From the sequence record NC_049342.1: a stretch of 39,179 nt of DNA; one strand, given 5' to 3'. Numbering within the stretch: position 1 is the stretch's first letter; each line of letters begins with the position of its first letter. The position numbers and the translations under genes were made by a program. This stretch comes from Escherichia phage 500465-1. Positions 1 to 39,179 of this stretch are shown here, in pieces. The notes under the pieces were generated by a model. That model saw only the letters and a list, made by a program, of their open reading frames with translations. It had not been told where the DNA came from and did not search any database.

Positions 1-4354
<4,354 letters not shown>

Positions 4355-4421
4355 TTAATAATACCAGGCATATCAGGCTGATGAACGTAAAAAATCGTTT
4401 TACATCAGTAAGATTATTATA

Positions 4422-4441
4422 TACTGTAAATATAAACAGTG
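4422..4441 (+). promoter_or_regulatory. LexA (SOS) box upstream of the tum-like/dinI-like genes
   Basis: TACTGTAAATATAAACAGTG fits CTGT-N8-ACAG; sits about 45 bp upstream of ATG 4483. Confidence 0.6.
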
Positions 4442-4482
4442 GTTATGCATACAGCATTGCGTGTGGTGTCATAGGAGGAAAG

Positions 4483-4671
4483 ATGCAGGACTATTTTTTG
4501 GAGTCTTTGAAGCTCCAGCGCATTGATTTTTTTCTTAAGCTTGTAGCGGCTAGTGAGTGTAGTGATGAAGAGAGGGGCTGGCTCTGCAGTGGGGTTTCTG
4601 AATTGACTGATGAACTCATGGCAAAAATCAGAACCCACGAATACAACCGCTCAATGGATGTCATCAGCTGA
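4483..4671 (+). CDS. Small SOS-regulated protein, possible Tum-like antirepressor N-terminal part (62 aa)
   Basis: ATG preceded by AGGAGG; downstream of LexA box; same frame as the following DinI-like ORF but separated by two in-frame stops. Confidence 0.45.
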   Translation: MQDYFLESLKLQRIDFFLKLVAASECSDEERGWLCSGVSELTDELMAKIRTHEYNRSMDVIS

Positions 4672-4695
4672 GGTGACTTTTATGCGCATTGAATA

Positions 4696-5013
4696 ATGAT
4701 CGATAAAGAGCAGAAGATTAGCCAGTCTACCCTGGACGCCCTTGAATCCGAGCTTTACCGCAATCTGCGCCCCCTGTATCCCAAAACGGTAATTCGCATT
4801 CGCAAAGGTAGCTCTAACGGTGTGGAACTGACCGGACTGCAACTGGACGAAGAAAGAAAACAAGTGATGAAAATTATGCAGAAGGTGTGGAAGACGACAG
4901 CTGGCTGCATTAAGAAACGTTGCTGGCGTCTGAACTTGCTTCTGGCGTCAGCAAGGTTGAACAACGAGCCCTTGCGAGGCGTTAGCTCTGTAGTGCATGT
5001 CTATGCCGCATGA
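4696..5013 (+). CDS. DinI-family protein
   Basis: STLDALESELYRNLRPLYPKTVIRIRKGSSNGVELTGLQLDEERKQVMKIMQKVW resembles E. coli DinI. Confidence 0.55.
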   Translation: MIDKEQKISQSTLDALESELYRNLRPLYPKTVIRIRKGSSNGVELTGLQLDEERKQVMKIMQKVWKTTAGCIKKRCWRLNLLLASARLNNEPLRGVSSVVHVYAA

Positions 5014-5048
5014 GATCGCATGATCGTTTGAGGATCGTTTTTGCTAAG

Positions 5049-5073
5049 GCCCGCCAGAACTGGCGGGCTTTTG
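5049..5073 (+). terminator. Rho-independent terminator after the tum/dinI module
   Basis: GCCCGCCA-loop-TGGCGGGC stem followed by TTTTG. Confidence 0.5.
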
Positions 5074-5214
5074 CGTAGATCATGCAGGTGCATGAAAACC
5101 ACTACATAAAGCGGGCAGGCGTGCGGGGATACGAGCGCGCGCAACAGGTAAACCCCTAGACTTGTTAAAATATTTGTCATATAAATCAAACATCAAACCT
5201 AAGGGAGGCAGAGG

Positions 5215-5643
5215 ATGATCCAGCCAAAAGTTTTTATATCCTATAGTTGGTCAAGTAAAACTCATCAGCAACATATCAAAGATATAGCTGAACGATTGGC
5301 GGCAGATGGAGTTGAAACTGTCATAGATATTTATGACTTGAAAGAAGGGGATGATAAAAATTATTACATGGAAAGAATGGTTCAAGATGAAACGGTTACG
5401 CATGTTTTAGTTATTTGTGATAAAAAATACTCAGAAAAAGCCGATTTAAGAAAAGATGGTGTCGGTGTTGAGTCGATGATAATTTCCCAAGAAATATATT
5501 CATCCGTGTCGCAGTCCAAATTTATACCATTAATATTTGAGTACAAAGATAATGGAGAGCCGTATACTCCAATCTTTCTGAAGTCTAGAATCTATATTGA
5601 TTTTCAACACCAGAAAAAGAAAATGATAATTGGGAACGTTTAA
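5215..5643 (+). CDS. TIR/SEFIR-like domain protein (N-terminal part; probably continues downstream across frame breaks)
   Basis: RBS AAGGGAGG before ATG; N-terminus MIQPKVFISYSWSS typical of TIR-like domains; AT-rich codon usage. Confidence 0.6.
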   Translation: MIQPKVFISYSWSSKTHQQHIKDIAERLAADGVETVIDIYDLKEGDDKNYYMERMVQDETVTHVLVICDKKYSEKADLRKDGVGVESMIISQEIYSSVSQSKFIPLIFEYKDNGEPYTPIFLKSRIYIDFQHQKKKMIIGNV

Positions 5644-6124
5644 TCAGGTTGCTTTATGGAAAACCAGAATTTACTAAGCCACCATTAGGTAAGCCTCCGG
5701 TTTATTTAGAGCAAGACACGTCAAAACCGACGTATGAAATTCATGCAAAATTTCAAACTTTAAAATCAGCTGTCTTAAATCAAAAGCAGACATTAAAGGA
5801 TTGCAGAAGGCAATTTTTAGAGGTGTGCCGAAATTATTGTATCTCACTACAAGTCGTAACAAACCCAAACTACTGAAGATTTTGCAGCGGAAGTTTTGCA
5901 AATTCATAAAGAGCTTATTGCCGTTAGGGATGCCATTACAGACTGGGTTTTTACTTGAGGGTGATACGCAGGGCGAAGACTTTTCCAAAGCACTATTACA
6001 GTTTATGGAAGTAATGTTAGCGATTAGAAATCGTCCGAAAAATGTAAATTCATATAATGAAATATGGTTTTTGCCCCATAAGATTTTTGCGTATGAAACG
6101 TTTTATATATTTTGGCGGCTTTAA
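5601..6124 (+). CDS. Probable C-terminal continuation of the TIR-like protein (or separate hypothetical genes), frame-interrupted
   Basis: Overlapping ORFs in three frames (5601..5876, 5860..5955, 5738..6124); frame 0 reads ENDNWERLIRLLYGKPEF right after the poly-A run at 5613-5623. Confidence 0.3.
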
Positions 6125-6205
6125 TAAAAAATTGAAGCTTTCCAGCATGTACATACATTACTGCATACATCTTATTTGCTACCCGATCATATAACCAGTC
6201 CGGGA

Positions 6206-6517
6206 ATGGAGTTTGCTAATTACAGTGAGTTATATTTAAGCTCTGATTACCTTCAAAGTAAATTGTCCCCTGAAAACTATCGACTGTATTCCCCTGTTGC
6301 TGAGTTAGTAAAGCAAAGTGCAACTAGAGATGATGTGTCTTTCGATGATTTGAAACAAGCTGATCTTGTTGCTCTTATGATATCCTTCATTAATCCCAGT
6401 ATTTTTGGTACCCGCAAATGTTGTTGTATTCCGGGCACTATGAGAAATATCCTCTATTTACAAGAGCAATACAGCATAGAGGATTCAGAGTATTGCAGTT
6501 ATTACCGGAATCGATGA
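6206..6517 (+). CDS. Hypothetical protein (103 aa) at the end of the AT-rich island
   Basis: ORF MEFANYSELYLSSDYLQ...; the frame is also open upstream from 6128 (TTG at 6176); no recognisable domain. Confidence 0.35.
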   Translation: MEFANYSELYLSSDYLQSKLSPENYRLYSPVAELVKQSATRDDVSFDDLKQADLVALMISFINPSIFGTRKCCCIPGTMRNILYLQEQYSIEDSEYCSYYRNR

Positions 6518-6654
6518 CAGTAAACTTTTGGCTCAAAAGCTGACAGAGGGTGAGGCCCAGCGAAATACTAGCAACTGGTATCATTTCGGTTTTAATAGAG
6601 ACTTTCTCAATCAAATGAATGTTAGTCGCCTAGATAGTATTGAATGAAAATTAG

Positions 6655-6680
6655 AGGGCGCTTTGCAAAGCGCTCTCTGT
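6655..6680. terminator. Hairpin between convergent cargo genes and portal gene (possible bidirectional terminator)
   Basis: AGAGGGCGCTTTGCAAAGCGCTCTCT near-perfect palindrome next to the Q stop. Confidence 0.35.
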
Positions 6681-6681
6681 A

Positions 6682-7720
6682 TTAGTTTTCAATATCTAAG
6701 GTGTAGGGCTCAAAGCGGATCACTTCTTCGCCCAGCCAGTCGTTAAGCTCCTGCAGTCGCTTCTGCAGCGGCATCAGCTCGTTGCGGACAAAGACGCGGC
6801 TGGCCTTTTCCACATCACCAAGCCGCCGTATTGTTGGGAATGATGCCCATCATCTGCGGCGGCACGCGGTGAGCAGCCATCATGTCATCACGGCTCACGT
6901 TCTTGATGTTCAGAAATTCATCCTTTGCTGCAACTTCCGACAACGGGATTATCTGGATGCCGTCCTTTTTACCGTTGGGCGAATACATAAACAGGTTGCG
7001 GAAGTTGCCCGGCCCTTTGGCGCTTTTCATTGCCTGGCGGATATTGTTCACGTCCTCCTGATTCTGTGCTGCGTCGGTCATGTACATGATGAAACCCGCG
7101 TGGCTGCCGTTGATGTAATACTTCCGGCGAAACAGCGTTGCTGACTCGTTGAGCAGGGTTGACGGGATGGCGGAGAGATAGCCGGGCAGCCCGTAAATCT
7201 CCTGATTAATATCCGGTTCCAGCAGATGAAAGATGTTGCCCTGCGTAAATTCATAGGGCTGCGTGGTCATGCCATACTGCACAAACCAGTAGGTGTCGAG
7301 ATCCACGCCGCGCCGTGTGTACTTCGCCAGTGCTGGCTCCAGCGAGAGAACGCCGCCGACCCGGTTGGTGCGCTTTTCCAGATAGGCGTTACCGAACACC
7401 AGATAATCCTGGACGAAACGGGCAAAAGCCTGCTGGCTGAGCAGGCGGTGCGGGATATAGGTACTGCTGAGAATGTCACGCTTAACGGCAATCGGTGAGC
7501 TGTGATGCACGGCGGCGCGATAGGTCCGCGCCAGTCCGTCAAAGCTCACCGGCGGTTCATACCAGCGATCCATCTGCACGCATTCCACGTAGTCCAGCAA
7601 TTCGCGTCGGTCTAACACCGGCACCGGGTCGCCAAAGCTGAACGCCTCTGCCGCAGCACCGCCTGAATTTGCGTTGTGATATACTGCTGCGCGGTTATTC
7701 TTGTTTTTACGTTTGCTCAT
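6682..7720 (-). CDS. Q: Portal protein (P2 gpQ homolog), one frame break near 6822-6832
   Basis: N-terminal 301 aa match P2 Q (FGDPVPVLDRRELLDYVECV...); C-terminus ...GDVEKASRVFVRNELMPLQ readable in the shifted frame to a stop at 6682. Confidence 0.85.
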
Positions 7721-8439
7721 GCCGCCTGCTCCTTGTCAGTCTGGGCCATTCGCACATAAACAGCATTTTCCAGTCCTCTGCTGATAACTCTTTTTTCATG
7801 TCATTAAGCCATTCATCATCAAAGAGCGCGGCTCCGGTTGCGAGCGTTGCCCCGGATGCTGCAGCGTCATCAGCGGTAAAATCATGCTGGTTGTGCTGTT
7901 GCGGGCAATCAGCTTCTTGTATTCCCGCCATGCTTCCGGGCTGGGGCTTGGGTGGTGTAGTAGGTAGCGTGATAGCGCGCGTGCATGGACAGGCTTTTGG
8001 CGAGCGCAATCATATTTTTCGGGGAGTCCGCCCAGGCATACTCTGACACATAGACGTTTCCATGGAGCGCGGCGGCGAGACTTTTCGGCCCGATAAAATA
8101 AATGACCGCACCGTTAGGTAGTTCCAGATGCGCTTTACCTGATTTTATTTTCCCAAGGTGTGTCCAGGTTGCGGCCTGATCTATAAAGGCTGACATATAG
8201 GTTTTGACTGTCAGGGCGGATGCCGGGGTGCAGCCAAGAAAAATCTGGTTGCGTCCGGTATGCAGTGCATCGTTCAGGGCTTCGTAGGCGAAAAAGAAAT
8301 CCGCGCCAGCCTGATGCATTTTTGTAAGCACACGGTTTCTGCTGCGTGCGCCGCTGTTCCATTCATGCTGGTAAGCAAAGAAAGGGCGATCTACAGGCAG
8401 GCTGGCGGTGGTCATGAGGTTAGTTGGGGTTGAGTGCAT
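7707..8439 (-). pseudogene. Terminase-large-subunit-like paralog fragment between P and Q
   Basis: Two overlapping ORFs 7909..8439 and 7707..8009; FFFAYEALNDALHTGRNQIFL and LFDDEWLNDMKKELSAEDWKMLFMCEW parallel P residues about 135-400; ATG overlaps P stop (TGATG). Confidence 0.5.
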
Positions 8440-10205
8440 CAGAAAATCTCCACAATGTTGCTGGTATTGGCGGCTTCGCCCTGCAGCGGTTCGTTAAACA
8501 GTGCGTGCATCGTTGCCCAGGCCAAATCTGCGTGGCTGGCTTCTTCGCTGCGGCTGGCTTCGTAGGTAGGTCGGTTGCCGCTGGCGGTGGTGGCCCGGCG
8601 GATAGCCATAAAGGACTGCGCAATGTCAGTGTGTCCGGCGTCAAACTCCAGACGGCGGTGGCTGATGATGTCGTAGGCCTTGAGCACCAGGGCGTTTTTG
8701 ACGTTGGGGTTGTAGACAAACTCCCGCACGGCAGGAAAGAACGCTTTCACGTTCTCGTAGACACCGTGACCGACGCCTGTCGAGTCGATGCCGATATAGG
8801 TCACGTTGTACTGCTGCGTCAGTTTTTTAATGGCGTCAGCCTGGGCGCGGAAGTCCATCCCGCGCCACTGGTGTCGCTCCAGAATGCGGAACTTGCCGCC
8901 CGGCACGGTTGGCGGTGCCACCACCACGCACCCGGCGCTGTCACCGTTCTGCGTGCCTTTCGCCGGGTCGTATCCGATCCAGACTTCGCGCCAGCCAAAC
9001 GGGCGCAGGGCCAGTGCATTAAAGTCGGTCCAGACTTCCCAACTGTCCACCATGCACGCCTGCAGCTCGCTGAGCGGAAACACGGACGCGAGATCGTCCA
9101 CAAACTCGCACATCAGTAGGTTCTGGTATTCGTCCGGGCTGTACTCCATGCGCAACTGGTCGAGGTCGAACAGGTTACAGCCGCCGCGCACCGCATCTTC
9201 CACAGTGACTATCTGGCGGTACTGTCCGTCAGGGCAGAGCAGGCCGCGCGCAAGATTGCTGTGGGTCAGGTCAATATCCACCTTGTCCGCTTTGGCGCGG
9301 CCCCGGTTAAACAGCGCACCGGACCAGAACGGATAGGCACTGTGGGTCAGGCTGGACGGCGTGGAAAAGTAGGTTTGTCGCCATTTCTTGTGAATGGCCA
9401 TCCCGGAGGCAACTTTGCGCAGTTCCTGGAATTTCGGTATCCAGAAATATTCATCAAGGTACAGGTTGCCGTGGTAGCTCTGCGCCGTACGGGCGTTGGT
9501 GCCGAGAAAGTACAATGTTGCGCCATTAGGTAGCACCATAGGATCGCCTTTCAGCTCCACCTCAACTTCTTTGGCAAAGTCGATGATGTACTGCTTAAAG
9601 ACGTGCGCCTGTGCCTTACTGGCAGAAAGGAAAATCTGGTTACGTCCGGTAAGCAGGGCGTCAATCAGGGCTTCACGGGCAAAGTAAAAGGTCGCGCCGA
9701 TCTGGCGTGACTTCAGCAGGTTGCGGATGCGGTTGGTTTTTCCGGCTTCCCACCAGTGGCGCTGGTAGTTGAACATGGAGGAATAAAAGATTTCTTCCAG
9801 CTTCTCAATCTGTTCATCGGTGAAAACGTTCTTTTCCGGCTGACGGCGCGGGCCTTTGTTGCGGTTGGCGACGTTAGGGTTTAAGTCGGCTTCGTTGCCG
9901 CCATTGTTAAACTTGCCGATCCGCGCATGGCGCTCCGACTGGCGCGCCAGCAGGTCAATCTCTTTGAAATCTTTCCCTTCTTTGTGCTCCTTCATAATGA
10001 GCTGGCAGTAGCGTGCGGCGGTGGTGAGCTGCATCTGATCCAGCGGCCCATAGTCACCCCACTTGTCGCGTTTTTTCCAGCTGTGAACGGTTGCAACTTT
10101 CTCGCCCAGCATTTCAGCAATGCGGGCTACGCGGTATCCCTGAAAGTACAGCAGCATGGCCTGCCGACGGGGATCGAGATCTGCGGGTGTCAGTGTGGTG
10201 TTCAT
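8439..10205 (-). CDS. P: Terminase large (ATPase) subunit, P2 gpP homolog
   Basis: 588-aa intact ORF with P2 gpP-like sequence throughout. Confidence 0.9.
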   Translation of the reverse strand: MNTTLTPADLDPRRQAMLLYFQGYRVARIAEMLGEKVATVHSWKKRDKWGDYGPLDQMQLTTAARYCQLIMKEHKEGKDFKEIDLLARQSERHARIGKFNNGGNEADLNPNVANRNKGPRRQPEKNVFTDEQIEKLEEIFYSSMFNYQRHWWEAGKTNRIRNLLKSRQIGATFYFAREALIDALLTGRNQIFLSASKAQAHVFKQYIIDFAKEVEVELKGDPMVLPNGATLYFLGTNARTAQSYHGNLYLDEYFWIPKFQELRKVASGMAIHKKWRQTYFSTPSSLTHSAYPFWSGALFNRGRAKADKVDIDLTHSNLARGLLCPDGQYRQIVTVEDAVRGGCNLFDLDQLRMEYSPDEYQNLLMCEFVDDLASVFPLSELQACMVDSWEVWTDFNALALRPFGWREVWIGYDPAKGTQNGDSAGCVVVAPPTVPGGKFRILERHQWRGMDFRAQADAIKKLTQQYNVTYIGIDSTGVGHGVYENVKAFFPAVREFVYNPNVKNALVLKAYDIISHRRLEFDAGHTDIAQSFMAIRRATTASGNRPTYEASRSEEASHADLAWATMHALFNEPLQGEAANTSNIVEIF

Positions 10206-10251
10206 GGCACAAACCTACAGCCTTGAATGAAGGCTTTCCCCGCCTGCGGTT

Positions 10252-10269
10252 TGTGTGGTTGTCGGTACA
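10252..10269 (+). promoter_or_regulatory. Candidate Ogr/Delta activator site of a late promoter (upstream of O)
   Basis: TGT-N12-ACA dyad (TGTGTGGTTGTCGGTACA) about 80 bp upstream of the O start. Confidence 0.4.
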
Positions 10270-10347
10270 AATACCGCGCATTGTTTCACTGCCCCCATCA
10301 CCGCAACCATAAGGCTCCAGTAAGTTTTTTCTAACGGAGCACGGCTC

Positions 10348-11181
10348 ATGACAGTGAAAGCAAAGCGTTTTCGCATCGGGGTGGAAGGTGCCACCACCGA
10401 CGGACGCGAAATCCAGCGTGAATGGCTGGAACAGATGGCAGCCAGCTACAACCCGGCGGTGTATACCGCGCTGATTAACCTTGAGCACATCAAGTCTTAT
10501 CTGCCGGACAGCACCTTTAACCGCTACGGCAAGGTGACGGCGCTGTTTGCTGAAGAAATCACGGAAGGTCCGCTGGCAGGCAAGATGGCGCTGTATGCCG
10601 ACGTTGAGCCAACGGAGTCCCTGGTGGAACTGGTGAAAAAAGGCCAGAAATTATTCACCTCTATGGAAGTCAGCCCGAAGTTCGCTGATACGGGCAAAGC
10701 CTATCTGGTCGGCCTGGCTGCCACTGATGACCCTGCCAGTCTGGGTACGGAAATGCTGACATTCAGCGCCAGTGCAGCCCATAACCCGCTGGCAAACCGC
10801 AAGCAGAATCCTGCCAATCTCTTTACCGCTGCAGAGGAAACGGTGATCGAACTGGAAGAAATCCAGGACGACAAACCGTCCCTGTTTGCCCGCGTCACGG
10901 CGCTGTTTACCAAAAAAGAGCAGTCCGATGACGCCCGGTTCTCTGATGTGCATAAGGCCGTGGAGCTGGTCGCCACTGAGCAGCAGAACCTGAGCGCACG
11001 CACCGAAAAATCCCTGTCTGAGCAGGAAGAACGCCTGTCTGAGCTGGAGACTGCCCTGCAGGCACAGCAAACCGCCTTTAACGAACTGGTGGACAAGCTG
11101 AGTCATGAAGACAGTCGCCAGGACTACCGCCAGCGTGCAACAGGCGGTAACGCCCCCGCTGACACTCTGACCAATTGCTGA
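10348..11181 (+). CDS. O: Capsid scaffolding protein, P2 gpO homolog
   Basis: FRIGVEGATTDGREI... and C-terminal ...QRATGGNAPADTLTNC match gpO. Confidence 0.9.
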   Translation: MTVKAKRFRIGVEGATTDGREIQREWLEQMAASYNPAVYTALINLEHIKSYLPDSTFNRYGKVTALFAEEITEGPLAGKMALYADVEPTESLVELVKKGQKLFTSMEVSPKFADTGKAYLVGLAATDDPASLGTEMLTFSASAAHNPLANRKQNPANLFTAAEETVIELEEIQDDKPSLFARVTALFTKKEQSDDARFSDVHKAVELVATEQQNLSARTEKSLSEQEERLSELETALQAQQTAFNELVDKLSHEDSRQDYRQRATGGNAPADTLTNC

Positions 11182-11197
11182 TGGAGCACAAAACCCG

Positions 11198-12256
11198 ATG
11201 AAGAAGAATACCCGCTTTGCTTTTAACGCTTACCTGCAGCAGCTGGCGCGTCTGAACGGTGTGGCAGTTGAAGAACTGTCCAGCAAGTTCACCGTGGAGC
11301 CGTCTGTGCAGCAGACGCTGGAAGACCAGATCCAGCAGTCCGCCGCTTTCCTGACGCTGATTAACGTCACGCCAGTGACTGAGCAGTCCGGTCAGCTGCT
11401 GGGGCTGGGAGTTGGCAGCACCATTGCCGGAACCACTGACACCACCGCGAAAGAGCGTGAACCTGTCGATCCGACGCTGATGGTCGATGTGGAATATAAA
11501 TGCGAGCAGACCAACTTTGACACGGTGCTGACCTACGCGAAGCTGGACCTGTGGGCGAAGTTTCAGGATTTCCAGGTGCGCATCCGTGACGCCATCGTGA
11601 AACGTCAGGCTCTGGACCGCATCATGATCGGCTTTAACGGCGTGAAGCGTGCGAAAACCTCCAACCGTAGCGAAAACCCGCTGCTGCAGGATGTGAACAA
11701 AGGCTGGCTGCAGAAAATCCGTGAAGATGCACCGGATCACGTCATGGGCAGCACCACCACGGGCGGTGAAACCACACCGGGTGCGGTGAAAGTCGGGAAA
11801 GGTGGCGAATATGCCAACCTGGACGCCGTGGTGATGGATGCCGTCAATGAGCTTATCGATGTGGTCTACCAGGACGATGACGATCTGGTGGTGATTTGCG
11901 GTCGTGAACTGCTGTCTGACAAGTATTTCCCGCTGGTCAACAAAGAGCAGGAAAACAGTGAAAAACTGGCTGCCGATATGATCATCAGTCAGAAACGCAT
12001 GGGTGGCCTGCAGGCCGTGCGTGCGCCGTTCTTCCCGCCGAATGCACTGCTGATCACCCGTCTGGATAACCTGTCCATCTACTGGCAGGAAGACACCCGC
12101 CGCCGCTCAGTTATCGACAACCCGAAACGTGACCGGATTGAAAACTTTGAATCCGTTAACGAAGCCTATGTGGTTGAGGACTACCGCTGCGCCGCACTGG
12201 TGGAAAACATCCAGATTGGCGACTTCAGCGCCGCAGCAGCAGAAACCGGAGCGTAA
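11198..12256 (+). CDS. N: Major capsid protein, P2 gpN homolog
   Basis: TRFAFNAYL...KFTVEPSVQQTL...GFNGVKRAKTSNRSENPLLQDV match gpN. Confidence 0.9.
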   Translation: MKKNTRFAFNAYLQQLARLNGVAVEELSSKFTVEPSVQQTLEDQIQQSAAFLTLINVTPVTEQSGQLLGLGVGSTIAGTTDTTAKEREPVDPTLMVDVEYKCEQTNFDTVLTYAKLDLWAKFQDFQVRIRDAIVKRQALDRIMIGFNGVKRAKTSNRSENPLLQDVNKGWLQKIREDAPDHVMGSTTTGGETTPGAVKVGKGGEYANLDAVVMDAVNELIDVVYQDDDDLVVICGRELLSDKYFPLVNKEQENSEKLAADMIISQKRMGGLQAVRAPFFPPNALLITRLDNLSIYWQEDTRRRSVIDNPKRDRIENFESVNEAYVVEDYRCAALVENIQIGDFSAAAAETGA

Positions 12257-12259
12257 TTC

Positions 12260-12910
12260 ATGAGCCTGAGTCCCGCACGGCAGCATCGCCTGCGCGTTCA
12301 GGCTGAACAGGCCGCCCGCGAGGGCGGCAGCGTTCGCCACGCGTCGGGCTATGACCTGATGCTGCTGCAACTGGCGGAAGACCGCCGCCGTCTCAAGGGC
12401 GTTCAGTCCACGGTCAAAAAAGCGGAAATCAAGGTGGAGCTGCTGCCGAAGTACGCCGCCTGGGCGGAGGGTGTCCTGGCTGCCGGAGGCGCTCAACAGG
12501 ATGACGTGCTGATGTACGTGATGCTGTGGCGCATTGATGCCGGAGATTATGCCGGGGCGCTGGAGATCGGGCGTCACGCCCTGCGTCATGGCTGGGTGAT
12601 GCCGCTGGGTAATCGCAATGTGCAGACCGTGCTGGCAGAGGAAATGGCAGACGCGGCGCAGAGCGCAATGCTTGCCGCCACCGGCTTTGATGCCGATCTG
12701 TTGCTGCAGACGCTGGAGCTGACAGACGGTCTGGATATGCCGGACCAGTCACGGGCGCGTCTGCATAAAGCGATTGGCGCTGTCCTGAGTGAAAGCAATC
12801 CGGCTTCCGCCCTTAACCATCTCAACCATGCGTTGCAGCTCGATCCCCGCTGTGGCGTGAAAAAAGACAAACAGCAGCTGGAGCGCAGACTGCGCAATGA
12901 CAGCCGCTGA
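12260..12910 (+). CDS. M: Terminase small (endonuclease) subunit, P2 gpM homolog
   Basis: GAQQDDVLMYVMLWRIDAGDYAGALEI... matches gpM. Confidence 0.85.
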   Translation: MSLSPARQHRLRVQAEQAAREGGSVRHASGYDLMLLQLAEDRRRLKGVQSTVKKAEIKVELLPKYAAWAEGVLAAGGAQQDDVLMYVMLWRIDAGDYAGALEIGRHALRHGWVMPLGNRNVQTVLAEEMADAAQSAMLAATGFDADLLLQTLELTDGLDMPDQSRARLHKAIGAVLSESNPASALNHLNHALQLDPRCGVKKDKQQLERRLRNDSR

Positions 12911-13005
12911 CAGAACGTGCCCCCGCGCACGGGCGGCACGGGGTGGCGAAAGGCACAGCCACATCAAAACTCCGTCCACCGCCCTCTATTTCAGGAGAAA
13001 GCAGC

Positions 13006-13470
13006 ATGAAGTTTGTTGCACCAGAACAGGCACCGGAACAGGCGGAAATCATCAGAAATACGCCGTTCTGGCCTGATGTGGACCTGTCGGAGTTTCGCAG
13101 TGTGATGCGCACTGACGGCACGGTGACGCAGCCGCGTTTAAAGCAGGTTGCGCTGTCGGCAATTTCGGAGGTCAACGCAGAACTGTATGAGTTTCGCAGA
13201 CGCCAGCAGATGCTGGGATATGCCTCGCTGGCAGAGGTTCCGGCGGAACAACTGGACGGCAAAAGTGAGCGCATTCAGCACTATTTCAACGCGGTTTACT
13301 GCTGGGCACGCGCCATGCTCAACGAACGTTACCAGGACTATGACGCCACGGCGTCTGGTGTGAAGCGGGGCGAGGAACTGGCGGAAGCCAGCGGTGATTT
13401 GTGGCGTGACGCCCGCTGGGCCATCAGCCGGGTACAGGATGCGCCGCACTGCACAGTGGAGCTTATCTGA
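13006..13470 (+). CDS. L: Head completion protein, P2 gpL homolog
   Basis: ATG after AGGAGA; NTPFWPDVDLSEFRSVMR...ELWRDARWAISRVQ matches gpL; the ORF track start at 12943 lacks an RBS. Confidence 0.85.
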   Translation: MKFVAPEQAPEQAEIIRNTPFWPDVDLSEFRSVMRTDGTVTQPRLKQVALSAISEVNAELYEFRRRQQMLGYASLAEVPAEQLDGKSERIQHYFNAVYCWARAMLNERYQDYDATASGVKRGEELAEASGDLWRDARWAISRVQDAPHCTVELI

Positions 13471-13673
13471 TGAAAGTGCGTGCGCATCAGTATGACACGG
13501 TGGACGCGCTTTGCTGGCGTCATTACGGGCGCACGCAGGGTGTCACGGAGCAGGTACTGAAGGCAAATCCGGGGCTTGCCGAATATGGCCCCTTTTTACC
13601 TCACGGGCTGCAGGTGGAGCTGCCGGACATTCCGACAACCACCACCGTGCAGACCGTCCAGCTATGGGACTGA
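13470..13673 (+). CDS. X: Tail protein X, P2 gpX homolog
   Basis: 67 aa; YGRTQGVTEQVLKANPGLAEYGPFLPHGLQVELPD matches gpX. Confidence 0.85.
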   Translation: MKVRAHQYDTVDALCWRHYGRTQGVTEQVLKANPGLAEYGPFLPHGLQVELPDIPTTTTVQTVQLWD

Positions 13674-13676
13674 ATT

Positions 13677-13892
13677 ATGACGCTTGAGCGAATCAGCGCC
13701 TTTATCACGTATTGCATCGCCGTCGTGCTGGCCTGGCTGGGCGATTTGTCCATCAAGGATGCCTCAACGCTGGGCGGCCTGATGATCGGTGTGCTGATGC
13801 TGGCTATCAACTGGTACTACAAACACAAAGCCTACCAGCTTCTGCGCGACGGGCAGATCACGCGGGAGGACTATGAATCCATCAATCGTTAA
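13677..13892 (+). CDS. Holin (small class-II / pinholin-like)
   Basis: 71 aa with two hydrophobic segments and a charged C-terminus; sits directly before the endolysin. Confidence 0.7.
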   Translation: MTLERISAFITYCIAVVLAWLGDLSIKDASTLGGLMIGVLMLAINWYYKHKAYQLLRDGQITREDYESINR

Positions 13893-14385
13893 ACGCTGCC
13901 TTGTCGGGACCGTGCTGGCTATTGCTGCCACGCTGCCGGGTTTTCAGCAGCTTCACACCTCCGTGGAGGGACTGAAACTGATTGCCGATTACGAAGGCTG
14001 TCGTCTGCAGCCGTATCAGTGCAGCGCGGGTGTATGGACTGACGGCATTGGTAATACGTCGGGCGTCATTCCCGGCAAAACCATTACGGAACGACAGGCA
14101 GCAGAAGGGCTTATCTCCAACGTGCTGCGTGTGGAGCGGGCGCTGGAAAGATGTGTGAAGCAACAGCCGCCACAAAAGGTGTATGACTCGGTGGTGTCGT
14201 TTGCCTTCAACGTGGGGACAGGCAATGCCTGCAGCTCCACGCTGGTGAAATTGCTCAATCAGCGGCGCTGGGCGGATGCGTGCCGACAGTTGCCGCGCTG
14301 GGTTTATGTAAAAGGTGTGTTTAATCAGGGGCTGGATAACCGCCGTGCGCGGGAGATGGCCTGGTGTTTACAGGGAGCAAACTGA
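13873..14385 (+). CDS. Endolysin, lysozyme fold with N-terminal signal-anchor-release (SAR) segment
   Basis: Hydrophobic N-terminus LVGTVLAIAATLPG then EGLKLIADYEGCRLQPYQCSAGVWTDGIGNT resembling phage 21-type SAR lysozymes. Confidence 0.8.
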   Translation: MNPSIVKRCLVGTVLAIAATLPGFQQLHTSVEGLKLIADYEGCRLQPYQCSAGVWTDGIGNTSGVIPGKTITERQAAEGLISNVLRVERALERCVKQQPPQKVYDSVVSFAFNVGTGNACSSTLVKLLNQRRWADACRQLPRWVYVKGVFNQGLDNRRAREMAWCLQGAN

Positions 14386-14386
14386 A

Positions 14387-14764
14387 ATGAAAAAGAAATT
14401 AATCAGCGGACTGTTTCTGATGTTATGGATGGCGCTGTTAATCGCAGCAATGGTGTATCCGCAGGGGATCTTTCCGGTACCGGCAGCGTCCGGCGTTTGG
14501 GTAGCCTGTTTGCTGGCATGGGCGGTAATTCCGGTAGCACTGGCTGCGTTAATTCAGAATGGCCCGCTCTGGCAGGAGTTAAGGGCATCTTTGCTGAAGA
14601 CAATTACCCGAAAAGAAAACGTATTTATCAGTTGGGTGATGCGATTGCTGATTGTTGTAAGTCTCGCATGGACTGGGTGGGCTATTACCCTGGTCTTTTA
14701 TCTACTGACCGTTATTGCCTTCTGGATCACCCGTAATCAGATGGCGCAACAGGTAGCAGCATGA
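14387..14764 (+). CDS. LysA-like lysis-accessory membrane protein
   Basis: 125 aa with four predicted transmembrane segments; position matches P2 lysA. Confidence 0.6.
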   Translation: MKKKLISGLFLMLWMALLIAAMVYPQGIFPVPAASGVWVACLLAWAVIPVALAALIQNGPLWQELRASLLKTITRKENVFISWVMRLLIVVSLAWTGWAITLVFYLLTVIAFWITRNQMAQQVAA

Positions 14765-15189
14765 ACCGGTTGCTGCTGGTTGTGCTGGCGTTATTACTAG
14801 CGGCGCTGGGCTGGCAGACGTGGCGGCTGGCTGATGCCAGCCAGACCATCAGCACGCAGGCAAACGAGCTGCAGAGCAAAAGCCAGGCACTGGCAAAGAG
14901 CAACAGCCAGCTTATCAGCCTGTCCATTCTGACTGAAACCAATAACCGGGAGCAGGCGCGGCTCTATGCCAAAGCAGAACAGACCAGCGCACAGCTGAGA
15001 CAACGACAACGCCGGATCGAGGAACTGAAACGTGAGAACGAGGATTTACGCCACTGGGCTGATACTCCTTTGCCTGCTGACATTATCCGGCTGCGGGAAC
15101 GTCCGGCACTCACCGGAGGTGCAGCTTACCGTCAGTGGTTGTCCGCGAGTGACGCCGTGTCGGCTGGAGCAGGCAGCACCGCGCACTAA
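14761..15189 (+). CDS. lysB: i-spanin (Rz-like, P2 LysB homolog)
   Basis: N-terminal membrane anchor, coiled-coil region (QANELQSKSQALAKSNSQL...RIEELKRENEDLRHWADTP). Confidence 0.8.
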   Translation: MNRLLLVVLALLLAALGWQTWRLADASQTISTQANELQSKSQALAKSNSQLISLSILTETNNREQARLYAKAEQTSAQLRQRQRRIEELKRENEDLRHWADTPLPADIIRLRERPALTGGAAYRQWLSASDAVSAGAGSTAH

Positions 15190-15322
15190 CGGTGATCTGA
15201 ATGCGTTGCTGGATGAAACGGAGGCCGCCTGGGCGGTCTGTGCAGACAAAGTGGACATGATTATTGCGTGTCAGGAGCGAAACAGTGAACAAACCACAAT
15301 CCCTGCGCCACGCCCTCAATAA
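15032..15322 (+). CDS. lysC: o-spanin lipoprotein (Rz1-like, P2 LysC homolog), embedded in +1 frame of lysB
   Basis: Lipobox LLTLSGC; gene starts inside lysB and extends beyond it. Confidence 0.8.
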   Translation: MRTRIYATGLILLCLLTLSGCGNVRHSPEVQLTVSGCPRVTPCRLEQAAPRTNGDLNALLDETEAAWAVCADKVDMIIACQERNSEQTTIPAPRPQ

Positions 15323-15716
15323 AGCGGTGCCTTATGTCCGCAATAACCCGGACAAACTGCATCTGTTTGTGGATAACGGTTCGCTGGTTGCCACGGGGGC
15401 CAGCTCCATGTCATGGGAGTACCGCTACACCCTGAACGTGGTGATTGAGGATTTCAGCGGCGACCAGAATCTGCTGATGGCCCCGGTTTTGCTGTGGCTG
15501 CGTGATAACCAGCCCGATGCCATCAATAACCAGGCGTTACGGGAAAAGCTATTCACCTTTGAGGTGGATATTCTGCGCAACGATGTCTGTGATATCAGCC
15601 TCAACCTGCAACTGACGGAGCGTGTGCTGGTCAGCACTGACGGCAGTGTGTCGAGCGTTGAAGCTATAGCGGAACCTGATGAACCTGAAGAAATGTGGAC
15701 GGTGAAACGTGGCTGA
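15285..15716 (+). CDS. R: Tail completion protein, P2 gpR homolog
   Basis: GTG start 8 nt after AGGAG (alternative ATG at 15264); LHLFVDNGSLVA...YRYTLNVVIEDFSGD matches gpR. Confidence 0.8.
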   Translation: MNKPQSLRHALNKAVPYVRNNPDKLHLFVDNGSLVATGASSMSWEYRYTLNVVIEDFSGDQNLLMAPVLLWLRDNQPDAINNQALREKLFTFEVDILRNDVCDISLNLQLTERVLVSTDGSVSSVEAIAEPDEPEEMWTVKRG

Positions 15717-16155
15717 ACTGCAGAAAGTGGACGACTGGCTGAGTGCCTTGCTGGCGAATCTGGAGCCAGCCGCAAGAAGCCGCATGATGCGCCAGCTGGC
15801 GCAGGAACTACGCCGGACACAGCAGCAAAATATCAGAATGCAGCGCAATCCAGATGGCAGCAGTTATGAACCGCGACGGGTAACAGCACGCAGTAAAAAA
15901 GGCCGTATCAAACGTCAGATGTTTGCAAAGCTGCGCACCACAAAATACCTGAAAACTTCCGCCAGCGCCGACTCTGCCAGCGTGCAGTTTGAAGGCAAGG
16001 TGCAGCGCATTGCCCGCGTTCACCATTACGGCCTGCGAGATCGCGTCAGTCGTAAGGGACCGGAGGTGCGTTACGCAGAGCGTCGCCTTCTGGGTGTAAA
16101 TGATGATGTTGAGGCAATGACCCGCGACATGATTCTGCAATGGCTGGCGGGGTGA
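15709..16155 (+). CDS. S: Tail completion protein, P2 gpS homolog
   Basis: 148-aa ORF in the gpS position with gpS-like sequence. Confidence 0.8.
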   Translation: MAELQKVDDWLSALLANLEPAARSRMMRQLAQELRRTQQQNIRMQRNPDGSSYEPRRVTARSKKGRIKRQMFAKLRTTKYLKTSASADSASVQFEGKVQRIARVHHYGLRDRVSRKGPEVRYAERRLLGVNDDVEAMTRDMILQWLAG

Positions 16156-16159
16156 TCTT

Positions 16160-16177
16160 TGTATCAGCACTGATACA
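16160..16177 (+). promoter_or_regulatory. Candidate Ogr/Delta activator site of the late promoter upstream of V
   Basis: TGT-N12-ACA dyad (TGTATCAGCACTGATACA), perfect palindrome, in the S-V intergenic region. Confidence 0.45.
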
Positions 16178-16223
16178 AGTTGCAGCACTGCCGCCTTTCT
16201 TCCCCTGATGGCAACCTTTCCCT

Positions 16224-16802
16224 ATGAACGCACAATTAACCGAAATCATGCGCCTTATCACCAACCTGATCCGCACAGGGGTAGTCACCGAAGTGGACAG
16301 GGAAAACTGGCTTTGCCGGGTGAAAACGGGCGAGCTTGAAACCAACTGGATCAGCTGGCTGACGCTGCGTGCCGGGAATGCCCGTACATGGTGGCGACCA
16401 TCGGAAGGTGAGCAGGTGGTGCTGCTGAGTCTGGGCGGCAATCTGGAAACCGCCTTTGCGCTGCCCGCTGTCTATTCGAATCAGTTCGCACCACCGTCGA
16501 CGTCGGCGGACGCCTGCGTGACAGAACATCCTGACGGTGGCTGGTTTGAATACGAACCCGCCACCGGGCGCTGGTATGTCAGGGGCATCAAATCAATGGT
16601 CATTGAGGCTGCTGACAACATCACCATGAAAACCAGTGAGTTTGTACTGGAGGCTGACCGCACGCGCATTAACAGCGAAGTGGTGATCAATGGTGGCGTT
16701 ACCCAGGGCGGCGGAGCGATGAGTTCTAACGGGATCGTGGTTGATGCGCATCAGCATACTGGCGTCCTGAAAGGCGGCGATACAACCGGAGGCCCGGTAT
16801 GA
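16224..16802 (+). CDS. V: Baseplate spike protein, P2 gpV homolog
   Basis: 192 aa; NWISWLTLRAGNARTWWRPSEGEQVVLLSLGGNLETAFALPAVYS matches gpV. Confidence 0.85.
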   Translation: MNAQLTEIMRLITNLIRTGVVTEVDRENWLCRVKTGELETNWISWLTLRAGNARTWWRPSEGEQVVLLSLGGNLETAFALPAVYSNQFAPPSTSADACVTEHPDGGWFEYEPATGRWYVRGIKSMVIEAADNITMKTSEFVLEADRTRINSEVVINGGVTQGGGAMSSNGIVVDAHQHTGVLKGGDTTGGPV

Positions 16803-17158
16803 CGCTTTATAGCGGGATGAACAATACCAGCGGCAAAGTCATTACTGATATTGATCATCTGCGCCAGTCGGTGCGGGACATTCTGCTGACACCGCAGGGT
16901 AGCCGTATTGCCCGCCGGGAATATGGTTCCCTGCTGTCGGCACTGATAGATCAGCCACAAAATCCGGCATTACGCCTGCAGGTCATGTCGGCAGTGTATG
17001 TGGCGCTGAGTCGCTGGGAGCCACGGTTGACGCTGGATTCCATCACCATCAACAGCAATTTTGACGGTTCAATGGTGGTGGAGCTGACCGGGCGGCGGAA
17101 TAACGGTGTGCCTGTGTCCCTTTCCGTATCAACAGGAGCAGAGAATGGCATTGATTGA
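16799..17158 (+). CDS. W: Baseplate protein, P2 gpW homolog
   Basis: 119 aa; ITDIDHLRQSVRDILLTPQGSRIARREYGS matches gpW. Confidence 0.85.
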   Translation: MTLYSGMNNTSGKVITDIDHLRQSVRDILLTPQGSRIARREYGSLLSALIDQPQNPALRLQVMSAVYVALSRWEPRLTLDSITINSNFDGSMVVELTGRRNNGVPVSLSVSTGAENGID

Positions 17159-18053
17159 CCTTTCGCAGTTGCCTGCACCGCAGATTGTGGATGTGCCGGA
17201 CTTTGAGACGCTGCTTGCCGAACGCAAGGCAGAATTTGTGGCGCTTCATCCGAAAGATGAGCAGGAAGCAGTGATCCGCACGCTGGAACTGGAATCTGAA
17301 CCCGCCACTAAATTGTTGCAGGAGAACGCTTACCGTGAGTTGCTTCTGCGCCAGCGCATTAACGAAGCCGCGCAGGCGGTGATGGTGGCTTACGCGATGG
17401 GCGGCGATCTTGACCAGCTCGCTGCCAACTACAACGTGACACGCCTGACGGTGACGCCTGCTGATAATGATGCTGTGCCGCCCGTTGCAGCTGTGATGGA
17501 AAGCGATGAAGCGTTGCGCCTGCGTGTGCCTGCAGCCTTTGAAGGGCTTTCTGTTGCGGGGCCAACTGCAGCTTATGAATTTCATGCCCGAAGCGCCGAC
17601 GGTCGGGTGGCGGATGCCAGTGCAACCAGCCCGGCACCTGCAGAGGTGGTGCTGACTGTCCTTAGCCGCGAAGGCGATGGAACTGCAGAAAAAGACCTGC
17701 TGGACGTGGTGGAAAAAGCTCTGAACAGTGAGAACGTCCGCCCGGTGGCTGACCGTCTTACGGTTCGCAGCGCAGAAATCATCCCGTATCGCGTGGAAGC
17801 CACCATTTTTCTCTATCCTGGACCGGAAGCAGAGCCGGTAATGGCAGCGGCAAAAGCCAGCCTGCAGAAGTACATCGCCAGTCAGACGCGTCTTGGTCGG
17901 GATATTCGCCGTAGCGCCATCTTTGCCGCCCTGCATGTTGAGGGGGTGCAGCGTGTGGAGCTGGCTTCTCCTCTGGCGGATGTGGTCCTGAACAAAACAC
18001 AGGCGGCATCATGTACGCAGTGGAGCGTAACCAACGGAGGAACGGATGAATAG
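17145..18053 (+). CDS. J: Baseplate protein, P2 gpJ homolog
   Basis: ATG after AGGAGCAGAG; MALIDLSQLPAPQIVDVPDFETLLAERKAEF matches gpJ. Confidence 0.85.
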   Translation: MALIDLSQLPAPQIVDVPDFETLLAERKAEFVALHPKDEQEAVIRTLELESEPATKLLQENAYRELLLRQRINEAAQAVMVAYAMGGDLDQLAANYNVTRLTVTPADNDAVPPVAAVMESDEALRLRVPAAFEGLSVAGPTAAYEFHARSADGRVADASATSPAPAEVVLTVLSREGDGTAEKDLLDVVEKALNSENVRPVADRLTVRSAEIIPYRVEATIFLYPGPEAEPVMAAAKASLQKYIASQTRLGRDIRRSAIFAALHVEGVQRVELASPLADVVLNKTQAASCTQWSVTNGGTDE

Positions 18054-18651
18054 TCTGCTGCCACCGGGTTCAACACCACTGGAGCGCCGACTGGCGCAAA
18101 CCTGCAGCGGGATTTCTGATCTGCAGGTGCCGCTTCGTGATTTGTGGAATCCGGCAACCTGTCCGGTCAGTTTCCTGCCTTATCTCGCCTGGGCGTTCTC
18201 TGTGGATCGCTGGGACGAGGGCTGGACAGAAAGCGTCAAGCGCCAGGTGGTGAAGGATGCTTTTTATATTCATCAGCATAAAGGGACCACCAGTGCCGTG
18301 CGGCGGGTGGTGGAGCCGTTCGGATTCCTGATCCGCATTATTGAGTGGTGGCAGACCGGAGAAACACCGGGCACGTTTCGCCTGGATATCGGCGTGCAGG
18401 ACCAGGGCATCACTGAAGATACCTATCTGGAACTTGAGCGACTGATAAGCGATGCCAAACCATGTAGCCGCCACATGATCGGCATGTCCATCAATCTGCA
18501 GACCAGCGGCCCGCATTGGGTGGGAGCCGCCAGCTATCTTGGCGAAGAAATCACGATCTATCCGTATATCAACGAAACGATTATTTCCGGTGGCACCGCG
18601 CATGAAGGCGGGGCGGTCCATGTTATTGACACAATGAGAGTGAATCCATGA
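18046..18651 (+). CDS. I: Baseplate protein, P2 gpI homolog
   Basis: 201 aa; RRLAQTCSGISDLQVPLRDLWNPATCPVSFLPYLAWAFSVD matches gpI. Confidence 0.85.
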   Translation: MNSLLPPGSTPLERRLAQTCSGISDLQVPLRDLWNPATCPVSFLPYLAWAFSVDRWDEGWTESVKRQVVKDAFYIHQHKGTTSAVRRVVEPFGFLIRIIEWWQTGETPGTFRLDIGVQDQGITEDTYLELERLISDAKPCSRHMIGMSINLQTSGPHWVGAASYLGEEITIYPYINETIISGGTAHEGGAVHVIDTMRVNP

Positions 18652-20156
18652 GCACAAAATTTTATACCCTGCTGACGGATATTGGCGCGGCGAAACTTGC
18701 CAGCGCCGCCGCGCTCGGTGTGCCGCTAAAAATTACCCATATGGCGGTGGGCGATGGCGGTGGAGTATTGCCAACGCCGGACGCAAAGCAGACGGCACTG
18801 GTAAATGAGAAACGCCGGGCTGCGCTGAATATGCTTTATATCGACCCGCAGAACAGCAGCCAGATTATTGCCGAACAGGTGATCCCTGAAAACGAGGGCG
18901 GTTGGTGGATACGTGAAGTGGGCCTGTTTGATGAGTCAGGGGCATTGATTGCCGTGGGCAACTGCCCGGAAAGCTATAAGCCGCAACTGGCTGAAGGTAG
19001 CGGGCGCACTCAGACCGTGCGCATGGTGCTGATTACCAGCAGCACGGACAATATCACCCTGAAAATCGACCCTGCTGTAGTGCTGGCAACCCGCAAGTAT
19101 GTGGATGACAAGGCACTGGAGCTGAAGGTGTACGCGGATGATCAGATGGCAAAACATCTTGCCGCACCGGACCCGCATTCACAGTACGCGCCAAAAGCCA
19201 GCCCGACATTTACCGGAACCCCCAAAGCGCCAACGCCAGCGGCGGGGAATAATACCACGCAGGTTGCGACCACTGCGTTTGTACAGGCGGCACTGACGGC
19301 CCTTATTAATGGTGCGCCAGCCACGCTGGACACGCTGAAAGAAATAGCCGCAGCCATTAACAATGATCCGAATTTCAGTACCACCATTAACAATGCGCTG
19401 GCACTAAAAGCACCGTTGTCGAGTCCGGCACTCACCGGAACGCCAACAGCCCCCACGGCGGCGCAGTCGGTCAACAATACACAGATTGCCACTACGGCTT
19501 TTGTGAAATCGGCGATTGCAGGAATGGTGGGTTCTGCACCTGCTGCACTGGATACACTGAACGAACTGGCGGCGGCACTGGGGAATGATCCGAACTTTGC
19601 CACGACAATGCTTAATGCGCTGGCAGGTAAACAACCGCTGGACAATACGCTTACCAATTTGAGTGGAAAGGATGTAGCTGGTCTTCTCACATACCTTGGT
19701 TTGGGAGAAGGCTCTGCATTACCTGTTGGTGTCCCTGTTCCGTGGCCTTCAGCCACTCCGCCAACAGGCTGGCTGAAATGCAATGGTGCGGCTTTTTCTG
19801 CTGAAGAATACCCGGAACTGGCAAAAGTTTACCCGACAAATAAATTGCCTGATTTACGTGGTGAGTTTATTCGCGGCTGGGATGACGGAAGAGGAATTGA
19901 TACTAACCGTAGCTTGCTTTCATCACAGGGCGATGCCATTCGAAATATAATTGGTGCATTAGTGGATGTCAGGTTTAATACCTATCCTTCTGATTCTGGT
20001 GCTTTTACAACCAGCGTCATCGGAGATGCTTCATCTGATTCAATTAAAGGTGGTTATGCAAAGCGAGTAACATTTGATGCTTCCAGAGTTGTTCCAACTG
20101 CAAACGAAAACCGTCCGCGTAATATTGCATTTAACTATATCGTGAGGGCAGCCTGA
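18648..20156 (+). CDS. H: Tail fibre protein, P2 gpH homolog; C-terminal 153 aa lie inside the invertible segment
   Basis: Conserved N-terminus MSTKFYTLLTDIGAAKLA, internal repeats (TQVATTAFVQAAL / TQIATTAFVKSAI), C-terminal collar-like region; crossover site at 19684-19709 in frame. Confidence 0.85.
   Translation: MSTKFYTLLTDIGAAKLASAAALGVPLKITHMAVGDGGGVLPTPDAKQTALVNEKRRAALNMLYIDPQNSSQIIAEQVIPENEGGWWIREVGLFDESGALIAVGNCPESYKPQLAEGSGRTQTVRMVLITSSTDNITLKIDPAVVLATRKYVDDKALELKVYADDQMAKHLAAPDPHSQYAPKASPTFTGTPKAPTPAAGNNTTQVATTAFVQAALTALINGAPATLDTLKEIAAAINNDPNFSTTINNALALKAPLSSPALTGTPTAPTAAQSVNNTQIATTAFVKSAIAGMVGSAPAALDTLNELAAALGNDPNFATTMLNALAGKQPLDNTLTNLSGKDVAGLLTYLGLGEGSALPVGVPVPWPSATPPTGWLKCNGAAFSAEEYPELAKVYPTNKLPDLRGEFIRGWDDGRGIDTNRSLLSSQGDAIRNIIGALVDVRFNTYPSDSGAFTTSVIGDASSDSIKGGYAKRVTFDASRVVPTANENRPRNIAFNYIVRAA
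19684..19709 (+). repeat. DNA-invertase crossover site, left (gix/hix-like, 26 bp)
   Basis: TTCTCACATACC-TT-GGTTTGGGAGAA: two 12-bp half-sites around a 2-bp core. Confidence 0.6.
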
Positions 20157-20758
20157 TGCATAAAGCAATATTAAATAGTGAGCTTATTGCAACAAAGGCA
20201 GGGGATGTTACCGTTTATAACTACGATGGTGAAACACGGGAATATATTTCCACGTCAACTGAATATCTTGCTGTTGGTGTCGGTATTCCGGCATGTTCCT
20301 GTCTTGATGCACCTGGCATACATAAGGTTGGTTATGCTATCTGTCGTTCTGTGAATTTAAATTCATGGGAATATGTGCCAGATCATCGCGGTGAAATCGT
20401 CTATAGCACCGAAACAGGAGAATCGAAAGAAATCACAGCTCCGGGTGATTATCCTGAAAATACAACCACTATCGCCCCGTTAACGCCATACGATGAATGG
20501 AATGGTGAGAAATGGGTGACAGATACCGAGGCACAGCACGGCGCAGCAGTAGATGCAGCAGAAGCACAGCGCCCGTTGCTGATTGATACTGCAATGGCCT
20601 CCATCAGTCTGATTCAACTGAAATTACAGGCCGGACGGAAGCTGACGCAGGCAGAAACAATCCGCCTTAACGCTGTGCTGGATTACATTGACGCGGTGAC
20701 GGCAACAGATACCAGCACAGCGCCGGATGTCATCTGGCCTGAACTGCCGGAGGCGTAG
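20156..20758 (+). CDS. G: Tail fibre assembly chaperone (P2 gpG / Tfa homolog)
   Basis: 200 aa; C-terminus ...LDYIDAVTATDTSTAPDVIWPELPEA typical of Tfa. Confidence 0.8.
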   Translation: MHKAILNSELIATKAGDVTVYNYDGETREYISTSTEYLAVGVGIPACSCLDAPGIHKVGYAICRSVNLNSWEYVPDHRGEIVYSTETGESKEITAPGDYPENTTTIAPLTPYDEWNGEKWVTDTEAQHGAAVDAAEAQRPLLIDTAMASISLIQLKLQAGRKLTQAETIRLNAVLDYIDAVTATDTSTAPDVIWPELPEA

Positions 20759-21191
20759 GCCATTCAATATCTGGCGCACCGGAAGTATCGATCAGCTCCA
20801 GTGCGTCCAGATAATCCAGCCACAAATTATATTGTGCCAGTTCCTCACCTTTCAGACGACCGATAGCTGCTTTACCAGGCCATTGCTTACCGTTCATGTA
20901 TTCGTTGGCATGGTCAATTCTCGACTTTTTCTCTGAGTCAGCCGCAGCAAGTTGTTCTTTATGCGTAGGTGACGGAAGATCTACCCAGCAAGGCAACCCA
21001 TCATCACCAATGCCACGCATTTTACCCTCAGGAGCGTTTCCCATGAAAACCAGTGCATCTTCAGCATTTATATTGATGCCGTCTGACGGCCATGTGCCAG
21101 CAGTTAAATAATCATATTTCAGTGCCACAAGATAAAAAGCATTTTCCGTCGGGCTGAATACATAGTCGACCATTAATATCCCACTCCCCAT
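20730..21191 (-). CDS. Alternative tail fibre assembly chaperone (Tfa-prime), inverted orientation
   Basis: 153 aa; C-terminus ...LDYLDALELIDTSGAPDIEWPTPPAVQAR parallels the G C-terminus; converges on and overlaps G. Confidence 0.75.
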   Translation of the reverse strand: MGSGILMVDYVFSPTENAFYLVALKYDYLTAGTWPSDGININAEDALVFMGNAPEGKMRGIGDDGLPCWVDLPSPTHKEQLAAADSEKKSRIDHANEYMNGKQWPGKAAIGRLKGEELAQYNLWLDYLDALELIDTSGAPDIEWPTPPAVQAR

Positions 21192-21529
21192 ACTGCCACT
21201 GTTGAATTAGATTTCGTGTATGCGCAAGCGGCTTTGAATTTGACCCGGTCAACAATCGCTGCGCTAACAAAAGGGGCTCCATTAGTCGCGTAGATCACAG
21301 AATTGACCAGCGAAGGATTGATGGAAAGGCAAGCATTAGGAAAGGCAACCGGCCATGAGTCATCAACAACGACCATATTACCGTCGGTAGATTGCGGCAC
21401 TGATAGCGTCTTCCACTGAAGCAATGCTGTTCGTTGTACTCCACCAATTAATACTGGAATAGTGATGTTACCTGCACTGCTGGCTAATGCTGTCGCAGCA
21501 GGCATTTTCGCTGCTTCTCCCAAACCAAC
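21173..21529 (-). CDS. Alternative tail-fibre C-terminal segment (Sv-prime); joins H only after inversion
   Basis: Minus-strand frame reads ...VGLGEAAKMP..., in frame with the crossover core just as ...LGLGEG... is in H. Confidence 0.6.
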   Translation of the reverse strand, partial: VGLGEAAKMPAATALASSAGNITIPVLIGGVQRTALLQWKTLSVPQSTDGNMVVVDDSWPVAFPNACLSINPSLVNSVIYATNGAPFVSAAIVDRVKFKAACAYTKSNSTVAVWGVGY

Positions 21530-21540
21530 GTTTAAGAAAA
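21515..21540 (+). repeat. DNA-invertase crossover site, right (26 bp)
   Basis: TTCTCCCAAACC-AA-CGTTTAAGAAAA; the first 14 bp are the exact reverse complement of the inner part of the left site. Confidence 0.6.
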
Positions 21541-21595
21541 TGCAGAGGTAACAGCTAACTGGCATCATCTCCGGTTTTTATTCAGGGGGATGATC

Positions 21596-22162
21596 ATGCT
21601 TATTGGCTATGTACGCGTGTCAACAAATGACCAGAACACCGATTTGCAACGTAATGCACTGAACTGCGCGGGATGTGAGCAGATTTTTGAGGACAAAATC
21701 AGTGGCACTAAGTCCGACAGACCGGGGCTGAAAAAACTACTCAGGACACTATCGGCAGGAGACACGCTGGTTGTCTGGAAGCTGGACAGGTTGGGGCGCA
21801 GTATGCGGCATCTTGTTACGCTGATAGAAGAGTTGCGCCAGCGTGGTGTGAATTTCAGAAGCCTGACTGACAGTATTGATACCAGTACCCCAATGGGCCG
21901 TTTCTTTTTTCATGTCATGGGTGCCCTGGCTGAAATGGAACGCGAACTGATAGTTGAACGTACCAGGGCAGGGCTGGCTGCAGCTCGTGCCAAAGGCAGA
22001 GTAGGTGGACGCCGTCCTAAGTTGACCACCGAACAGTGGGCACAGATTGGGCGTTTACTCGAGGCCGGAGAATCAAGACAGCGTATTGCACTGATTTTTG
22101 ATGTAGGCGTTTCTACCATTTATAGAAAATTTCCGGCAAATAAGATCAATGAATCCCCCTGA
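21596..22162 (+). CDS. Serine DNA invertase (Gin/Hin/Pin/Cin family)
   Basis: MLIGYVRVSTNDQNTDLQRNAL...TLVVWKLDRLGRSM...GRFFFHVMGALAEMEREL almost matches Mu Gin. Confidence 0.9.
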   Translation: MLIGYVRVSTNDQNTDLQRNALNCAGCEQIFEDKISGTKSDRPGLKKLLRTLSAGDTLVVWKLDRLGRSMRHLVTLIEELRQRGVNFRSLTDSIDTSTPMGRFFFHVMGALAEMERELIVERTRAGLAAARAKGRVGGRRPKLTTEQWAQIGRLLEAGESRQRIALIFDVGVSTIYRKFPANKINESP

Positions 22163-22210
22163 ATCAGCATTATGTTGATTATCCCTGCAAGCAGACAAAT
22201 ACCGTTATTT

Positions 22211-22228
22211 TGTGTGAATAACGACACA
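22211..22228 (+). promoter_or_regulatory. Candidate Ogr/Delta activator site of the late promoter upstream of FI
   Basis: TGT-N12-ACA dyad (TGTGTGAATAACGACACA) about 77 bp upstream of FI. Confidence 0.4.
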
Positions 22229-22304
22229 ACTGCGCTTAGCTGTTTGTCAGGCACAATCACTTCAACATAGGGCGAAGCCTAATCCAATCAGGAGGTTCGC
22301 CACT

Positions 22305-23477
22305 ATGGCTCAGGATTACCACCACGGGGTGCACGTTGTTGAAGTCAACGAAGGCACCCGATCTATTACCACGGTGAGCACCGCCATCGTGGGTATGGTC
22401 TGCACGGGCGATGATGCCGATGCAAAAATGTTTCCTCTTAATAAACCCGTGCTGATCACTGATGTGCTGACTGCCAGCGGTAAAGCGGGTGAGTCAGGTA
22501 CTCTGGCCCGTTCGCTGGATGCCATCGCTGACCAGGCAAAACCCGTGACCATTGTTGTGCGTGTGCCGCAGGGTGAAACGGAAGACGAAACCACGACCAA
22601 TATCATCGGCGCAGTGACTGCTGAAGGTAAAAAAACAGGTATGAAAGCCCTGTTATCTGCCCAGTCACAGCTCGGCGTTAAACCGCGCATTCTCGGCGTG
22701 CCAGGCCACGACACCAAGGCGGTAGCTACTGAGTTGCTGAGCGTGGCGCAAAGCCTGCGTGGATTTGCTTACCTGTCAGCGTATGGCTGCAAGACAGTGC
22801 AGGAGGCGATCACTTACCGCGAAAACTTCAGCCAGCGCGAAGGGATGCTGATCTGGCCTGACTTTACTGGCTGGGACACGGTGCTGAATGCCGAAGCAAC
22901 GGCATATGCCACCGCCCGTGCGCTTGGTCTGCGCGCCAAAATTGACGAGCAGACCGGATGGCACAAAAGCCTGTCCAACGTGGGCGTGAACGGTGTCACC
23001 GGAATTTCTGCAGATGTGTTCTGGGATCTGCAGGACCCGGCAACCGATGCAGGTCTGCTGAACCAGAACGACGTCACCACGCTTGTGCGTAAAGACGGTT
23101 TCCGCTTCTGGGGTTCCCGCTGCCTGAGTGATGACCCGCTCTTTGCCTTCGAAAACTACACCCGCACGGCGCAGGTGCTGATGGACACGATGGCAGAAGC
23201 ACACATGTGGGCGGTGGATAAACCGCTTAACCCGTCGCTGGCCCGCGACATTATCGAAGGTATCCGCGCCAAAATGCGCAGCCTGGTCAGTCAGGGCTAT
23301 CTCATTGGTGGTGATTGCTGGCTGGATGAGTCGGTGAACGACAAAGACACGCTGAAAGCCGGAAAACTCACCATCGACTACGACTACACGCCAGTGCCGC
23401 CACTTGAAAACCTGATGCTGCGTCAGCGCATCACCGATCAGTACCTGGTGAATTTCGCCAGCCAGGTCAGCGCGTAA
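22305..23477 (+). CDS. FI: Tail sheath protein, P2 gpFI homolog
   Basis: [49 protein letters not shown] matches FI. Confidence 0.9.
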
Positions 23478-23486
23478 GGGGACAAC

Positions 23487-24002
23487 ATGGCTTTACCACG
23501 CAAATTAAAACACCTGAACCTGTTTAACGACGGGAACAACTGGCAGGGGATCGTTGAGTCGCTGACGCTGCCGAAATTTACCCGCAAATATGAGAAGTAT
23601 CGCGGCGGCGGAATGCCGGGTGCGGTGGATGTGGAGCTGGGGCTTGATGACAGTGCGCTGGACACAGAATTTTCCATTGGTGGTACTGAATTGCTGCTGT
23701 TTAAACAGATGGGTAAAGCCACGGTGGATGGCATCCAGCTGCGCTTTACCGGCTCTATTCAGCGTGACGATACCGGGGAAGTGCAGGCCGTGGAGCTTGT
23801 CGTGCGTGGACGTCACAAAGAAGTGGATTCCGGCGAGTGGAAGACGGGCGAAAGCAACACCACCAAAGTGACCAGTACCAACAGCTACGCGAAGCTGACC
23901 ATCAATGGTGAGGTGCTCTATGAAGTGGACCTTATCAACATGGTGGAAATTGTGGACGGTGTGGACCTGATGGAAGCGCACCGCAACGCCCTCGGCCTCT
24001 GA
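23487..24002 (+). CDS. FII: Tail tube protein, P2 gpFII homolog
   Basis: 171 aa in the FII position; RBS AAGGGG. Confidence 0.85.
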   Translation: MALPRKLKHLNLFNDGNNWQGIVESLTLPKFTRKYEKYRGGGMPGAVDVELGLDDSALDTEFSIGGTELLLFKQMGKATVDGIQLRFTGSIQRDDTGEVQAVELVVRGRHKEVDSGEWKTGESNTTKVTSTNSYAKLTINGEVLYEVDLINMVEIVDGVDLMEAHRNALGL

Positions 24003-24056
24003 TATATCTGAACGGCGCGGGATACCGCGCCAGAACCCAATTGACAGGACAGCAAA

Positions 24057-24359
24057 ATGAGCGATAAGCAGACTGAAAAGACCATTCAACTGGATACCCC
24101 CATCAAGCGCGGTAAAACAGAAATCACCGAAATTGTGCTGCGTAAACCGCAGTCCGGTGCGCTGCGCGGTACACGCCTGCAGGCCATTATGGATATGGAT
24201 GTAAACGCGATGATGACCGTGATCCCCCGCATCTCCAGTCCGGCACTGACTGCACAGGAAATTGCAGAGATGGACCCGGCAGATCTCACTGCCATGTCGG
24301 TTGAGGTTGTCACTTTTTTGTTGAAGAAGTCGGTGCTTGCCGGTTTACCGACAGCCTGA
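24057..24359 (+). CDS. E: Tail assembly chaperone, P2 gpE homolog
   Basis: 100 aa; slippery TTTTTTG near the 3' end. Confidence 0.8.
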   Translation: MSDKQTEKTIQLDTPIKRGKTEITEIVLRKPQSGALRGTRLQAIMDMDVNAMMTVIPRISSPALTAQEIAEMDPADLTAMSVEVVTFLLKKSVLAGLPTA

Positions 24360-24493
24360 CGGTTGACGATCTGGTGGCAGATATCGCCACCATTTTTCAC
24401 TGGCCGCCATCCGTTACTGACGTTATGCCGCTGACCGAAGTGCTGGAATGGCGGTATAAAGCGATTCAGAGAAGCGGGGCCAACGATGAGTGA
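24057..24493 (+). CDS. Tail assembly chaperone E+E' (programmed -1 frameshift product)
   Basis: -1 shift at TTTTTTG (24314-24320) gives ...ADIATIFHWPPSVTDVMPLTEVLEWRYKAIQRSGANDE, ending inside the T start. Confidence 0.65.
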
Positions 24494-27400
24494 TAACAAC
24501 CTGCGTCTGCAGGTCATTCTTAATGCGGTTGACAAGCTCACCCGCCCATTTCGATCTGCGCAGGCCAGTTCAAGAGAACTGGCTGCTGCTGTCAAAAAAT
24601 CCCGCGATGCAATAAAGCAGCTTGATCAGGCCGGGAGCAGTCTGGACAGCTTCCGAAAGCTGCAGGCAGAAAATCAGAAATTAGGCGACAGGCTGAACTA
24701 TGCCCGCCAGCGTGCAAATTTGCTCAGTCAGGAACTGGGAGCGATGGGGCCGCCTTCGCAACGTCAGGTTGTTGCTCTGGGCCGTCAACGGCTGGCTGTT
24801 CAGCGCCTGGAAGAACGCCAGAAAAAGCTGCAGCAGCAGACGGCGCTTGTGCGTGCTGAACTGTACCGGGCGGGAATTTCTGCGAAAGACGATGCGGGAG
24901 CAACTGCCCGTTTAGCCCGTGAAACATCACGTTATAACCAGGAACTTTCGAAACAGGAGGCGCGGCTGAAGCGACTGGGGGAAGCTCAGCGCAGGATGAA
25001 TGCAGCGCGTGCCAGTTATGCCCGTTCGCTGGAGGTGCGTGATCGTATTGCAGGTGCCGGAGCCACCACCACGGCTGCAGGGCTGGCAATGGGTGCGCCA
25101 GTGATGGCGGCAGTAAAAAGCTATACCAGCATGGAAGATGCCATGAAAGGTGTGGCAAAGCAGGTCAATGGTCTGCGTGACGATAATGGCAACCGCACTG
25201 CACGTTTTTATGAAATGCAGGATGCCATCAAGGCTGCCAGCGAACAGTTGCCGATGGAAAACGGTGCGGTGGACTTCGCTGCACTGGTTGAAGGTGGTGC
25301 GCGCATGAACGTCGCAAACCCTGACGACAGCTGGGAAGATCAGAAACGTGACCTGCTGGCCTTCGCCAGTACGGCAGCAAAGGCGGCAACAGCCTTTGAG
25401 CTGCCAGCGGATGAACTGTCAGAAAGTCTGGGGAAAATCGCCCAGCTCTACAAAATCCCCACCCGCAATATTGAACAGCTCGGTGATGCGCTGAACTATC
25501 TGGATGATAACGCCATGTCGAAAGGGGCAGACATCATTGATGTGATGCAACGTCTGGGCGGTGTGGCTGACCGTCTGGATTATCGTAAAGCGGCGGCGCT
25601 GGGTTCCACCTTCCTGACACTGGGCGCTGCGCCAGAGGTTGCAGCCAGTGCAGCAAACGCGATGGTGCGTGAATTGTCCATTGCCACCATGCAAAGCAAG
25701 AGTTTCTTTGAAGGGATGAATCTGCTGAAACTCAATCCTGAAGTGATTGAAAAGCAGATGACGAAGGATGCGATGGGAACCATCCAGCGCGTGCTGGAGA
25801 AGGTAAACGCGCTGCCGCAGGACAAGCGCCTGTCTGCCATGACTATGTTGTTTGGTAAAGAGTTTGGCGATGACGCGGCGAAACTGGCAAACAACCTGCC
25901 GGAACTGCAGCGTCAGTTAAAACTGACAGCGGGCAATGATGCGCTTGGCTCCATGCAGAAAGAATCCGACATTAACAAGGATTCACTTTCTGCGCAGTGG
26001 TTGCTGGTCAAAACCGGAGCGCAGAACACCTTCAGCAGCCTGGGCGAAACGCTGCGCCAGCCGCTGATGGATATTCTGTACACGGTGAAAAGCGTCACGG
26101 GGGCGTTGCGTCGCTGGGTGGAAGCTAACCCGGAACTGACAGGCACACTGATGAAAGCATCGGCTGTTGTGGCTGCGGTTACCGTCGGCCTCGGCACCTT
26201 AGCGGTGGCGCTGGCTGCAGTGCTGGGGCCGCTGGCAGTGATCCGTCTGGGATTCTCTGTGTTGGGTATCAAAACGTTATCTTCCGTTACGGCAGCAGTA
26301 ACTCGAACCAGCAGCGCGTTGTCCTGGCTGGCTGGCGCACCACTGGCACTGCTGCGACGCGGGCTTGCTTCATCGGGCAACGCCGCAGGTTTACTTACTG
26401 CGCCGTTGTCGTCTTTGCGCCGCACGGCATCACTGACGGGAAATGTCCTGAAAACTGTAGCAGGTGCGCCGGTTGCACTTTTGCGGTCTGGATTATCCGG
26501 TTTACGTGCTGTTGCTGTGATGTTTATGAATCCTCTGGCGGTACTGCGCGGTGGACTGGCCGCCGCAGGCACGGTGCTGCGAGTACTGGCATCTGGTCCA
26601 CTGGCGATGCTGCGCGTTGCCCTGTATGCCATATCTGGTCTGTTAGGTGCTCTGCTCAGTCCGATAGGTCTTGTGGTTACTGCACTGGCGGGCGTGGCGC
26701 TGGTTGTCTGGAAATACTGGCAACCCATCACCGCATTTCTCGGTGGCGTGGTGGAAGGATTCAAAGCGGCGGCAGGTCCCATCAGTGCAGCGTTCGAACC
26801 GCTTAAGCCCGTGTTCCAGTGGATTGGCGACAAAGTGCAGGCGCTGTGGGGCTGGTTTACTGATCTGCTGACGCCCGTTAAGTCGACCTCTGCCGAACTG
26901 CAGAGCGCAGCGGCAATGGGGCGGCGATTCGGGGAGGCACTGGCGGAAGGGCTGAATATGGTCATGCATCCGCTGGACTCCCTGAAATCCGGCGTTTCCT
27001 GGTTGCTGGAGAAGCTCGGCATTGTCAGTAAAGAGGCCGCAAAGGCAAAACTGCCGGAAAGCGTGACGCGTCAGCAACCTGCGACGGTGAATGCAGACGG
27101 TAAAGTGATGATGCCATCGGGTGGTTTTCCATCATGGGGATATGGCTTTGCGGGGATGTATGACAGCGGCGGGTATATCCCGCGCGGGCAGTTTGGCATC
27201 GTCGGTGAAAACGGGCCGGAAATTGTTAACGGCCCGGCAAATGTGACCAGCCGGAGAAATACAGCTGCACTGGCTGCCGTTGTTGCCGGAATGATGGGCG
27301 TTGCTGCCGCGCCAGCAGAGCTTCCACCGTTGCACCCCTTGGCACTTCCCGCGAAAGGTGGAGAAGCAATTGTGAGTCGCGCAGCCACTGTGCCACTCGT

Positions 27401-27563
27401 TCAACGGATTGAGGCACCGACGCAGATCATCATTCAGACGCAGCCAGGACAAAGTGCGCAGGATATTGCGCGGGAGGTGGCACGCCAACTTGATGAACGT
27501 GAACGCAGGCTGAAGGCAAAAGCCAGGAGTAACTACAGCGATCAGGGGGGATACGACGCATGA
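24486..27563 (+). CDS. T: Tail tape measure protein, P2 gpT homolog
   Basis: 1025 aa; coiled-coil N-terminal region, hydrophobic repeat core, position between E/E' and U. Confidence 0.85.
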   Translation: MSDNNLRLQVILNAVDKLTRPFRSAQASSRELAAAVKKSRDAIKQLDQAGSSLDSFRKLQAENQKLGDRLNYARQRANLLSQELGAMGPPSQRQVVALGRQRLAVQRLEERQKKLQQQTALVRAELYRAGISAKDDAGATARLARETSRYNQELSKQEARLKRLGEAQRRMNAARASYARSLEVRDRIAGAGATTTAAGLAMGAPVMAAVKSYTSMEDAMKGVAKQVNGLRDDNGNRTARFYEMQDAIKAASEQLPMENGAVDFAALVEGGARMNVANPDDSWEDQKRDLLAFASTAAKAATAFELPADELSESLGKIAQLYKIPTRNIEQLGDALNYLDDNAMSKGADIIDVMQRLGGVADRLDYRKAAALGSTFLTLGAAPEVAASAANAMVRELSIATMQSKSFFEGMNLLKLNPEVIEKQMTKDAMGTIQRVLEKVNALPQDKRLSAMTMLFGKEFGDDAAKLANNLPELQRQLKLTAGNDALGSMQKESDINKDSLSAQWLLVKTGAQNTFSSLGETLRQPLMDILYTVKSVTGALRRWVEANPELTGTLMKASAVVAAVTVGLGTLAVALAAVLGPLAVIRLGFSVLGIKTLSSVTAAVTRTSSALSWLAGAPLALLRRGLASSGNAAGLLTAPLSSLRRTASLTGNVLKTVAGAPVALLRSGLSGLRAVAVMFMNPLAVLRGGLAAAGTVLRVLASGPLAMLRVALYAISGLLGALLSPIGLVVTALAGVALVVWKYWQPITAFLGGVVEGFKAAAGPISAAFEPLKPVFQWIGDKVQALWGWFTDLLTPVKSTSAELQSAAAMGRRFGEALAEGLNMVMHPLDSLKSGVSWLLEKLGIVSKEAAKAKLPESVTRQQPATVNADGKVMMPSGGFPSWGYGFAGMYDSGGYIPRGQFGIVGENGPEIVNGPANVTSRRNTAALAAVVAGMMGVAAAPAELPPLHPLALPAKGGEAIVSRAATVPLVQRIEAPTQIIIQTQPGQSAQDIAREVARQLDERERRLKAKARSNYSDQGGYDA

Positions 27564-28045
27564 TGATGGTGCTGGGATTGTACGTGTTTATGCTGCGCAC
27601 CGTTCCGTATCAGGAACTGCAGTATCAACGCAGCTGGCGACATGCGGCAAACAGTCGGGTAAACCGACGTCCGTCCATGCAGTTTCTGGGACCGGAAAAC
27701 GACATGCTGACGCTTTCCGGTGTTCTTATGCCGGAAATAACAGGCGGCAGGCTGTCGTTGCTGGCACTGGAGCAGATGGCAGAACAGGGGAAAGCATGGC
27801 CCCTGATTGAAGGCAGCGGCACGATTTACGGCATGTATGTGATTGAGGGACTGAATCAGACTAAAACGGAGTTTTTCCGCGACGGTATGCCGCGCCGGAT
27901 TGAGTTCACCCTGTCGCTCAAACGAGTGGATGAATCCCTGTCCGATATGTTCGGTGATCTCAGTGCGCAACTGAATAATCTGCAGGACACGGCAACGTCT
28001 GCCTTAAGCGATATCAGTAAAACGGTGGGAGGGCTGCTGTCGTGA
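27560..28045 (+). CDS. U: Tail protein, P2 gpU homolog
   Basis: 161 aa in the gpU position. Confidence 0.8.
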   Translation: MMMVLGLYVFMLRTVPYQELQYQRSWRHAANSRVNRRPSMQFLGPENDMLTLSGVLMPEITGGRLSLLALEQMAEQGKAWPLIEGSGTIYGMYVIEGLNQTKTEFFRDGMPRRIEFTLSLKRVDESLSDMFGDLSAQLNNLQDTATSALSDISKTVGGLLS

Positions 28046-29142
28046 ATTTCAGCTCTGAACTGCTTAACAAAGGCAACAAAACTCCCGCATTCAGCATCAG
28101 TATTGAGGGCAGGGATATCACCACTGTGCTGGATAACCGCCTGATGAGTTTGACGCTGACGGATAACCGGGGCTTTGAAGCGGACCAGCTTGATCTGGAG
28201 CTGGATGACGCTGACGGAAAAATCGTGCTGCCGCGCCGTGGTGCGGTTATTACGCTGGCGCTGGGCTGGAAGGGGCAGCCGCTTTTCCCGAAAGGGGCAT
28301 TCACAGTGGACGAGATTGAACACACTGGCGCACCGGACCGCCTGACTATCCGGGCGCGAAGTGCTGATTTTCGGGAAACGCTGAATACCCGCCGTGAAAA
28401 ATCGTGGCATAAGACCACCGTCGGGGAAGTGGTGAAGGAAATAGCCGCGCGGCACAAGCTGAAGATGGCCCTGGGTAAAGACCTGTCGGATAAGCCCGTG
28501 GAGCATATAGACCAGACTAATGAGAGTGACGGCAGTTTTCTGATGCGGCTGGCGCGACAGTACGGTGCCATCGCGTCGGTGAAAAATGGCAATCTGTTAT
28601 TCATCCGGCAGGGGCAGGGCAAAAGCGCCACTGGTAAACCTCTGCCAGTGATCACTATCACACGCAAGGACGGCGACAGTCACCGATTTACCCTGGCAGA
28701 TCGCGGAGCCTACACGGGCGTAATTGCCAGCTGGTTGCATACCCGCGAACCTGCGAAGAAAGAAAGCACCACGGTGAAGCGTAAGCGCAGAACTAAGAAG
28801 CAGAAGAAAGAGCCGGAAGCGAAGCAGGGCGATTACCTGGTGGGTACGGATGAAAACGTGCTGGTACTTAATCGCACTTATGCCAACCGGAGCAACGCTG
28901 AACGGGCAGCGAAAATGCAGTGGGAACGCCTGCAACGCGGCGTTGCGTCATTCTCGCTACAACTGGCGGAAGGGCGGGCAGATCTTTACACGGAAATGCC
29001 AGTGAAAGTTAGTGGCTTTAAACAACCGATAGATGATGCGGAATGGACCATTACGACTCTGACTCATACCGTCAGCCCGGATAATGGTTTTACGACCAGT
29101 ATTGAACTCGAAGTGAAGATTGATGATCTTGAAATGGAATAA
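28042..29142 (+). CDS. D: Tail protein / late control protein, P2 gpD homolog
   Basis: 366 aa in the gpD position; GTG start. Confidence 0.8.
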   Translation: MNFSSELLNKGNKTPAFSISIEGRDITTVLDNRLMSLTLTDNRGFEADQLDLELDDADGKIVLPRRGAVITLALGWKGQPLFPKGAFTVDEIEHTGAPDRLTIRARSADFRETLNTRREKSWHKTTVGEVVKEIAARHKLKMALGKDLSDKPVEHIDQTNESDGSFLMRLARQYGAIASVKNGNLLFIRQGQGKSATGKPLPVITITRKDGDSHRFTLADRGAYTGVIASWLHTREPAKKESTTVKRKRRTKKQKKEPEAKQGDYLVGTDENVLVLNRTYANRSNAERAAKMQWERLQRGVASFSLQLAEGRADLYTEMPVKVSGFKQPIDDAEWTITTLTHTVSPDNGFTTSIELEVKIDDLEME

Positions 29143-29210
29143 AGTGTTCTCAATATTGATATTTTGTGTATCATTACAATGATGCTGATAGCAAAAGTAG
29201 GGATCTGGAT

Positions 29211-29429
29211 ATGATGAATTGTCCAAAGTGTGGTCATGCGGCACACACAAGGAGCAGTTTTCAAGTAACTGAAAGCACCAAAGAGCGTTACTGCCAGTGC
29301 CAAAATATTAACTGCGGGAGCACTTTTGTTACCCATGAAACAGTGGTCCGGTTTATTGTGACACCCGCACTGATTGCTACTGCTCCTCCACATCCATTGC
29401 CAGGTGGTCAGGGGCATATGAATTTTTGA
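29211..29429 (+). CDS. ogr: Late-gene transcriptional activator Ogr (zinc finger)
   Basis: MMNCPKCGHAAHTRSS...KERYCQCQNINCGSTFVTHETVVRFIV...PHPLPGGQ matches P2 Ogr. Confidence 0.85.
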   Translation: MMNCPKCGHAAHTRSSFQVTESTKERYCQCQNINCGSTFVTHETVVRFIVTPALIATAPPHPLPGGQGHMNF

Positions 29430-29436
29430 GAAAGAG

Positions 29437-29460
29437 AACCTGCTACGGCAGGTTTTTATT
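29437..29460. terminator. Rho-independent terminator between ogr and the convergent WYL/BRCT gene
   Basis: AACCTGC-TACG-GCAGGTT followed by TTTATT. Confidence 0.55.
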
Positions 29461-29938
29461 CATCTGGGATCTCACCCGTTTCAAGAAAATGTATAAAGCC
29501 AGGCTCATCTATGATGATTGTGCCTTTCATCCTGGCTGCCGATACTTTTGATGGGCCTGCATTGTAACCGCAACAGAGCATCTGAAGGCTTTGGGTTACA
29601 GAGGTTCTTACCGTTAATCCTTGTTCATTCGCCTTATCAACCAATCTTTCTTTATCTGCTTTTTTAAATCCGGTGAAACACACATCGAATGTATTTTTTT
29701 TCGGACCAGACTGCTTAGTGAGATGTGAGTATTTTTCGGGGAGGAATGACGCGCATTCCTGAATGGCTTGTTCTGGTGAATCGTACTGTTTAAGAATGCG
29801 GTCTTTTCGGAAGGTTTTTATTCGATCGGTGTTCTTACAAATGCCCTGTATATGATTTTCGCTATAACTGATGCTCTGTATTGAGTGAACTCCGATACGA
29901 CCATTTGCATTGATGTAAACAAAGTGAAGTTCTTCCAT
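29456..29938 (-). CDS. Small WYL-like plus BRCT-like domain protein (160 aa), function unknown
   Basis: RBS AAGAGG; N-terminal half with TFRKDRI motif (WYL-like), C-terminal half VCFTGF...GTIIIDEPGFIHF (BRCT-like). Confidence 0.6.
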   Translation of the reverse strand: MEELHFVYINANGRIGVHSIQSISYSENHIQGICKNTDRIKTFRKDRILKQYDSPEQAIQECASFLPEKYSHLTKQSGPKKNTFDVCFTGFKKADKERLVDKANEQGLTVRTSVTQSLQMLCCGYNAGPSKVSAARMKGTIIIDEPGFIHFLETGEIPDE

Positions 29939-30020
29939 GTGAAACCTCTTTGCATGATTTCAAGAGGGCGACAGGCAAGATAGACGCAAAAGTCTGTCGC
30001 CATTTTGCCGCCACTACCAA

Positions 30021-30052
30021 AGAAAAAGGGGCTACGCTTTCACGTAACCCCT
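30021..30052 (-). terminator. Rho-independent terminator downstream of ssrA
   Basis: On the minus strand AAGGGGTTACG-loop-CGTAGCCCCTT followed by a T-run. Confidence 0.45.
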
Positions 30053-30061
30053 TGTTTTATT

Positions 30062-30424
30062 TGGTGGAGCTGGCGGGAGTTGAACCCGCGTCCGAAATTC
30101 CTACATCCTCGGTACTACATGCTTAGTCAGTCTTTACATTCGCTTGCCAGCTGCGGACGGACACGCCACTAACAAACTAGCCTGATTAAGTTTTAACGCT
30201 TCAACCCCAGGCAGGGCTTCCACGCGATCTCTTTTGGGTTTGACCTCTCTTGATCCCCGTCCTAAGAGCGGAGGCTAGGGAGAGAGGGCTCTAAGCAGGT
30301 TATTAAGCTGCTAAAGCGTAGTTTTCGTCGTTTGCGACTATTTTTTGCGGCTTTTTACGAGGCCAACCGCCCCTCGGCATGCACCTTGGGTTTCGCAAAT
30401 CCCGTCGAATCCAGAATCAGCCCC
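30062..30424 (-). ncRNA. ssrA: tmRNA (SsrA)
   Basis: Reverse complement reads GGGGCTGATTCTGGATTCGACGGG...GGGTTCAACTCCCGCCAGCTCCACCA, the E. coli tmRNA. Confidence 0.95.
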
Positions 30425-30638
30425 AATGTGTAAAGGTAAGTATACCAGATTTATGAGCGCCATGACCAGCCTCAATGGCGTTATCGTTAAAGATTTAGCA
30501 CCCATGTAGCCTGATTTTTATTCGATTAAGCAATGGGATGGCAACATTTGTGTCGGATGTGATAGCCAATAAGATGTTCATTCGCGCCGCCGGAGAGGGA
30601 GGCGCGGTGAGGAACTGGTCAATAATTGGAGTGCAGGT

Positions 30639-31121
30639 TTAACGGTGGGCGTTTTTCATGATACGTGCTTTATCCACCTGCCATTCGCGTTCTTTGATAT
30701 CTGAACGTTTATCGTGCTGTTTTTTACCTTTGGCGACGCCGATTTTCACTTTGCACCAGGCATTTTTCCAGTACAGGGAGAGCGCCACTACGGTATAGCC
30801 TTCTCGATTGACGCGACCGTACAATGAGTCCAGTTCGCGCTGGTTGAGAAGTAACTTGCGGGTACGGGTAGGATCGCACACCACATGCGTGGAGGCCACG
30901 GCCATTGGCGTGATGTTAGCGCCAAACAGAAATGCCTCTCCGTCACGCAGAAGGACGTAGCTGTCGCTGATATTGGCTTTTCCTGCGCGCAGGGATTTAA
31001 CCTCCCAGCCTTGCAGGGCAAGTCCCGCTTCGAACTCTTCTTCGATAAAGTATTCGTGACGGGCGCGCTTGTTAAGCGCGATGGTCGCTGAACCAGGTTT
31101 ATGTGCTTTTTTCTTCGTCAT
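30639..31121 (-). CDS. smpB: SsrA-binding protein SmpB
   Basis: 160 aa, near-identical to E. coli SmpB. Confidence 0.95.
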
Positions 31122-31252
31122 AAGCGTCGTGAATCATCGGTAATCTGAAATCGAAAACACCCCATATCAATCCTGCGGGGGACAAGGCTCTATCTTAGCA
31201 TGAACCCGATGTTACCCAGCGCCGGGATAGCGTTTTTTTTACAGCAGGATAA

Positions 31253-31729
31253 ATGATATTATTCGTTGGATTTTTGTTGATGGAAATTGTTATGCCTCAG
31301 ATTAGCCGGACCGCACTGGTACCCTACAGCGCGGAGCAAATGTATCAGTTAGTGAATGACGTTCAGTCTTATCCTCAGTTTTTGCCGGGTTGTACCGGAA
31401 GTCGGATTCTGGAGTCCACTCCTGGTCAGATGACTGCGGCGGTAGATGTCTCTAAGGCTGGGATCAGCAAAACGTTTACTACCCGCAACCAGTTGACCAG
31501 TAACCAAAGTATTCTTATGAATCTGGTGGATGGGCCGTTCAAGAAATTGATTGGTGGATGGAAGTTTACGCCGCTGAGCCAGGAGGCGTGTCGTATCGAG
31601 TTTCATCTCGACTTTGAGTTTACCAATAAGTTGATTGAACTCGCCTTTGGTCGCGTGTTTAAAGAGCTGGCGTCTAATATGGTCCAGGCTTTTACGGTTC
31701 GTGCGAAAGAGGTTTACAGTGCCAGGTAA
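31253..31729 (+). CDS. ratA: Ribosome association toxin RatA (YfjG)
   Basis: 158 aa matching E. coli RatA/YfjG. Confidence 0.85.
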
Positions 31730-32009
31730 AATTGCCGTTGAGGTGGCTTATGCGCTACCTGAGAAGCAGTACCTGCAGCGCGTGACGCTGCAGGAGGGCG
31801 CGACGGTTGAAGAAGCTATTCGCGCCAGTGGCTTGCTGGAATTGCGTACCGATATCGATTTAACTAAAAACAAAGTCGGCATTTACAGCCGTCCGGCAAA
31901 ACTAAGCGATAGTGTGCATGATGGCGATCGGGTGGAGATTTATCGCCCTCTCATTGCCGATCCGAAAGAGCTTCGCAGGCAACGAGCAGAAAAATCAGCG
32001 AATAAATAA
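31719..32009 (+). CDS. ratB: RnfH-family protein RatB (YfjF)
   Basis: GTG start overlapping the ratA end; [25 protein letters not shown]... Confidence 0.75.
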
Positions 32010-32021
32010 CAGACAGAAAAA

Positions 32022-32046
32022 AGGTGCTCATTGAGCACCTTTTTTA
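32022..32046. terminator. Bidirectional Rho-independent terminator between ratB and bamE
   Basis: AGGTGCTCA-T-TGAGCACCT followed by TTTTTT. Confidence 0.55.
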
Positions 32047-32070
32047 ACGTCTTTGAGAGCAACTTTATTA

Positions 32071-32412
32071 TTAGTTACCACTCAGCGCAGGTTTGTTATC
32101 AATATTGGTCAACACACCGCTACTGTTAAAGGTCAGCGTCAGCGTTTGCTGCGTTACACCTTCATGACCTGGTTGCTGGCGGAAGACATAGAACCAGGTA
32201 TTCGTACCAAATGGATCGGACATCAGCGGTGTACCCAATGCGTACGCAACTTGTTGTTGCGTCATGCCAACACGTATTTTGGATACGTCGTTAGCGGTCA
32301 GATAGTTCCCCTGGTTGATGTCAGGACGGTAAACCACTCGCTCCAGAGTGGAACAGCCTGCGGTCAACATCAATAGTACTGCTGCTGCAGCAGTCAGCGT
32401 TTTACAGCGCAT
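32071..32412 (-). CDS. bamE: Outer membrane protein assembly factor BamE (SmpA)
   Basis: 113 aa with lipobox LTAGC, matches E. coli BamE. Confidence 0.9.
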
Positions 32413-32560
32413 AGTGATTTGATTCCTTTTCGGGCCCGAGCAGTACGTGGCTCATCTGTAATATGCCGATGATAATAGACCTTTCATCACTTTAAAACCT
32501 TTTGCTTTCCGGTCTTACGGCGTTTTGCTGTTTACTCTGACCGTGAAGCAGGAAAAAAGT

Positions 32561-34222
32561 TTACGCTGCAAGCAGTTCTTTCGCATTCGCCAGTGTATTA
32601 CGTGTGACTTCACTGCCACCAAGCAGGCGCGCCAGCTCTTGTAACCGCGCTTTTTTATTCAGGGATTGCATATGCGTTTCTGTCATCGCACCATCGGTTT
32701 CTTTGCTGACAAAATAGTGTTGATGACCACATCCCGCGACTTGTGGCAGGTGGGTAACACACATCACCTGAGTTGATTCGCCGAGTTGACGCAGCAGTTT
32801 GCCGACAACTGCCGCTGTTGGACCGCTAATCCCTACATCCACTTCATCAAAAATCAGTGCCGGGGTTTCCATTTTACGCGCCGTGATGACCTGGATTGCC
32901 AGTGCGATGCGGGACAATTCACCACCGGATGCGACTTTGGCAATAGGCTGCATTGGCTGACCTGGGTTGGTGGTTACCCGAAACTCAATACGATCGGCAC
33001 CGTCAGCGCCCAGGTGATGCTCGTCAAATTTAACATCGATCGTAAACTGCCCATGCGGCATTGAGAGCGCATGCATACTGTCGGTGATCAGCTGTGCAAG
33101 TTCTTCTGCATATTGCTGGCGTTGTTGGTGTAATGCGCGCGCGATTTCCAGTGCCTGCTGATGATGTTTCGTTACCGCCAGCGCAAGCGTTTCTTGTGAG
33201 TCGGCCTGATCGTCCAGTTGCTGCTGTTCTTCCAGTAGCGACTGGTAATACTGTGGCAATGCCTCAGGGCTGACGTGATGTTTACGTGCCAGCGAAATCT
33301 GTTTTGAGATGCGCTGTTCAAGTTCAAATAGTCGGTTGGGATCGAGATCCAGACGATCGCAGTAGTGGCGCAGTTCATCGCTGGCTTCAGCAATCTGGAT
33401 GGTAGCTTCTTCCAGCATATCAAGTACGCCGGACAGTTTGCTGTCCATGCCAATCAATTCGCTCACCAGTTGTTTAGCCGTGTAAAGCTGACTTTGCAGG
33501 TTTGCGTCTTCACCGTCGGCCATTAATGCCAATGCATTCTGGCTGGTGGTCAGCAATTGACCGCTGTTCGCCAGACGTTTGTACTCTTCGTCGATTTGTT
33601 CAAACTCTCCGGGCTGCGGATTAAATTCGTTAAGTTCTTTTAATTGGTATTGCAGCAGTTCCGCACGGGCAGCGCGTTCCTGACTTAACTGTTGATGATG
33701 CGCGAGGTCACGGCAGCTTTGATGCCACAACTGATAACGTGCTGTCATTTCCTGGAGTAGAGAGGTTTCATTGGCATAGCCATCAAGCAGGAACTTTTGG
33801 TGCTCGGGTTTGGTGAGTAACTGATGAGCGTGCTGACCATGGATCTGAATCAGCAACTGACCCAGTTCGCGCAGTTGTGACAGAGGAACAGCTGTACCGT
33901 TGATGAAACCACGGGAGCGACCATCGCTGCTGATCACGCGACGAAGCAAACATTCATGCCCGTCTTCAAGCTGGTTTTCTTCCAGCCAGCGCAGAGCCGC
34001 TGGCGTATCTTTCAGAGAAAAACGGGCGCACAGGTCAGCGCGAGCAGCGCCGGTACGCACCATGTCGGCTTCAGCGCGACCACCGAGACAAAGACCGAGG
34101 GCATCTATTGCAATAGATTTACCCGCGCCGGTCTCGCCAGTTATTACGGTCATGCCGCTATGAAAATCAATCTCAAGCTCACGAACGATAGCAAAGTTGC
34201 TGATGGTCAGTTGTGCCAACAT
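32561..34222 (-). CDS. recN: DNA repair protein RecN
   Basis: 553 aa; N-terminal Walker A GETGAGKS. Confidence 0.95.
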
Positions 34223-34246
34223 AGTCGTTTTCCTGTATGAAAACCA

Positions 34247-34266
34247 TTACTGTTATTGTGTACAGT
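34247..34266 (+). promoter_or_regulatory. LexA box in the recN promoter
   Basis: TACTGTTATTGTGTACAGTA (CTGT-N8-ACAG); a second, one-base-short box follows at 34271-34285. Confidence 0.6.
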
Positions 34267-34305
34267 ATAAACTGTTTTATATACAGTAAAGAGGCTGGCG
34301 TAAAA

Positions 34306-35183
34306 TTAGAATAATTTTTTTGACCAGCCGAGCTTGGTGCTTAATGTGTTGAAATAACTGTAATCTTTCGGATGAATCAGATTCAGATGGTAATCACAGC
34401 GACGAATCAGGACATCTTCACCTTCCTGAATCGGCAGTGCTATCTGGCTGTCGCAACTGATTTCCAGGTCGTTACGGCGATGCGAAAAACGCAGACGGAT
34501 CGTGCTGCTGCTGTTTATGACCAGTGGTCGTGCTGACAACGTATGCGGGAACATGGGCACCAGGGTAATCGCATCCAGAGAGGGGGTCAGAATAGGACCG
34601 CCTGCAGAGAGGGAATAGGCGGTGGAGCCTGTTGGCGTCGAAATAATTAGTCCATCAGATCGCTGAGAAAACGCAAAGATCTCGTCGATATACACTTCGA
34701 ACTCAATCATATGCGCCACTTTGCCTGGATGAAGCACCACTTCATTTATCGCGGTGCTGATGCGTTTCTGGCAATCTTGCTGACAGACTTGCGCTTCCAG
34801 CAAAAAACGTTTCTCGCTGATGTAGTGGCCTTCCAGCACATCGGCTAACTGTTGCTGGGCGTTATCGGGGTCAAGGTCAGTCAGGAAAACCCAGGTTGCC
34901 ACGGTTGATTCCAATAACTTAATATCGTAACGGGCGAGTGTGCGTGCCGCGCCCAGCATATTACCGTCGCCACCAACGACTACCGCGAGATCAGCTAGTT
35001 GCCCAATCTCCGCGAGCGTGCCAGTTTTCACATTCTTCAGTTGCAGTTCGTGAGCGATTTGTTGCTCAACGATGACCTCGTAACCTTTTGTGCACAGCCA
35101 GCGGTAGAGCATTTCATGTGTTGTCAGTGCAGTGGGGTGCCGTGGGTGTCCCACAATGCCAATACACTTGAATGATTATTCAT
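34306..35183 (-). CDS. nadK: NAD kinase NadK, with apparent indels
   Basis: Matches E. coli NadK except local frame breaks near the N-terminus and around YDIK...FLTDLDP; the length is not a multiple of 3. Confidence 0.85.
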
Positions 35184-35231
35184 TTTTCCGAGGTCCTTGT
35201 TACGAAGATTGATGACAATGTGAGTGCTTCC

Positions 35232-35259
35232 CTTGAAACCCTGAAACTGATCCCATAAT
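35232..35259 (+). promoter_or_regulatory. Sigma-32 heat-shock promoter of grpE
   Basis: CTTGAAA -35 and CCCATAAT -10 elements upstream of grpE. Confidence 0.6.
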
Positions 35260-35271
35260 AAGCGAAGTTAG

Positions 35272-35898
<627 letters not shown>

Positions 35899-35951
35899 TT
35901 TCTGTTTTCGTAATAATTCACGGCCTGCATGCGAATGCAGGGCCGTTTTCG

Positions 35952-37214
35952 TTACTCCGCCACACTCTCGCGCAGCGGTTTTACAGGAAAGACTTTTACC
36001 TGCTTAATCATATTGTCCTGAACGTCGAGAATATCGATATCGTACTCGCCAATATGCACGCGGGTGCCAGCGACAGGGATCTCTTCCAGAGCTTCAAGAA
36101 TGACGCCATTAACCGTGCGGGCATCGTCTTCAGGTAGATGCCAGTTAAAGGCTTTGTTGATTTCCCGCACGTTGGCGGTGCCATCGATAATCACCGAACC
36201 GTCGTTTTGCGGCGTGACCTCTTCGGCAAGTGTTGGCGACATCGACGTAGTGAAATCGCCGACAATCTCTTCCAGAATATCTTCAACCGTCACCAGCCCC
36301 TGAATGTCTCCATACTCGTTGACGACCAGGCCGACTTTCTTTTTGTTGCGCTGAAACTTTACCAACTGCGTGCTGAGCGGCGTACCTTCCGGCACAAAAT
36401 AGATCTCGTCCGCGGCGCGCAGCATGGTTTCTTTGGTGAACTCTTTTTTCTCCGACATCAACCGCCAGGCTTCACGTACTCGCAGCATACTGATGGCGTC
36501 GTCCAGCGAATCACGGTAGAGCACGATGCGCCCGTGAGGTGAGTGGGAGAGTTGGCGCAGAATCGATTTCCAGTCATCGTTGATATCAATACCGATAATT
36601 TCACTGCGCGGCACCATGATGTCATCAACGGTCATTTTTTCCAGATCGAGCACCGACAGCAGCATATCCTGATTGCGACGGGAAATTTGTGAGCGTGATT
36701 CGTGCACGATAGTGCGCAACTCTTCTTTGCTCAAAGAGCCGCTAACCACGATATCGGTTTTGATACCCATCATGCGCATCAGCATACGGGTGATAGCATT
36801 CAGCAACCAGACCAGCGGCATCATCAAAATTTGCAGCGGAGCCAGCAGAAAACTACTCGGATAAGCGACTTTTTCCGGGTACAGCGCGGCAATGGTTTTC
36901 GGCAATACCTCAGCAAATACCAGTACGACAAAAGTCAGCACACCAGTCGCAATTGCCACGCCCGCATCGCCGTACAAACGCATCCCAACAATAGTGCCGA
37001 GCGCGGAGGCAAGAATATTGACCAGGTTATTGCCGATTAACACCAGGCTTATCAGGCGGTCTGGCTTACGCAGCAATTTTTCGACGCGTTTGGCCGAGCG
37101 ATTACCCTGTTTCGCCATATGTCGCAGACGATAGCGGTTGAGGGTCATCATTCCGGTTTCGGACCCGGAAAAATAGGCTGAAATGACCACCATGATGATC
37201 AGAATAATGATCAA
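35952..37214 (-). CDS. yfjD: CBS/CorC-domain inner membrane transporter-like protein (YfjD family)
   Basis: 420 aa with N-terminal transmembrane region and CBS-pair region; the true start may lie slightly upstream. Confidence 0.85.
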   Translation of the reverse strand: MIIILIIMVVISAYFSGSETGMMTLNRYRLRHMAKQGNRSAKRVEKLLRKPDRLISLVLIGNNLVNILASALGTIVGMRLYGDAGVAIATGVLTFVVLVFAEVLPKTIAALYPEKVAYPSSFLLAPLQILMMPLVWLLNAITRMLMRMMGIKTDIVVSGSLSKEELRTIVHESRSQISRRNQDMLLSVLDLEKMTVDDIMVPRSEIIGIDINDDWKSILRQLSHSPHGRIVLYRDSLDDAISMLRVREAWRLMSEKKEFTKETMLRAADEIYFVPEGTPLSTQLVKFQRNKKKVGLVVNEYGDIQGLVTVEDILEEIVGDFTTSMSPTLAEEVTPQNDGSVIIDGTANVREINKAFNWHLPEDDARTVNGVILEALEEIPVAGTRVHIGEYDIDILDVQDNMIKQVKVFPVKPLRESVAE

Positions 37215-37258
37215 CGTAGTAGTAGAAATGTGTTCCAGGGGAAACTCCTTTTCTGGGT

Positions 37259-38050
37259 TTAGCTGATTAACTGCTGGACAATTCGGCTGCCGAAGTAGGC
37301 CAGTGTCAGAATTACCGCGCCCGCAACGTTAAACCAGACGACGCGGCGTCCACGCCATCCTTCATGGTAATGTCCCCACAGCAGCACAATATAGACAAAC
37401 CACGCCACGATAGAGAGCACAGCCTTGTCGATATTTTCCATGCTAAATAGGTTGTGCATGTAGAACAGGCCAGTGCAAAGCGTGAGCGTTAGCAGCACCA
37501 CGCCAATCTGCGTGATGTGGAACATTTTACGCTCGATACTCATCAATGGCGGCATTTCCTGGTTAAATGCCAGCTTCTTGTTCTTCAGTTGGTAATCAAT
37601 CCACGCCAGTTGCAGCGCGTACAGGGCGGCGATAATTAGCGTGGCATAGGAAAAGAGCGATAAGCCAATGTGCACCAGCATCCCAGGCGTTGCTTCCAGA
37701 TGGGTGATGTATTCATTGGGCATGAAGGTCGCCAGCGCCAGGTTGATAAGCGCAAAGGCATAGACAATGGGTAGCAGCAACCAGCCACGATTGCGAGAAG
37801 CCACAATGGTCATTACCGTACAGATCATCAAACTGACCAATGAACCAACGTTCAGCAGGCTGAGGTTTTGTCCGCTATCACCGTCGGGCAGGATGCGGGC
37901 TTCCAGAGCGATTGCGTGGCAGACCAGCGCAATGACCGCAGAAATAATAGCCATGCGCCGCCAGCCGCCGTTTTTTTGCAGCAGACCGGGAACAATCAGC
38001 GCAAGACTGACGGAGTAGGCGACAAGCGCGAGCAGAGCAAAAACGGGCAT
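37259..38050 (-). CDS. ypjD: Inner membrane protein YpjD (cytochrome c assembly-like)
   Basis: Internal start MPVFALLALVAYS gives a 263-aa multi-pass membrane protein; the ORF track start at 38125 is probably an over-extension. Confidence 0.8.
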   Translation of the reverse strand: MPVFALLALVAYSVSLALIVPGLLQKNGGWRRMAIISAVIALVCHAIALEARILPDGDSGQNLSLLNVGSLVSLMICTVMTIVASRNRGWLLLPIVYAFALINLALATFMPNEYITHLEATPGMLVHIGLSLFSYATLIIAALYALQLAWIDYQLKNKKLAFNQEMPPLMSIERKMFHITQIGVVLLTLTLCTGLFYMHNLFSMENIDKAVLSIVAWFVYIVLLWGHYHEGWRGRRVVWFNVAGAVILTLAYFGSRIVQQLIS

Positions 38051-38216
38051 AGTGATGTCGACAGTTTGAGCAATAAGAAAGAGAAGCAGTATAGCGTCAG
38101 GTGAACGCTGCTCCAACCGTTGCATAACAACAAAGACGCCTTCATGTTATACTGCGGCAAAATACTGATGATGTGTCGCGATTGCGGCCAACCGTTTCCA
38201 CCCCAGGCGAGAGACA

Positions 38217-39179
38217 ATGTTTGATAATTTAACCGATCGTTTGTCGCGCACGCTGCGCAATATCAGTGGCCGTGGACGCCTCACTGAAGACAACGTAAAA
38301 GATACGCTGCGCGAAGTGCGCATGGCGCTGCTGGAGGCGGACGTCGCTCTGCCGGTAGTGCGTGAGTTTATCAATCGCGTAAAAGAGAAAGCGGTTGGTC
38401 ATGAAGTTAATAAGAGCCTGACGCCGGGGCAGGAGTTCGTCAAAATCGTCCGTAACGAACTGGTTGCGGCGATGGGCGAAGAGAACCAGACCCTGAACCT
38501 GGCGGCGCAACCGCCTGCGGTCGTGCTGATGGCGGGCCTGCAAGGTGCCGGTAAAACAACCAGCGTTGGTAAACTCGGTAAGTTCCTGCGCGAGAAGCAC
38601 AAGAAGAAAGTGCTGGTGGTTTCTGCCGACGTTTATCGCCCGGCGGCAATCAAACAGCTTGAGACGCTGGCAGAGCAGGTGGGCGTTGATTTCTTCCCTT
38701 CTGATGTTGGTCAGAAGCCGGTAGATATCGTTAACGCGGCGCTGAAAGAAGCCAAACTGAAATTCTACGACGTGCTGCTGGTGGATACCGCTGGTCGTCT
38801 GCACGTTGACGAAGCGATGATGGACGAGATCAAACAAGTCCATGCGTCGATTAACCCGGTTGAAACCCTGTTTGTGGTTGACGCCATGACCGGTCAGGAT
38901 GCGGCCAATACGGCAAAAGCATTCAATGAAGCGTTACCGCTTACCGGCGTAGTGTTGACCAAAGTGGACGGCGATGCCCGCGGCGGTGCGGCGCTCTCTA
39001 TTCGTCACATCACTGGCAAACCGATCAAGTTTCTCGGTGTTGGCGAGAAAACTGAGGCGCTGGAGCCGTTCCATCCGGACCGCATCGCGTCGCGTATTCT
39101 CGGCATGGGCGACGTACTGTCGCTGATCGAAGATATCGAAAGCAAAGTTGACCGCGCGCAGGCAGAGAAATTAGCCAGC
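38217..39179 (+). CDS. ffh: Signal recognition particle protein Ffh, 3' partial
   Basis: MFDNLTDRLSRTLRNISGRGRLTEDNVKDTLREVRMALLEADVALPVV and GTPase motifs; runs off the window end. Confidence 0.95.
   Translation, partial: MFDNLTDRLSRTLRNISGRGRLTEDNVKDTLREVRMALLEADVALPVVREFINRVKEKAVGHEVNKSLTPGQEFVKIVRNELVAAMGEENQTLNLAAQPPAVVLMAGLQGAGKTTSVGKLGKFLREKHKKKVLVVSADVYRPAAIKQLETLAEQVGVDFFPSDVGQKPVDIVNAALKEAKLKFYDVLLVDTAGRLHVDEAMMDEIKQVHASINPVETLFVVDAMTGQDAANTAKAFNEALPLTGVVLTKVDGDARGGAALSIRHITGKPIKFLGVGEKTEALEPFHPDRIASRILGMGDVLSLIEDIESKVDRAQAEKLAS

Follow-up and report, generated by a model that had tools for sequence, protein, structure and literature searches.

A predicted Fels-2-type SOS antirepressor module with separate tumA- and tumB-like genes in a P2-family prophage of Escherichia

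Introduction

Induction of coliphage 186 through LexA, the p95 promoter and sequestration of the CI repressor by Tum is in routine use (PMC7708051). The 186 sequence record annotates p95, a LexA site and a tum product that "inhibits CI DNA binding", together with a separately initiated C-terminal DinI-like product, Tum95.5, which arises from internal starts and "modulates SOS induction". Lemire et al. (2011) described Tum as a fusion of an antirepressor with a DinI sequence and pointed out that tum is split in two in the phages Fels-2 and PSP3 (PMC3121763). For PSP3 the antirepressor activity is placed in the upstream gene, a second-hand statement given there as a personal communication (PMC3121763). 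The same paper cites Bunny, Liu and Roth (2002) as having attributed the lethality of a Salmonella lexA null to Fels-2 (PMC3121763).

The sequence records of the two split systems carry corresponding annotations. In PSP3, tumA is described as "similar to 5' end 186 tum; UV induction of prophage" and tumB as "similar to dinI and 3' end of 186 tum", and the DinI protein of Fels-2 is annotated as similar to PSP3 TumB. A search of the literature on TumA and TumB by name found nothing relevant. The Gifsy-type GfoA/GftA operons (PMC3121763) follow a like logic, in that a LexA box is combined with a dinI homologue and with a small antirepressor that binds a non-cleavable repressor; in these operons, however, dinI comes first, the phages are lambdoid and the repressor belongs to another family.

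Here we compare these systems with a locus of Escherichia phage 500465-1 (NC_049342.1); the whole stretch of 39,179 nucleotides that was analysed is referred to as the window. We consider it very likely that the locus is an SOS operon of a Fels-2-type (186-like) P2-family prophage, for which we propose a mechanism running from LexA through a TumA-like antirepressor to CI.

Results

Genomic context and the CI repressor

The window begins inside the replication gene A, which ends at 4329 and is interrupted at 2184-4132 by an IS100 element with a 7-bp target duplication. The module (Table 1) lies directly 3' of gene A, as it does in Escherichia coli S88, phage vB_EcoM-813R9 (813R9), E. coli 504211, Fels-2, PSP3 and 186, and the order gpA, LexA box, 62-aa gene, dinI-like gene, cos-proximal cargo and portal gene Q is the same in the window, S88, 813R9, 504211 and Fels-2 (NC_010463; genes STM2728 and STM2726.1). 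Beyond the module are a bSEFIR defence gene and the portal, terminase, head and tail genes, with portal and terminase on the minus strand. A tmRNA gene at 30062-30424, which is the only Rfam match in the window (the module region itself has none), marks the attachment site, and the Fels-2 prophage similarly adjoins ssrA. Fels-2 differs in its cargo, a 732-nt gene (the same length as orf97 of 186) and one other gene where the window has the bSEFIR gene, in its Salmonella rather than E. coli host, and in that the gpA of the window is disrupted by IS100.

The initial annotation had assigned the module to the 186/Fels-2 type rather than to that of P2. A non-inducible P2-type layout with a C repressor, in which gene A is followed by orf91, tin and old with no LexA box and no tum or dinI, was not found in the window. 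In P2 itself, orf91 overlaps the end of A; it was considered as a possible DinI or Tum relative and rejected, its translated sequence being, by inspection, unlike both ORF62 (the 62-aa gene) and DinI.

Table 1. Sequence features of the module in the window.
Feature	Position	Strand	Description
Putative LexA-repressed promoter	4399..4427	+	-35 TTTACA 4399-4404, 17-bp spacer, -10 TACTGT 4422-4427
LexA (SOS) box TACTGTAAATATAAACAGTG	4422-4441	.	17/20 match to consensus TACTGTATATATATACAGTA
tumA-like gene (ORF62), candidate antirepressor	4483..4671	+	ATG 4483, TGA 4669-4671, 62 codons
tumB/dinI-like gene	4682..4913	+	ATG 4682, TAA 4911-4913, 77 codons in intact relatives
Strong hairpin in 3' untranslated region	4920..4954	+	11-bp stem, no U-tract; from folding
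Intrinsic-terminator-like stem-loop	5048..5072	+	GGCCCGCCAG-AACT-CTGGCGGGCC-like GC-rich stem, then TTTT

The immunity region lies 5' of the window start and is missing from the window, and the CI gene is visible only in the sibling prophage of E. coli 504211. Within the first ~19.7 kb, 24 single-base indels (discussed below) are all that sets this sibling apart from the window; it has the same IS100 insertion and carries intact tumA and tumB genes. Its prophage genes include int, CI, an Apl-like gene, CII and Fil, and its tail-fibre genes are annotated with an internal stop or as incomplete. The sibling CI shares 93% identity with its Fels-2 counterpart and, over the full length, 30% with the CI of 186, so cross-reactivity with the 186 system is not expected. 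It matches the Pfam families Phage_CI_repr and Phage_CI_C, with no match to the S24 peptidase, and a CI of this kind, without a self-cleavage domain, would need an antirepressor to respond to SOS. The CI of PSP3, at 286 aa, has a duplicated N-terminal domain.

LexA box and promoter

The initial annotation had proposed a LexA box, a Tum-like 62-aa ORF, a DinI-family ORF and a terminator, and the comparisons in this and the following sections bear out each of these parts, with proteins that are near-identical to those of Fels-2. The LexA box is located 41 nt 5' of ORF62. The strict pattern TACTGT-N8-ACAGT, expected 0.00 times by chance (100 shuffles), occurs at only two sites in the window, namely the box of the module and 34248-34267; the loose core CTGT-N8-ACAG was seen 3 times against 0.69 expected. 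The second strict site is directly 5' of a 553-aa ORF that NCBIfam identifies as RecN. As recN is a textbook SOS gene, this site serves as an internal positive control for the strict pattern. No base of the module's box changes among four aligned relatives and Fels-2, whereas the adjacent intergenic bases vary, and a LexA box lies 18-41 nt 5' of the tumA-like start in all six of the divergent P2-like phages examined.

By analogy with the annotated p95 of 186 (TTCACA-18-TACTGT), a putative promoter can be read from the sequence, with the left arm of the LexA box as its -10 hexamer. A TTyACA hexamer is found 17-18 bp 5' of the LexA box in 186, the window, ESSI2_ev015 and Cronobacter ESSI-2, and the PSP3 counterpart, TTCCCA at 18 bp from the box, matches the annotated p95 geometry. 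A scan with a stricter promoter consensus called no site, the -10 hexamer TACTGT being too weak for its rule.

The tumA-like gene

ORF62 is preceded by a ribosome-binding site (AGGAGG at 4473). Once corrected for the indels described below, its product is the 62-aa protein WP_001154434.1, which is 98.4% identical to Fels-2 STM2728, one residue apart (S62N). Its family consists of stand-alone proteins of ~62 aa found in Escherichia, Salmonella, Klebsiella, Enterobacter, Pectobacterium, Kosakonia and other genera.

BLASTP of ORF62, in both its window and its corrected versions, against 186 Tum and PSP3 TumA gave zero alignments, but profile methods do link ORF62 to Tum. A profile of 34 diverse ORF62-family members, collected by searching 1.84 billion representative proteins, aligned with 186 Tum in hhalign at 95.3% probability (E=2.1e-8), with residues 4-46 on 4-46. 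ORF62 matches phrog_698 (3.6e-38), and the N-terminus of 186 Tum (residues 1-69) matches the same family at E=5.7e-6, residues 6-44 falling on profile positions 6-44; phrog_8554 is also matched by both. Two homologues act as intermediates that join ORF62 to the Tum N-terminus in a pairwise chain: the "tum protein" of Yersinia phage vB_YenM_06.16-2 matches ORF62 at 35% identity and the 186 Tum N-terminus at 46%, and for the Cronobacter ESSI-2 homologue the values are 43% and 33%, respectively. The motif common to ORF62 and Tum is roughly h-x-R-I-x-h-h-x-R-L-x(5)-C-x(4-5)-[KR]-E-h-A-L-x-W/L-h-A-E-h. By profile comparison, ORF62 and the N-terminal (antirepressor) part of 186 Tum are homologues.

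The AlphaFold model of the ORF62 product is predicted to be a two-helix hairpin (pLDDT 89.6). A Foldseek search of the PDB with this model retrieved generic helical hairpins only, all with E-values of at least 1, and a search of the PDB by sequence gave no match. ORF62 has no Pfam or NCBIfam family match and is annotated as "hypothetical protein" everywhere, and phrog_698 is labelled "unknown function".

The dinI-like gene

A separate ribosome-binding site (GAGGTGA at 4670) serves the dinI-like gene, whose intact product runs from MRIEIMIDKEQ... to ...VWEDDSWLH. The corrected protein is WP_001217575.1, 100% identical to Fels-2 DinI. Pfam DinI (PF06183) matches residues 14-76 at E=6.6e-23 (81.3 bits against a cutoff of 24.2), and the protein also matches phrog_189 and the DinI structure PDB 1GHH (2.7e-6). 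It reaches 42.7 bits with the NCBIfam DinI equivalog, for which the cutoff is 111 bits, and this places it as a paralogue rather than the host dinI. Against 186 Tum it shows 41% identity over Tum residues 71-145.

Indels and the frame of the dinI-like gene

Positions 4350-5100 were aligned with E. coli 504211, E. coli S88 and phage vB_EcoM-813R9 (98.8-99.5% identity), and the module of the window was found to have four single-base indels that are unique to it. Two of these, a missing A at ~4572 and an extra G at ~4591, lie in ORF62 and compensate each other, garbling six codons in between (EKGLALQW becomes ERGWLCSG). The other two are deletions that break the dinI-like frame, one of an A in GAAATAATG at ~4691 and one of a G in TGGGAAG at ~4888.

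A comparison of the first 20 kb with 504211 turned up 24 single-base indels in the window, 20 of them deletions and 4 insertions, and 0 substitutions. All 24 fall within 1133-7949, none over the next 12 kb, and 22 of them are in runs of identical bases. Given this clustering, the lack of substitutions and the preference for homopolymer runs, the indels, including the frameshift in tumB, are most likely a local assembly error of the unpolished long-read/homopolymer type and not mutation. Frameshifted genes between ~1.1 and 8 kb of the window should accordingly not be taken as pseudogenes. If the indels of the window were nevertheless real, TumB would be a pseudogene here and TumA would lack W37, which is invariant in its family.

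The initial annotation had described a 105-aa DinI ORF (4696-5013) that shares the frame of ORF62, with two stop codons between them. This is literally true of the window but is an artefact of the two dinI-like deletions; in intact relatives the dinI-like ATG lies 10 nt past the ORF62 stop, in a different frame. It had also left open whether the split into two ORFs was real or due to indel errors. The errors exist, but they affect the dinI-like frame and six codons of ORF62 and are not the cause of the split, which we regard as real in view of the separate ribosome-binding sites and its retention in 738 E. coli genomes.

The 3' end of the module and its prevalence

Folding of 4905-5085 gave z = -3.5 relative to shuffles. 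The similarity of some relatives to the window ends just past the dinI stop (query position 524) or past the first of the two hairpins (585-587), which puts that hairpin at the boundary of a variable region. The second stem-loop, with its short T run, is conserved in S88, 504211 and phage 813R9 and fits the terminator of the initial annotation; an automated terminator scan missed it on account of its short tail of 4 T. Of 5426 complete E. coli genomes, 1144 (about a fifth) contain the module, and in 738 of them coverage of the module reaches 80% or more.

Discussion

Judged by these comparisons, the locus is an ordinary Fels-2-type SOS antirepressor module of an already known kind. The anatomy of the module, its near-identity to Fels-2, the homology of its products to both halves of Tum, the conservation of the box and the 186-type CI of the sibling can all be read from the aligned sequences. 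The two-gene split is, on the same comparative grounds, genuine, and corresponds to the published tumA/tumB arrangement (PMC3121763; PSP3 record). The module resembles that of PSP3 in having a small upstream gene and a 77-aa DinI-like tumB, with a LexA box in front and the replicase gene before it, and in aligned sequences PSP3 TumB is closely like the DinI-like protein of the window. PSP3 TumA, at 60 aa, is beyond BLASTP detection from ORF62 and gives a weak hhalign match (9.8%, P=0.003), and the PSP3 genes are in frame with a single stop between them, whereas a gap of 10 nt and a change of frame separate those of the Fels-2 type. With 186 the module shares a LexA box that overlaps the -10 hexamer, its place just 3' of gene A, a 186-type CI as seen in the sibling prophage and, in 186, a partial terminator after tum; it differs in that 186 has both parts in one 146-aa ORF rather than in two genes.

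How such a module may work can be proposed by analogy with the literature on 186 and, as reported at second hand (PMC3121763), on PSP3 and Fels-2, from which LexA control, the binding of CI by TumA and the role of the DinI-like protein are taken. In an undamaged cell, LexA would sit on the box and, as the box overlaps the promoter -10, would keep the operon silent. Upon DNA damage, RecA would become active, LexA would cleave itself and the operon would be transcribed. The TumA-like two-helix protein of 62 aa would then bind the 186-type CI, which has no self-cleaving peptidase domain, keep it off its operators and so release the early lytic promoter. TumB, the 77-aa DinI-like protein, would act on RecA filaments and not on CI, tuning the SOS signal, and the terminal stem-loop would end most transcripts.

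Other readings of the locus can be set against this one. Since 186 holds both parts in one ORF, and since the window contains indel errors and shows the two ORFs in what happens to be a common frame, one could suppose that they are the remains of one fused tum gene of the 186 type, coding for ~146 aa and broken by mutation or by sequencing error. We regard this as extremely improbable and, by comparative data, as refuted. The window has no single ORF of ~146 aa holding both parts but two cistrons with their own ribosome-binding sites, the error-free relatives have the two genes in different frames with a separate ribosome-binding site and ATG for the second, the two-cistron layout is also that of Fels-2 and of the 738 E. 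coli genomes mentioned above, and PSP3 has separately named tumA and tumB genes. Moreover, the tumA-like gene occurs without a dinI-like partner in Yersinia phage vB_YenM_06.16-2, ESSI2_ev015 and Cronobacter ESSI-2, and the search of 1.84 billion representative proteins returned no N-terminal match within a protein of ~146 aa. No fused Tum-like protein of that length was present among the top 120 close relatives of ORF62 or among 86 representatives, and the longer entries among its relatives are N-terminally over-called ORFs or chimeric fragments. A decaying prophage in which the frameshifts are real, the dinI-like gene is a pseudogene and TumA is crippled is a reading that we hold to be highly improbable. 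The concentration of 24 indels without a substitution in one stretch, followed by 12 kb with none, is the signature of error, and the sibling with the same IS100 keeps tumA and tumB intact; these observations outweigh, in our view, the split gpA, the broken or incomplete annotation of the sibling's tail-fibre genes and the fact that the four indels fall on conserved residues, the invariant W37 included.

It is also very unlikely, although not to the same degree, that the operon is nothing but an SOS-regulated dinI paralogue, with ORF62 an unrelated small or leader ORF and induction of the prophage taking some other route. The absence of a Pfam or NCBIfam match, the uninformative names of ORF62 and its PHROG and the lack of a solved structure or informative fold match would all be compatible with such an ORF. 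ORF62 is, however, related by profile to the functional half of Tum and co-linear with it from residue 4, it has the position (behind a LexA box and next to gpA) that tumA-like genes have in common across six divergent phages, and its protein is strongly conserved across genera. A sibling CI that depends on an antirepressor for its response to SOS likewise argues against a dinI paralogue on its own and for the SOS operon with a TumA-like antirepressor that we prefer.

The initial annotation had called the prophage likely SOS-inducible. The 186/Fels-2-type module speaks in favour of this, but with gpA split by IS100 the most to be expected of the switch is derepression of early genes, without a phage yield. 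The prophage is to be seen as replication-defective, and its productive induction is unlikely.

P2-like phages have a defence hotspot between gpA and gpQ, at whose left edge the tum operon lies. The bSEFIR defence gene is on the same strand as the operon and starts 142 nt past the terminator with its tail of four U, and the 186 record marks t95a as "partial termination", annotates read-through for orf97 and states that orf97 "blocks 186 infection". Partial read-through of the terminator could in the same way put the bSEFIR cargo under SOS control, a suggestion that we make as a speculation and think unlikely to hold. If it were true, DNA damage would raise anti-phage immunity at the time when the prophage decides on leaving. 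The two main papers on the gpA-gpQ hotspot make no mention of SOS, LexA or tum. The gene that comes next after dinI is read from the other strand in several relatives, and with cargo orientation thus mixed, SOS co-transcription of cargo cannot be general; control of the hotspot cargo by SOS as a rule is not supported by these comparisons.

The finding is by itself of little weight, as a published regulatory module has been re-identified, and the position of this SOS operon at the edge of the hotspot is only a mildly new angle. Nevertheless, the antirepressor half of the module (the WP_001154434.1 family, phrog_698) is unnamed in RefSeq, PHROGs, Pfam and NCBIfam, and transfer of the name "TumA-like antirepressor" to this family would improve many annotations, given that roughly one in five complete E. 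coli genomes carries the module.

Sequence quality and the state of gene A

Comparison of window positions 1133-7949 with the sibling genome of E. coli strain 504211 revealed 24 single-base indels and no substitutions; 20 were deletions and four insertions, and 22 of the 24 lie in homopolymer runs. The reading frames of gpA, IS100, tumA, tumB, the bSEFIR gene and the portal/terminase region are all broken by these indels. From position 7950 to approximately 19700, no indels relative to strain 504211 were found. On this sequence comparison, the assembly appears to be locally unpolished across window 1133-7949.

An IS100 element, flanked by a 7-bp target duplication, lies inside replication gene A; strains 504211 and 503440 share this insertion. 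Because IS100 interrupts this gene, the prophage is replication-defective.

Coordinates of features surrounding the tum operon
Feature	Position	Strand	Remarks
IS100 (IS21 family)	2184-4132		istA/istB on minus strand
Hairpin, 11 bp, strong	4920-4954	+	no U-tract; just 3' of the dinI-like stop
bSEFIR anti-phage defence gene	5215-~6650	+	gpA-gpQ hotspot cargo; PADLOC, Pfam
Additional 241-aa ORF	~7715-8439	-	flanked by portal Q and terminase ATPase P; counterpart in compared sequence L004, 16730-17455
ssrA (tmRNA gene)	30062-30424	-	Rfam 295.8 bits; ARAGORN tag ANDENYALAA
recN	32561-34222	-	nadK adjoining
LexA box TACTGTTATTGTGTACAGTA	34248-34267		near-perfect; upstream of recN

Host flank

The LexA box upstream of recN is host SOS regulon DNA, and it served as an internal control for the LexA-box search in the window. 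The gene ssrA separates the prophage from the recN region, a location consistent with the prophage lying next to the tmRNA gene.

The tum locus in related phages and the adjoining hotspot

In three other P2-like phages, Yersinia phage vB_YenM_06.16-2, Escherichia phage ESSI2_ev015 and Cronobacter phage ESSI-2 (compared sequences L008, L009 and L010), gpA is followed by a LexA box and a tumA-like gene, and the dinI-like partner of that gene is absent from all three. The tumA-like ORF of Cronobacter ESSI-2 is wholly missing from the annotation.

The 241-aa ORF between Q and P is annotated as a 'terminase large subunit domain-containing protein'; its product shares only 31% identity with residues 145-368 of the neighbouring P. 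Unlike the window, Salmonella phage Fels-2 lacks this ORF, and Q there abuts P. The ORF is a divergent, truncated paralogue of the terminase ATPase.

The bSEFIR gene shares its strand with the tum operon and begins 142 nt downstream of the terminator. Its product was matched to bSEFIR by PADLOC (1.2e-102), and Pfam assigned SEFIR and TIR_2 to the N-terminus. Many E. coli relatives cease to resemble the window either just before the hairpin that follows the dinI-like gene (query position 524) or just after it (positions 585-587), and in other relatives a 0.7 kb cargo gene separates dinI from the terminator region. This hairpin may mark a recombination boundary of the gpA-gpQ hotspot, the variable cargo and defence region of P2-like phages.

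Follow-up and report, generated by a model that had tools for sequence, protein, structure and literature searches.

The window analysed here, the whole 39,179-nucleotide stretch of Escherichia phage 500465-1 (sequence record NC_049342.1), carries between its large terminase gene P and its portal gene Q a gene that, judged by protein comparison, is a divergent member of the coliphage 186 W family and hence of an already known and annotated kind. The product is a stand-alone paralogue of the ATPase domain of the large terminase (TerL), and we consider it probable, though well short of certain, that this W-family copy, encoded between terL and the portal gene, acts as an accessory, non-motor packaging partner. 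The genes and signals concerned are as follows:

8439..10205, minus strand: P, the P2-type large terminase gene (terL), with Terminase_5 HTH, Terminase_6N ATPase and Terminase_6C nuclease domains; its stop codon overlaps the W start
7717..8439, minus strand: W-like gene for a stand-alone TerL ATPase-domain paralogue, present as ORFs 8439..7909 and 8009..7707; Pfam Terminase_6N only; BLASTP against 186 W, E 1e-33
8448..8451, minus strand: Shine-Dalgarno sequence GGAG, within the 3' end of P and 8 nt 5' of the W ATG
6682..7720, minus strand: portal gene Q, with an ATG that overlaps the stop codon of W (ATGA)
6652..6679, no strand given: GC-rich hairpin with T tracts, directly after Q; candidate terminator of the P-W-Q operon

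A first-pass annotation of this DNA had described the gap between P and Q as filled by terminase-like sequence, and this is borne out: about 720 bp lie between P and the Q start at 7720 on the minus strand, and the ATG of the gene (8439-8437) overlaps the P stop codon, as had been observed, by one shared A (TGATG). The downstream end had been set at 7707, whereas the gene in fact ends with the TGA at 7717-7719, a stop codon overlapping the start of Q. Stop/start overlaps are found at both ends of W in the window and in the loci of relatives that we examined (14 of 16 W-bearing genome loci, the remaining 2 being degraded), and these overlaps, together with the Shine-Dalgarno sequence of W itself, indicate coupling of W translation to that of P upstream and Q downstream, in support of the translational coupling suggested earlier. 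W is transcribed within the late P-Q operon, and the hairpin at 6652..6679 is the likely terminator of the P-W-Q operon, the counterpart of P2 tQ and 186 tW; no internal promoter or terminator was detected in W above chance. The GC content of W (0.52-0.55) resembles that of P and Q, while that of the neighbouring SEFIR gene, a cargo gene adjoining Q, is low (0.34-0.38). We rejected a foreign origin of W on the strength of this native composition. We likewise rejected the idea that W is defence cargo of a P2 hotspot (a moron), given its native GC content, the lack of promoter and terminator signals of its own and the lack of a meaningful PADLOC match.

The likeness of W to P is significant in a formal alignment (BLASTP E 2e-32), at a measured identity of 31% rather than the 60% or so estimated by eye, and it extends over P residues 145-368 rather than 135-400. 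As the first reading had it, the N-terminal region and the nuclease part of P are absent: Pfam finds in W a single Terminase_6N domain (proteins of ~225-255 aa) and neither the Terminase_5 HTH nor Terminase_6C, and the protein ends at the lid motif, lacking the joined RNase H-like nuclease domain that marks TerL proper. Compared with P2-type gpP and 186 Orf12, W has a homologous ATPase domain and keeps the Q motif, Walker A Lys, catalytic Glu, C motif and lid end motif; it differs from them in having no HTH or nuclease, in its altered Mg-ligand residues, in evolving ~2.5-fold faster (relative to the ATPase region of P) and in not being universal. According to an AF2 model (pLDDT 82, pTM 0.82), W folds as a complete TerL ATPase domain, and the best PDB matches of the model in Foldseek are the TerL ATPase domains of T4 gp17, P74-26 and D6E. 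The isolated T4 gp17 N360 and P74-26 TerL 1-256 fragments match the model in both fold and extent (Foldseek E 2e-8 to 2e-6, TM ~0.6-0.68), but these are engineered motor truncations, whereas W occurs in nature as a gene of its own and its active site has diverged. The link to TerL structures came via the fold search only, since a sequence search of solved structures with a W-family profile returned no terminase; NCBIfam gave no model match for W, and PADLOC gave a match at chance level only.

The slot that W occupies holds a gene already on record in 186. Gene W of 186, annotated as 'W protein; similar to Orf12' (AAC34147 / NP_052250; U32222 1215..1961), shares 32% identity with the window protein (BLASTP E 1e-33), and the depositors of U32222 put the 'W protein' ORF in the B-activated late orf12 operon. 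The same P-W-Q slot is common to 186 W, EtG_02, the genes of three Yersinia phages, 16 of 16 W-bearing species-representative loci and the distant members examined, and the same-strand order with overlapping stop and start codons is shared by the window, 186, EtG and the Yersinia phages; E. coli copies carry the NCBI label 'terminase large subunit domain-containing protein'. The first-pass annotation had proposed looking for a gene at this position in related prophages and had reckoned that an ordinary known gene there would tell against its reading. Such a gene is present in E. coli 503440, in phage vB_YpM_MLG42 and in 186, where W lies in the exact slot, and the premise that Q directly follows P is true of P2 itself but not of 186-type and several other Peduoviridae. 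In a neighbour-joining tree the W proteins are monophyletic with respect to all P proteins (100% of 500 bootstraps), and W probably traces back to a single ancient duplication of the ATPase domain in a P2-type large terminase. Across Enterobacterales W is conserved to ~23-35% identity and is always ~225-255 aa long, with its length, domain boundaries and coupling overlaps kept at 30-40% identity. Reportedly, W was genetically defined as a 186 head-morphogenesis gene by Hocking and Egan in 1982 and by Portelli and colleagues in 1998.

The window gene and 186 W are alike in arrangement, with a P homologue (Orf12) followed by W and a Q homologue (Orf2), overlapping stop and start codons and a place in the late operon, and alike in product, a protein of ~240-250 aa that consists of the TerL ATPase domain only and falls in the same clade apart from P. 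They differ in that the motifs of 186 W are the canonical KSRQIGAT and LDE and its lid carries an insertion of ~30 aa, whereas window-type W has KM(R/H)QAGAD and VSE and no such insertion. T4 vs.8 is comparable to W as a small stand-alone homologue of the ATPase domain of its own phage's TerL, encoded beside a full TerL, but it belongs to the T4 gp17 lineage, does not lie between terL and the portal gene, keeps canonical Walker A and B motifs and triggers EcAvs2 (PMC13601566). Our search of the literature turned up nothing specific on what 186 W does, nor on paralogues in P2-like phages that consist of the terminase ATPase domain only; in the genome note on EtG, EtG_02 and EtG_03 are described as 'two subunits of the terminase', with no evidence given, and the gene goes unmentioned in the Yersinia phage paper and in a 2026 paper on P2-like diversity.

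In the window W is indeed split into two frames, as was first reported, but the split is almost certainly not genuine. It comes from three 1-nt homopolymer deletions, each identified by comparison with the E. coli 503440 prophage:

~7949: GGGG run lacking one G; first apparent frameshift, at which the 176-aa ORF stops
~7877: AAAAA run lacking one A; second apparent frameshift
~7742: GGGG run lacking one G; third apparent frameshift

Over 8.8 kb the window and this prophage differ by 0 substitutions and 19 single-base homopolymer indels, and over 30.1 kb by 1 mismatch and 28 gaps. Because an otherwise identical prophage differs by homopolymer indels and the gene is uninterrupted in relatives, the frame split of W is almost certainly a sequencing or assembly error. 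Intact W is 726 bp long and encodes 241 aa, and an identical uninterrupted copy lies at 4068-4793 of L001. The intact 726-bp gene was seen in both relatives inspected, E. coli 503440 and vB_YpM_MLG42, the second of which is an isolated plaque-forming phage, and an annotated gene lies under the match in vB_YpM_MLG42 and in 10 E. coli genomes (93-99.6% DNA identity). Q is also broken in the window, by two homopolymer deletions (~6821 and ~6827), and the SEFIR gene is broken likewise; homopolymer errors run through the whole window and call for caution with its other genes. The E. coli 503440-type prophage carries IS100 inserted in gene A and is defective in its own right.

W is under purifying selection (dN/dS 0.10-0.38). 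We considered whether W could nevertheless be a non-functional remnant, that is, a recombination scar or a decaying pseudogene. The broken frame of the window copy, the IS100 insertion in the prophage that hosts it and an Arg-to-His change in its Walker A motif would fit such a remnant, but all three breaks are homopolymer indels in a region where 19 such indels and no substitutions occur over 8.8 kb, no break interrupts the gene in the inspected relatives or in a plaque-forming phage, its dN/dS is well below 1, and its length, boundaries and overlaps have been held through deep divergence. We give a remnant almost no credence for W, and for the W family as a whole it is refuted. The finding as first posed dissolves, the gene being known and annotated and its frameshift an artefact: what was taken for a possible scar of recombination with a different P2-like phage is a gene intact in relatives, selectively constrained and conserved across Enterobacterales, and of the two origins first offered it was the truncated, ATPase-only paralogue that proved right, W having Terminase_6N only, being intact in relatives and evolving under purifying selection.

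Constraint on W is looser than on its neighbour, with a dN/dS 4-10 times that of P. W is also rare: it was detectable in 17 + 8 E. coli genomes against ~1218 that carry this type of P, or ~2% of P2-like prophages. In the contig scan, 64 of 80 loci were matches to P and not to W, the two being separated by ORF length. In strain 3502, P differs from the window P at 3 of 588 aa and Q follows directly, with no W between them. Because near-identical P alleles occur without W, W is dispensable for P function in general. Distances between W proteins correlate poorly with those of P (rho 0.27) and Q (0.30), compared with 0.82 for P against Q, although W distances are near saturation, so that the comparison gives no pointer to a binding partner. 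Fast-evolving, shuffled alleles of this kind would fit a dominant-negative competitor, one that leaves its own P unharmed but poisons the terminase rings of P2-like phages or satellites that reside in or infect the same cell, and a domain-precise, ATPase-only copy could insert into heterologous TerL rings. We nonetheless regard such a competitor as very unlikely: W would be expressed from the late operon only, together with a P of its own that is 99.5% identical to the P of W-less phages, so that discrimination of self from non-self is hard to see, and we know of no experimental precedent for it in the W family.

The active site of the window allele departs from that of TerL at two motifs, read from the sequence and from the family table:

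8299..8325, minus strand: Walker A-like T-K-M-H-Q-A-G-A-D
8041..8058, minus strand: Walker B-like N-V-Y-V-S-E

Terminase motifs are defined by a Walker A Arg at position 3 or 4 and a terminal Ser/Thr, and by a Walker B Asp followed by the catalytic Glu (PMC6379665). Against this definition KMHQAGAD and VYVSE retain only the Lys and the catalytic Glu: in Walker A the Lys is kept, the conserved Arg is replaced by His and the terminal Thr/Ser by Asp, and in Walker B the Asp is replaced by Ser. The Arg-to-His change may be simple decay. Members of the Enterobacterales clade have either GAT with DE or GAD with S/G/P/A-E, with no mixed state, and in a wider set every protein with the Walker A Asp lacks the Walker B Asp, while 4 of 21 others combine a Walker A Ser/Thr with loss of the Walker B Asp. 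Within the Enterobacterales W clade there is little or no variation in the Q motif, Walker A Lys, catalytic Glu or C motif, and since these elements are conserved, W probably still binds nucleotide. The Mg-ligand pair is rearranged and the window allele has lost the Walker A Arg, and robust ATP hydrolysis is therefore doubtful on motif grounds.

It is equally conceivable that the Thr-to-Asp and Asp-to-Ser changes compensate for each other and keep Mg-ATP chemistry intact, leaving W an active ATPase. W would then be a second active ATPase subunit of the motor or terminase holoenzyme, with its Mg-binding carboxylate relocated by compensation, and would power or gate cos cleavage, initiation or motor assembly. 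The near-invariance of the nucleotide-site residues and the lack of mixed motif states in the Enterobacterales clade fit this proposal, as do the fully canonical motifs of 186, EtG and Pectobacterium W and the possible essentiality of W in 186. The proposal fares worse with the near-identical P alleles that do without W, with the absence from the window allele of a nearly universal Walker A arginine, with the loss of the Walker A Lys or of the catalytic Glu from several related stand-alone paralogues, and with the raised dN/dS of W relative to P, and we think it improbable.

The accessory role that we favour accommodates the rarity of W, the near-identical P alleles without it, its fast evolution, the near absence of correlation between its distances and those of P and Q, the coupled active-site states and the paralogues lacking Lys or Glu. 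W would be made alongside TerL and the portal at packaging time, and its TerL-like surfaces would let it associate with the packaging machinery at the TerL ring, TerS or the portal; only homology, the place of W in the operon and its co-translation suggest an association with P, M or Q. Probably still able to bind nucleotide, and with its Mg-ligand pair rearranged (Asp for Thr in Walker A, Ser for Asp in Walker B), W would then have an accessory, regulatory part in packaging and would not itself be a motor that translocates DNA. Counting against this role, the weak co-variation of W with P and Q is unexpected for a tightly fitting motor subunit, although saturation of the W distances contributes to it. 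If amber mutants in 186 W are truly lethal, 'accessory' may be too weak a word for 186-type phages; any such lethality might instead stem from a polar effect on the portal gene, whose translation is coupled to that of W.

W might alternatively act outside packaging altogether, as an immune decoy or anti-defence mimic that titrates sensors of the TerL ATPase domain (Avs1-3 and Upx among them) or terminase-targeting inhibitors without activating them, or that is itself under pressure to escape them. The changes in W fall at the exact Mg-ligand residues, W is dispensable for P, its occurrence is patchy (the ~2% of E. coli P2-like prophages given above), its alleles evolve fast and are shuffled relative to P and Q, and related stand-alone paralogues have repeatedly lost catalytic residues, all of which would fit a decoy. 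We still hold a decoy to be unlikely: W would have to out-compete abundant TerL for sensors that fire at low occupancy, it has no match in PADLOC or among anti-defence families, it has a native composition, which the low-GC SEFIR cargo beside Q does not, and T4 vs.8, the sole comparable protein tested, activates EcAvs2 instead of blocking it (PMC13601566). In a broader form, to which we attach a similarly small chance, W proteins would be mimics of the TerL ATPase and not motors, serving either as a decoy or shield against terminase-sensing or terminase-targeting systems or as a checkpoint that gates the P motor. Under that scheme the strictly linked replacements (Walker A Thr by Asp, Walker B Asp by Ser, Gly, Pro or Ala) would rebuild or disable the Mg site, W would bind nucleotide or partners without hydrolysis, and an arms race would lie behind the cassette-like shuffling of W between its conserved flanks, P and Q.

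Members of the W family are terminase ATPase domains that occur naturally on their own; they are co-translated with TerL and the portal and are found in a small minority of otherwise near-identical P2-like phages. Phages 186, EtG and vB_YpM_MLG42 offer tractable systems in which to address the role of a second ATPase-domain protein at the packaging motor, and the same phages are also suited to the question of whether terminase mimics counter terminase-sensing immunity.

The first-pass annotation placed a stretch resembling the terminase ATPase between P, the P2-type large terminase (terL) gene, and Q, the portal gene, and two open reading frames (ORFs) that resemble the ATPase part of P are present there (henceforth W):

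10205..8439, minus strand: P, P2-type large terminase gene
8439..7909, minus strand: W-region ORF 1, 176 aa, resembling the ATPase part of P
8009..7707, minus strand: W-region ORF 2, 100 aa, in the other frame, overlapping ORF 1 and resembling the ATPase part of P
8 nt upstream of the ATG at 8439: GGAG
~7742, ~7877 and ~7949: 1-nt deletions within W relative to the prophage of E. coli 503440
7717-7719, minus strand: TGA stop codon of W, overlapping the start of Q
6682-7720, minus strand: Q, portal gene, with its start at 7720

Since these P-like ORFs lie between P and Q, and the A of the W ATG (8439) is common to the P stop codon (TGATG), the original observation is real. The translational coupling suggested from it is matched by the gene architecture, with the GGAG motif upstream of the W ATG and overlapping codons also at the junction of W and Q; no internal promoter or terminator above chance was detected in the P-W-Q region. 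W is compositionally native, with a GC content (0.52-0.55) akin to that of P and Q; that of the SEFIR-domain cargo gene adjoining Q is 0.34-0.38.

W had been described as split into two frames, and the split is indeed seen in the window, but it is an artefact of the three 1-nt deletions, all in homopolymers. Megablast matched the 851 bp W region to ten E. coli chromosomes at 93-99.6% identity and to vB_YpM_MLG42, an isolated Yersinia phage, at 96.6%, and in both copies inspected it is annotated as one uninterrupted gene of 726 bp; the intact product has 241 aa (WP_001717244). Compared with the 503440 prophage, the window has no substitutions and 19 single-base indels in 8.8 kb, all 19 in homopolymer runs, and 1 mismatch and 28 single-base gaps in 30.1 kb (window 1-30106), the homopolymer context having been inspected in detail for 19 of the indels. 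Window positions 30107-39179 gave no alignment to a 40.5 kb stretch of strain 503440. The lack of substitutions and the restriction of indels to homopolymers are the signature of sequencing or assembly error rather than decay, and any apparent frameshift in the window is a probable sequencing error. Further homopolymer deletions disrupt the SEFIR gene and Q, which looks truncated in the window (301 aa plus a 43-aa tail ORF) owing to deletions at ~6821 and ~6827 and is intact in relatives (346 aa). Unlike these artefactual breaks, the P-W-Q modules of two Candidatus Symbiopectobacterium loci from insect-symbiont genomes (L027 and L076), in which all three genes are fragmented, look like cases of genuine decay.

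The similarity between W and the window's own P is significant (BLASTP, E 2e-32, P residues 145-368), although the identity of 31% is half of the ~60% initially estimated by eye. As that estimate's authors had noted, W lacks the N-terminal region and the nuclease part of P: only Terminase_6N was found in W by Pfam, compared with Terminase_5 (HTH), Terminase_6N and Terminase_6C in P. PHROGs assigns W to phrog_3746, 'terminase large subunit'. An AlphaFold2 model based on a 46-sequence family alignment was confident (pLDDT 82, pTM 0.82), and the solved structures nearest to it are the ATPase domains of T4 gp17, P74-26 TerL and D6E TerL. The adenine-binding Q motif lies a few residues into W, whose other end coincides with that of the lid subdomain; W is thus a domain-precise excerpt of the TerL ATPase, not a random fragment. 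Of the two origins proposed at first pass, that of a truncated ATPase-only paralogue is correct and that of a recombination scar is not.

Relatives were also checked for an ordinary known gene at this position, and one was found. Whereas P2 has no gene between P and Q, coliphage 186 (U32222 1215..1961) has a gene annotated 'W protein; similar to Orf12', flanked by those of the P homologue (Orf12) and the Q homologue (Orf2), within the B-activated late operon that terminates at tW. In Erwinia phage EtG this position is filled by EtG_02, which carries the annotation 'similar to bacteriophage 186 W protein', and Yersinia phages vB_YenM_201.16 and 56.17 also have such a gene there. Window-type W and 186 W share 32% identity (E 1e-33). 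In a neighbour-joining tree of 225 shared columns, all 19 W-like proteins formed one clade apart from all 9 P proteins (100% of 500 bootstraps), consistent with a single ancient duplication of the ATPase domain and not with each phage having lately copied its own P. We are nearly certain that the window gene, its frameshift being artefactual, belongs to the 186 W family; it is a divergent new member of an already known family.

A word-indexed search returned 51 W relatives of 152-254 aa (45 of 225-254 aa, the others partial) from Escherichia, Salmonella, Citrobacter, Klebsiella, Leclercia, Phytobacter, Pantoea, Yersinia, Limnobaculum, Buttiauxella and metagenome entries. One match, a 190-aa E. 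coli 'tail fiber protein' (P0052; Pfam PF07484) that shares 89% identity with 26% of the W query, is possibly chimeric or mis-assembled. In a scan of species-representative genomes, 16 of 80 loci contained W, all in Enterobacterales and all in the order P-W-Q; the remaining 64, including those of Pseudomonas, Xanthomonas and Comamonas, were matches to P itself with Q directly adjacent. Distant members checked singly have the overlapping-codon arrangement likewise. About 1218 of 5426 complete E. coli genomes have a P within megablast range of the window's P; 17 complete E. coli genomes carry window-type or A38-type W and 8 carry 186-type W, a frequency (~2%) that must be taken as a minimum, since megablast misses divergent alleles. 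An exhaustive profile search added ~33 cluster representatives of stand-alone proteins (222-284 aa), some of them nearer to P than to W. One of these representatives, a 222-aa stand-alone Terminase_6N paralogue from a P2-like genome (L099, 3501-4169), has the catalytic Glu changed to Asn and the Walker A Lys to Ala; it lies between the lysis genes and gpR, and a gene of this type probably arose there independently. Given this other slot and the paralogues closer to P, stand-alone paralogues probably arose more than once.

For the same allele pairs, dN/dS was 0.10-0.38 for W, 0.025-0.07 for P and 0.007-0.05 for Q. Selection on W is purifying but relaxed, and the alternative that W is a pseudogene was refuted for the family. 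P does not generally require W: in the prophage of E. coli strain 3502, P differs from the window's P at 3 of 588 residues and is directly followed by Q. Across 17 loci, W distances were ~2.5 times those of the P ATPase region, and Spearman correlations were 0.27 (W with P), 0.30 (W with Q) and 0.82 (P with Q). Between the 503440 and A38 prophages, P is 98.5% identical and W only 74%; with 3502 included, identities are 98.5-99.5% for P and 85-88% for Q, whereas W is either missing or 74% identical. The near-identical P beside divergent or absent W and divergent Q indicates a recombination boundary at the P stop codon and W as an exchangeable cassette, the alleles of which have evidently been swapped between conserved P and Q flanks.

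The low-GC gene adjoining Q (window ~5215-6650, plus strand) is in four or five ORF pieces in the window; its intact counterpart in strain 503440 is a 477-aa SEFIR-domain protein (WP_001399243), a candidate anti-phage defence gene. This variable region encodes a hypothetical protein in A38 and DprA in 3502. IS100 (IS21 family, istA/istB; window ~2250-4050) lies inside phage replication gene A, fragments of which occupy ~1-2200 and 4130-4340, and the prophage is thus defective. In strain 503440, IS100 accompanied by gene A fragments is annotated twice, ~36 kb apart, and the P and W regions each give two matches, which suggests that the prophage is tandemly duplicated there.

In terminases, Walker A ends in Ser/Thr and has a conserved Arg as its third or fourth residue, and Walker B ends in an Asp that the catalytic Glu follows (PMC6379665); the P motifs are KSRQIGAT and LYLDE. 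Members of the Enterobacterales W clade show little or no variation in the Q motif, the Walker A Lys, the catalytic Glu and the C motif, and only two Mg-ligand states occur among them: a Walker A ending in GAT with a Walker B ending in DE (6/6; 186, EtG, Pectobacterium), and GAD with SE or GE (20/20 others). Among representatives of the wider set, the Walker B Asp is replaced by S, G, P or A in every one of the 12 that have a Walker A Asp and is kept in 17 of the 21 others, counts whose statistics are limited by phylogenetic non-independence. The variety of the replacing residues nevertheless shows that the position was repeatedly kept carboxylate-free once the Walker A Asp was present. This pattern is compatible with two readings: the Mg-binding carboxylate has been relocated in a compensated way, as expected if W were a truly active second ATPase (one of the main alternatives considered), or these proteins have an inactivated state in common. 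The Walker A Lys is missing, or the catalytic Glu is changed to N, Q or H, in several members of the wider family, so stand-alone paralogues do not all require hydrolysis. In the window allele (KMHQAGAD), His replaces the Walker A Arg, which close relatives such as MLG42 keep; as 503440-type prophages are defective, this change may be recent decay. A further main alternative, that W is an immune decoy or mimic, is prompted by the recognition of the terminase ATPase domain alone by Avs2 and Upx and by the contacts of Avs2 with the Mg shell of the active site, but the analogous T4 vs.8 protein triggers Avs2 (PMC13601566).

Overall, we regard as established for W its late-operon position, coupling architecture, TerL ATPase fold, purifying selection, dispensability for P and altered Mg site. 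We tentatively propose, at somewhat below even probability, that W would be made alongside TerL and portal at packaging time and would contact the packaging machinery through TerL-like surfaces as an accessory or regulatory partner, not as a translocating ATPase; a dominant-negative competitor is the other main alternative. 186 W has been described as a head gene defined by conditional-lethal mutants. If so, phages of the 186 type need W in their own setting, or else these mutations exert polarity on the portal gene coupled to W. The finding as first posed is of low interest, and the family itself is of moderate interest.

Follow-up and report, generated by a model that had tools for sequence, protein, structure and literature searches.

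The DNA between the tail-fibre gene H and the tail sheath gene FI of this Escherichia prophage raises the question of whether it holds a switch that exchanges one fibre tip for another, and whether such a switch still operates. The window, by which we mean the whole 39,179-nucleotide stretch analysed, carries a serine invertase gene beside a segment that codes on both strands, which the original prediction had read as a complete tail-fibre inversion switch. All parts of the switch are present and intact, H stays in frame in both orientations, and both isomers occur in nature with breakpoints at the crossover sites. Taken by its sequence, the locus is very probably a complete and functional site-specific inversion switch of the Pin type (Gin/Hin/Cin/Pin, 'Din' family), serving the tail fibre of an ssrA-integrated E. 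coli P2-like prophage. The switch is evidently active, and a tail-fibre flip-switch is of an ordinary known kind, close relatives having already been described with one.

Crossover sites and exchangeable fibre ends

Inspection of the sequence confirms two 26-bp crossover sites, in inverted orientation, at the positions where they had been predicted (Table 1). In each, a non-palindromic 2-bp core separates two imperfect 12-bp half-sites, and the cores are mutually inverted, reading TT at the left site and AA at the right site on the plus strand. Aligned in inverted register, the sites agree at 21 of 26 positions. The exactly inverted identity claimed for them is present, but at 15 bp (TTGGTTTGGGAGAAG) it is longer by one base pair than the 14 bp originally given. 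The window was scored with a half-site matrix derived only from the sequenced sites of e14, Mu and P1 together with Hin hix half-sites. Because the next best score in the whole 39-kb window was only 11.9 bits, compared with 26.8 and 26.1 bits for the two sites, we count exactly two sites and no third. Neither this matrix nor a motif search with mismatches revealed a third, shufflon-type crossover site in the window, and a shufflon such as that of the four-variant P2 locus of enteropathogenic E. coli (EPEC) was rejected on this ground.

Table 1. Coordinates of the switch components and of the adjoining late-operon features in the window.
Feature	Coordinates	Strand	Sequence or basis
Constant N-terminal part of tail-fibre gene H, outside the segment, including the baseplate-attachment domain	18648..19695	+	PF12571 Phage_tail_fib
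Left crossover site (pixL-like)	19684..19709	+	TTCTCACATACC-TT-GGTTTGGGAGAA; core 19696-19697; 26.1 bits
Invertible segment, core to core 1,833 bp	19696..21528	.	Window with exactly this interval reverse-complemented equals the second 503440 prophage copy over 8,905 bases
Variable H C-terminus A, StfE-like, currently expressed, tail-collar domain	19698..20156	+	PF07484 Collar, E=1e-14; 58% to e14 StfE
Chaperone A, TfaE-like tail-fibre assembly, 200 aa	20156..20758	+	PF02413 Caudo_TAP, E=4e-30; 91% to e14 TfaE over 200 aa
Chaperone B, TfaP-like tail-fibre assembly, 147 aa, currently silent	20730..21173	-	PF02413, E=6e-29; 50% to e14 TfaP
Variable H C-terminus B, StfP-like, gp53-like C-terminal region, currently silent	21173..21526	-	46% to e14 StfP
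Right crossover site (pixR-like)	21515..21540	+	TTCTCCCAAACC-AA-CGTTTAAGAAAA; core 21527-21528; 26.8 bits
Serine DNA invertase, Pin/Cin/Gin/Hin family, 188 aa	21596..22162	+	Pfam, PDB, identity to PinE, Cin and Gin
Presumed Fis-dependent recombinational enhancer in the invertase gene (nt 19-90)	21614..21685	+	Homology to the enhancer annotated in P1
TGT-N12-ACA dyad, Ogr/Delta-type activator site of late promoter pF upstream of FI	22211..22228	+	TGTGTGAATAACGACACA
Tail sheath gene FI, first gene of the next late operon; context, outside the switch	22305..23477	+	ORF; RefSeq annotation of identical sequence

The constant part of H is identical between both orientation isomers. Its N-terminus matches Pfam PF12571 over residues 1-150 (E=6e-65) and is 50% identical to residues 1-364 of P2 H. 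The left site lies inside the H coding frame with its inner half encoding L-G-L-G-E, so a flip would join this N-terminus to alternative C-termini. The predicted pair of cassettes, each with a C-terminus and a tfa gene and one per strand, is borne out by the open reading frames and Pfam domains, where the two Caudo_TAP proteins, one on each strand, each overlap the stop codon of their own fibre part. An overlapping TGATG couples translation of the chaperone A gene to that of H, and the 3' end of the chaperone A gene overlaps that of the chaperone B gene, an open reading frame also annotated by RefSeq, by 29 bp. C-terminus B reaches 24.0 bits against Pfam PF21882, just under the 24.9 cut-off, and in the inverted copy RefSeq places it within a full-length 'phage tail protein'; NCBIfam returned no specific model for the fibre parts.

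H stays in frame when the segment is inverted in silico, as had been claimed, and its length changes from 502 aa to 467 aa with residues 1-349 in common. The junction reads ...LTYLGLGEGSALP... in the 502-aa protein versus ...LTYLGLGEAAKMP... in the 467-aa protein. C-termini A and B are unrelated in sequence, the one having a Collar domain and the other being gp53-like, which would fit recognition of different receptors, and inversion might be expected to switch host range as originally proposed.

Both orientations in public genomes

The original prediction had suggested a search for both orientations, and public genomes do carry the exact inversion product beside the uninverted form at 100% identity. 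E. coli 503440 (NZ_CP025881) contains two tandem prophage copies, where the first has the orientation of the window and the second is inverted. The window inverted in silico matches this second copy at 8,905 of 8,905 bases. The breakpoints fall inside the 15-bp identity, with the left one mapping within 19696-19710. The tandem copies could represent the assembler's resolution of a mixed population instead of a true duplication, and even if the pair is such an artefact, both orientations would have been present in the reads. A speculative reading takes the tandem copies in opposite orientation as a real arrangement, which would place both fibre types in one cell at once.

Clonal isolates also differ in orientation (SW071611 versus SW071619 and SW07163; 1504D004 versus 1604D011); within each set, genome lengths are the same or nearly so and the coordinates of the locus coincide. 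Each orientation is matched by ten genomes at a coverage of at least 80%. Of the related IMG/VR loci, 17 have the TfaE-like cassette and the invertase on one strand and 23 have them on opposite strands, and seven IMG/VR contigs end no more than 64 nt from a crossover site.

These distributions bear on whether the segment is a frozen relic that no longer inverts, with the database orientations being old, vertically inherited states. Such a reading draws on the defective appearance of the prophage, which has IS100 in gene A, and on the many cryptic prophages that retain dead modules. It fits poorly with isomers at 100% identity in one genome and with differences between matched isolates, since together these mean that orientation changes must be very recent. 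Moreover, e14 and the EPEC remnants are likewise defective prophages and flip actively. Phase variation of the P2-like remnant of EPEC E2348/69 was demonstrated experimentally (Goldberg et al. 2014, PMC4272514), where sequencing gave 51% forward for e14 and 93% forward for the EPEC P2-like locus (main text and Table S1), and the authors state that PCR confirmed the result for e14 and for the second EPEC P2 locus, which has four variants. We regard a frozen relic as very improbable.

A segment that does invert might do so by general RecA-dependent homologous recombination between its inverted repeats. Efficient RecA-mediated exchange usually needs roughly 25 bp, and exact identity here amounts to only 15 bp. 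The repeats also coincide with canonical 26-bp Din sites and adjoin a cognate invertase, and the two orientations are about equally frequent, which implies high rates. Host machinery can recombine inverted repeats, a possibility discussed in the background of PMC4272514, but for this locus we find such a route scarcely credible and retain site-specific inversion.

The invertase and its control

Assignment of the gene beside the right site to the Gin/Hin family of serine invertases is upheld by its intact open reading frame, its domains and its relatives. Pfam returns Resolvase (PF00239, 2e-53) and HTH_7 (PF02796, 1e-15), with sub-threshold matches only from NCBIfam. Comparison with the Gin structures 3UJ3 and 4M6F gives E=3e-93, versus 8e-34 for gamma-delta resolvase, and the protein is 87%, 78% and 75% identical to PinE, Cin and Gin, respectively. 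Ser9 lies within a YVRVSTNDQ motif, and Arg42 is also present. Enhancer-dependent invertases are told apart from resolvases by Hin residues Lys47, Arg/Lys48, Lys/Arg51, Gln151, Arg154 and Leu155 (PMC3798978). All of these distinguishing residues are present in the window invertase, as Lys46, Lys47, Arg50, Gln150, Arg153 and Leu154 in a numbering equal to that of Hin minus one. A 12-bp perfect inverted repeat that brackets the open reading frame was considered as an extra element and dismissed as chance, where about one such pair is expected per 6 kb and e14 lacks it.

Near its 5' end the invertase gene contains a stretch that can be aligned, gap-free, to the P1 enhancer annotation (cin nt 19-90, NC_005856). 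Identity across this stretch is 78% to P1 and 88% to e14, compared with 72% and 81% elsewhere in the gene. Among seven invertase genes, synonymous-codon identity is 0.60 in the stretch versus 0.49. We presume that the stretch functions as a Fis-dependent enhancer; the excess in synonymous conservation is only modest and does not fix the exact Fis cores.

Inspection for expression signals revealed no convincing sigma-70 promoter or terminator for the invertase, where match counts were no different from those in shuffled sequence. This observation touches a reading in which the switch is real but another prophage of the lysogen supplies, in trans, the related invertase that flips it, with the local gene, which has no clear promoter upstream, being silent or dispensable. 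Din-family invertases cross-complement. An instance is Fin of Fels-2, which acts on hix according to the work listed as reference 43 of PMC4272514. The query region matches six places in NZ_CP025881, which indicates several related modules per cell, so flipping could be catalysed in trans from those other loci. The local invertase is nonetheless intact, with all catalytic and Fis-contact residues and with 96-100% nucleotide identity across dozens of relatives, and we judge catalysis in trans unlikely to be the explanation. It would in any case be compatible with activity in cis, and it concerns the catalyst alone rather than the identity of the element.

A related question is whether flipping responds to the phage growth cycle. 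The overlapping convergent tfa genes and the lack of a convincing terminator before the co-oriented invertase mean that late read-through might occur. It seems improbable to us that Ogr-dependent late transcription passes through the silent cassettes into the invertase and raises flipping specifically in lytic growth, and we know of no description of such coupling for Mu, P1 or e14.

For the preferred reading, an invertase acting at its own two sites, the Hin/Gin paradigm suggests how a flip would proceed, and we infer from it a dependence on Fis and the enhancer. Invertase dimers would bind the two 26-bp sites, which the Fis-bound enhancer at the 5' end of the invertase gene would gather into an invertasome on supercoiled DNA. 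Acting through Ser9, the complex would cut all four strands at the 2-bp core, one subunit pair would rotate by 180 degrees, and religation of the ends would leave the 1,833 bp between the cores flipped. Each flip would fuse constant H residues 1-349 to either of two unrelated receptor-binding C-terminal parts, each followed by a chaperone of its own (TfaE-like after the StfE-like part, TfaP-like after the StfP-like part), and a lysate would contain mixed particles with two adsorption specificities.

Place in the late region and relation to known switches

RefSeq annotation of identical sequence gives a late region in the order V-W-J-I-H-G ... FI-FII-E-T-U-D-ogr with P2-type proteins, as expected of P2-like phages (Peduoviridae). 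Around the switch, the window reads H-tfa-(silent cassettes)-invertase-(TGT-N12-ACA dyad)-FI, compared with H-G-terminator-fun(Z)-pF-FI in P2, where the V and F operons have the same gene order as in the window. P2 has a fixed single H C-terminus with its G chaperone, and fun(Z) stands where the window holds the silent cassettes and the invertase. The module is flanked by the fibre-assembly gene and the late promoter of FI, matching the P2 map and the Z/fun position originally proposed for it. The TGT-N12-ACA dyad, whose consensus we take from general knowledge of P2 late promoters, forms the right border of the slot. From the centre of the dyad to the FI start is about 86 bp, compared with about 83 bp for the activator site annotated in P2. 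A nucleotide alignment of the pre-FI spacer with P2 pF gave no useful information, the dyad being the only shared feature. A preprint has already described invertases in the Z/fun hotspot of P2-like phages (10.1101/2024.10.15.618418).

IS100 is inserted in replication gene A of this prophage copy, because of which the copy may make no particles at all. Fibre expression, and hence the host-range consequence, may never be realised from it.

The annotation lists the parts separately, as a 'recombinase family protein', a 'hypothetical protein' and a truncated 'phage tail protein', with the switch unrecognised. Because annotations treat the locus in this manner, which full-length fibre is called depends on the assembled orientation. 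The switch also leads to assembly breaks and possibly to spurious tandem duplications, and prediction or engineering of host range in P2-like phages and tailocins should count both receptor-binding cassettes. Beyond correct annotation it matters little, as a textbook bet-hedging device that provides two adsorption specificities from one prophage.

The G segment with Gin in Mu and the C segment with Cin in P1 follow the same logic, with a constant Sc outside and Sv/U and Sv'/U' cassettes inside. Their invertases are 75-78% identical to that of the window, and the 26-bp site architecture is common to all. The core of the right site lies 68 bp upstream of the invertase start codon, compared with a spacing of 66 bp in Mu, and the presumed enhancer occupies the position in the gene annotated in P1. 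The core is TT/AA in the window, e14 and P1 cixL, as it is in Hin hix, versus TC/GA in gix. The segment is shorter (1.8 kb, compared with about 3 kb in Mu and about 4.2 kb in P1), and the P1 invertase lies on the opposite side of its segment. It had been suggested that the C-termini and chaperones be compared with those of Mu, P1 and e14, and relatives were detected in e14 alone. BLASTP at E<=1e-3 found no similarity of the cassettes to the S, U, H or G proteins of Mu, P1 and P2, including none of C-terminus A to the C-termini of Mu S or P2 H, and a relationship to that group was rejected in favour of e14 relatives.

The P2-like remnant of EPEC E2348/69 is placed as in the window, immediately upstream of the sheath gene in a P2-type tail operon. 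Its right site is identical to that of the window over 26 bp and its left site has the same inner half, while its TfaE-like cassette shares 90% nucleotide identity and its segment measures 1.89 kb versus 1.83 kb. In contrast, its invertase shares only about 75% nucleotide identity, and it lacks the constant part of H that the window retains. EPEC has a further P2 locus, with three repeats and four states, whereas the window contains just two sites.

Judged by sequence identity, the closest relative of the module is the Pin invertase and P segment of e14 (stfP-tfaP/tfaE-stfE, pinE) in E. coli K-12, rather than Mu or P1. The layout is the same, with a constant fibre part, a site, two convergent cassettes, a site and an invertase, and the tfa genes of e14 likewise overlap by 29 bp. 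In culture the e14 segment flips to about 50:50. Both sites agree with those of e14 over their inner 14 bp, and over the whole right site pixR differs by one base. Identity is 87% for PinE and 91% for TfaE, compared with 58% for StfE, 46% for StfP and 50% for TfaP, such that the receptor-binding C-termini have diverged substantially (46-58%). The fibre gene of e14, a cryptic lambdoid element, is truncated, whereas the window has a full-length P2-type H, and its module lies within an otherwise complete P2-type late region.

Crossover sites and the fibre reading frame

The best inverted repeat within 6 kb is the pair of 26-bp sites named in the original prediction of a tail-fibre switch. Their positions hold, and the exact identity is 15 bp where 14 bp had been predicted; in inverted register the left and right sites agree at 21 of 26 positions. 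A half-site matrix built only from sites outside the window (e14, Mu and P1 from sequence, plus Hin hix half-sites) scores the two at 26.8 and 26.1 bits, whereas no other position in the 39 kb exceeds 11.9, a gap that places the sites far beyond chance and their number at exactly two. The two junction sequences expected of the switch are TTCTCACATACCTTGGTTTGGGAGAAGGC and TTCTCACATACCTTGGTTTGGGAGAAGCA. The crossover sites of e14 share the inner 14 bp with those of the window, and the e14 right site is a single base apart from its counterpart here.

Features of the inversion module and its surroundings
Feature	Position	Strand	Detail
Gene A	~1-4340		split by IS100
Cargo gene	~5215-6650		between gene A and portal gene
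H	18648-20156		
Left site	19684-19709		TTCTCACATACC TT GGTTTGGGAGAA
Inverted segment	19696-21528		core to core
tfa	20156-20758		
Convergent tfa	20730-21173	minus	
Chaperone gene overlap	20730-20758		29 bp
Fibre C-terminus	21173-21526	minus	
131-aa ORF	21173-21568	minus	start MMPVSCYLCIFLNVGLGE...
Right site	21515-21540		TTCTCCCAAACC AA CGTTTAAGAAAA
12-bp repeat, left arm	21580-21591		ATTCAGGGGGAT
Invertase gene	21596-22162		
Enhancer-aligned stretch	21614-21685		
12-bp repeat, right arm	22153-22164		ATCCCCCTGAAT
Dyad	22211-22228		TGT-N12-ACA
FI	22305-		
tmRNA	30062-30424	minus	tag ANDENYALAA

For in silico inversion, the sequence was cut at the 2-bp cores and the segment between them reverse-complemented. 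In the present orientation H encodes 502 aa (...LTYLGLGEGSALP...), and after inversion the frame is still open and encodes 467 aa (...LTYLGLGEAAKMP...), confirming that H is kept in frame both ways. The peptide common to both versions, L-G-L-G-E, comes from the core and inner half-site, and each fibre C-terminus has a stop codon overlapping the ATG of the chaperone gene that belongs to it (TGATG or TAATG). At its N-terminus H has a fibre N-terminal domain of P2 type, 50% identical to P2 H. The expressed C-terminus has a tail-collar domain, the silent one on the minus strand resembles gp53-like C-termini with a score slightly below the Pfam cut-off, and both chaperones are Caudo_TAP proteins. 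Mu, P1 and e14 had been put forward as comparators for the variable parts; e14 proved related, its P-segment genes being 91% (TfaE), 58% (StfE), 50% (TfaP) and 46% (StfP) identical, whereas no resemblance was found to Mu, P1 or P2 S, U, H and G.

The convergent chaperone genes overlap by 29 bp at their 3' ends, so that one piece of DNA encodes a C-terminal peptide on each strand; e14 tfaP and tfaE overlap by the same length. The silent cassette can also be read as an ORF of 131 aa that starts at an ATG beyond the right crossover site. RefSeq lists this ORF as a hypothetical protein; in all likelihood the switch gave rise to it as a by-product of annotation, as with the stfE 'pseudogene' of K-12.

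The invertase and its predicted enhancer

The recombinase contains resolvase catalytic and HTH_7 domains, matches Mu Gin crystal structures over 184 residues (E=3e-93) and retains the nucleophile Ser9, in agreement with its predicted membership of the Gin/Hin family of serine invertases. Its identity is 87% with e14 PinE, 78% with P1 Cin and 75% with Mu Gin. Hin residues K47, R/K48, K/R51, Q151, R154 and L155 are conserved only in Fis/enhancer-dependent invertases (McLean et al., PMC3798978), and all of their equivalents (K46, K47, R50, Q150, R153 and L154) are kept here.

The P1 reference record places the Cin enhancer at cin nt 19-90, with which the window gene aligns ungapped. Over these nucleotides identity is 78% to P1 cin and 88% to e14 pinE, versus 72% and 81%, respectively, over the remaining gene. 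Across seven invertase genes, synonymous-codon identity is 0.60 in this stretch versus 0.49 elsewhere, with a peak in the first 36 nt. Such extra conservation is as expected for an embedded cis element, though the excess is modest, and homology points to a putative enhancer that would function as in P1. The right core lies ~90-120 bp from this stretch, a spacing comparable to the ~100 bp that separate hixL from the Hin enhancer (PMC4513852). The invertase ORF is also flanked by an inverted repeat with perfect 12-bp arms, the left arm holding the ribosome-binding site and the right arm the stop codon; we do not regard it as a meaningful element, since chance alone should yield about one pair of this kind per 6 kb and e14 lacks it.

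By homology with Hin and Gin, invertase dimers would bind the two sites and Fis the intragenic enhancer, with an invertasome assembling on supercoiled DNA. Ser9 would then cleave at the TT/AA cores, and one subunit pair would rotate by 180 degrees before the ends are religated. The predicted outcome is fusion of the other C-terminus to the constant part of H, with its matching chaperone placed under the late promoter and, presumably, a change in host range.

Both orientations in public genomes

Inspection of public genomes revealed both orientations, as the original prediction had anticipated. Window positions 19400-22304 match E. coli 503440 (NZ_CP025881) at 100% identity, and the in silico inverted version finds a 100% match in the same chromosome, 35,991 bp off, in the second of two tandem prophage copies. 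Over 16400-25304 the uninverted window equals the first copy, and with the segment inverted it equals the second at 8,905 of 8,905 bases. This identity between isomers contradicts a frozen relic whose segment no longer inverts. The breakpoints lie inside the 15-bp identity, as expected of exchange at the core; inversion by RecA is unlikely given that the identity spans just 15 bp and that a cognate invertase adjoins the repeats. Catalysis in trans by a related invertase in the same genome is possible, there being 6 related places in NZ_CP025881, and would leave the nature of the element unchanged.

The tandem copies (NZ_CP025881.1 2443554-2505449) carry opposite fibre-segment orientations, and IS100 lies in gene A of both. 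The duplication may be genuine, or it may be an artefact that arose when a mixed population was assembled. In either case, true repeat or mixed reads that the assembler resolved into two copies, the 503440 culture contained both orientations.

Orientation is the sole difference at the locus between SW071611 and both SW071619 and SW07163, and between 1504D004 and 1604D011; the isolates compared have genomes equal or nearly equal in length and carry the locus at identical coordinates. Each orientation is matched by ten genomes at coverage of at least 80%. Exactly two sites stand upstream of the invertase gene in 54 of 80 related IMG/VR loci, and an exact-match scan of these loci places the start of the proximal site 81 bp before that gene. 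The TfaE-like cassette lies on the invertase strand in 17 and on the opposite strand in 23. Seven IMG/VR contigs (L031, L033, L037, L041, L047, L052 and L055) stop at most 64 nt from a crossover site, as assemblies usually do at a segment that flips. L037 and L052, two of the seven, also contain additional sites, with constant H sequence on the other strand. Such features are typical of mis-assemblies or breaks at a segment carried in both orientations in the sample.

Prophage setting and relation to known switches

The window contains a P2-like prophage's right 30 kb, integrated at the ssrA 3' end. The match to the tandem-copy record stops at 30106, within the tmRNA gene, and 30107-39179 is core E. 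coli chromosome (smpB, ratA, bamE, recN, nadK, grpE, yfjD, ffh side). The late region runs V, W, J, I, H, tfa, convergent tfa, minus-strand fibre C-terminus, recombinase gene and FI, compared with H-G-terminator-fun(Z)-pF-FI in phage P2. A dyad precedes FI by ~86 bp here and by ~83 bp in P2, so the silent cassettes and invertase fill exactly the fun(Z) slot, the position that had been proposed for the module.

The window departs from copy 1 of NZ_CP025881 by 28 single-base indels and one substitution, confined to 1134-7950 and 28162-30075, with zero differences between 7951 and 28161. The indels shorten the portal ORF (301 aa versus 346 aa in copy 1) and break the IS100 genes, and look like consensus error of a long-read assembly rather than biology. 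The affected stretch includes a cargo gene in the P2 old/tin hotspot, annotated as a SEFIR-domain protein in the near-identical RefSeq copy and, in the second copy, as a TIR-domain protein. This candidate defence gene is apparently frameshifted in the window.

The P2-type replication gene A is split by IS100 (IS21-family), judged by collinearity at 99.9% identity with the annotated near-identical copy (L001, 547-4921), and the prophage is probably replication-defective. P2 late genes require replication, so neither fibre may ever be expressed from this copy. The switch may flip idly here, like those of e14 and the remnant in enteropathogenic strain (EPEC) E2348/69.

Phase variation of e14, with the repeat AAACCTTGGTTTGGGAGAAGG and at 51% forward, was found by deep sequencing with PCR confirmation (Goldberg et al. 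2014, PMC4272514). The same study found by sequencing that two P2-like prophage loci of EPEC E2348/69 phase-vary, and it mentions PCR for the one with four variants (PMC4272514). The EPEC locus at 2977580-2979467 directly precedes a sheath gene of P2 type; all 26 bp of its right site agree with the right site of the window, the left sites have the inner half in common, and the TfaE-like cassettes are 90% identical. The original prediction is correct in both observation and interpretation, with one refinement: by sequence comparison the nearest relative is not Mu or P1 but e14 Pin with its P segment. As a phage switch the element is ordinary and of an already described kind.

Follow-up and report, generated by a model that had tools for sequence, protein, structure and literature searches.

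The closest described counterparts of the repeat analysed here are the arrays with aromatic markers in the tape measure proteins of siphophages (TP901-1, Staphylococcus phages and mycobacteriophages), which are built of 11- or 18-aa units marked by W or F (Belcaid et al. 2011, PMC3271669; Mahony et al. 2016, PMC5099701). In TP901-1, the tail shortens in proportion to the length deleted from either the repeat region or a hydrophobic region, and helical periodicity outweighs the nature of the side chains (PMC5099701). Among myoviruses, a 2026 survey found most tape measure proteins to be without a detectable tandem repeat (PMC13585406). For P2, the tail of which consists of 32 sheath rings of 39.5 Å each, a pore formed by the tape measure protein has been proposed (bioRxiv 10.64898/2026.09.14.750843). 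The window studied, i.e. the whole 39,179-nucleotide stretch of Escherichia phage 500465-1 (NC_049342.1), encodes a tape measure protein of this contractile-tail, P2-like type, the central part of which contains six or seven units of 21–22 residues. All features given below with coordinates lie on the + strand, and nucleotide positions are those of the window.

The protein is specified by gene T (24486..27563; 1025 aa). Residues 246–457 match the Pfam family PF10145 (PhageMin_Tail; E = 2e-18), with a score of 67.4 bits (curated cut-off 33.2), which places T in that family; PHROG 28 (phrog_28, 'tail length tape measure protein') matches residues 1–1024 (E = 2e-197). The gene is 100% identical at the nucleotide level to one of E. 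coli 503440 (NZ_CP025881.1), where it is annotated as 'phage tail tape measure protein'; it is common, with matches in 1089 complete E. coli genomes (about one in five), and is already annotated. The protein is long and, by prediction, mostly α-helical, with internal hydrophobic segments. The tail cluster has the order FI, FII, E, E′, T, U, D and ogr, with the tmRNA gene and smpB thereafter, so that T occupies the position of a P2-type gpT (sheath, tube, PF10109 chaperone, T, PF06995 GpU, PF05954 GpD, Ogr). The gene for the tail assembly chaperone gpE (24057..24359; PF10109), the product of which is presumed to be the assembly partner of T, contains the slippery site TTTTTTG for E+E′ (24314–24320); in the near-identical locus L005, a PF06528 GpE ORF that overlaps the start of T corresponds to the GpE′ ORF. 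The host element is a Fels-2/SopEPhi-like (Felsduovirus-type) E. coli prophage of the P2 family, integrated at ssrA.

A reading made from the sequence alone had proposed hydrophobic repeats of roughly 20 residues in T. The four motif strings that it quoted were all found in the protein (AGAPLALLRRGL at aa 616, AGAPVALLRSGL at aa 659, NPLAVLRGGL at aa 682 and SGPLAMLRVAL at aa 703), but a further copy between the first two of them, TAPLSSLRRTA (aa 638), had been overlooked. The approximate period was also borne out, since the motifs are spaced by 21 or 22 aa and self-similarity exceeded that of all shuffled sequences (see below). The prolines of the P-L-x-x-L-R motif lie at residues 619, 640, 662, 683, 705 and 726, with gaps of 21, 22, 21, 22 and 21 aa; this alternation generates a super-period of 43 aa, two units making up one super-unit. 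A longer, degenerate copy occurs at Pro 582 and an isolated one at Pro 829. Because copies run from Pro 582 through 726, the array extends over about nt 26229–26723; the location first proposed, 26320–26640, is inside it but too narrow. Each unit starts with P-L-x-x-L-R, followed by small or hydrophobic residues and one or two further basic ones, and P, L, L, R and G were the only anchors kept among the array positions in alignment A1.

Placed by motif and register, the degenerate 37-aa copy U0 (aa 582–618; 26229..26339; GPLAVIRLGF...) is followed by U1 (aa 619–639; 26340..26402; PLALLRRGLASSGNAAGLLTA), U2 (aa 640–661; 26403..26468; PLSSLRRTASLTGNVLKTVAGA), which is the copy missing from the sequence-only reading, and U3 (aa 662–682; 26469..26531; PVALLRSGLSGLRAVAVMFMN). 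The next unit, U4 (aa 683–704; 26532..26597; PLAVLRGGLAAAGTVLRVLASG), measures 66 bp. U5 (aa 705–725; 26598..26660; PLAMLRVALYAISGLLGALLS) is kept in SopEPhi and opens the second of two membrane-like segments, and U6 (aa 726–746; 26661..26723; PIGLVVTALAGVALVVWKYWQ) is the degenerate final copy. U6 terminates in W-K-Y-W-Q-P-I, a motif common to the whole family and nearly invariant in alignment A1. The region of this motif aligns to the tape measure chains of PDB entries 8kea and 9j1k; these two matches of the PDB sequence search were marginal (E = 0.004 and 0.18) and did not cover the array. The isolated copy found by motif scan, HPLDSLKSG (aa 828–836; 26967..26993), sits 124 aa past the proline of U5 (aa 705), and this distance between the last arrayed motif match and the isolated copy is preserved in most length variants.

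A helix rich in Leu, Ala, Gly and Arg might look repetitive through biased composition, with no common origin of its units. The region is indeed of low complexity, five residues (L, A, V, G and S) accounting for 70% of aa 582–746, and the DNA identity among units is low (24–54%); Tandem Repeats Finder detected no DNA-level repeat in gene T, the units being too diverged, and recurrence in the DNA is limited to a 17-nt imperfect direct repeat formed by the P-L-A-x-L-R codons. However, when aa 556–770 were compared with 2000 composition-preserving shuffles, none of the latter reached the observed values in any of three statistics: the best pair of 12-mers scored 48 (shuffle maximum 42), thirteen offsets scored at least 25 (shuffle maximum 10), and the mean BLOSUM62 score at offset 43 was 0.74 (−0.05 ± 0.08 in shuffles). 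The spacing of 21/22 aa is moreover regular, and among natural alleles the differences amount to exact units, the breakpoints lying inside the motif. The repeat array of T is thus statistically real. Its origin as a compositional artefact, refuted by the shuffle test, the four-unit gap in SopEPhi and the 66-bp unit alleles, retains next to no credibility. As the DNA identity between units is just 24–54%, the array is an old, diverged tandem array.

Comparison of repeat number with related prophages, as the sequence-only reading had suggested, showed that this number varies, both in SopEPhi and among near-identical homologues. The T protein of Salmonella phage SopEPhi (Felsduovirus; 935 aa) is 68% identical to T across its full length and lacks four core units: an 86-aa stretch (aa 609–694; 26310..26567; four units, or 2 × 43 aa) is missing, and this is the sole gap of at least six residues in the global alignment. 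The array therefore explains essentially the entire difference in length between the two proteins. Both SopEPhi T and the gpT proteins of P2 and L-413C (Peduovirus) are, like T, homologous tape measure proteins encoded in the same gene order, and share with it the first hydrophobic segment, GPLAVIR, U5/U6 and the downstream W-K-Y-W-Q-P-I region. T had also been thought to be longer than P2 gpT, and it is (1025 aa versus 815 aa in Yersinia phage L-413C, the gpT of which is P2-type), but the array region accounts for no more than about 89 of the 210 additional residues, the others being near the C-terminus and elsewhere. In L-413C gpT the motif chain is entirely absent. It was likewise absent from all 106 full-length-like (≥700 aa) representatives of 50%-identity clusters, save for one fragment identical to T, and HMMER alignments with distant relatives break near aa 600–700. 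By these comparisons the repeat is specific to the present T clade. The motif-chain scan was substituted for a search with a 22-column HMM made from five units, which recovered only T and the identical fragment (hmmsearch) and was too short and self-trained.

In alignment A1 the mean identity was 71% in the array and 94% in the flanking cores, which makes the array the fastest-evolving stretch of the central and C-terminal protein. In a 1053-aa T type that is 88% identical, its place is taken by a segment of similar length that is acidic, rich in glycine and unrelated in sequence. Repeats of independent origin, with units of 18/36, 41, 50 or 52 aa, occupy the same central region in other P2-like tape measure proteins.

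Among homologues 96–99.9% identical outside the gap, the changes found were the gain of one unit, the loss of one, three or 3.5 units, the gain of half a unit (+11 aa, in one homologue) and larger deletions; almost all fall within aa 541–817. A 988-aa homologue (P0012), 99.9% identical elsewhere, lacks U0 (aa 582–618) as a single block, and 999-aa homologues without U2 show a 22-aa gap at aa 642–663. Alignment of the DNA with loci L005 and L007 revealed reciprocal events at U4, the 66 bp of which are duplicated in 1047-aa alleles (the two copies differing by 1 nt) and deleted in 1003-aa alleles, with breakpoints in CTGGCG microhomologies at 26535–26540 and 26601–26606. Alleles of both lengths sit in intact tail clusters. 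Recombination or slippage involving pairs of the short conserved P-L-A-x-L-R codon blocks thus adds and removes units without disturbing the reading frame. Regarding allele frequency, the 1047-aa form was found on 24 contigs and the 961-aa form on five, while in complete E. coli genomes each of the 52 full-span matches sampled is 3078 nt long, the length of the 1025-aa form. BLAST searches with 90-nt junction queries, for which only single-piece top matches were used since counts at ≥80% coverage merge the two half-matches of the normal allele, gave the 1003-type junction as one uninterrupted match in a single complete E. coli genome among the matches listed, and no such match among them for the 1047-type junction. 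The size of cluster P0010 (1764 members) had suggested that the 1003-aa allele is common; this was rejected, the members being mostly 1025-aa proteins and even sheath proteins. The 1025-aa form is nearly fixed in nature, and for this reason the rare variants could be mildly defective alleles of decaying prophages instead of tuned tails.

The hydropathy of the array showed a power peak at 3.58 aa (21.5/6), with z ∼11 at 3.6 aa and none of 2000 shuffles reaching it, and the phase lay between 230 and 299 degrees in all seven units, so that the hydrophobic stripe stays in register. A unit of 21–22 residues equals six α-helical turns, and a 3.58-aa period in constant phase is as expected for one continuous amphipathic helix. 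At the heptad period (3.50 residues) the power of the array was at background, unlike in a canonical heptad coiled coil; in the N-terminal 240 aa of T the peak was at 3.43–3.51. The core units U1–U4 (aa 619–704) contain no acidic residues and carry a net charge of +9. They lie between two membrane-like segments, the first of which (aa 555–596; 26148..26273; 19-residue Kyte–Doolittle mean ≥1.6, peak 2.38) overlaps U0, and the second of which covers aa 705–745. Only these flanks are hydrophobic enough to span a bilayer (19-residue mean ≥1.6, uncharged core); U1–U4 are not, with mean values of 0.26–1.22 and two or three Arg/Lys per unit. An AlphaFold2 model of full-length T, obtained from a shallow alignment of 27 sequences and used for gross helicity alone, was helical over nearly its whole length as far as aa 843, but with low confidence, the mean pLDDT being 41.9. 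Within the array the pLDDT was ∼30 and helix breaks did not match unit boundaries; given this low confidence, the picture of a continuous helix is drawn from the periodicity and not from the model.

The array is probably a sequence-tolerant, length-adding ruler module placed between the two membrane-like segments. We infer that the number of repeats sets tail length, as the sequence-only reading had supposed for tape measure proteins, from the experiments on lambda and TP901-1 (PMC5099701) and the geometry of P2 (bioRxiv 10.64898/2026.09.14.750843). Inside the tail tube, a single long amphipathic helix of the gpT bundle would run through the array, which would work as a largely sequence-tolerant spacer within the ruler; after ejection, the array would probably join, with its hydrophobic flanks, the membrane-spanning conduit proposed for the tape measure proteins of P2 and T4. 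With 815 residues of gpT spanning 32 rings, P2 gives ∼1.55 Å per residue. On this scale one unit would add ∼33 Å (0.8 ring) and the four extra units ∼130 Å (3.3 rings), and a 1025-aa T would predict ∼40 rings, versus 32, and a tail of ∼160 nm. Since a unit of ∼33 Å does not equal a ring of 39.5 Å, the number of rings may change when a single unit is gained or lost, but need not. Published tail lengths could not be used. Phage Cartapus (LF82) has never been viewed by electron microscopy. The one virion description of a phage with a near-identical T gene, that of Klebsiella phage KP12 (99.7% identity), gives ∼90 nm; taken at face value this contradicts the predicted ∼160 nm, but it was considered unreliable because the identical figure is quoted for an unrelated T4-like phage.

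It is conceivable, if doubtful, that the array is mainly a module active at the membrane or in the periplasm, a role that may coexist with that of a ruler. After ejection, the cationic amphipathic units would associate with the inner membrane, at its surface or within it, or line a conduit from the tube tip to it, and copy number would tune this conduit and not tail length. The membrane-like segments at aa 555–596 and 705–745, the amphipathic nature of U1–U4 with their +9 charge and total lack of acidic residues, and the channel formed by the T4 tape measure protein (bioRxiv 10.64898/2026.03.06.709160) agree with this. Yet U1–U4, with the hydropathy and basic residues given above, are not transmembrane-like, and were the units membrane spans, changes of ±22 aa would flip the topology downstream, whereas the alleles carrying them sit in intact tail clusters. 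The related 1053-aa type has an acidic, hydrophilic segment here and SopEPhi almost nothing; a basic amphipathic character is therefore not required at this position. It is improbable, too, that the chaperones gpE and gpE+E′ dock at regular intervals along T on its P-L-x-x-L-R motifs. A comparable anchoring of chaperones has been proposed for the aromatic markers of siphophage tape measure proteins, and periodic docking would fit the conserved anchor residues at a fixed period, the gpE and E+E′ genes with their TTTTTTG directly upstream of T, and the link drawn between chaperone binding and those parts of tape measure proteins that are hydrophobic or repetitive (PMC3271669; PMC5099701). However, relatives with chaperone genes of the same type lack the array (SopEPhi) or have an unrelated replacement (1053-aa type), and swapping one TP901-1 repeat for alanines had little effect (PMC5099701).

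It is unlikely that the array is a phase-preserving length vernier. Six-turn units would then let the gpT helix bundle lengthen or shorten without rotating the hydrophobic stripe of the flanks, the basic face would track the acidic lumen of the tube, and recombination at the P-L-A-x-L-R codons would offer the lineage a ready means of altering, in sub-ring steps, tail length or how far the periplasmic conduit formed after ejection extends; the arrays of 18/36, 41, 50 and 52 aa in other P2-like proteins would be the same device re-invented. If the ruler reading of T holds, its natural alleles (935, 961, 988, 1003, 1025 and 1047 aa) constitute a nearly isogenic contractile-tail series, which could show how steps of ∼33 Å become whole rings of 39.5 Å and whether the central hydrophobic/basic region counts in the ruler. 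Otherwise, the array is a routine instance of the internal duplications for which tape measure proteins are known.

The array is an ordinary length-variable module and not a new type of system. Like the siphophage repeats, it consists of tandem units that evolve by duplication and loss and adjoin hydrophobic regions; both hold to their period under loose constraint on the sequence, and in both, protein length changes with the number of units (as does, in TP901-1, tail length). Unlike them, it belongs to a protein of a contractile-tailed P2-like phage, its unit is 21/22 aa (43-aa super-unit) instead of 11 or 18, and its markers are Pro, Leu and Arg. Judged against the 11/18-aa aromatic pattern of Siponen, Belcaid and Mahony, U1–U5 have no conserved W or F, and the hydropathy power of the array at 10.75–11 aa was at background, with no 11-aa peak, a period of ∼10.75 aa being confined to the K/R positions. 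With T4 gp29 and the P2 protein, the proposed formers of inner-membrane channels, T shares a contractile-tail phage origin and a predicted membrane-like helical region in mid-protein. It differs from them in its repeat array, which has not been described for either, and the units of which are not themselves transmembrane-like.

The repeats lie in gene T (24486-27563, plus strand), a single long open reading frame whose 1025-aa product matches PHROG 28 ('tail length tape measure protein') over its entire length (E = 2e-197) and the Pfam family PF10145 (phage minor tail / tape measure core) at aa 246-457 (E = 2e-18; residue numbers refer to T). The sequence-only reading had quoted four repeat strings and placed them at 26320-26640. 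All four were found in T, and the periodicity proved genuine: when aa 556-770 were shuffled 2000 times, keeping the composition, no shuffle matched the observed self-similarity, whether judged by the best 12-mer pair score (48; shuffle maximum 42), the number of high-scoring offsets (13; shuffle maximum 10) or the mean diagonal score at offset 43 (0.74 versus -0.05 ± 0.08). This offset, which corresponds to two units, gave the strongest self-similarity. Copy number and extent did require correction, since one further copy, between the first two strings, had been overlooked; the array occupies about nt 26229-26723. The prolines of the motif (P-L-x-x-L-R) are located at aa 619, 640, 662, 683, 705 and 726, in steps of 21, 22, 21, 22 and 21 aa; a longer copy of 37 aa begins at Pro 582, and an isolated copy at Pro 829. 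The seven units starting from Pro 582 to Pro 726 are referred to as U0 to U6, U1-U4 (aa 619-704) being the core units. At the DNA level, no tandem repeat was detectable in the gene: any two units are identical at 24-54% of nucleotides and at 2-10 of ~21 residues, and the sole recurring DNA is a 17-nt imperfect repeat formed by the P-L-A-x-L-R codons. The array is old.

A comparison of repeat number among relatives, as had been proposed, showed that the number does vary, and that this accounts for the difference between T and its counterpart in phage SopEPhi (935 aa, 68% identical, aligned end to end). The single gap of at least 6 residues between the two proteins covers 86 aa (T aa 609-694), exactly four units; SopEPhi T keeps U0 and U5/U6. 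No motif chain was found in the P2-type gpT of L-413C (815 aa) or in two other distant P2-like tape measure proteins, and only ~89 of the 210 residues by which T exceeds L-413C gpT fall in the array region. The 120 closest clusters in the database include length variants with 96-99.9% identity outside the gap; nearly all of these length changes fall within T aa 541-817. Homologues of 1047 and 1003 aa have 22 residues more and 22 fewer, respectively, while the 999-aa form lacks 22 residues from a different unit than the 1003-aa form; those of 988, 961 and 950 aa lack 37 (U0), 64 (three units) and 75 residues, and a 1036-aa homologue has gained 11, half a unit. Bigger deletions, of 28-169 aa, are also present. 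One stretch of 66 bp (26532-26597) is duplicated in the 1047-aa allele and deleted in the 1003-aa allele, which makes the two reciprocal; the breakpoints are inside a CTGGCG common to the starts of U4 and U5, and the duplicated copies differ at 1 nt. Both alleles reside within intact FI-FII-E-E'-T-U-D-ogr clusters, and contigs encoding the 1047-aa protein numbered 24 (five for the 961-aa protein). The 1003-aa form occurs in several sequence backgrounds with slightly differing junction residues (AMLRVAL, AVLRVAL, AVLRGAL), which fits, without proving, the idea that it may have arisen more than once. Some length changes lie elsewhere. One homologue (P0036) measures 1003 aa through another 22-aa deletion, at T aa 357-378 (~25554-25619), in the PF10145 core and not the array; the 1139-aa homologues (P0001, P0015-P0035) have 114 aa inserted towards the C-terminus (T aa ~895-929; ~27170-27270), outside the array; the 1107-aa homologues have an 84-aa C-terminal extension, and in P0009 (1186 aa) read-through has fused T to GpU.

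Length variants of T are rare. In a sample spaced evenly along the ranked complete E. coli genomes, the gene measured exactly 3078 nt in 52 of 52 full-query matches. Of the top hits listed, only one complete genome showed the exact 1003-type junction as a single uninterrupted match, and none showed the 1047-type junction. A count of 1764 copies of the 1003-aa form in one database cluster was discarded, the cluster being mixed and made up mostly of 1025-aa proteins. Genes similar to T were present in 1089 of 5426 complete E. coli genomes, that of strain 503440 being 100% identical in DNA. The nearest named phages are Klebsiella phage 4LV2017, Escherichia phage Cartapus and Klebsiella phage KP12; Salmonella phage SopEPhi (genus Felsduovirus) is a more distant named relative. 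The neighbours of T are the genes for the sheath (22305-23477), the tube (23487-24002), the tail chaperone gpE (24057-24359; PF10109), GpU (27560-28045), GpD (28042-29142) and Ogr. A P2-type slippery TTTTTTG near the end of the gpE gene (24314-24320) is the expected site of the -1 frameshift that would yield gpE+E'; the E' frame overlaps the start of T. A tmRNA gene (30062-30424, minus strand) lies downstream, adjoining the right end of the prophage, with smpB (30639-31121, minus strand) beyond it, and the prophage, of the P2 family, is therefore integrated at ssrA. Between ogr and ssrA, a 160-aa minus-strand ORF (29456-29938), with a weak BRCT-like match under the Pfam cut-off, may be a cargo gene. 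In the near-identical E. coli loci encoding the 1047- and 1003-aa proteins (L005 and L007), a host Asp-Al_Ex transporter gene follows ogr in place of the ssrA-side arrangement; this type of phage therefore has two or more integration sites.

A search of 1.84 billion 50%-identity representatives returned 5614 relatives at E <= 0.001. Among the best 150 of these, none of the 106 with at least 700 aa contained two or more motifs at unit spacing, save one fragment identical to T; HMMER alignments to these relatives usually end at ~aa 590-635 and restart at ~aa 693-723. Within the close family, mean identity was 71% in the array versus 94% in the cores on either side, and the residues retained in the array are the anchors P, L, L, R and G alone. 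A 1053-aa type of T common in E. coli (P0059-P0062, P0077-P0103), 88% identical overall, carries at aa ~590-700 an unrelated acidic, glycine-rich segment (e.g. ALSGGGDDDGGGILDAFRDG) instead of the basic array, and looks like the outcome of a mosaic cassette exchange within the gene. Other P2-like tape measure proteins have unrelated internal repeats in their central region. The segment flanked by the two hydrophobic stretches is thus a variable, expansion-prone cassette family-wide. The array itself is clade-specific; its unit-wise polymorphism is real, with breakpoints in the motif, and its sequence is loosely constrained while period and phase are strict. Distant tape measure representatives include P0244 (a near-perfect 50-aa unit present three times), P0141 (GGFSGL units, 18/36 aa), P0238 and P0232 (41- and 52-aa units including a W-x-x-I motif), P0256 (38-aa repeats in the C-terminal part) and P0171, also with independent internal repeats.

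Hydropathy analysis showed membrane-like segments at aa 555-596 and aa 705-745 flanking the core units, which are amphipathic, only moderately hydrophobic, devoid of Asp and Glu, and carry a total charge of +9 (net charge of aa 582-746, +14). Fourier analysis of hydropathy over aa 600-746 gave a sharp peak at 3.58 residues (z ~11 at 3.6 aa; 0 of 2000 shuffles), that is 21.5/6, or 43/12, and the hydrophobic moment keeps one phase (230-299 degrees) across all seven units. Most simply, the array would form a single long amphipathic helix, with its hydrophobic stripe in the same orientation in successive units. The AlphaFold2 model supports helicity alone and, at low confidence in the array region (pLDDT ~30), was not relied upon; its only confident helices are at aa ~30-170 (pLDDT 70-90). 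In the N-terminal quarter of T (aa 1-240; 24486-25200), hydropathy follows a heptad-like period of 3.43-3.51 aa; like the array, this quarter is fast-evolving (mean identity 74%).

Tails of TP901-1 become shorter, by an amount proportional to the number of residues deleted, when either the repeat region or a hydrophobic region carries a deletion; alanine replacement of a repeat is tolerated (PMC5099701). The tail of P2 is reported to have 192 sheath subunits, forming 32 rings with a rise of 39.5 Å, and helical-bundle tape measure density in its lumen (2026 preprint, bioRxiv 10.64898/2026.09.14.750843). Taking L-413C gpT (815 aa) as a proxy for P2 gpT, these rings give a scale of ~1.55 Å per residue, on which one unit would span ~33 Å (0.8 ring), four extra units ~130 Å (3.3 rings), and the 1025-aa T would be predicted to specify ~40 rings. 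From the TP901-1 deletions and the P2 ring geometry, we infer that the array serves as a sequence-tolerant spacer in the tail ruler. The sequence-only reading, that repeat number can set tail length, is partly supported. The array may contribute as well to a post-ejection conduit through the inner membrane, as proposed for the tape measure proteins of P2 (bioRxiv 10.64898/2026.09.14.750843) and T4 (bioRxiv 10.64898/2026.03.06.709160); a strict membrane-span role, however, is disfavoured since the units are not transmembrane-like, changes of one unit are tolerated, and the array is absent or replaced in relatives. The units may instead be docking sites for a chaperone, a less likely reading.

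The array is an ordinary feature of a known, very common protein. No earlier description of this particular repeat was found in the open-access literature. The length variants have a modest value as a set of natural alleles with which to study how a contractile-tail phage determines its tail length. A 2026 survey reported tandem repeats to be mostly absent from myovirus tape measure proteins (PMC13585406); a diverged array like that of T was probably below its detection limit. The tape measure proteins of siphophages contain tandem units of 11 or 18 aa, marked by Trp/Phe, which evolve by duplication and loss (PMC3271669; PMC5099701). The array of T differs from these units in its period and in lacking both the aromatic marker and the 11-aa hydropathy peak, but, like them, it would work in the same manner.
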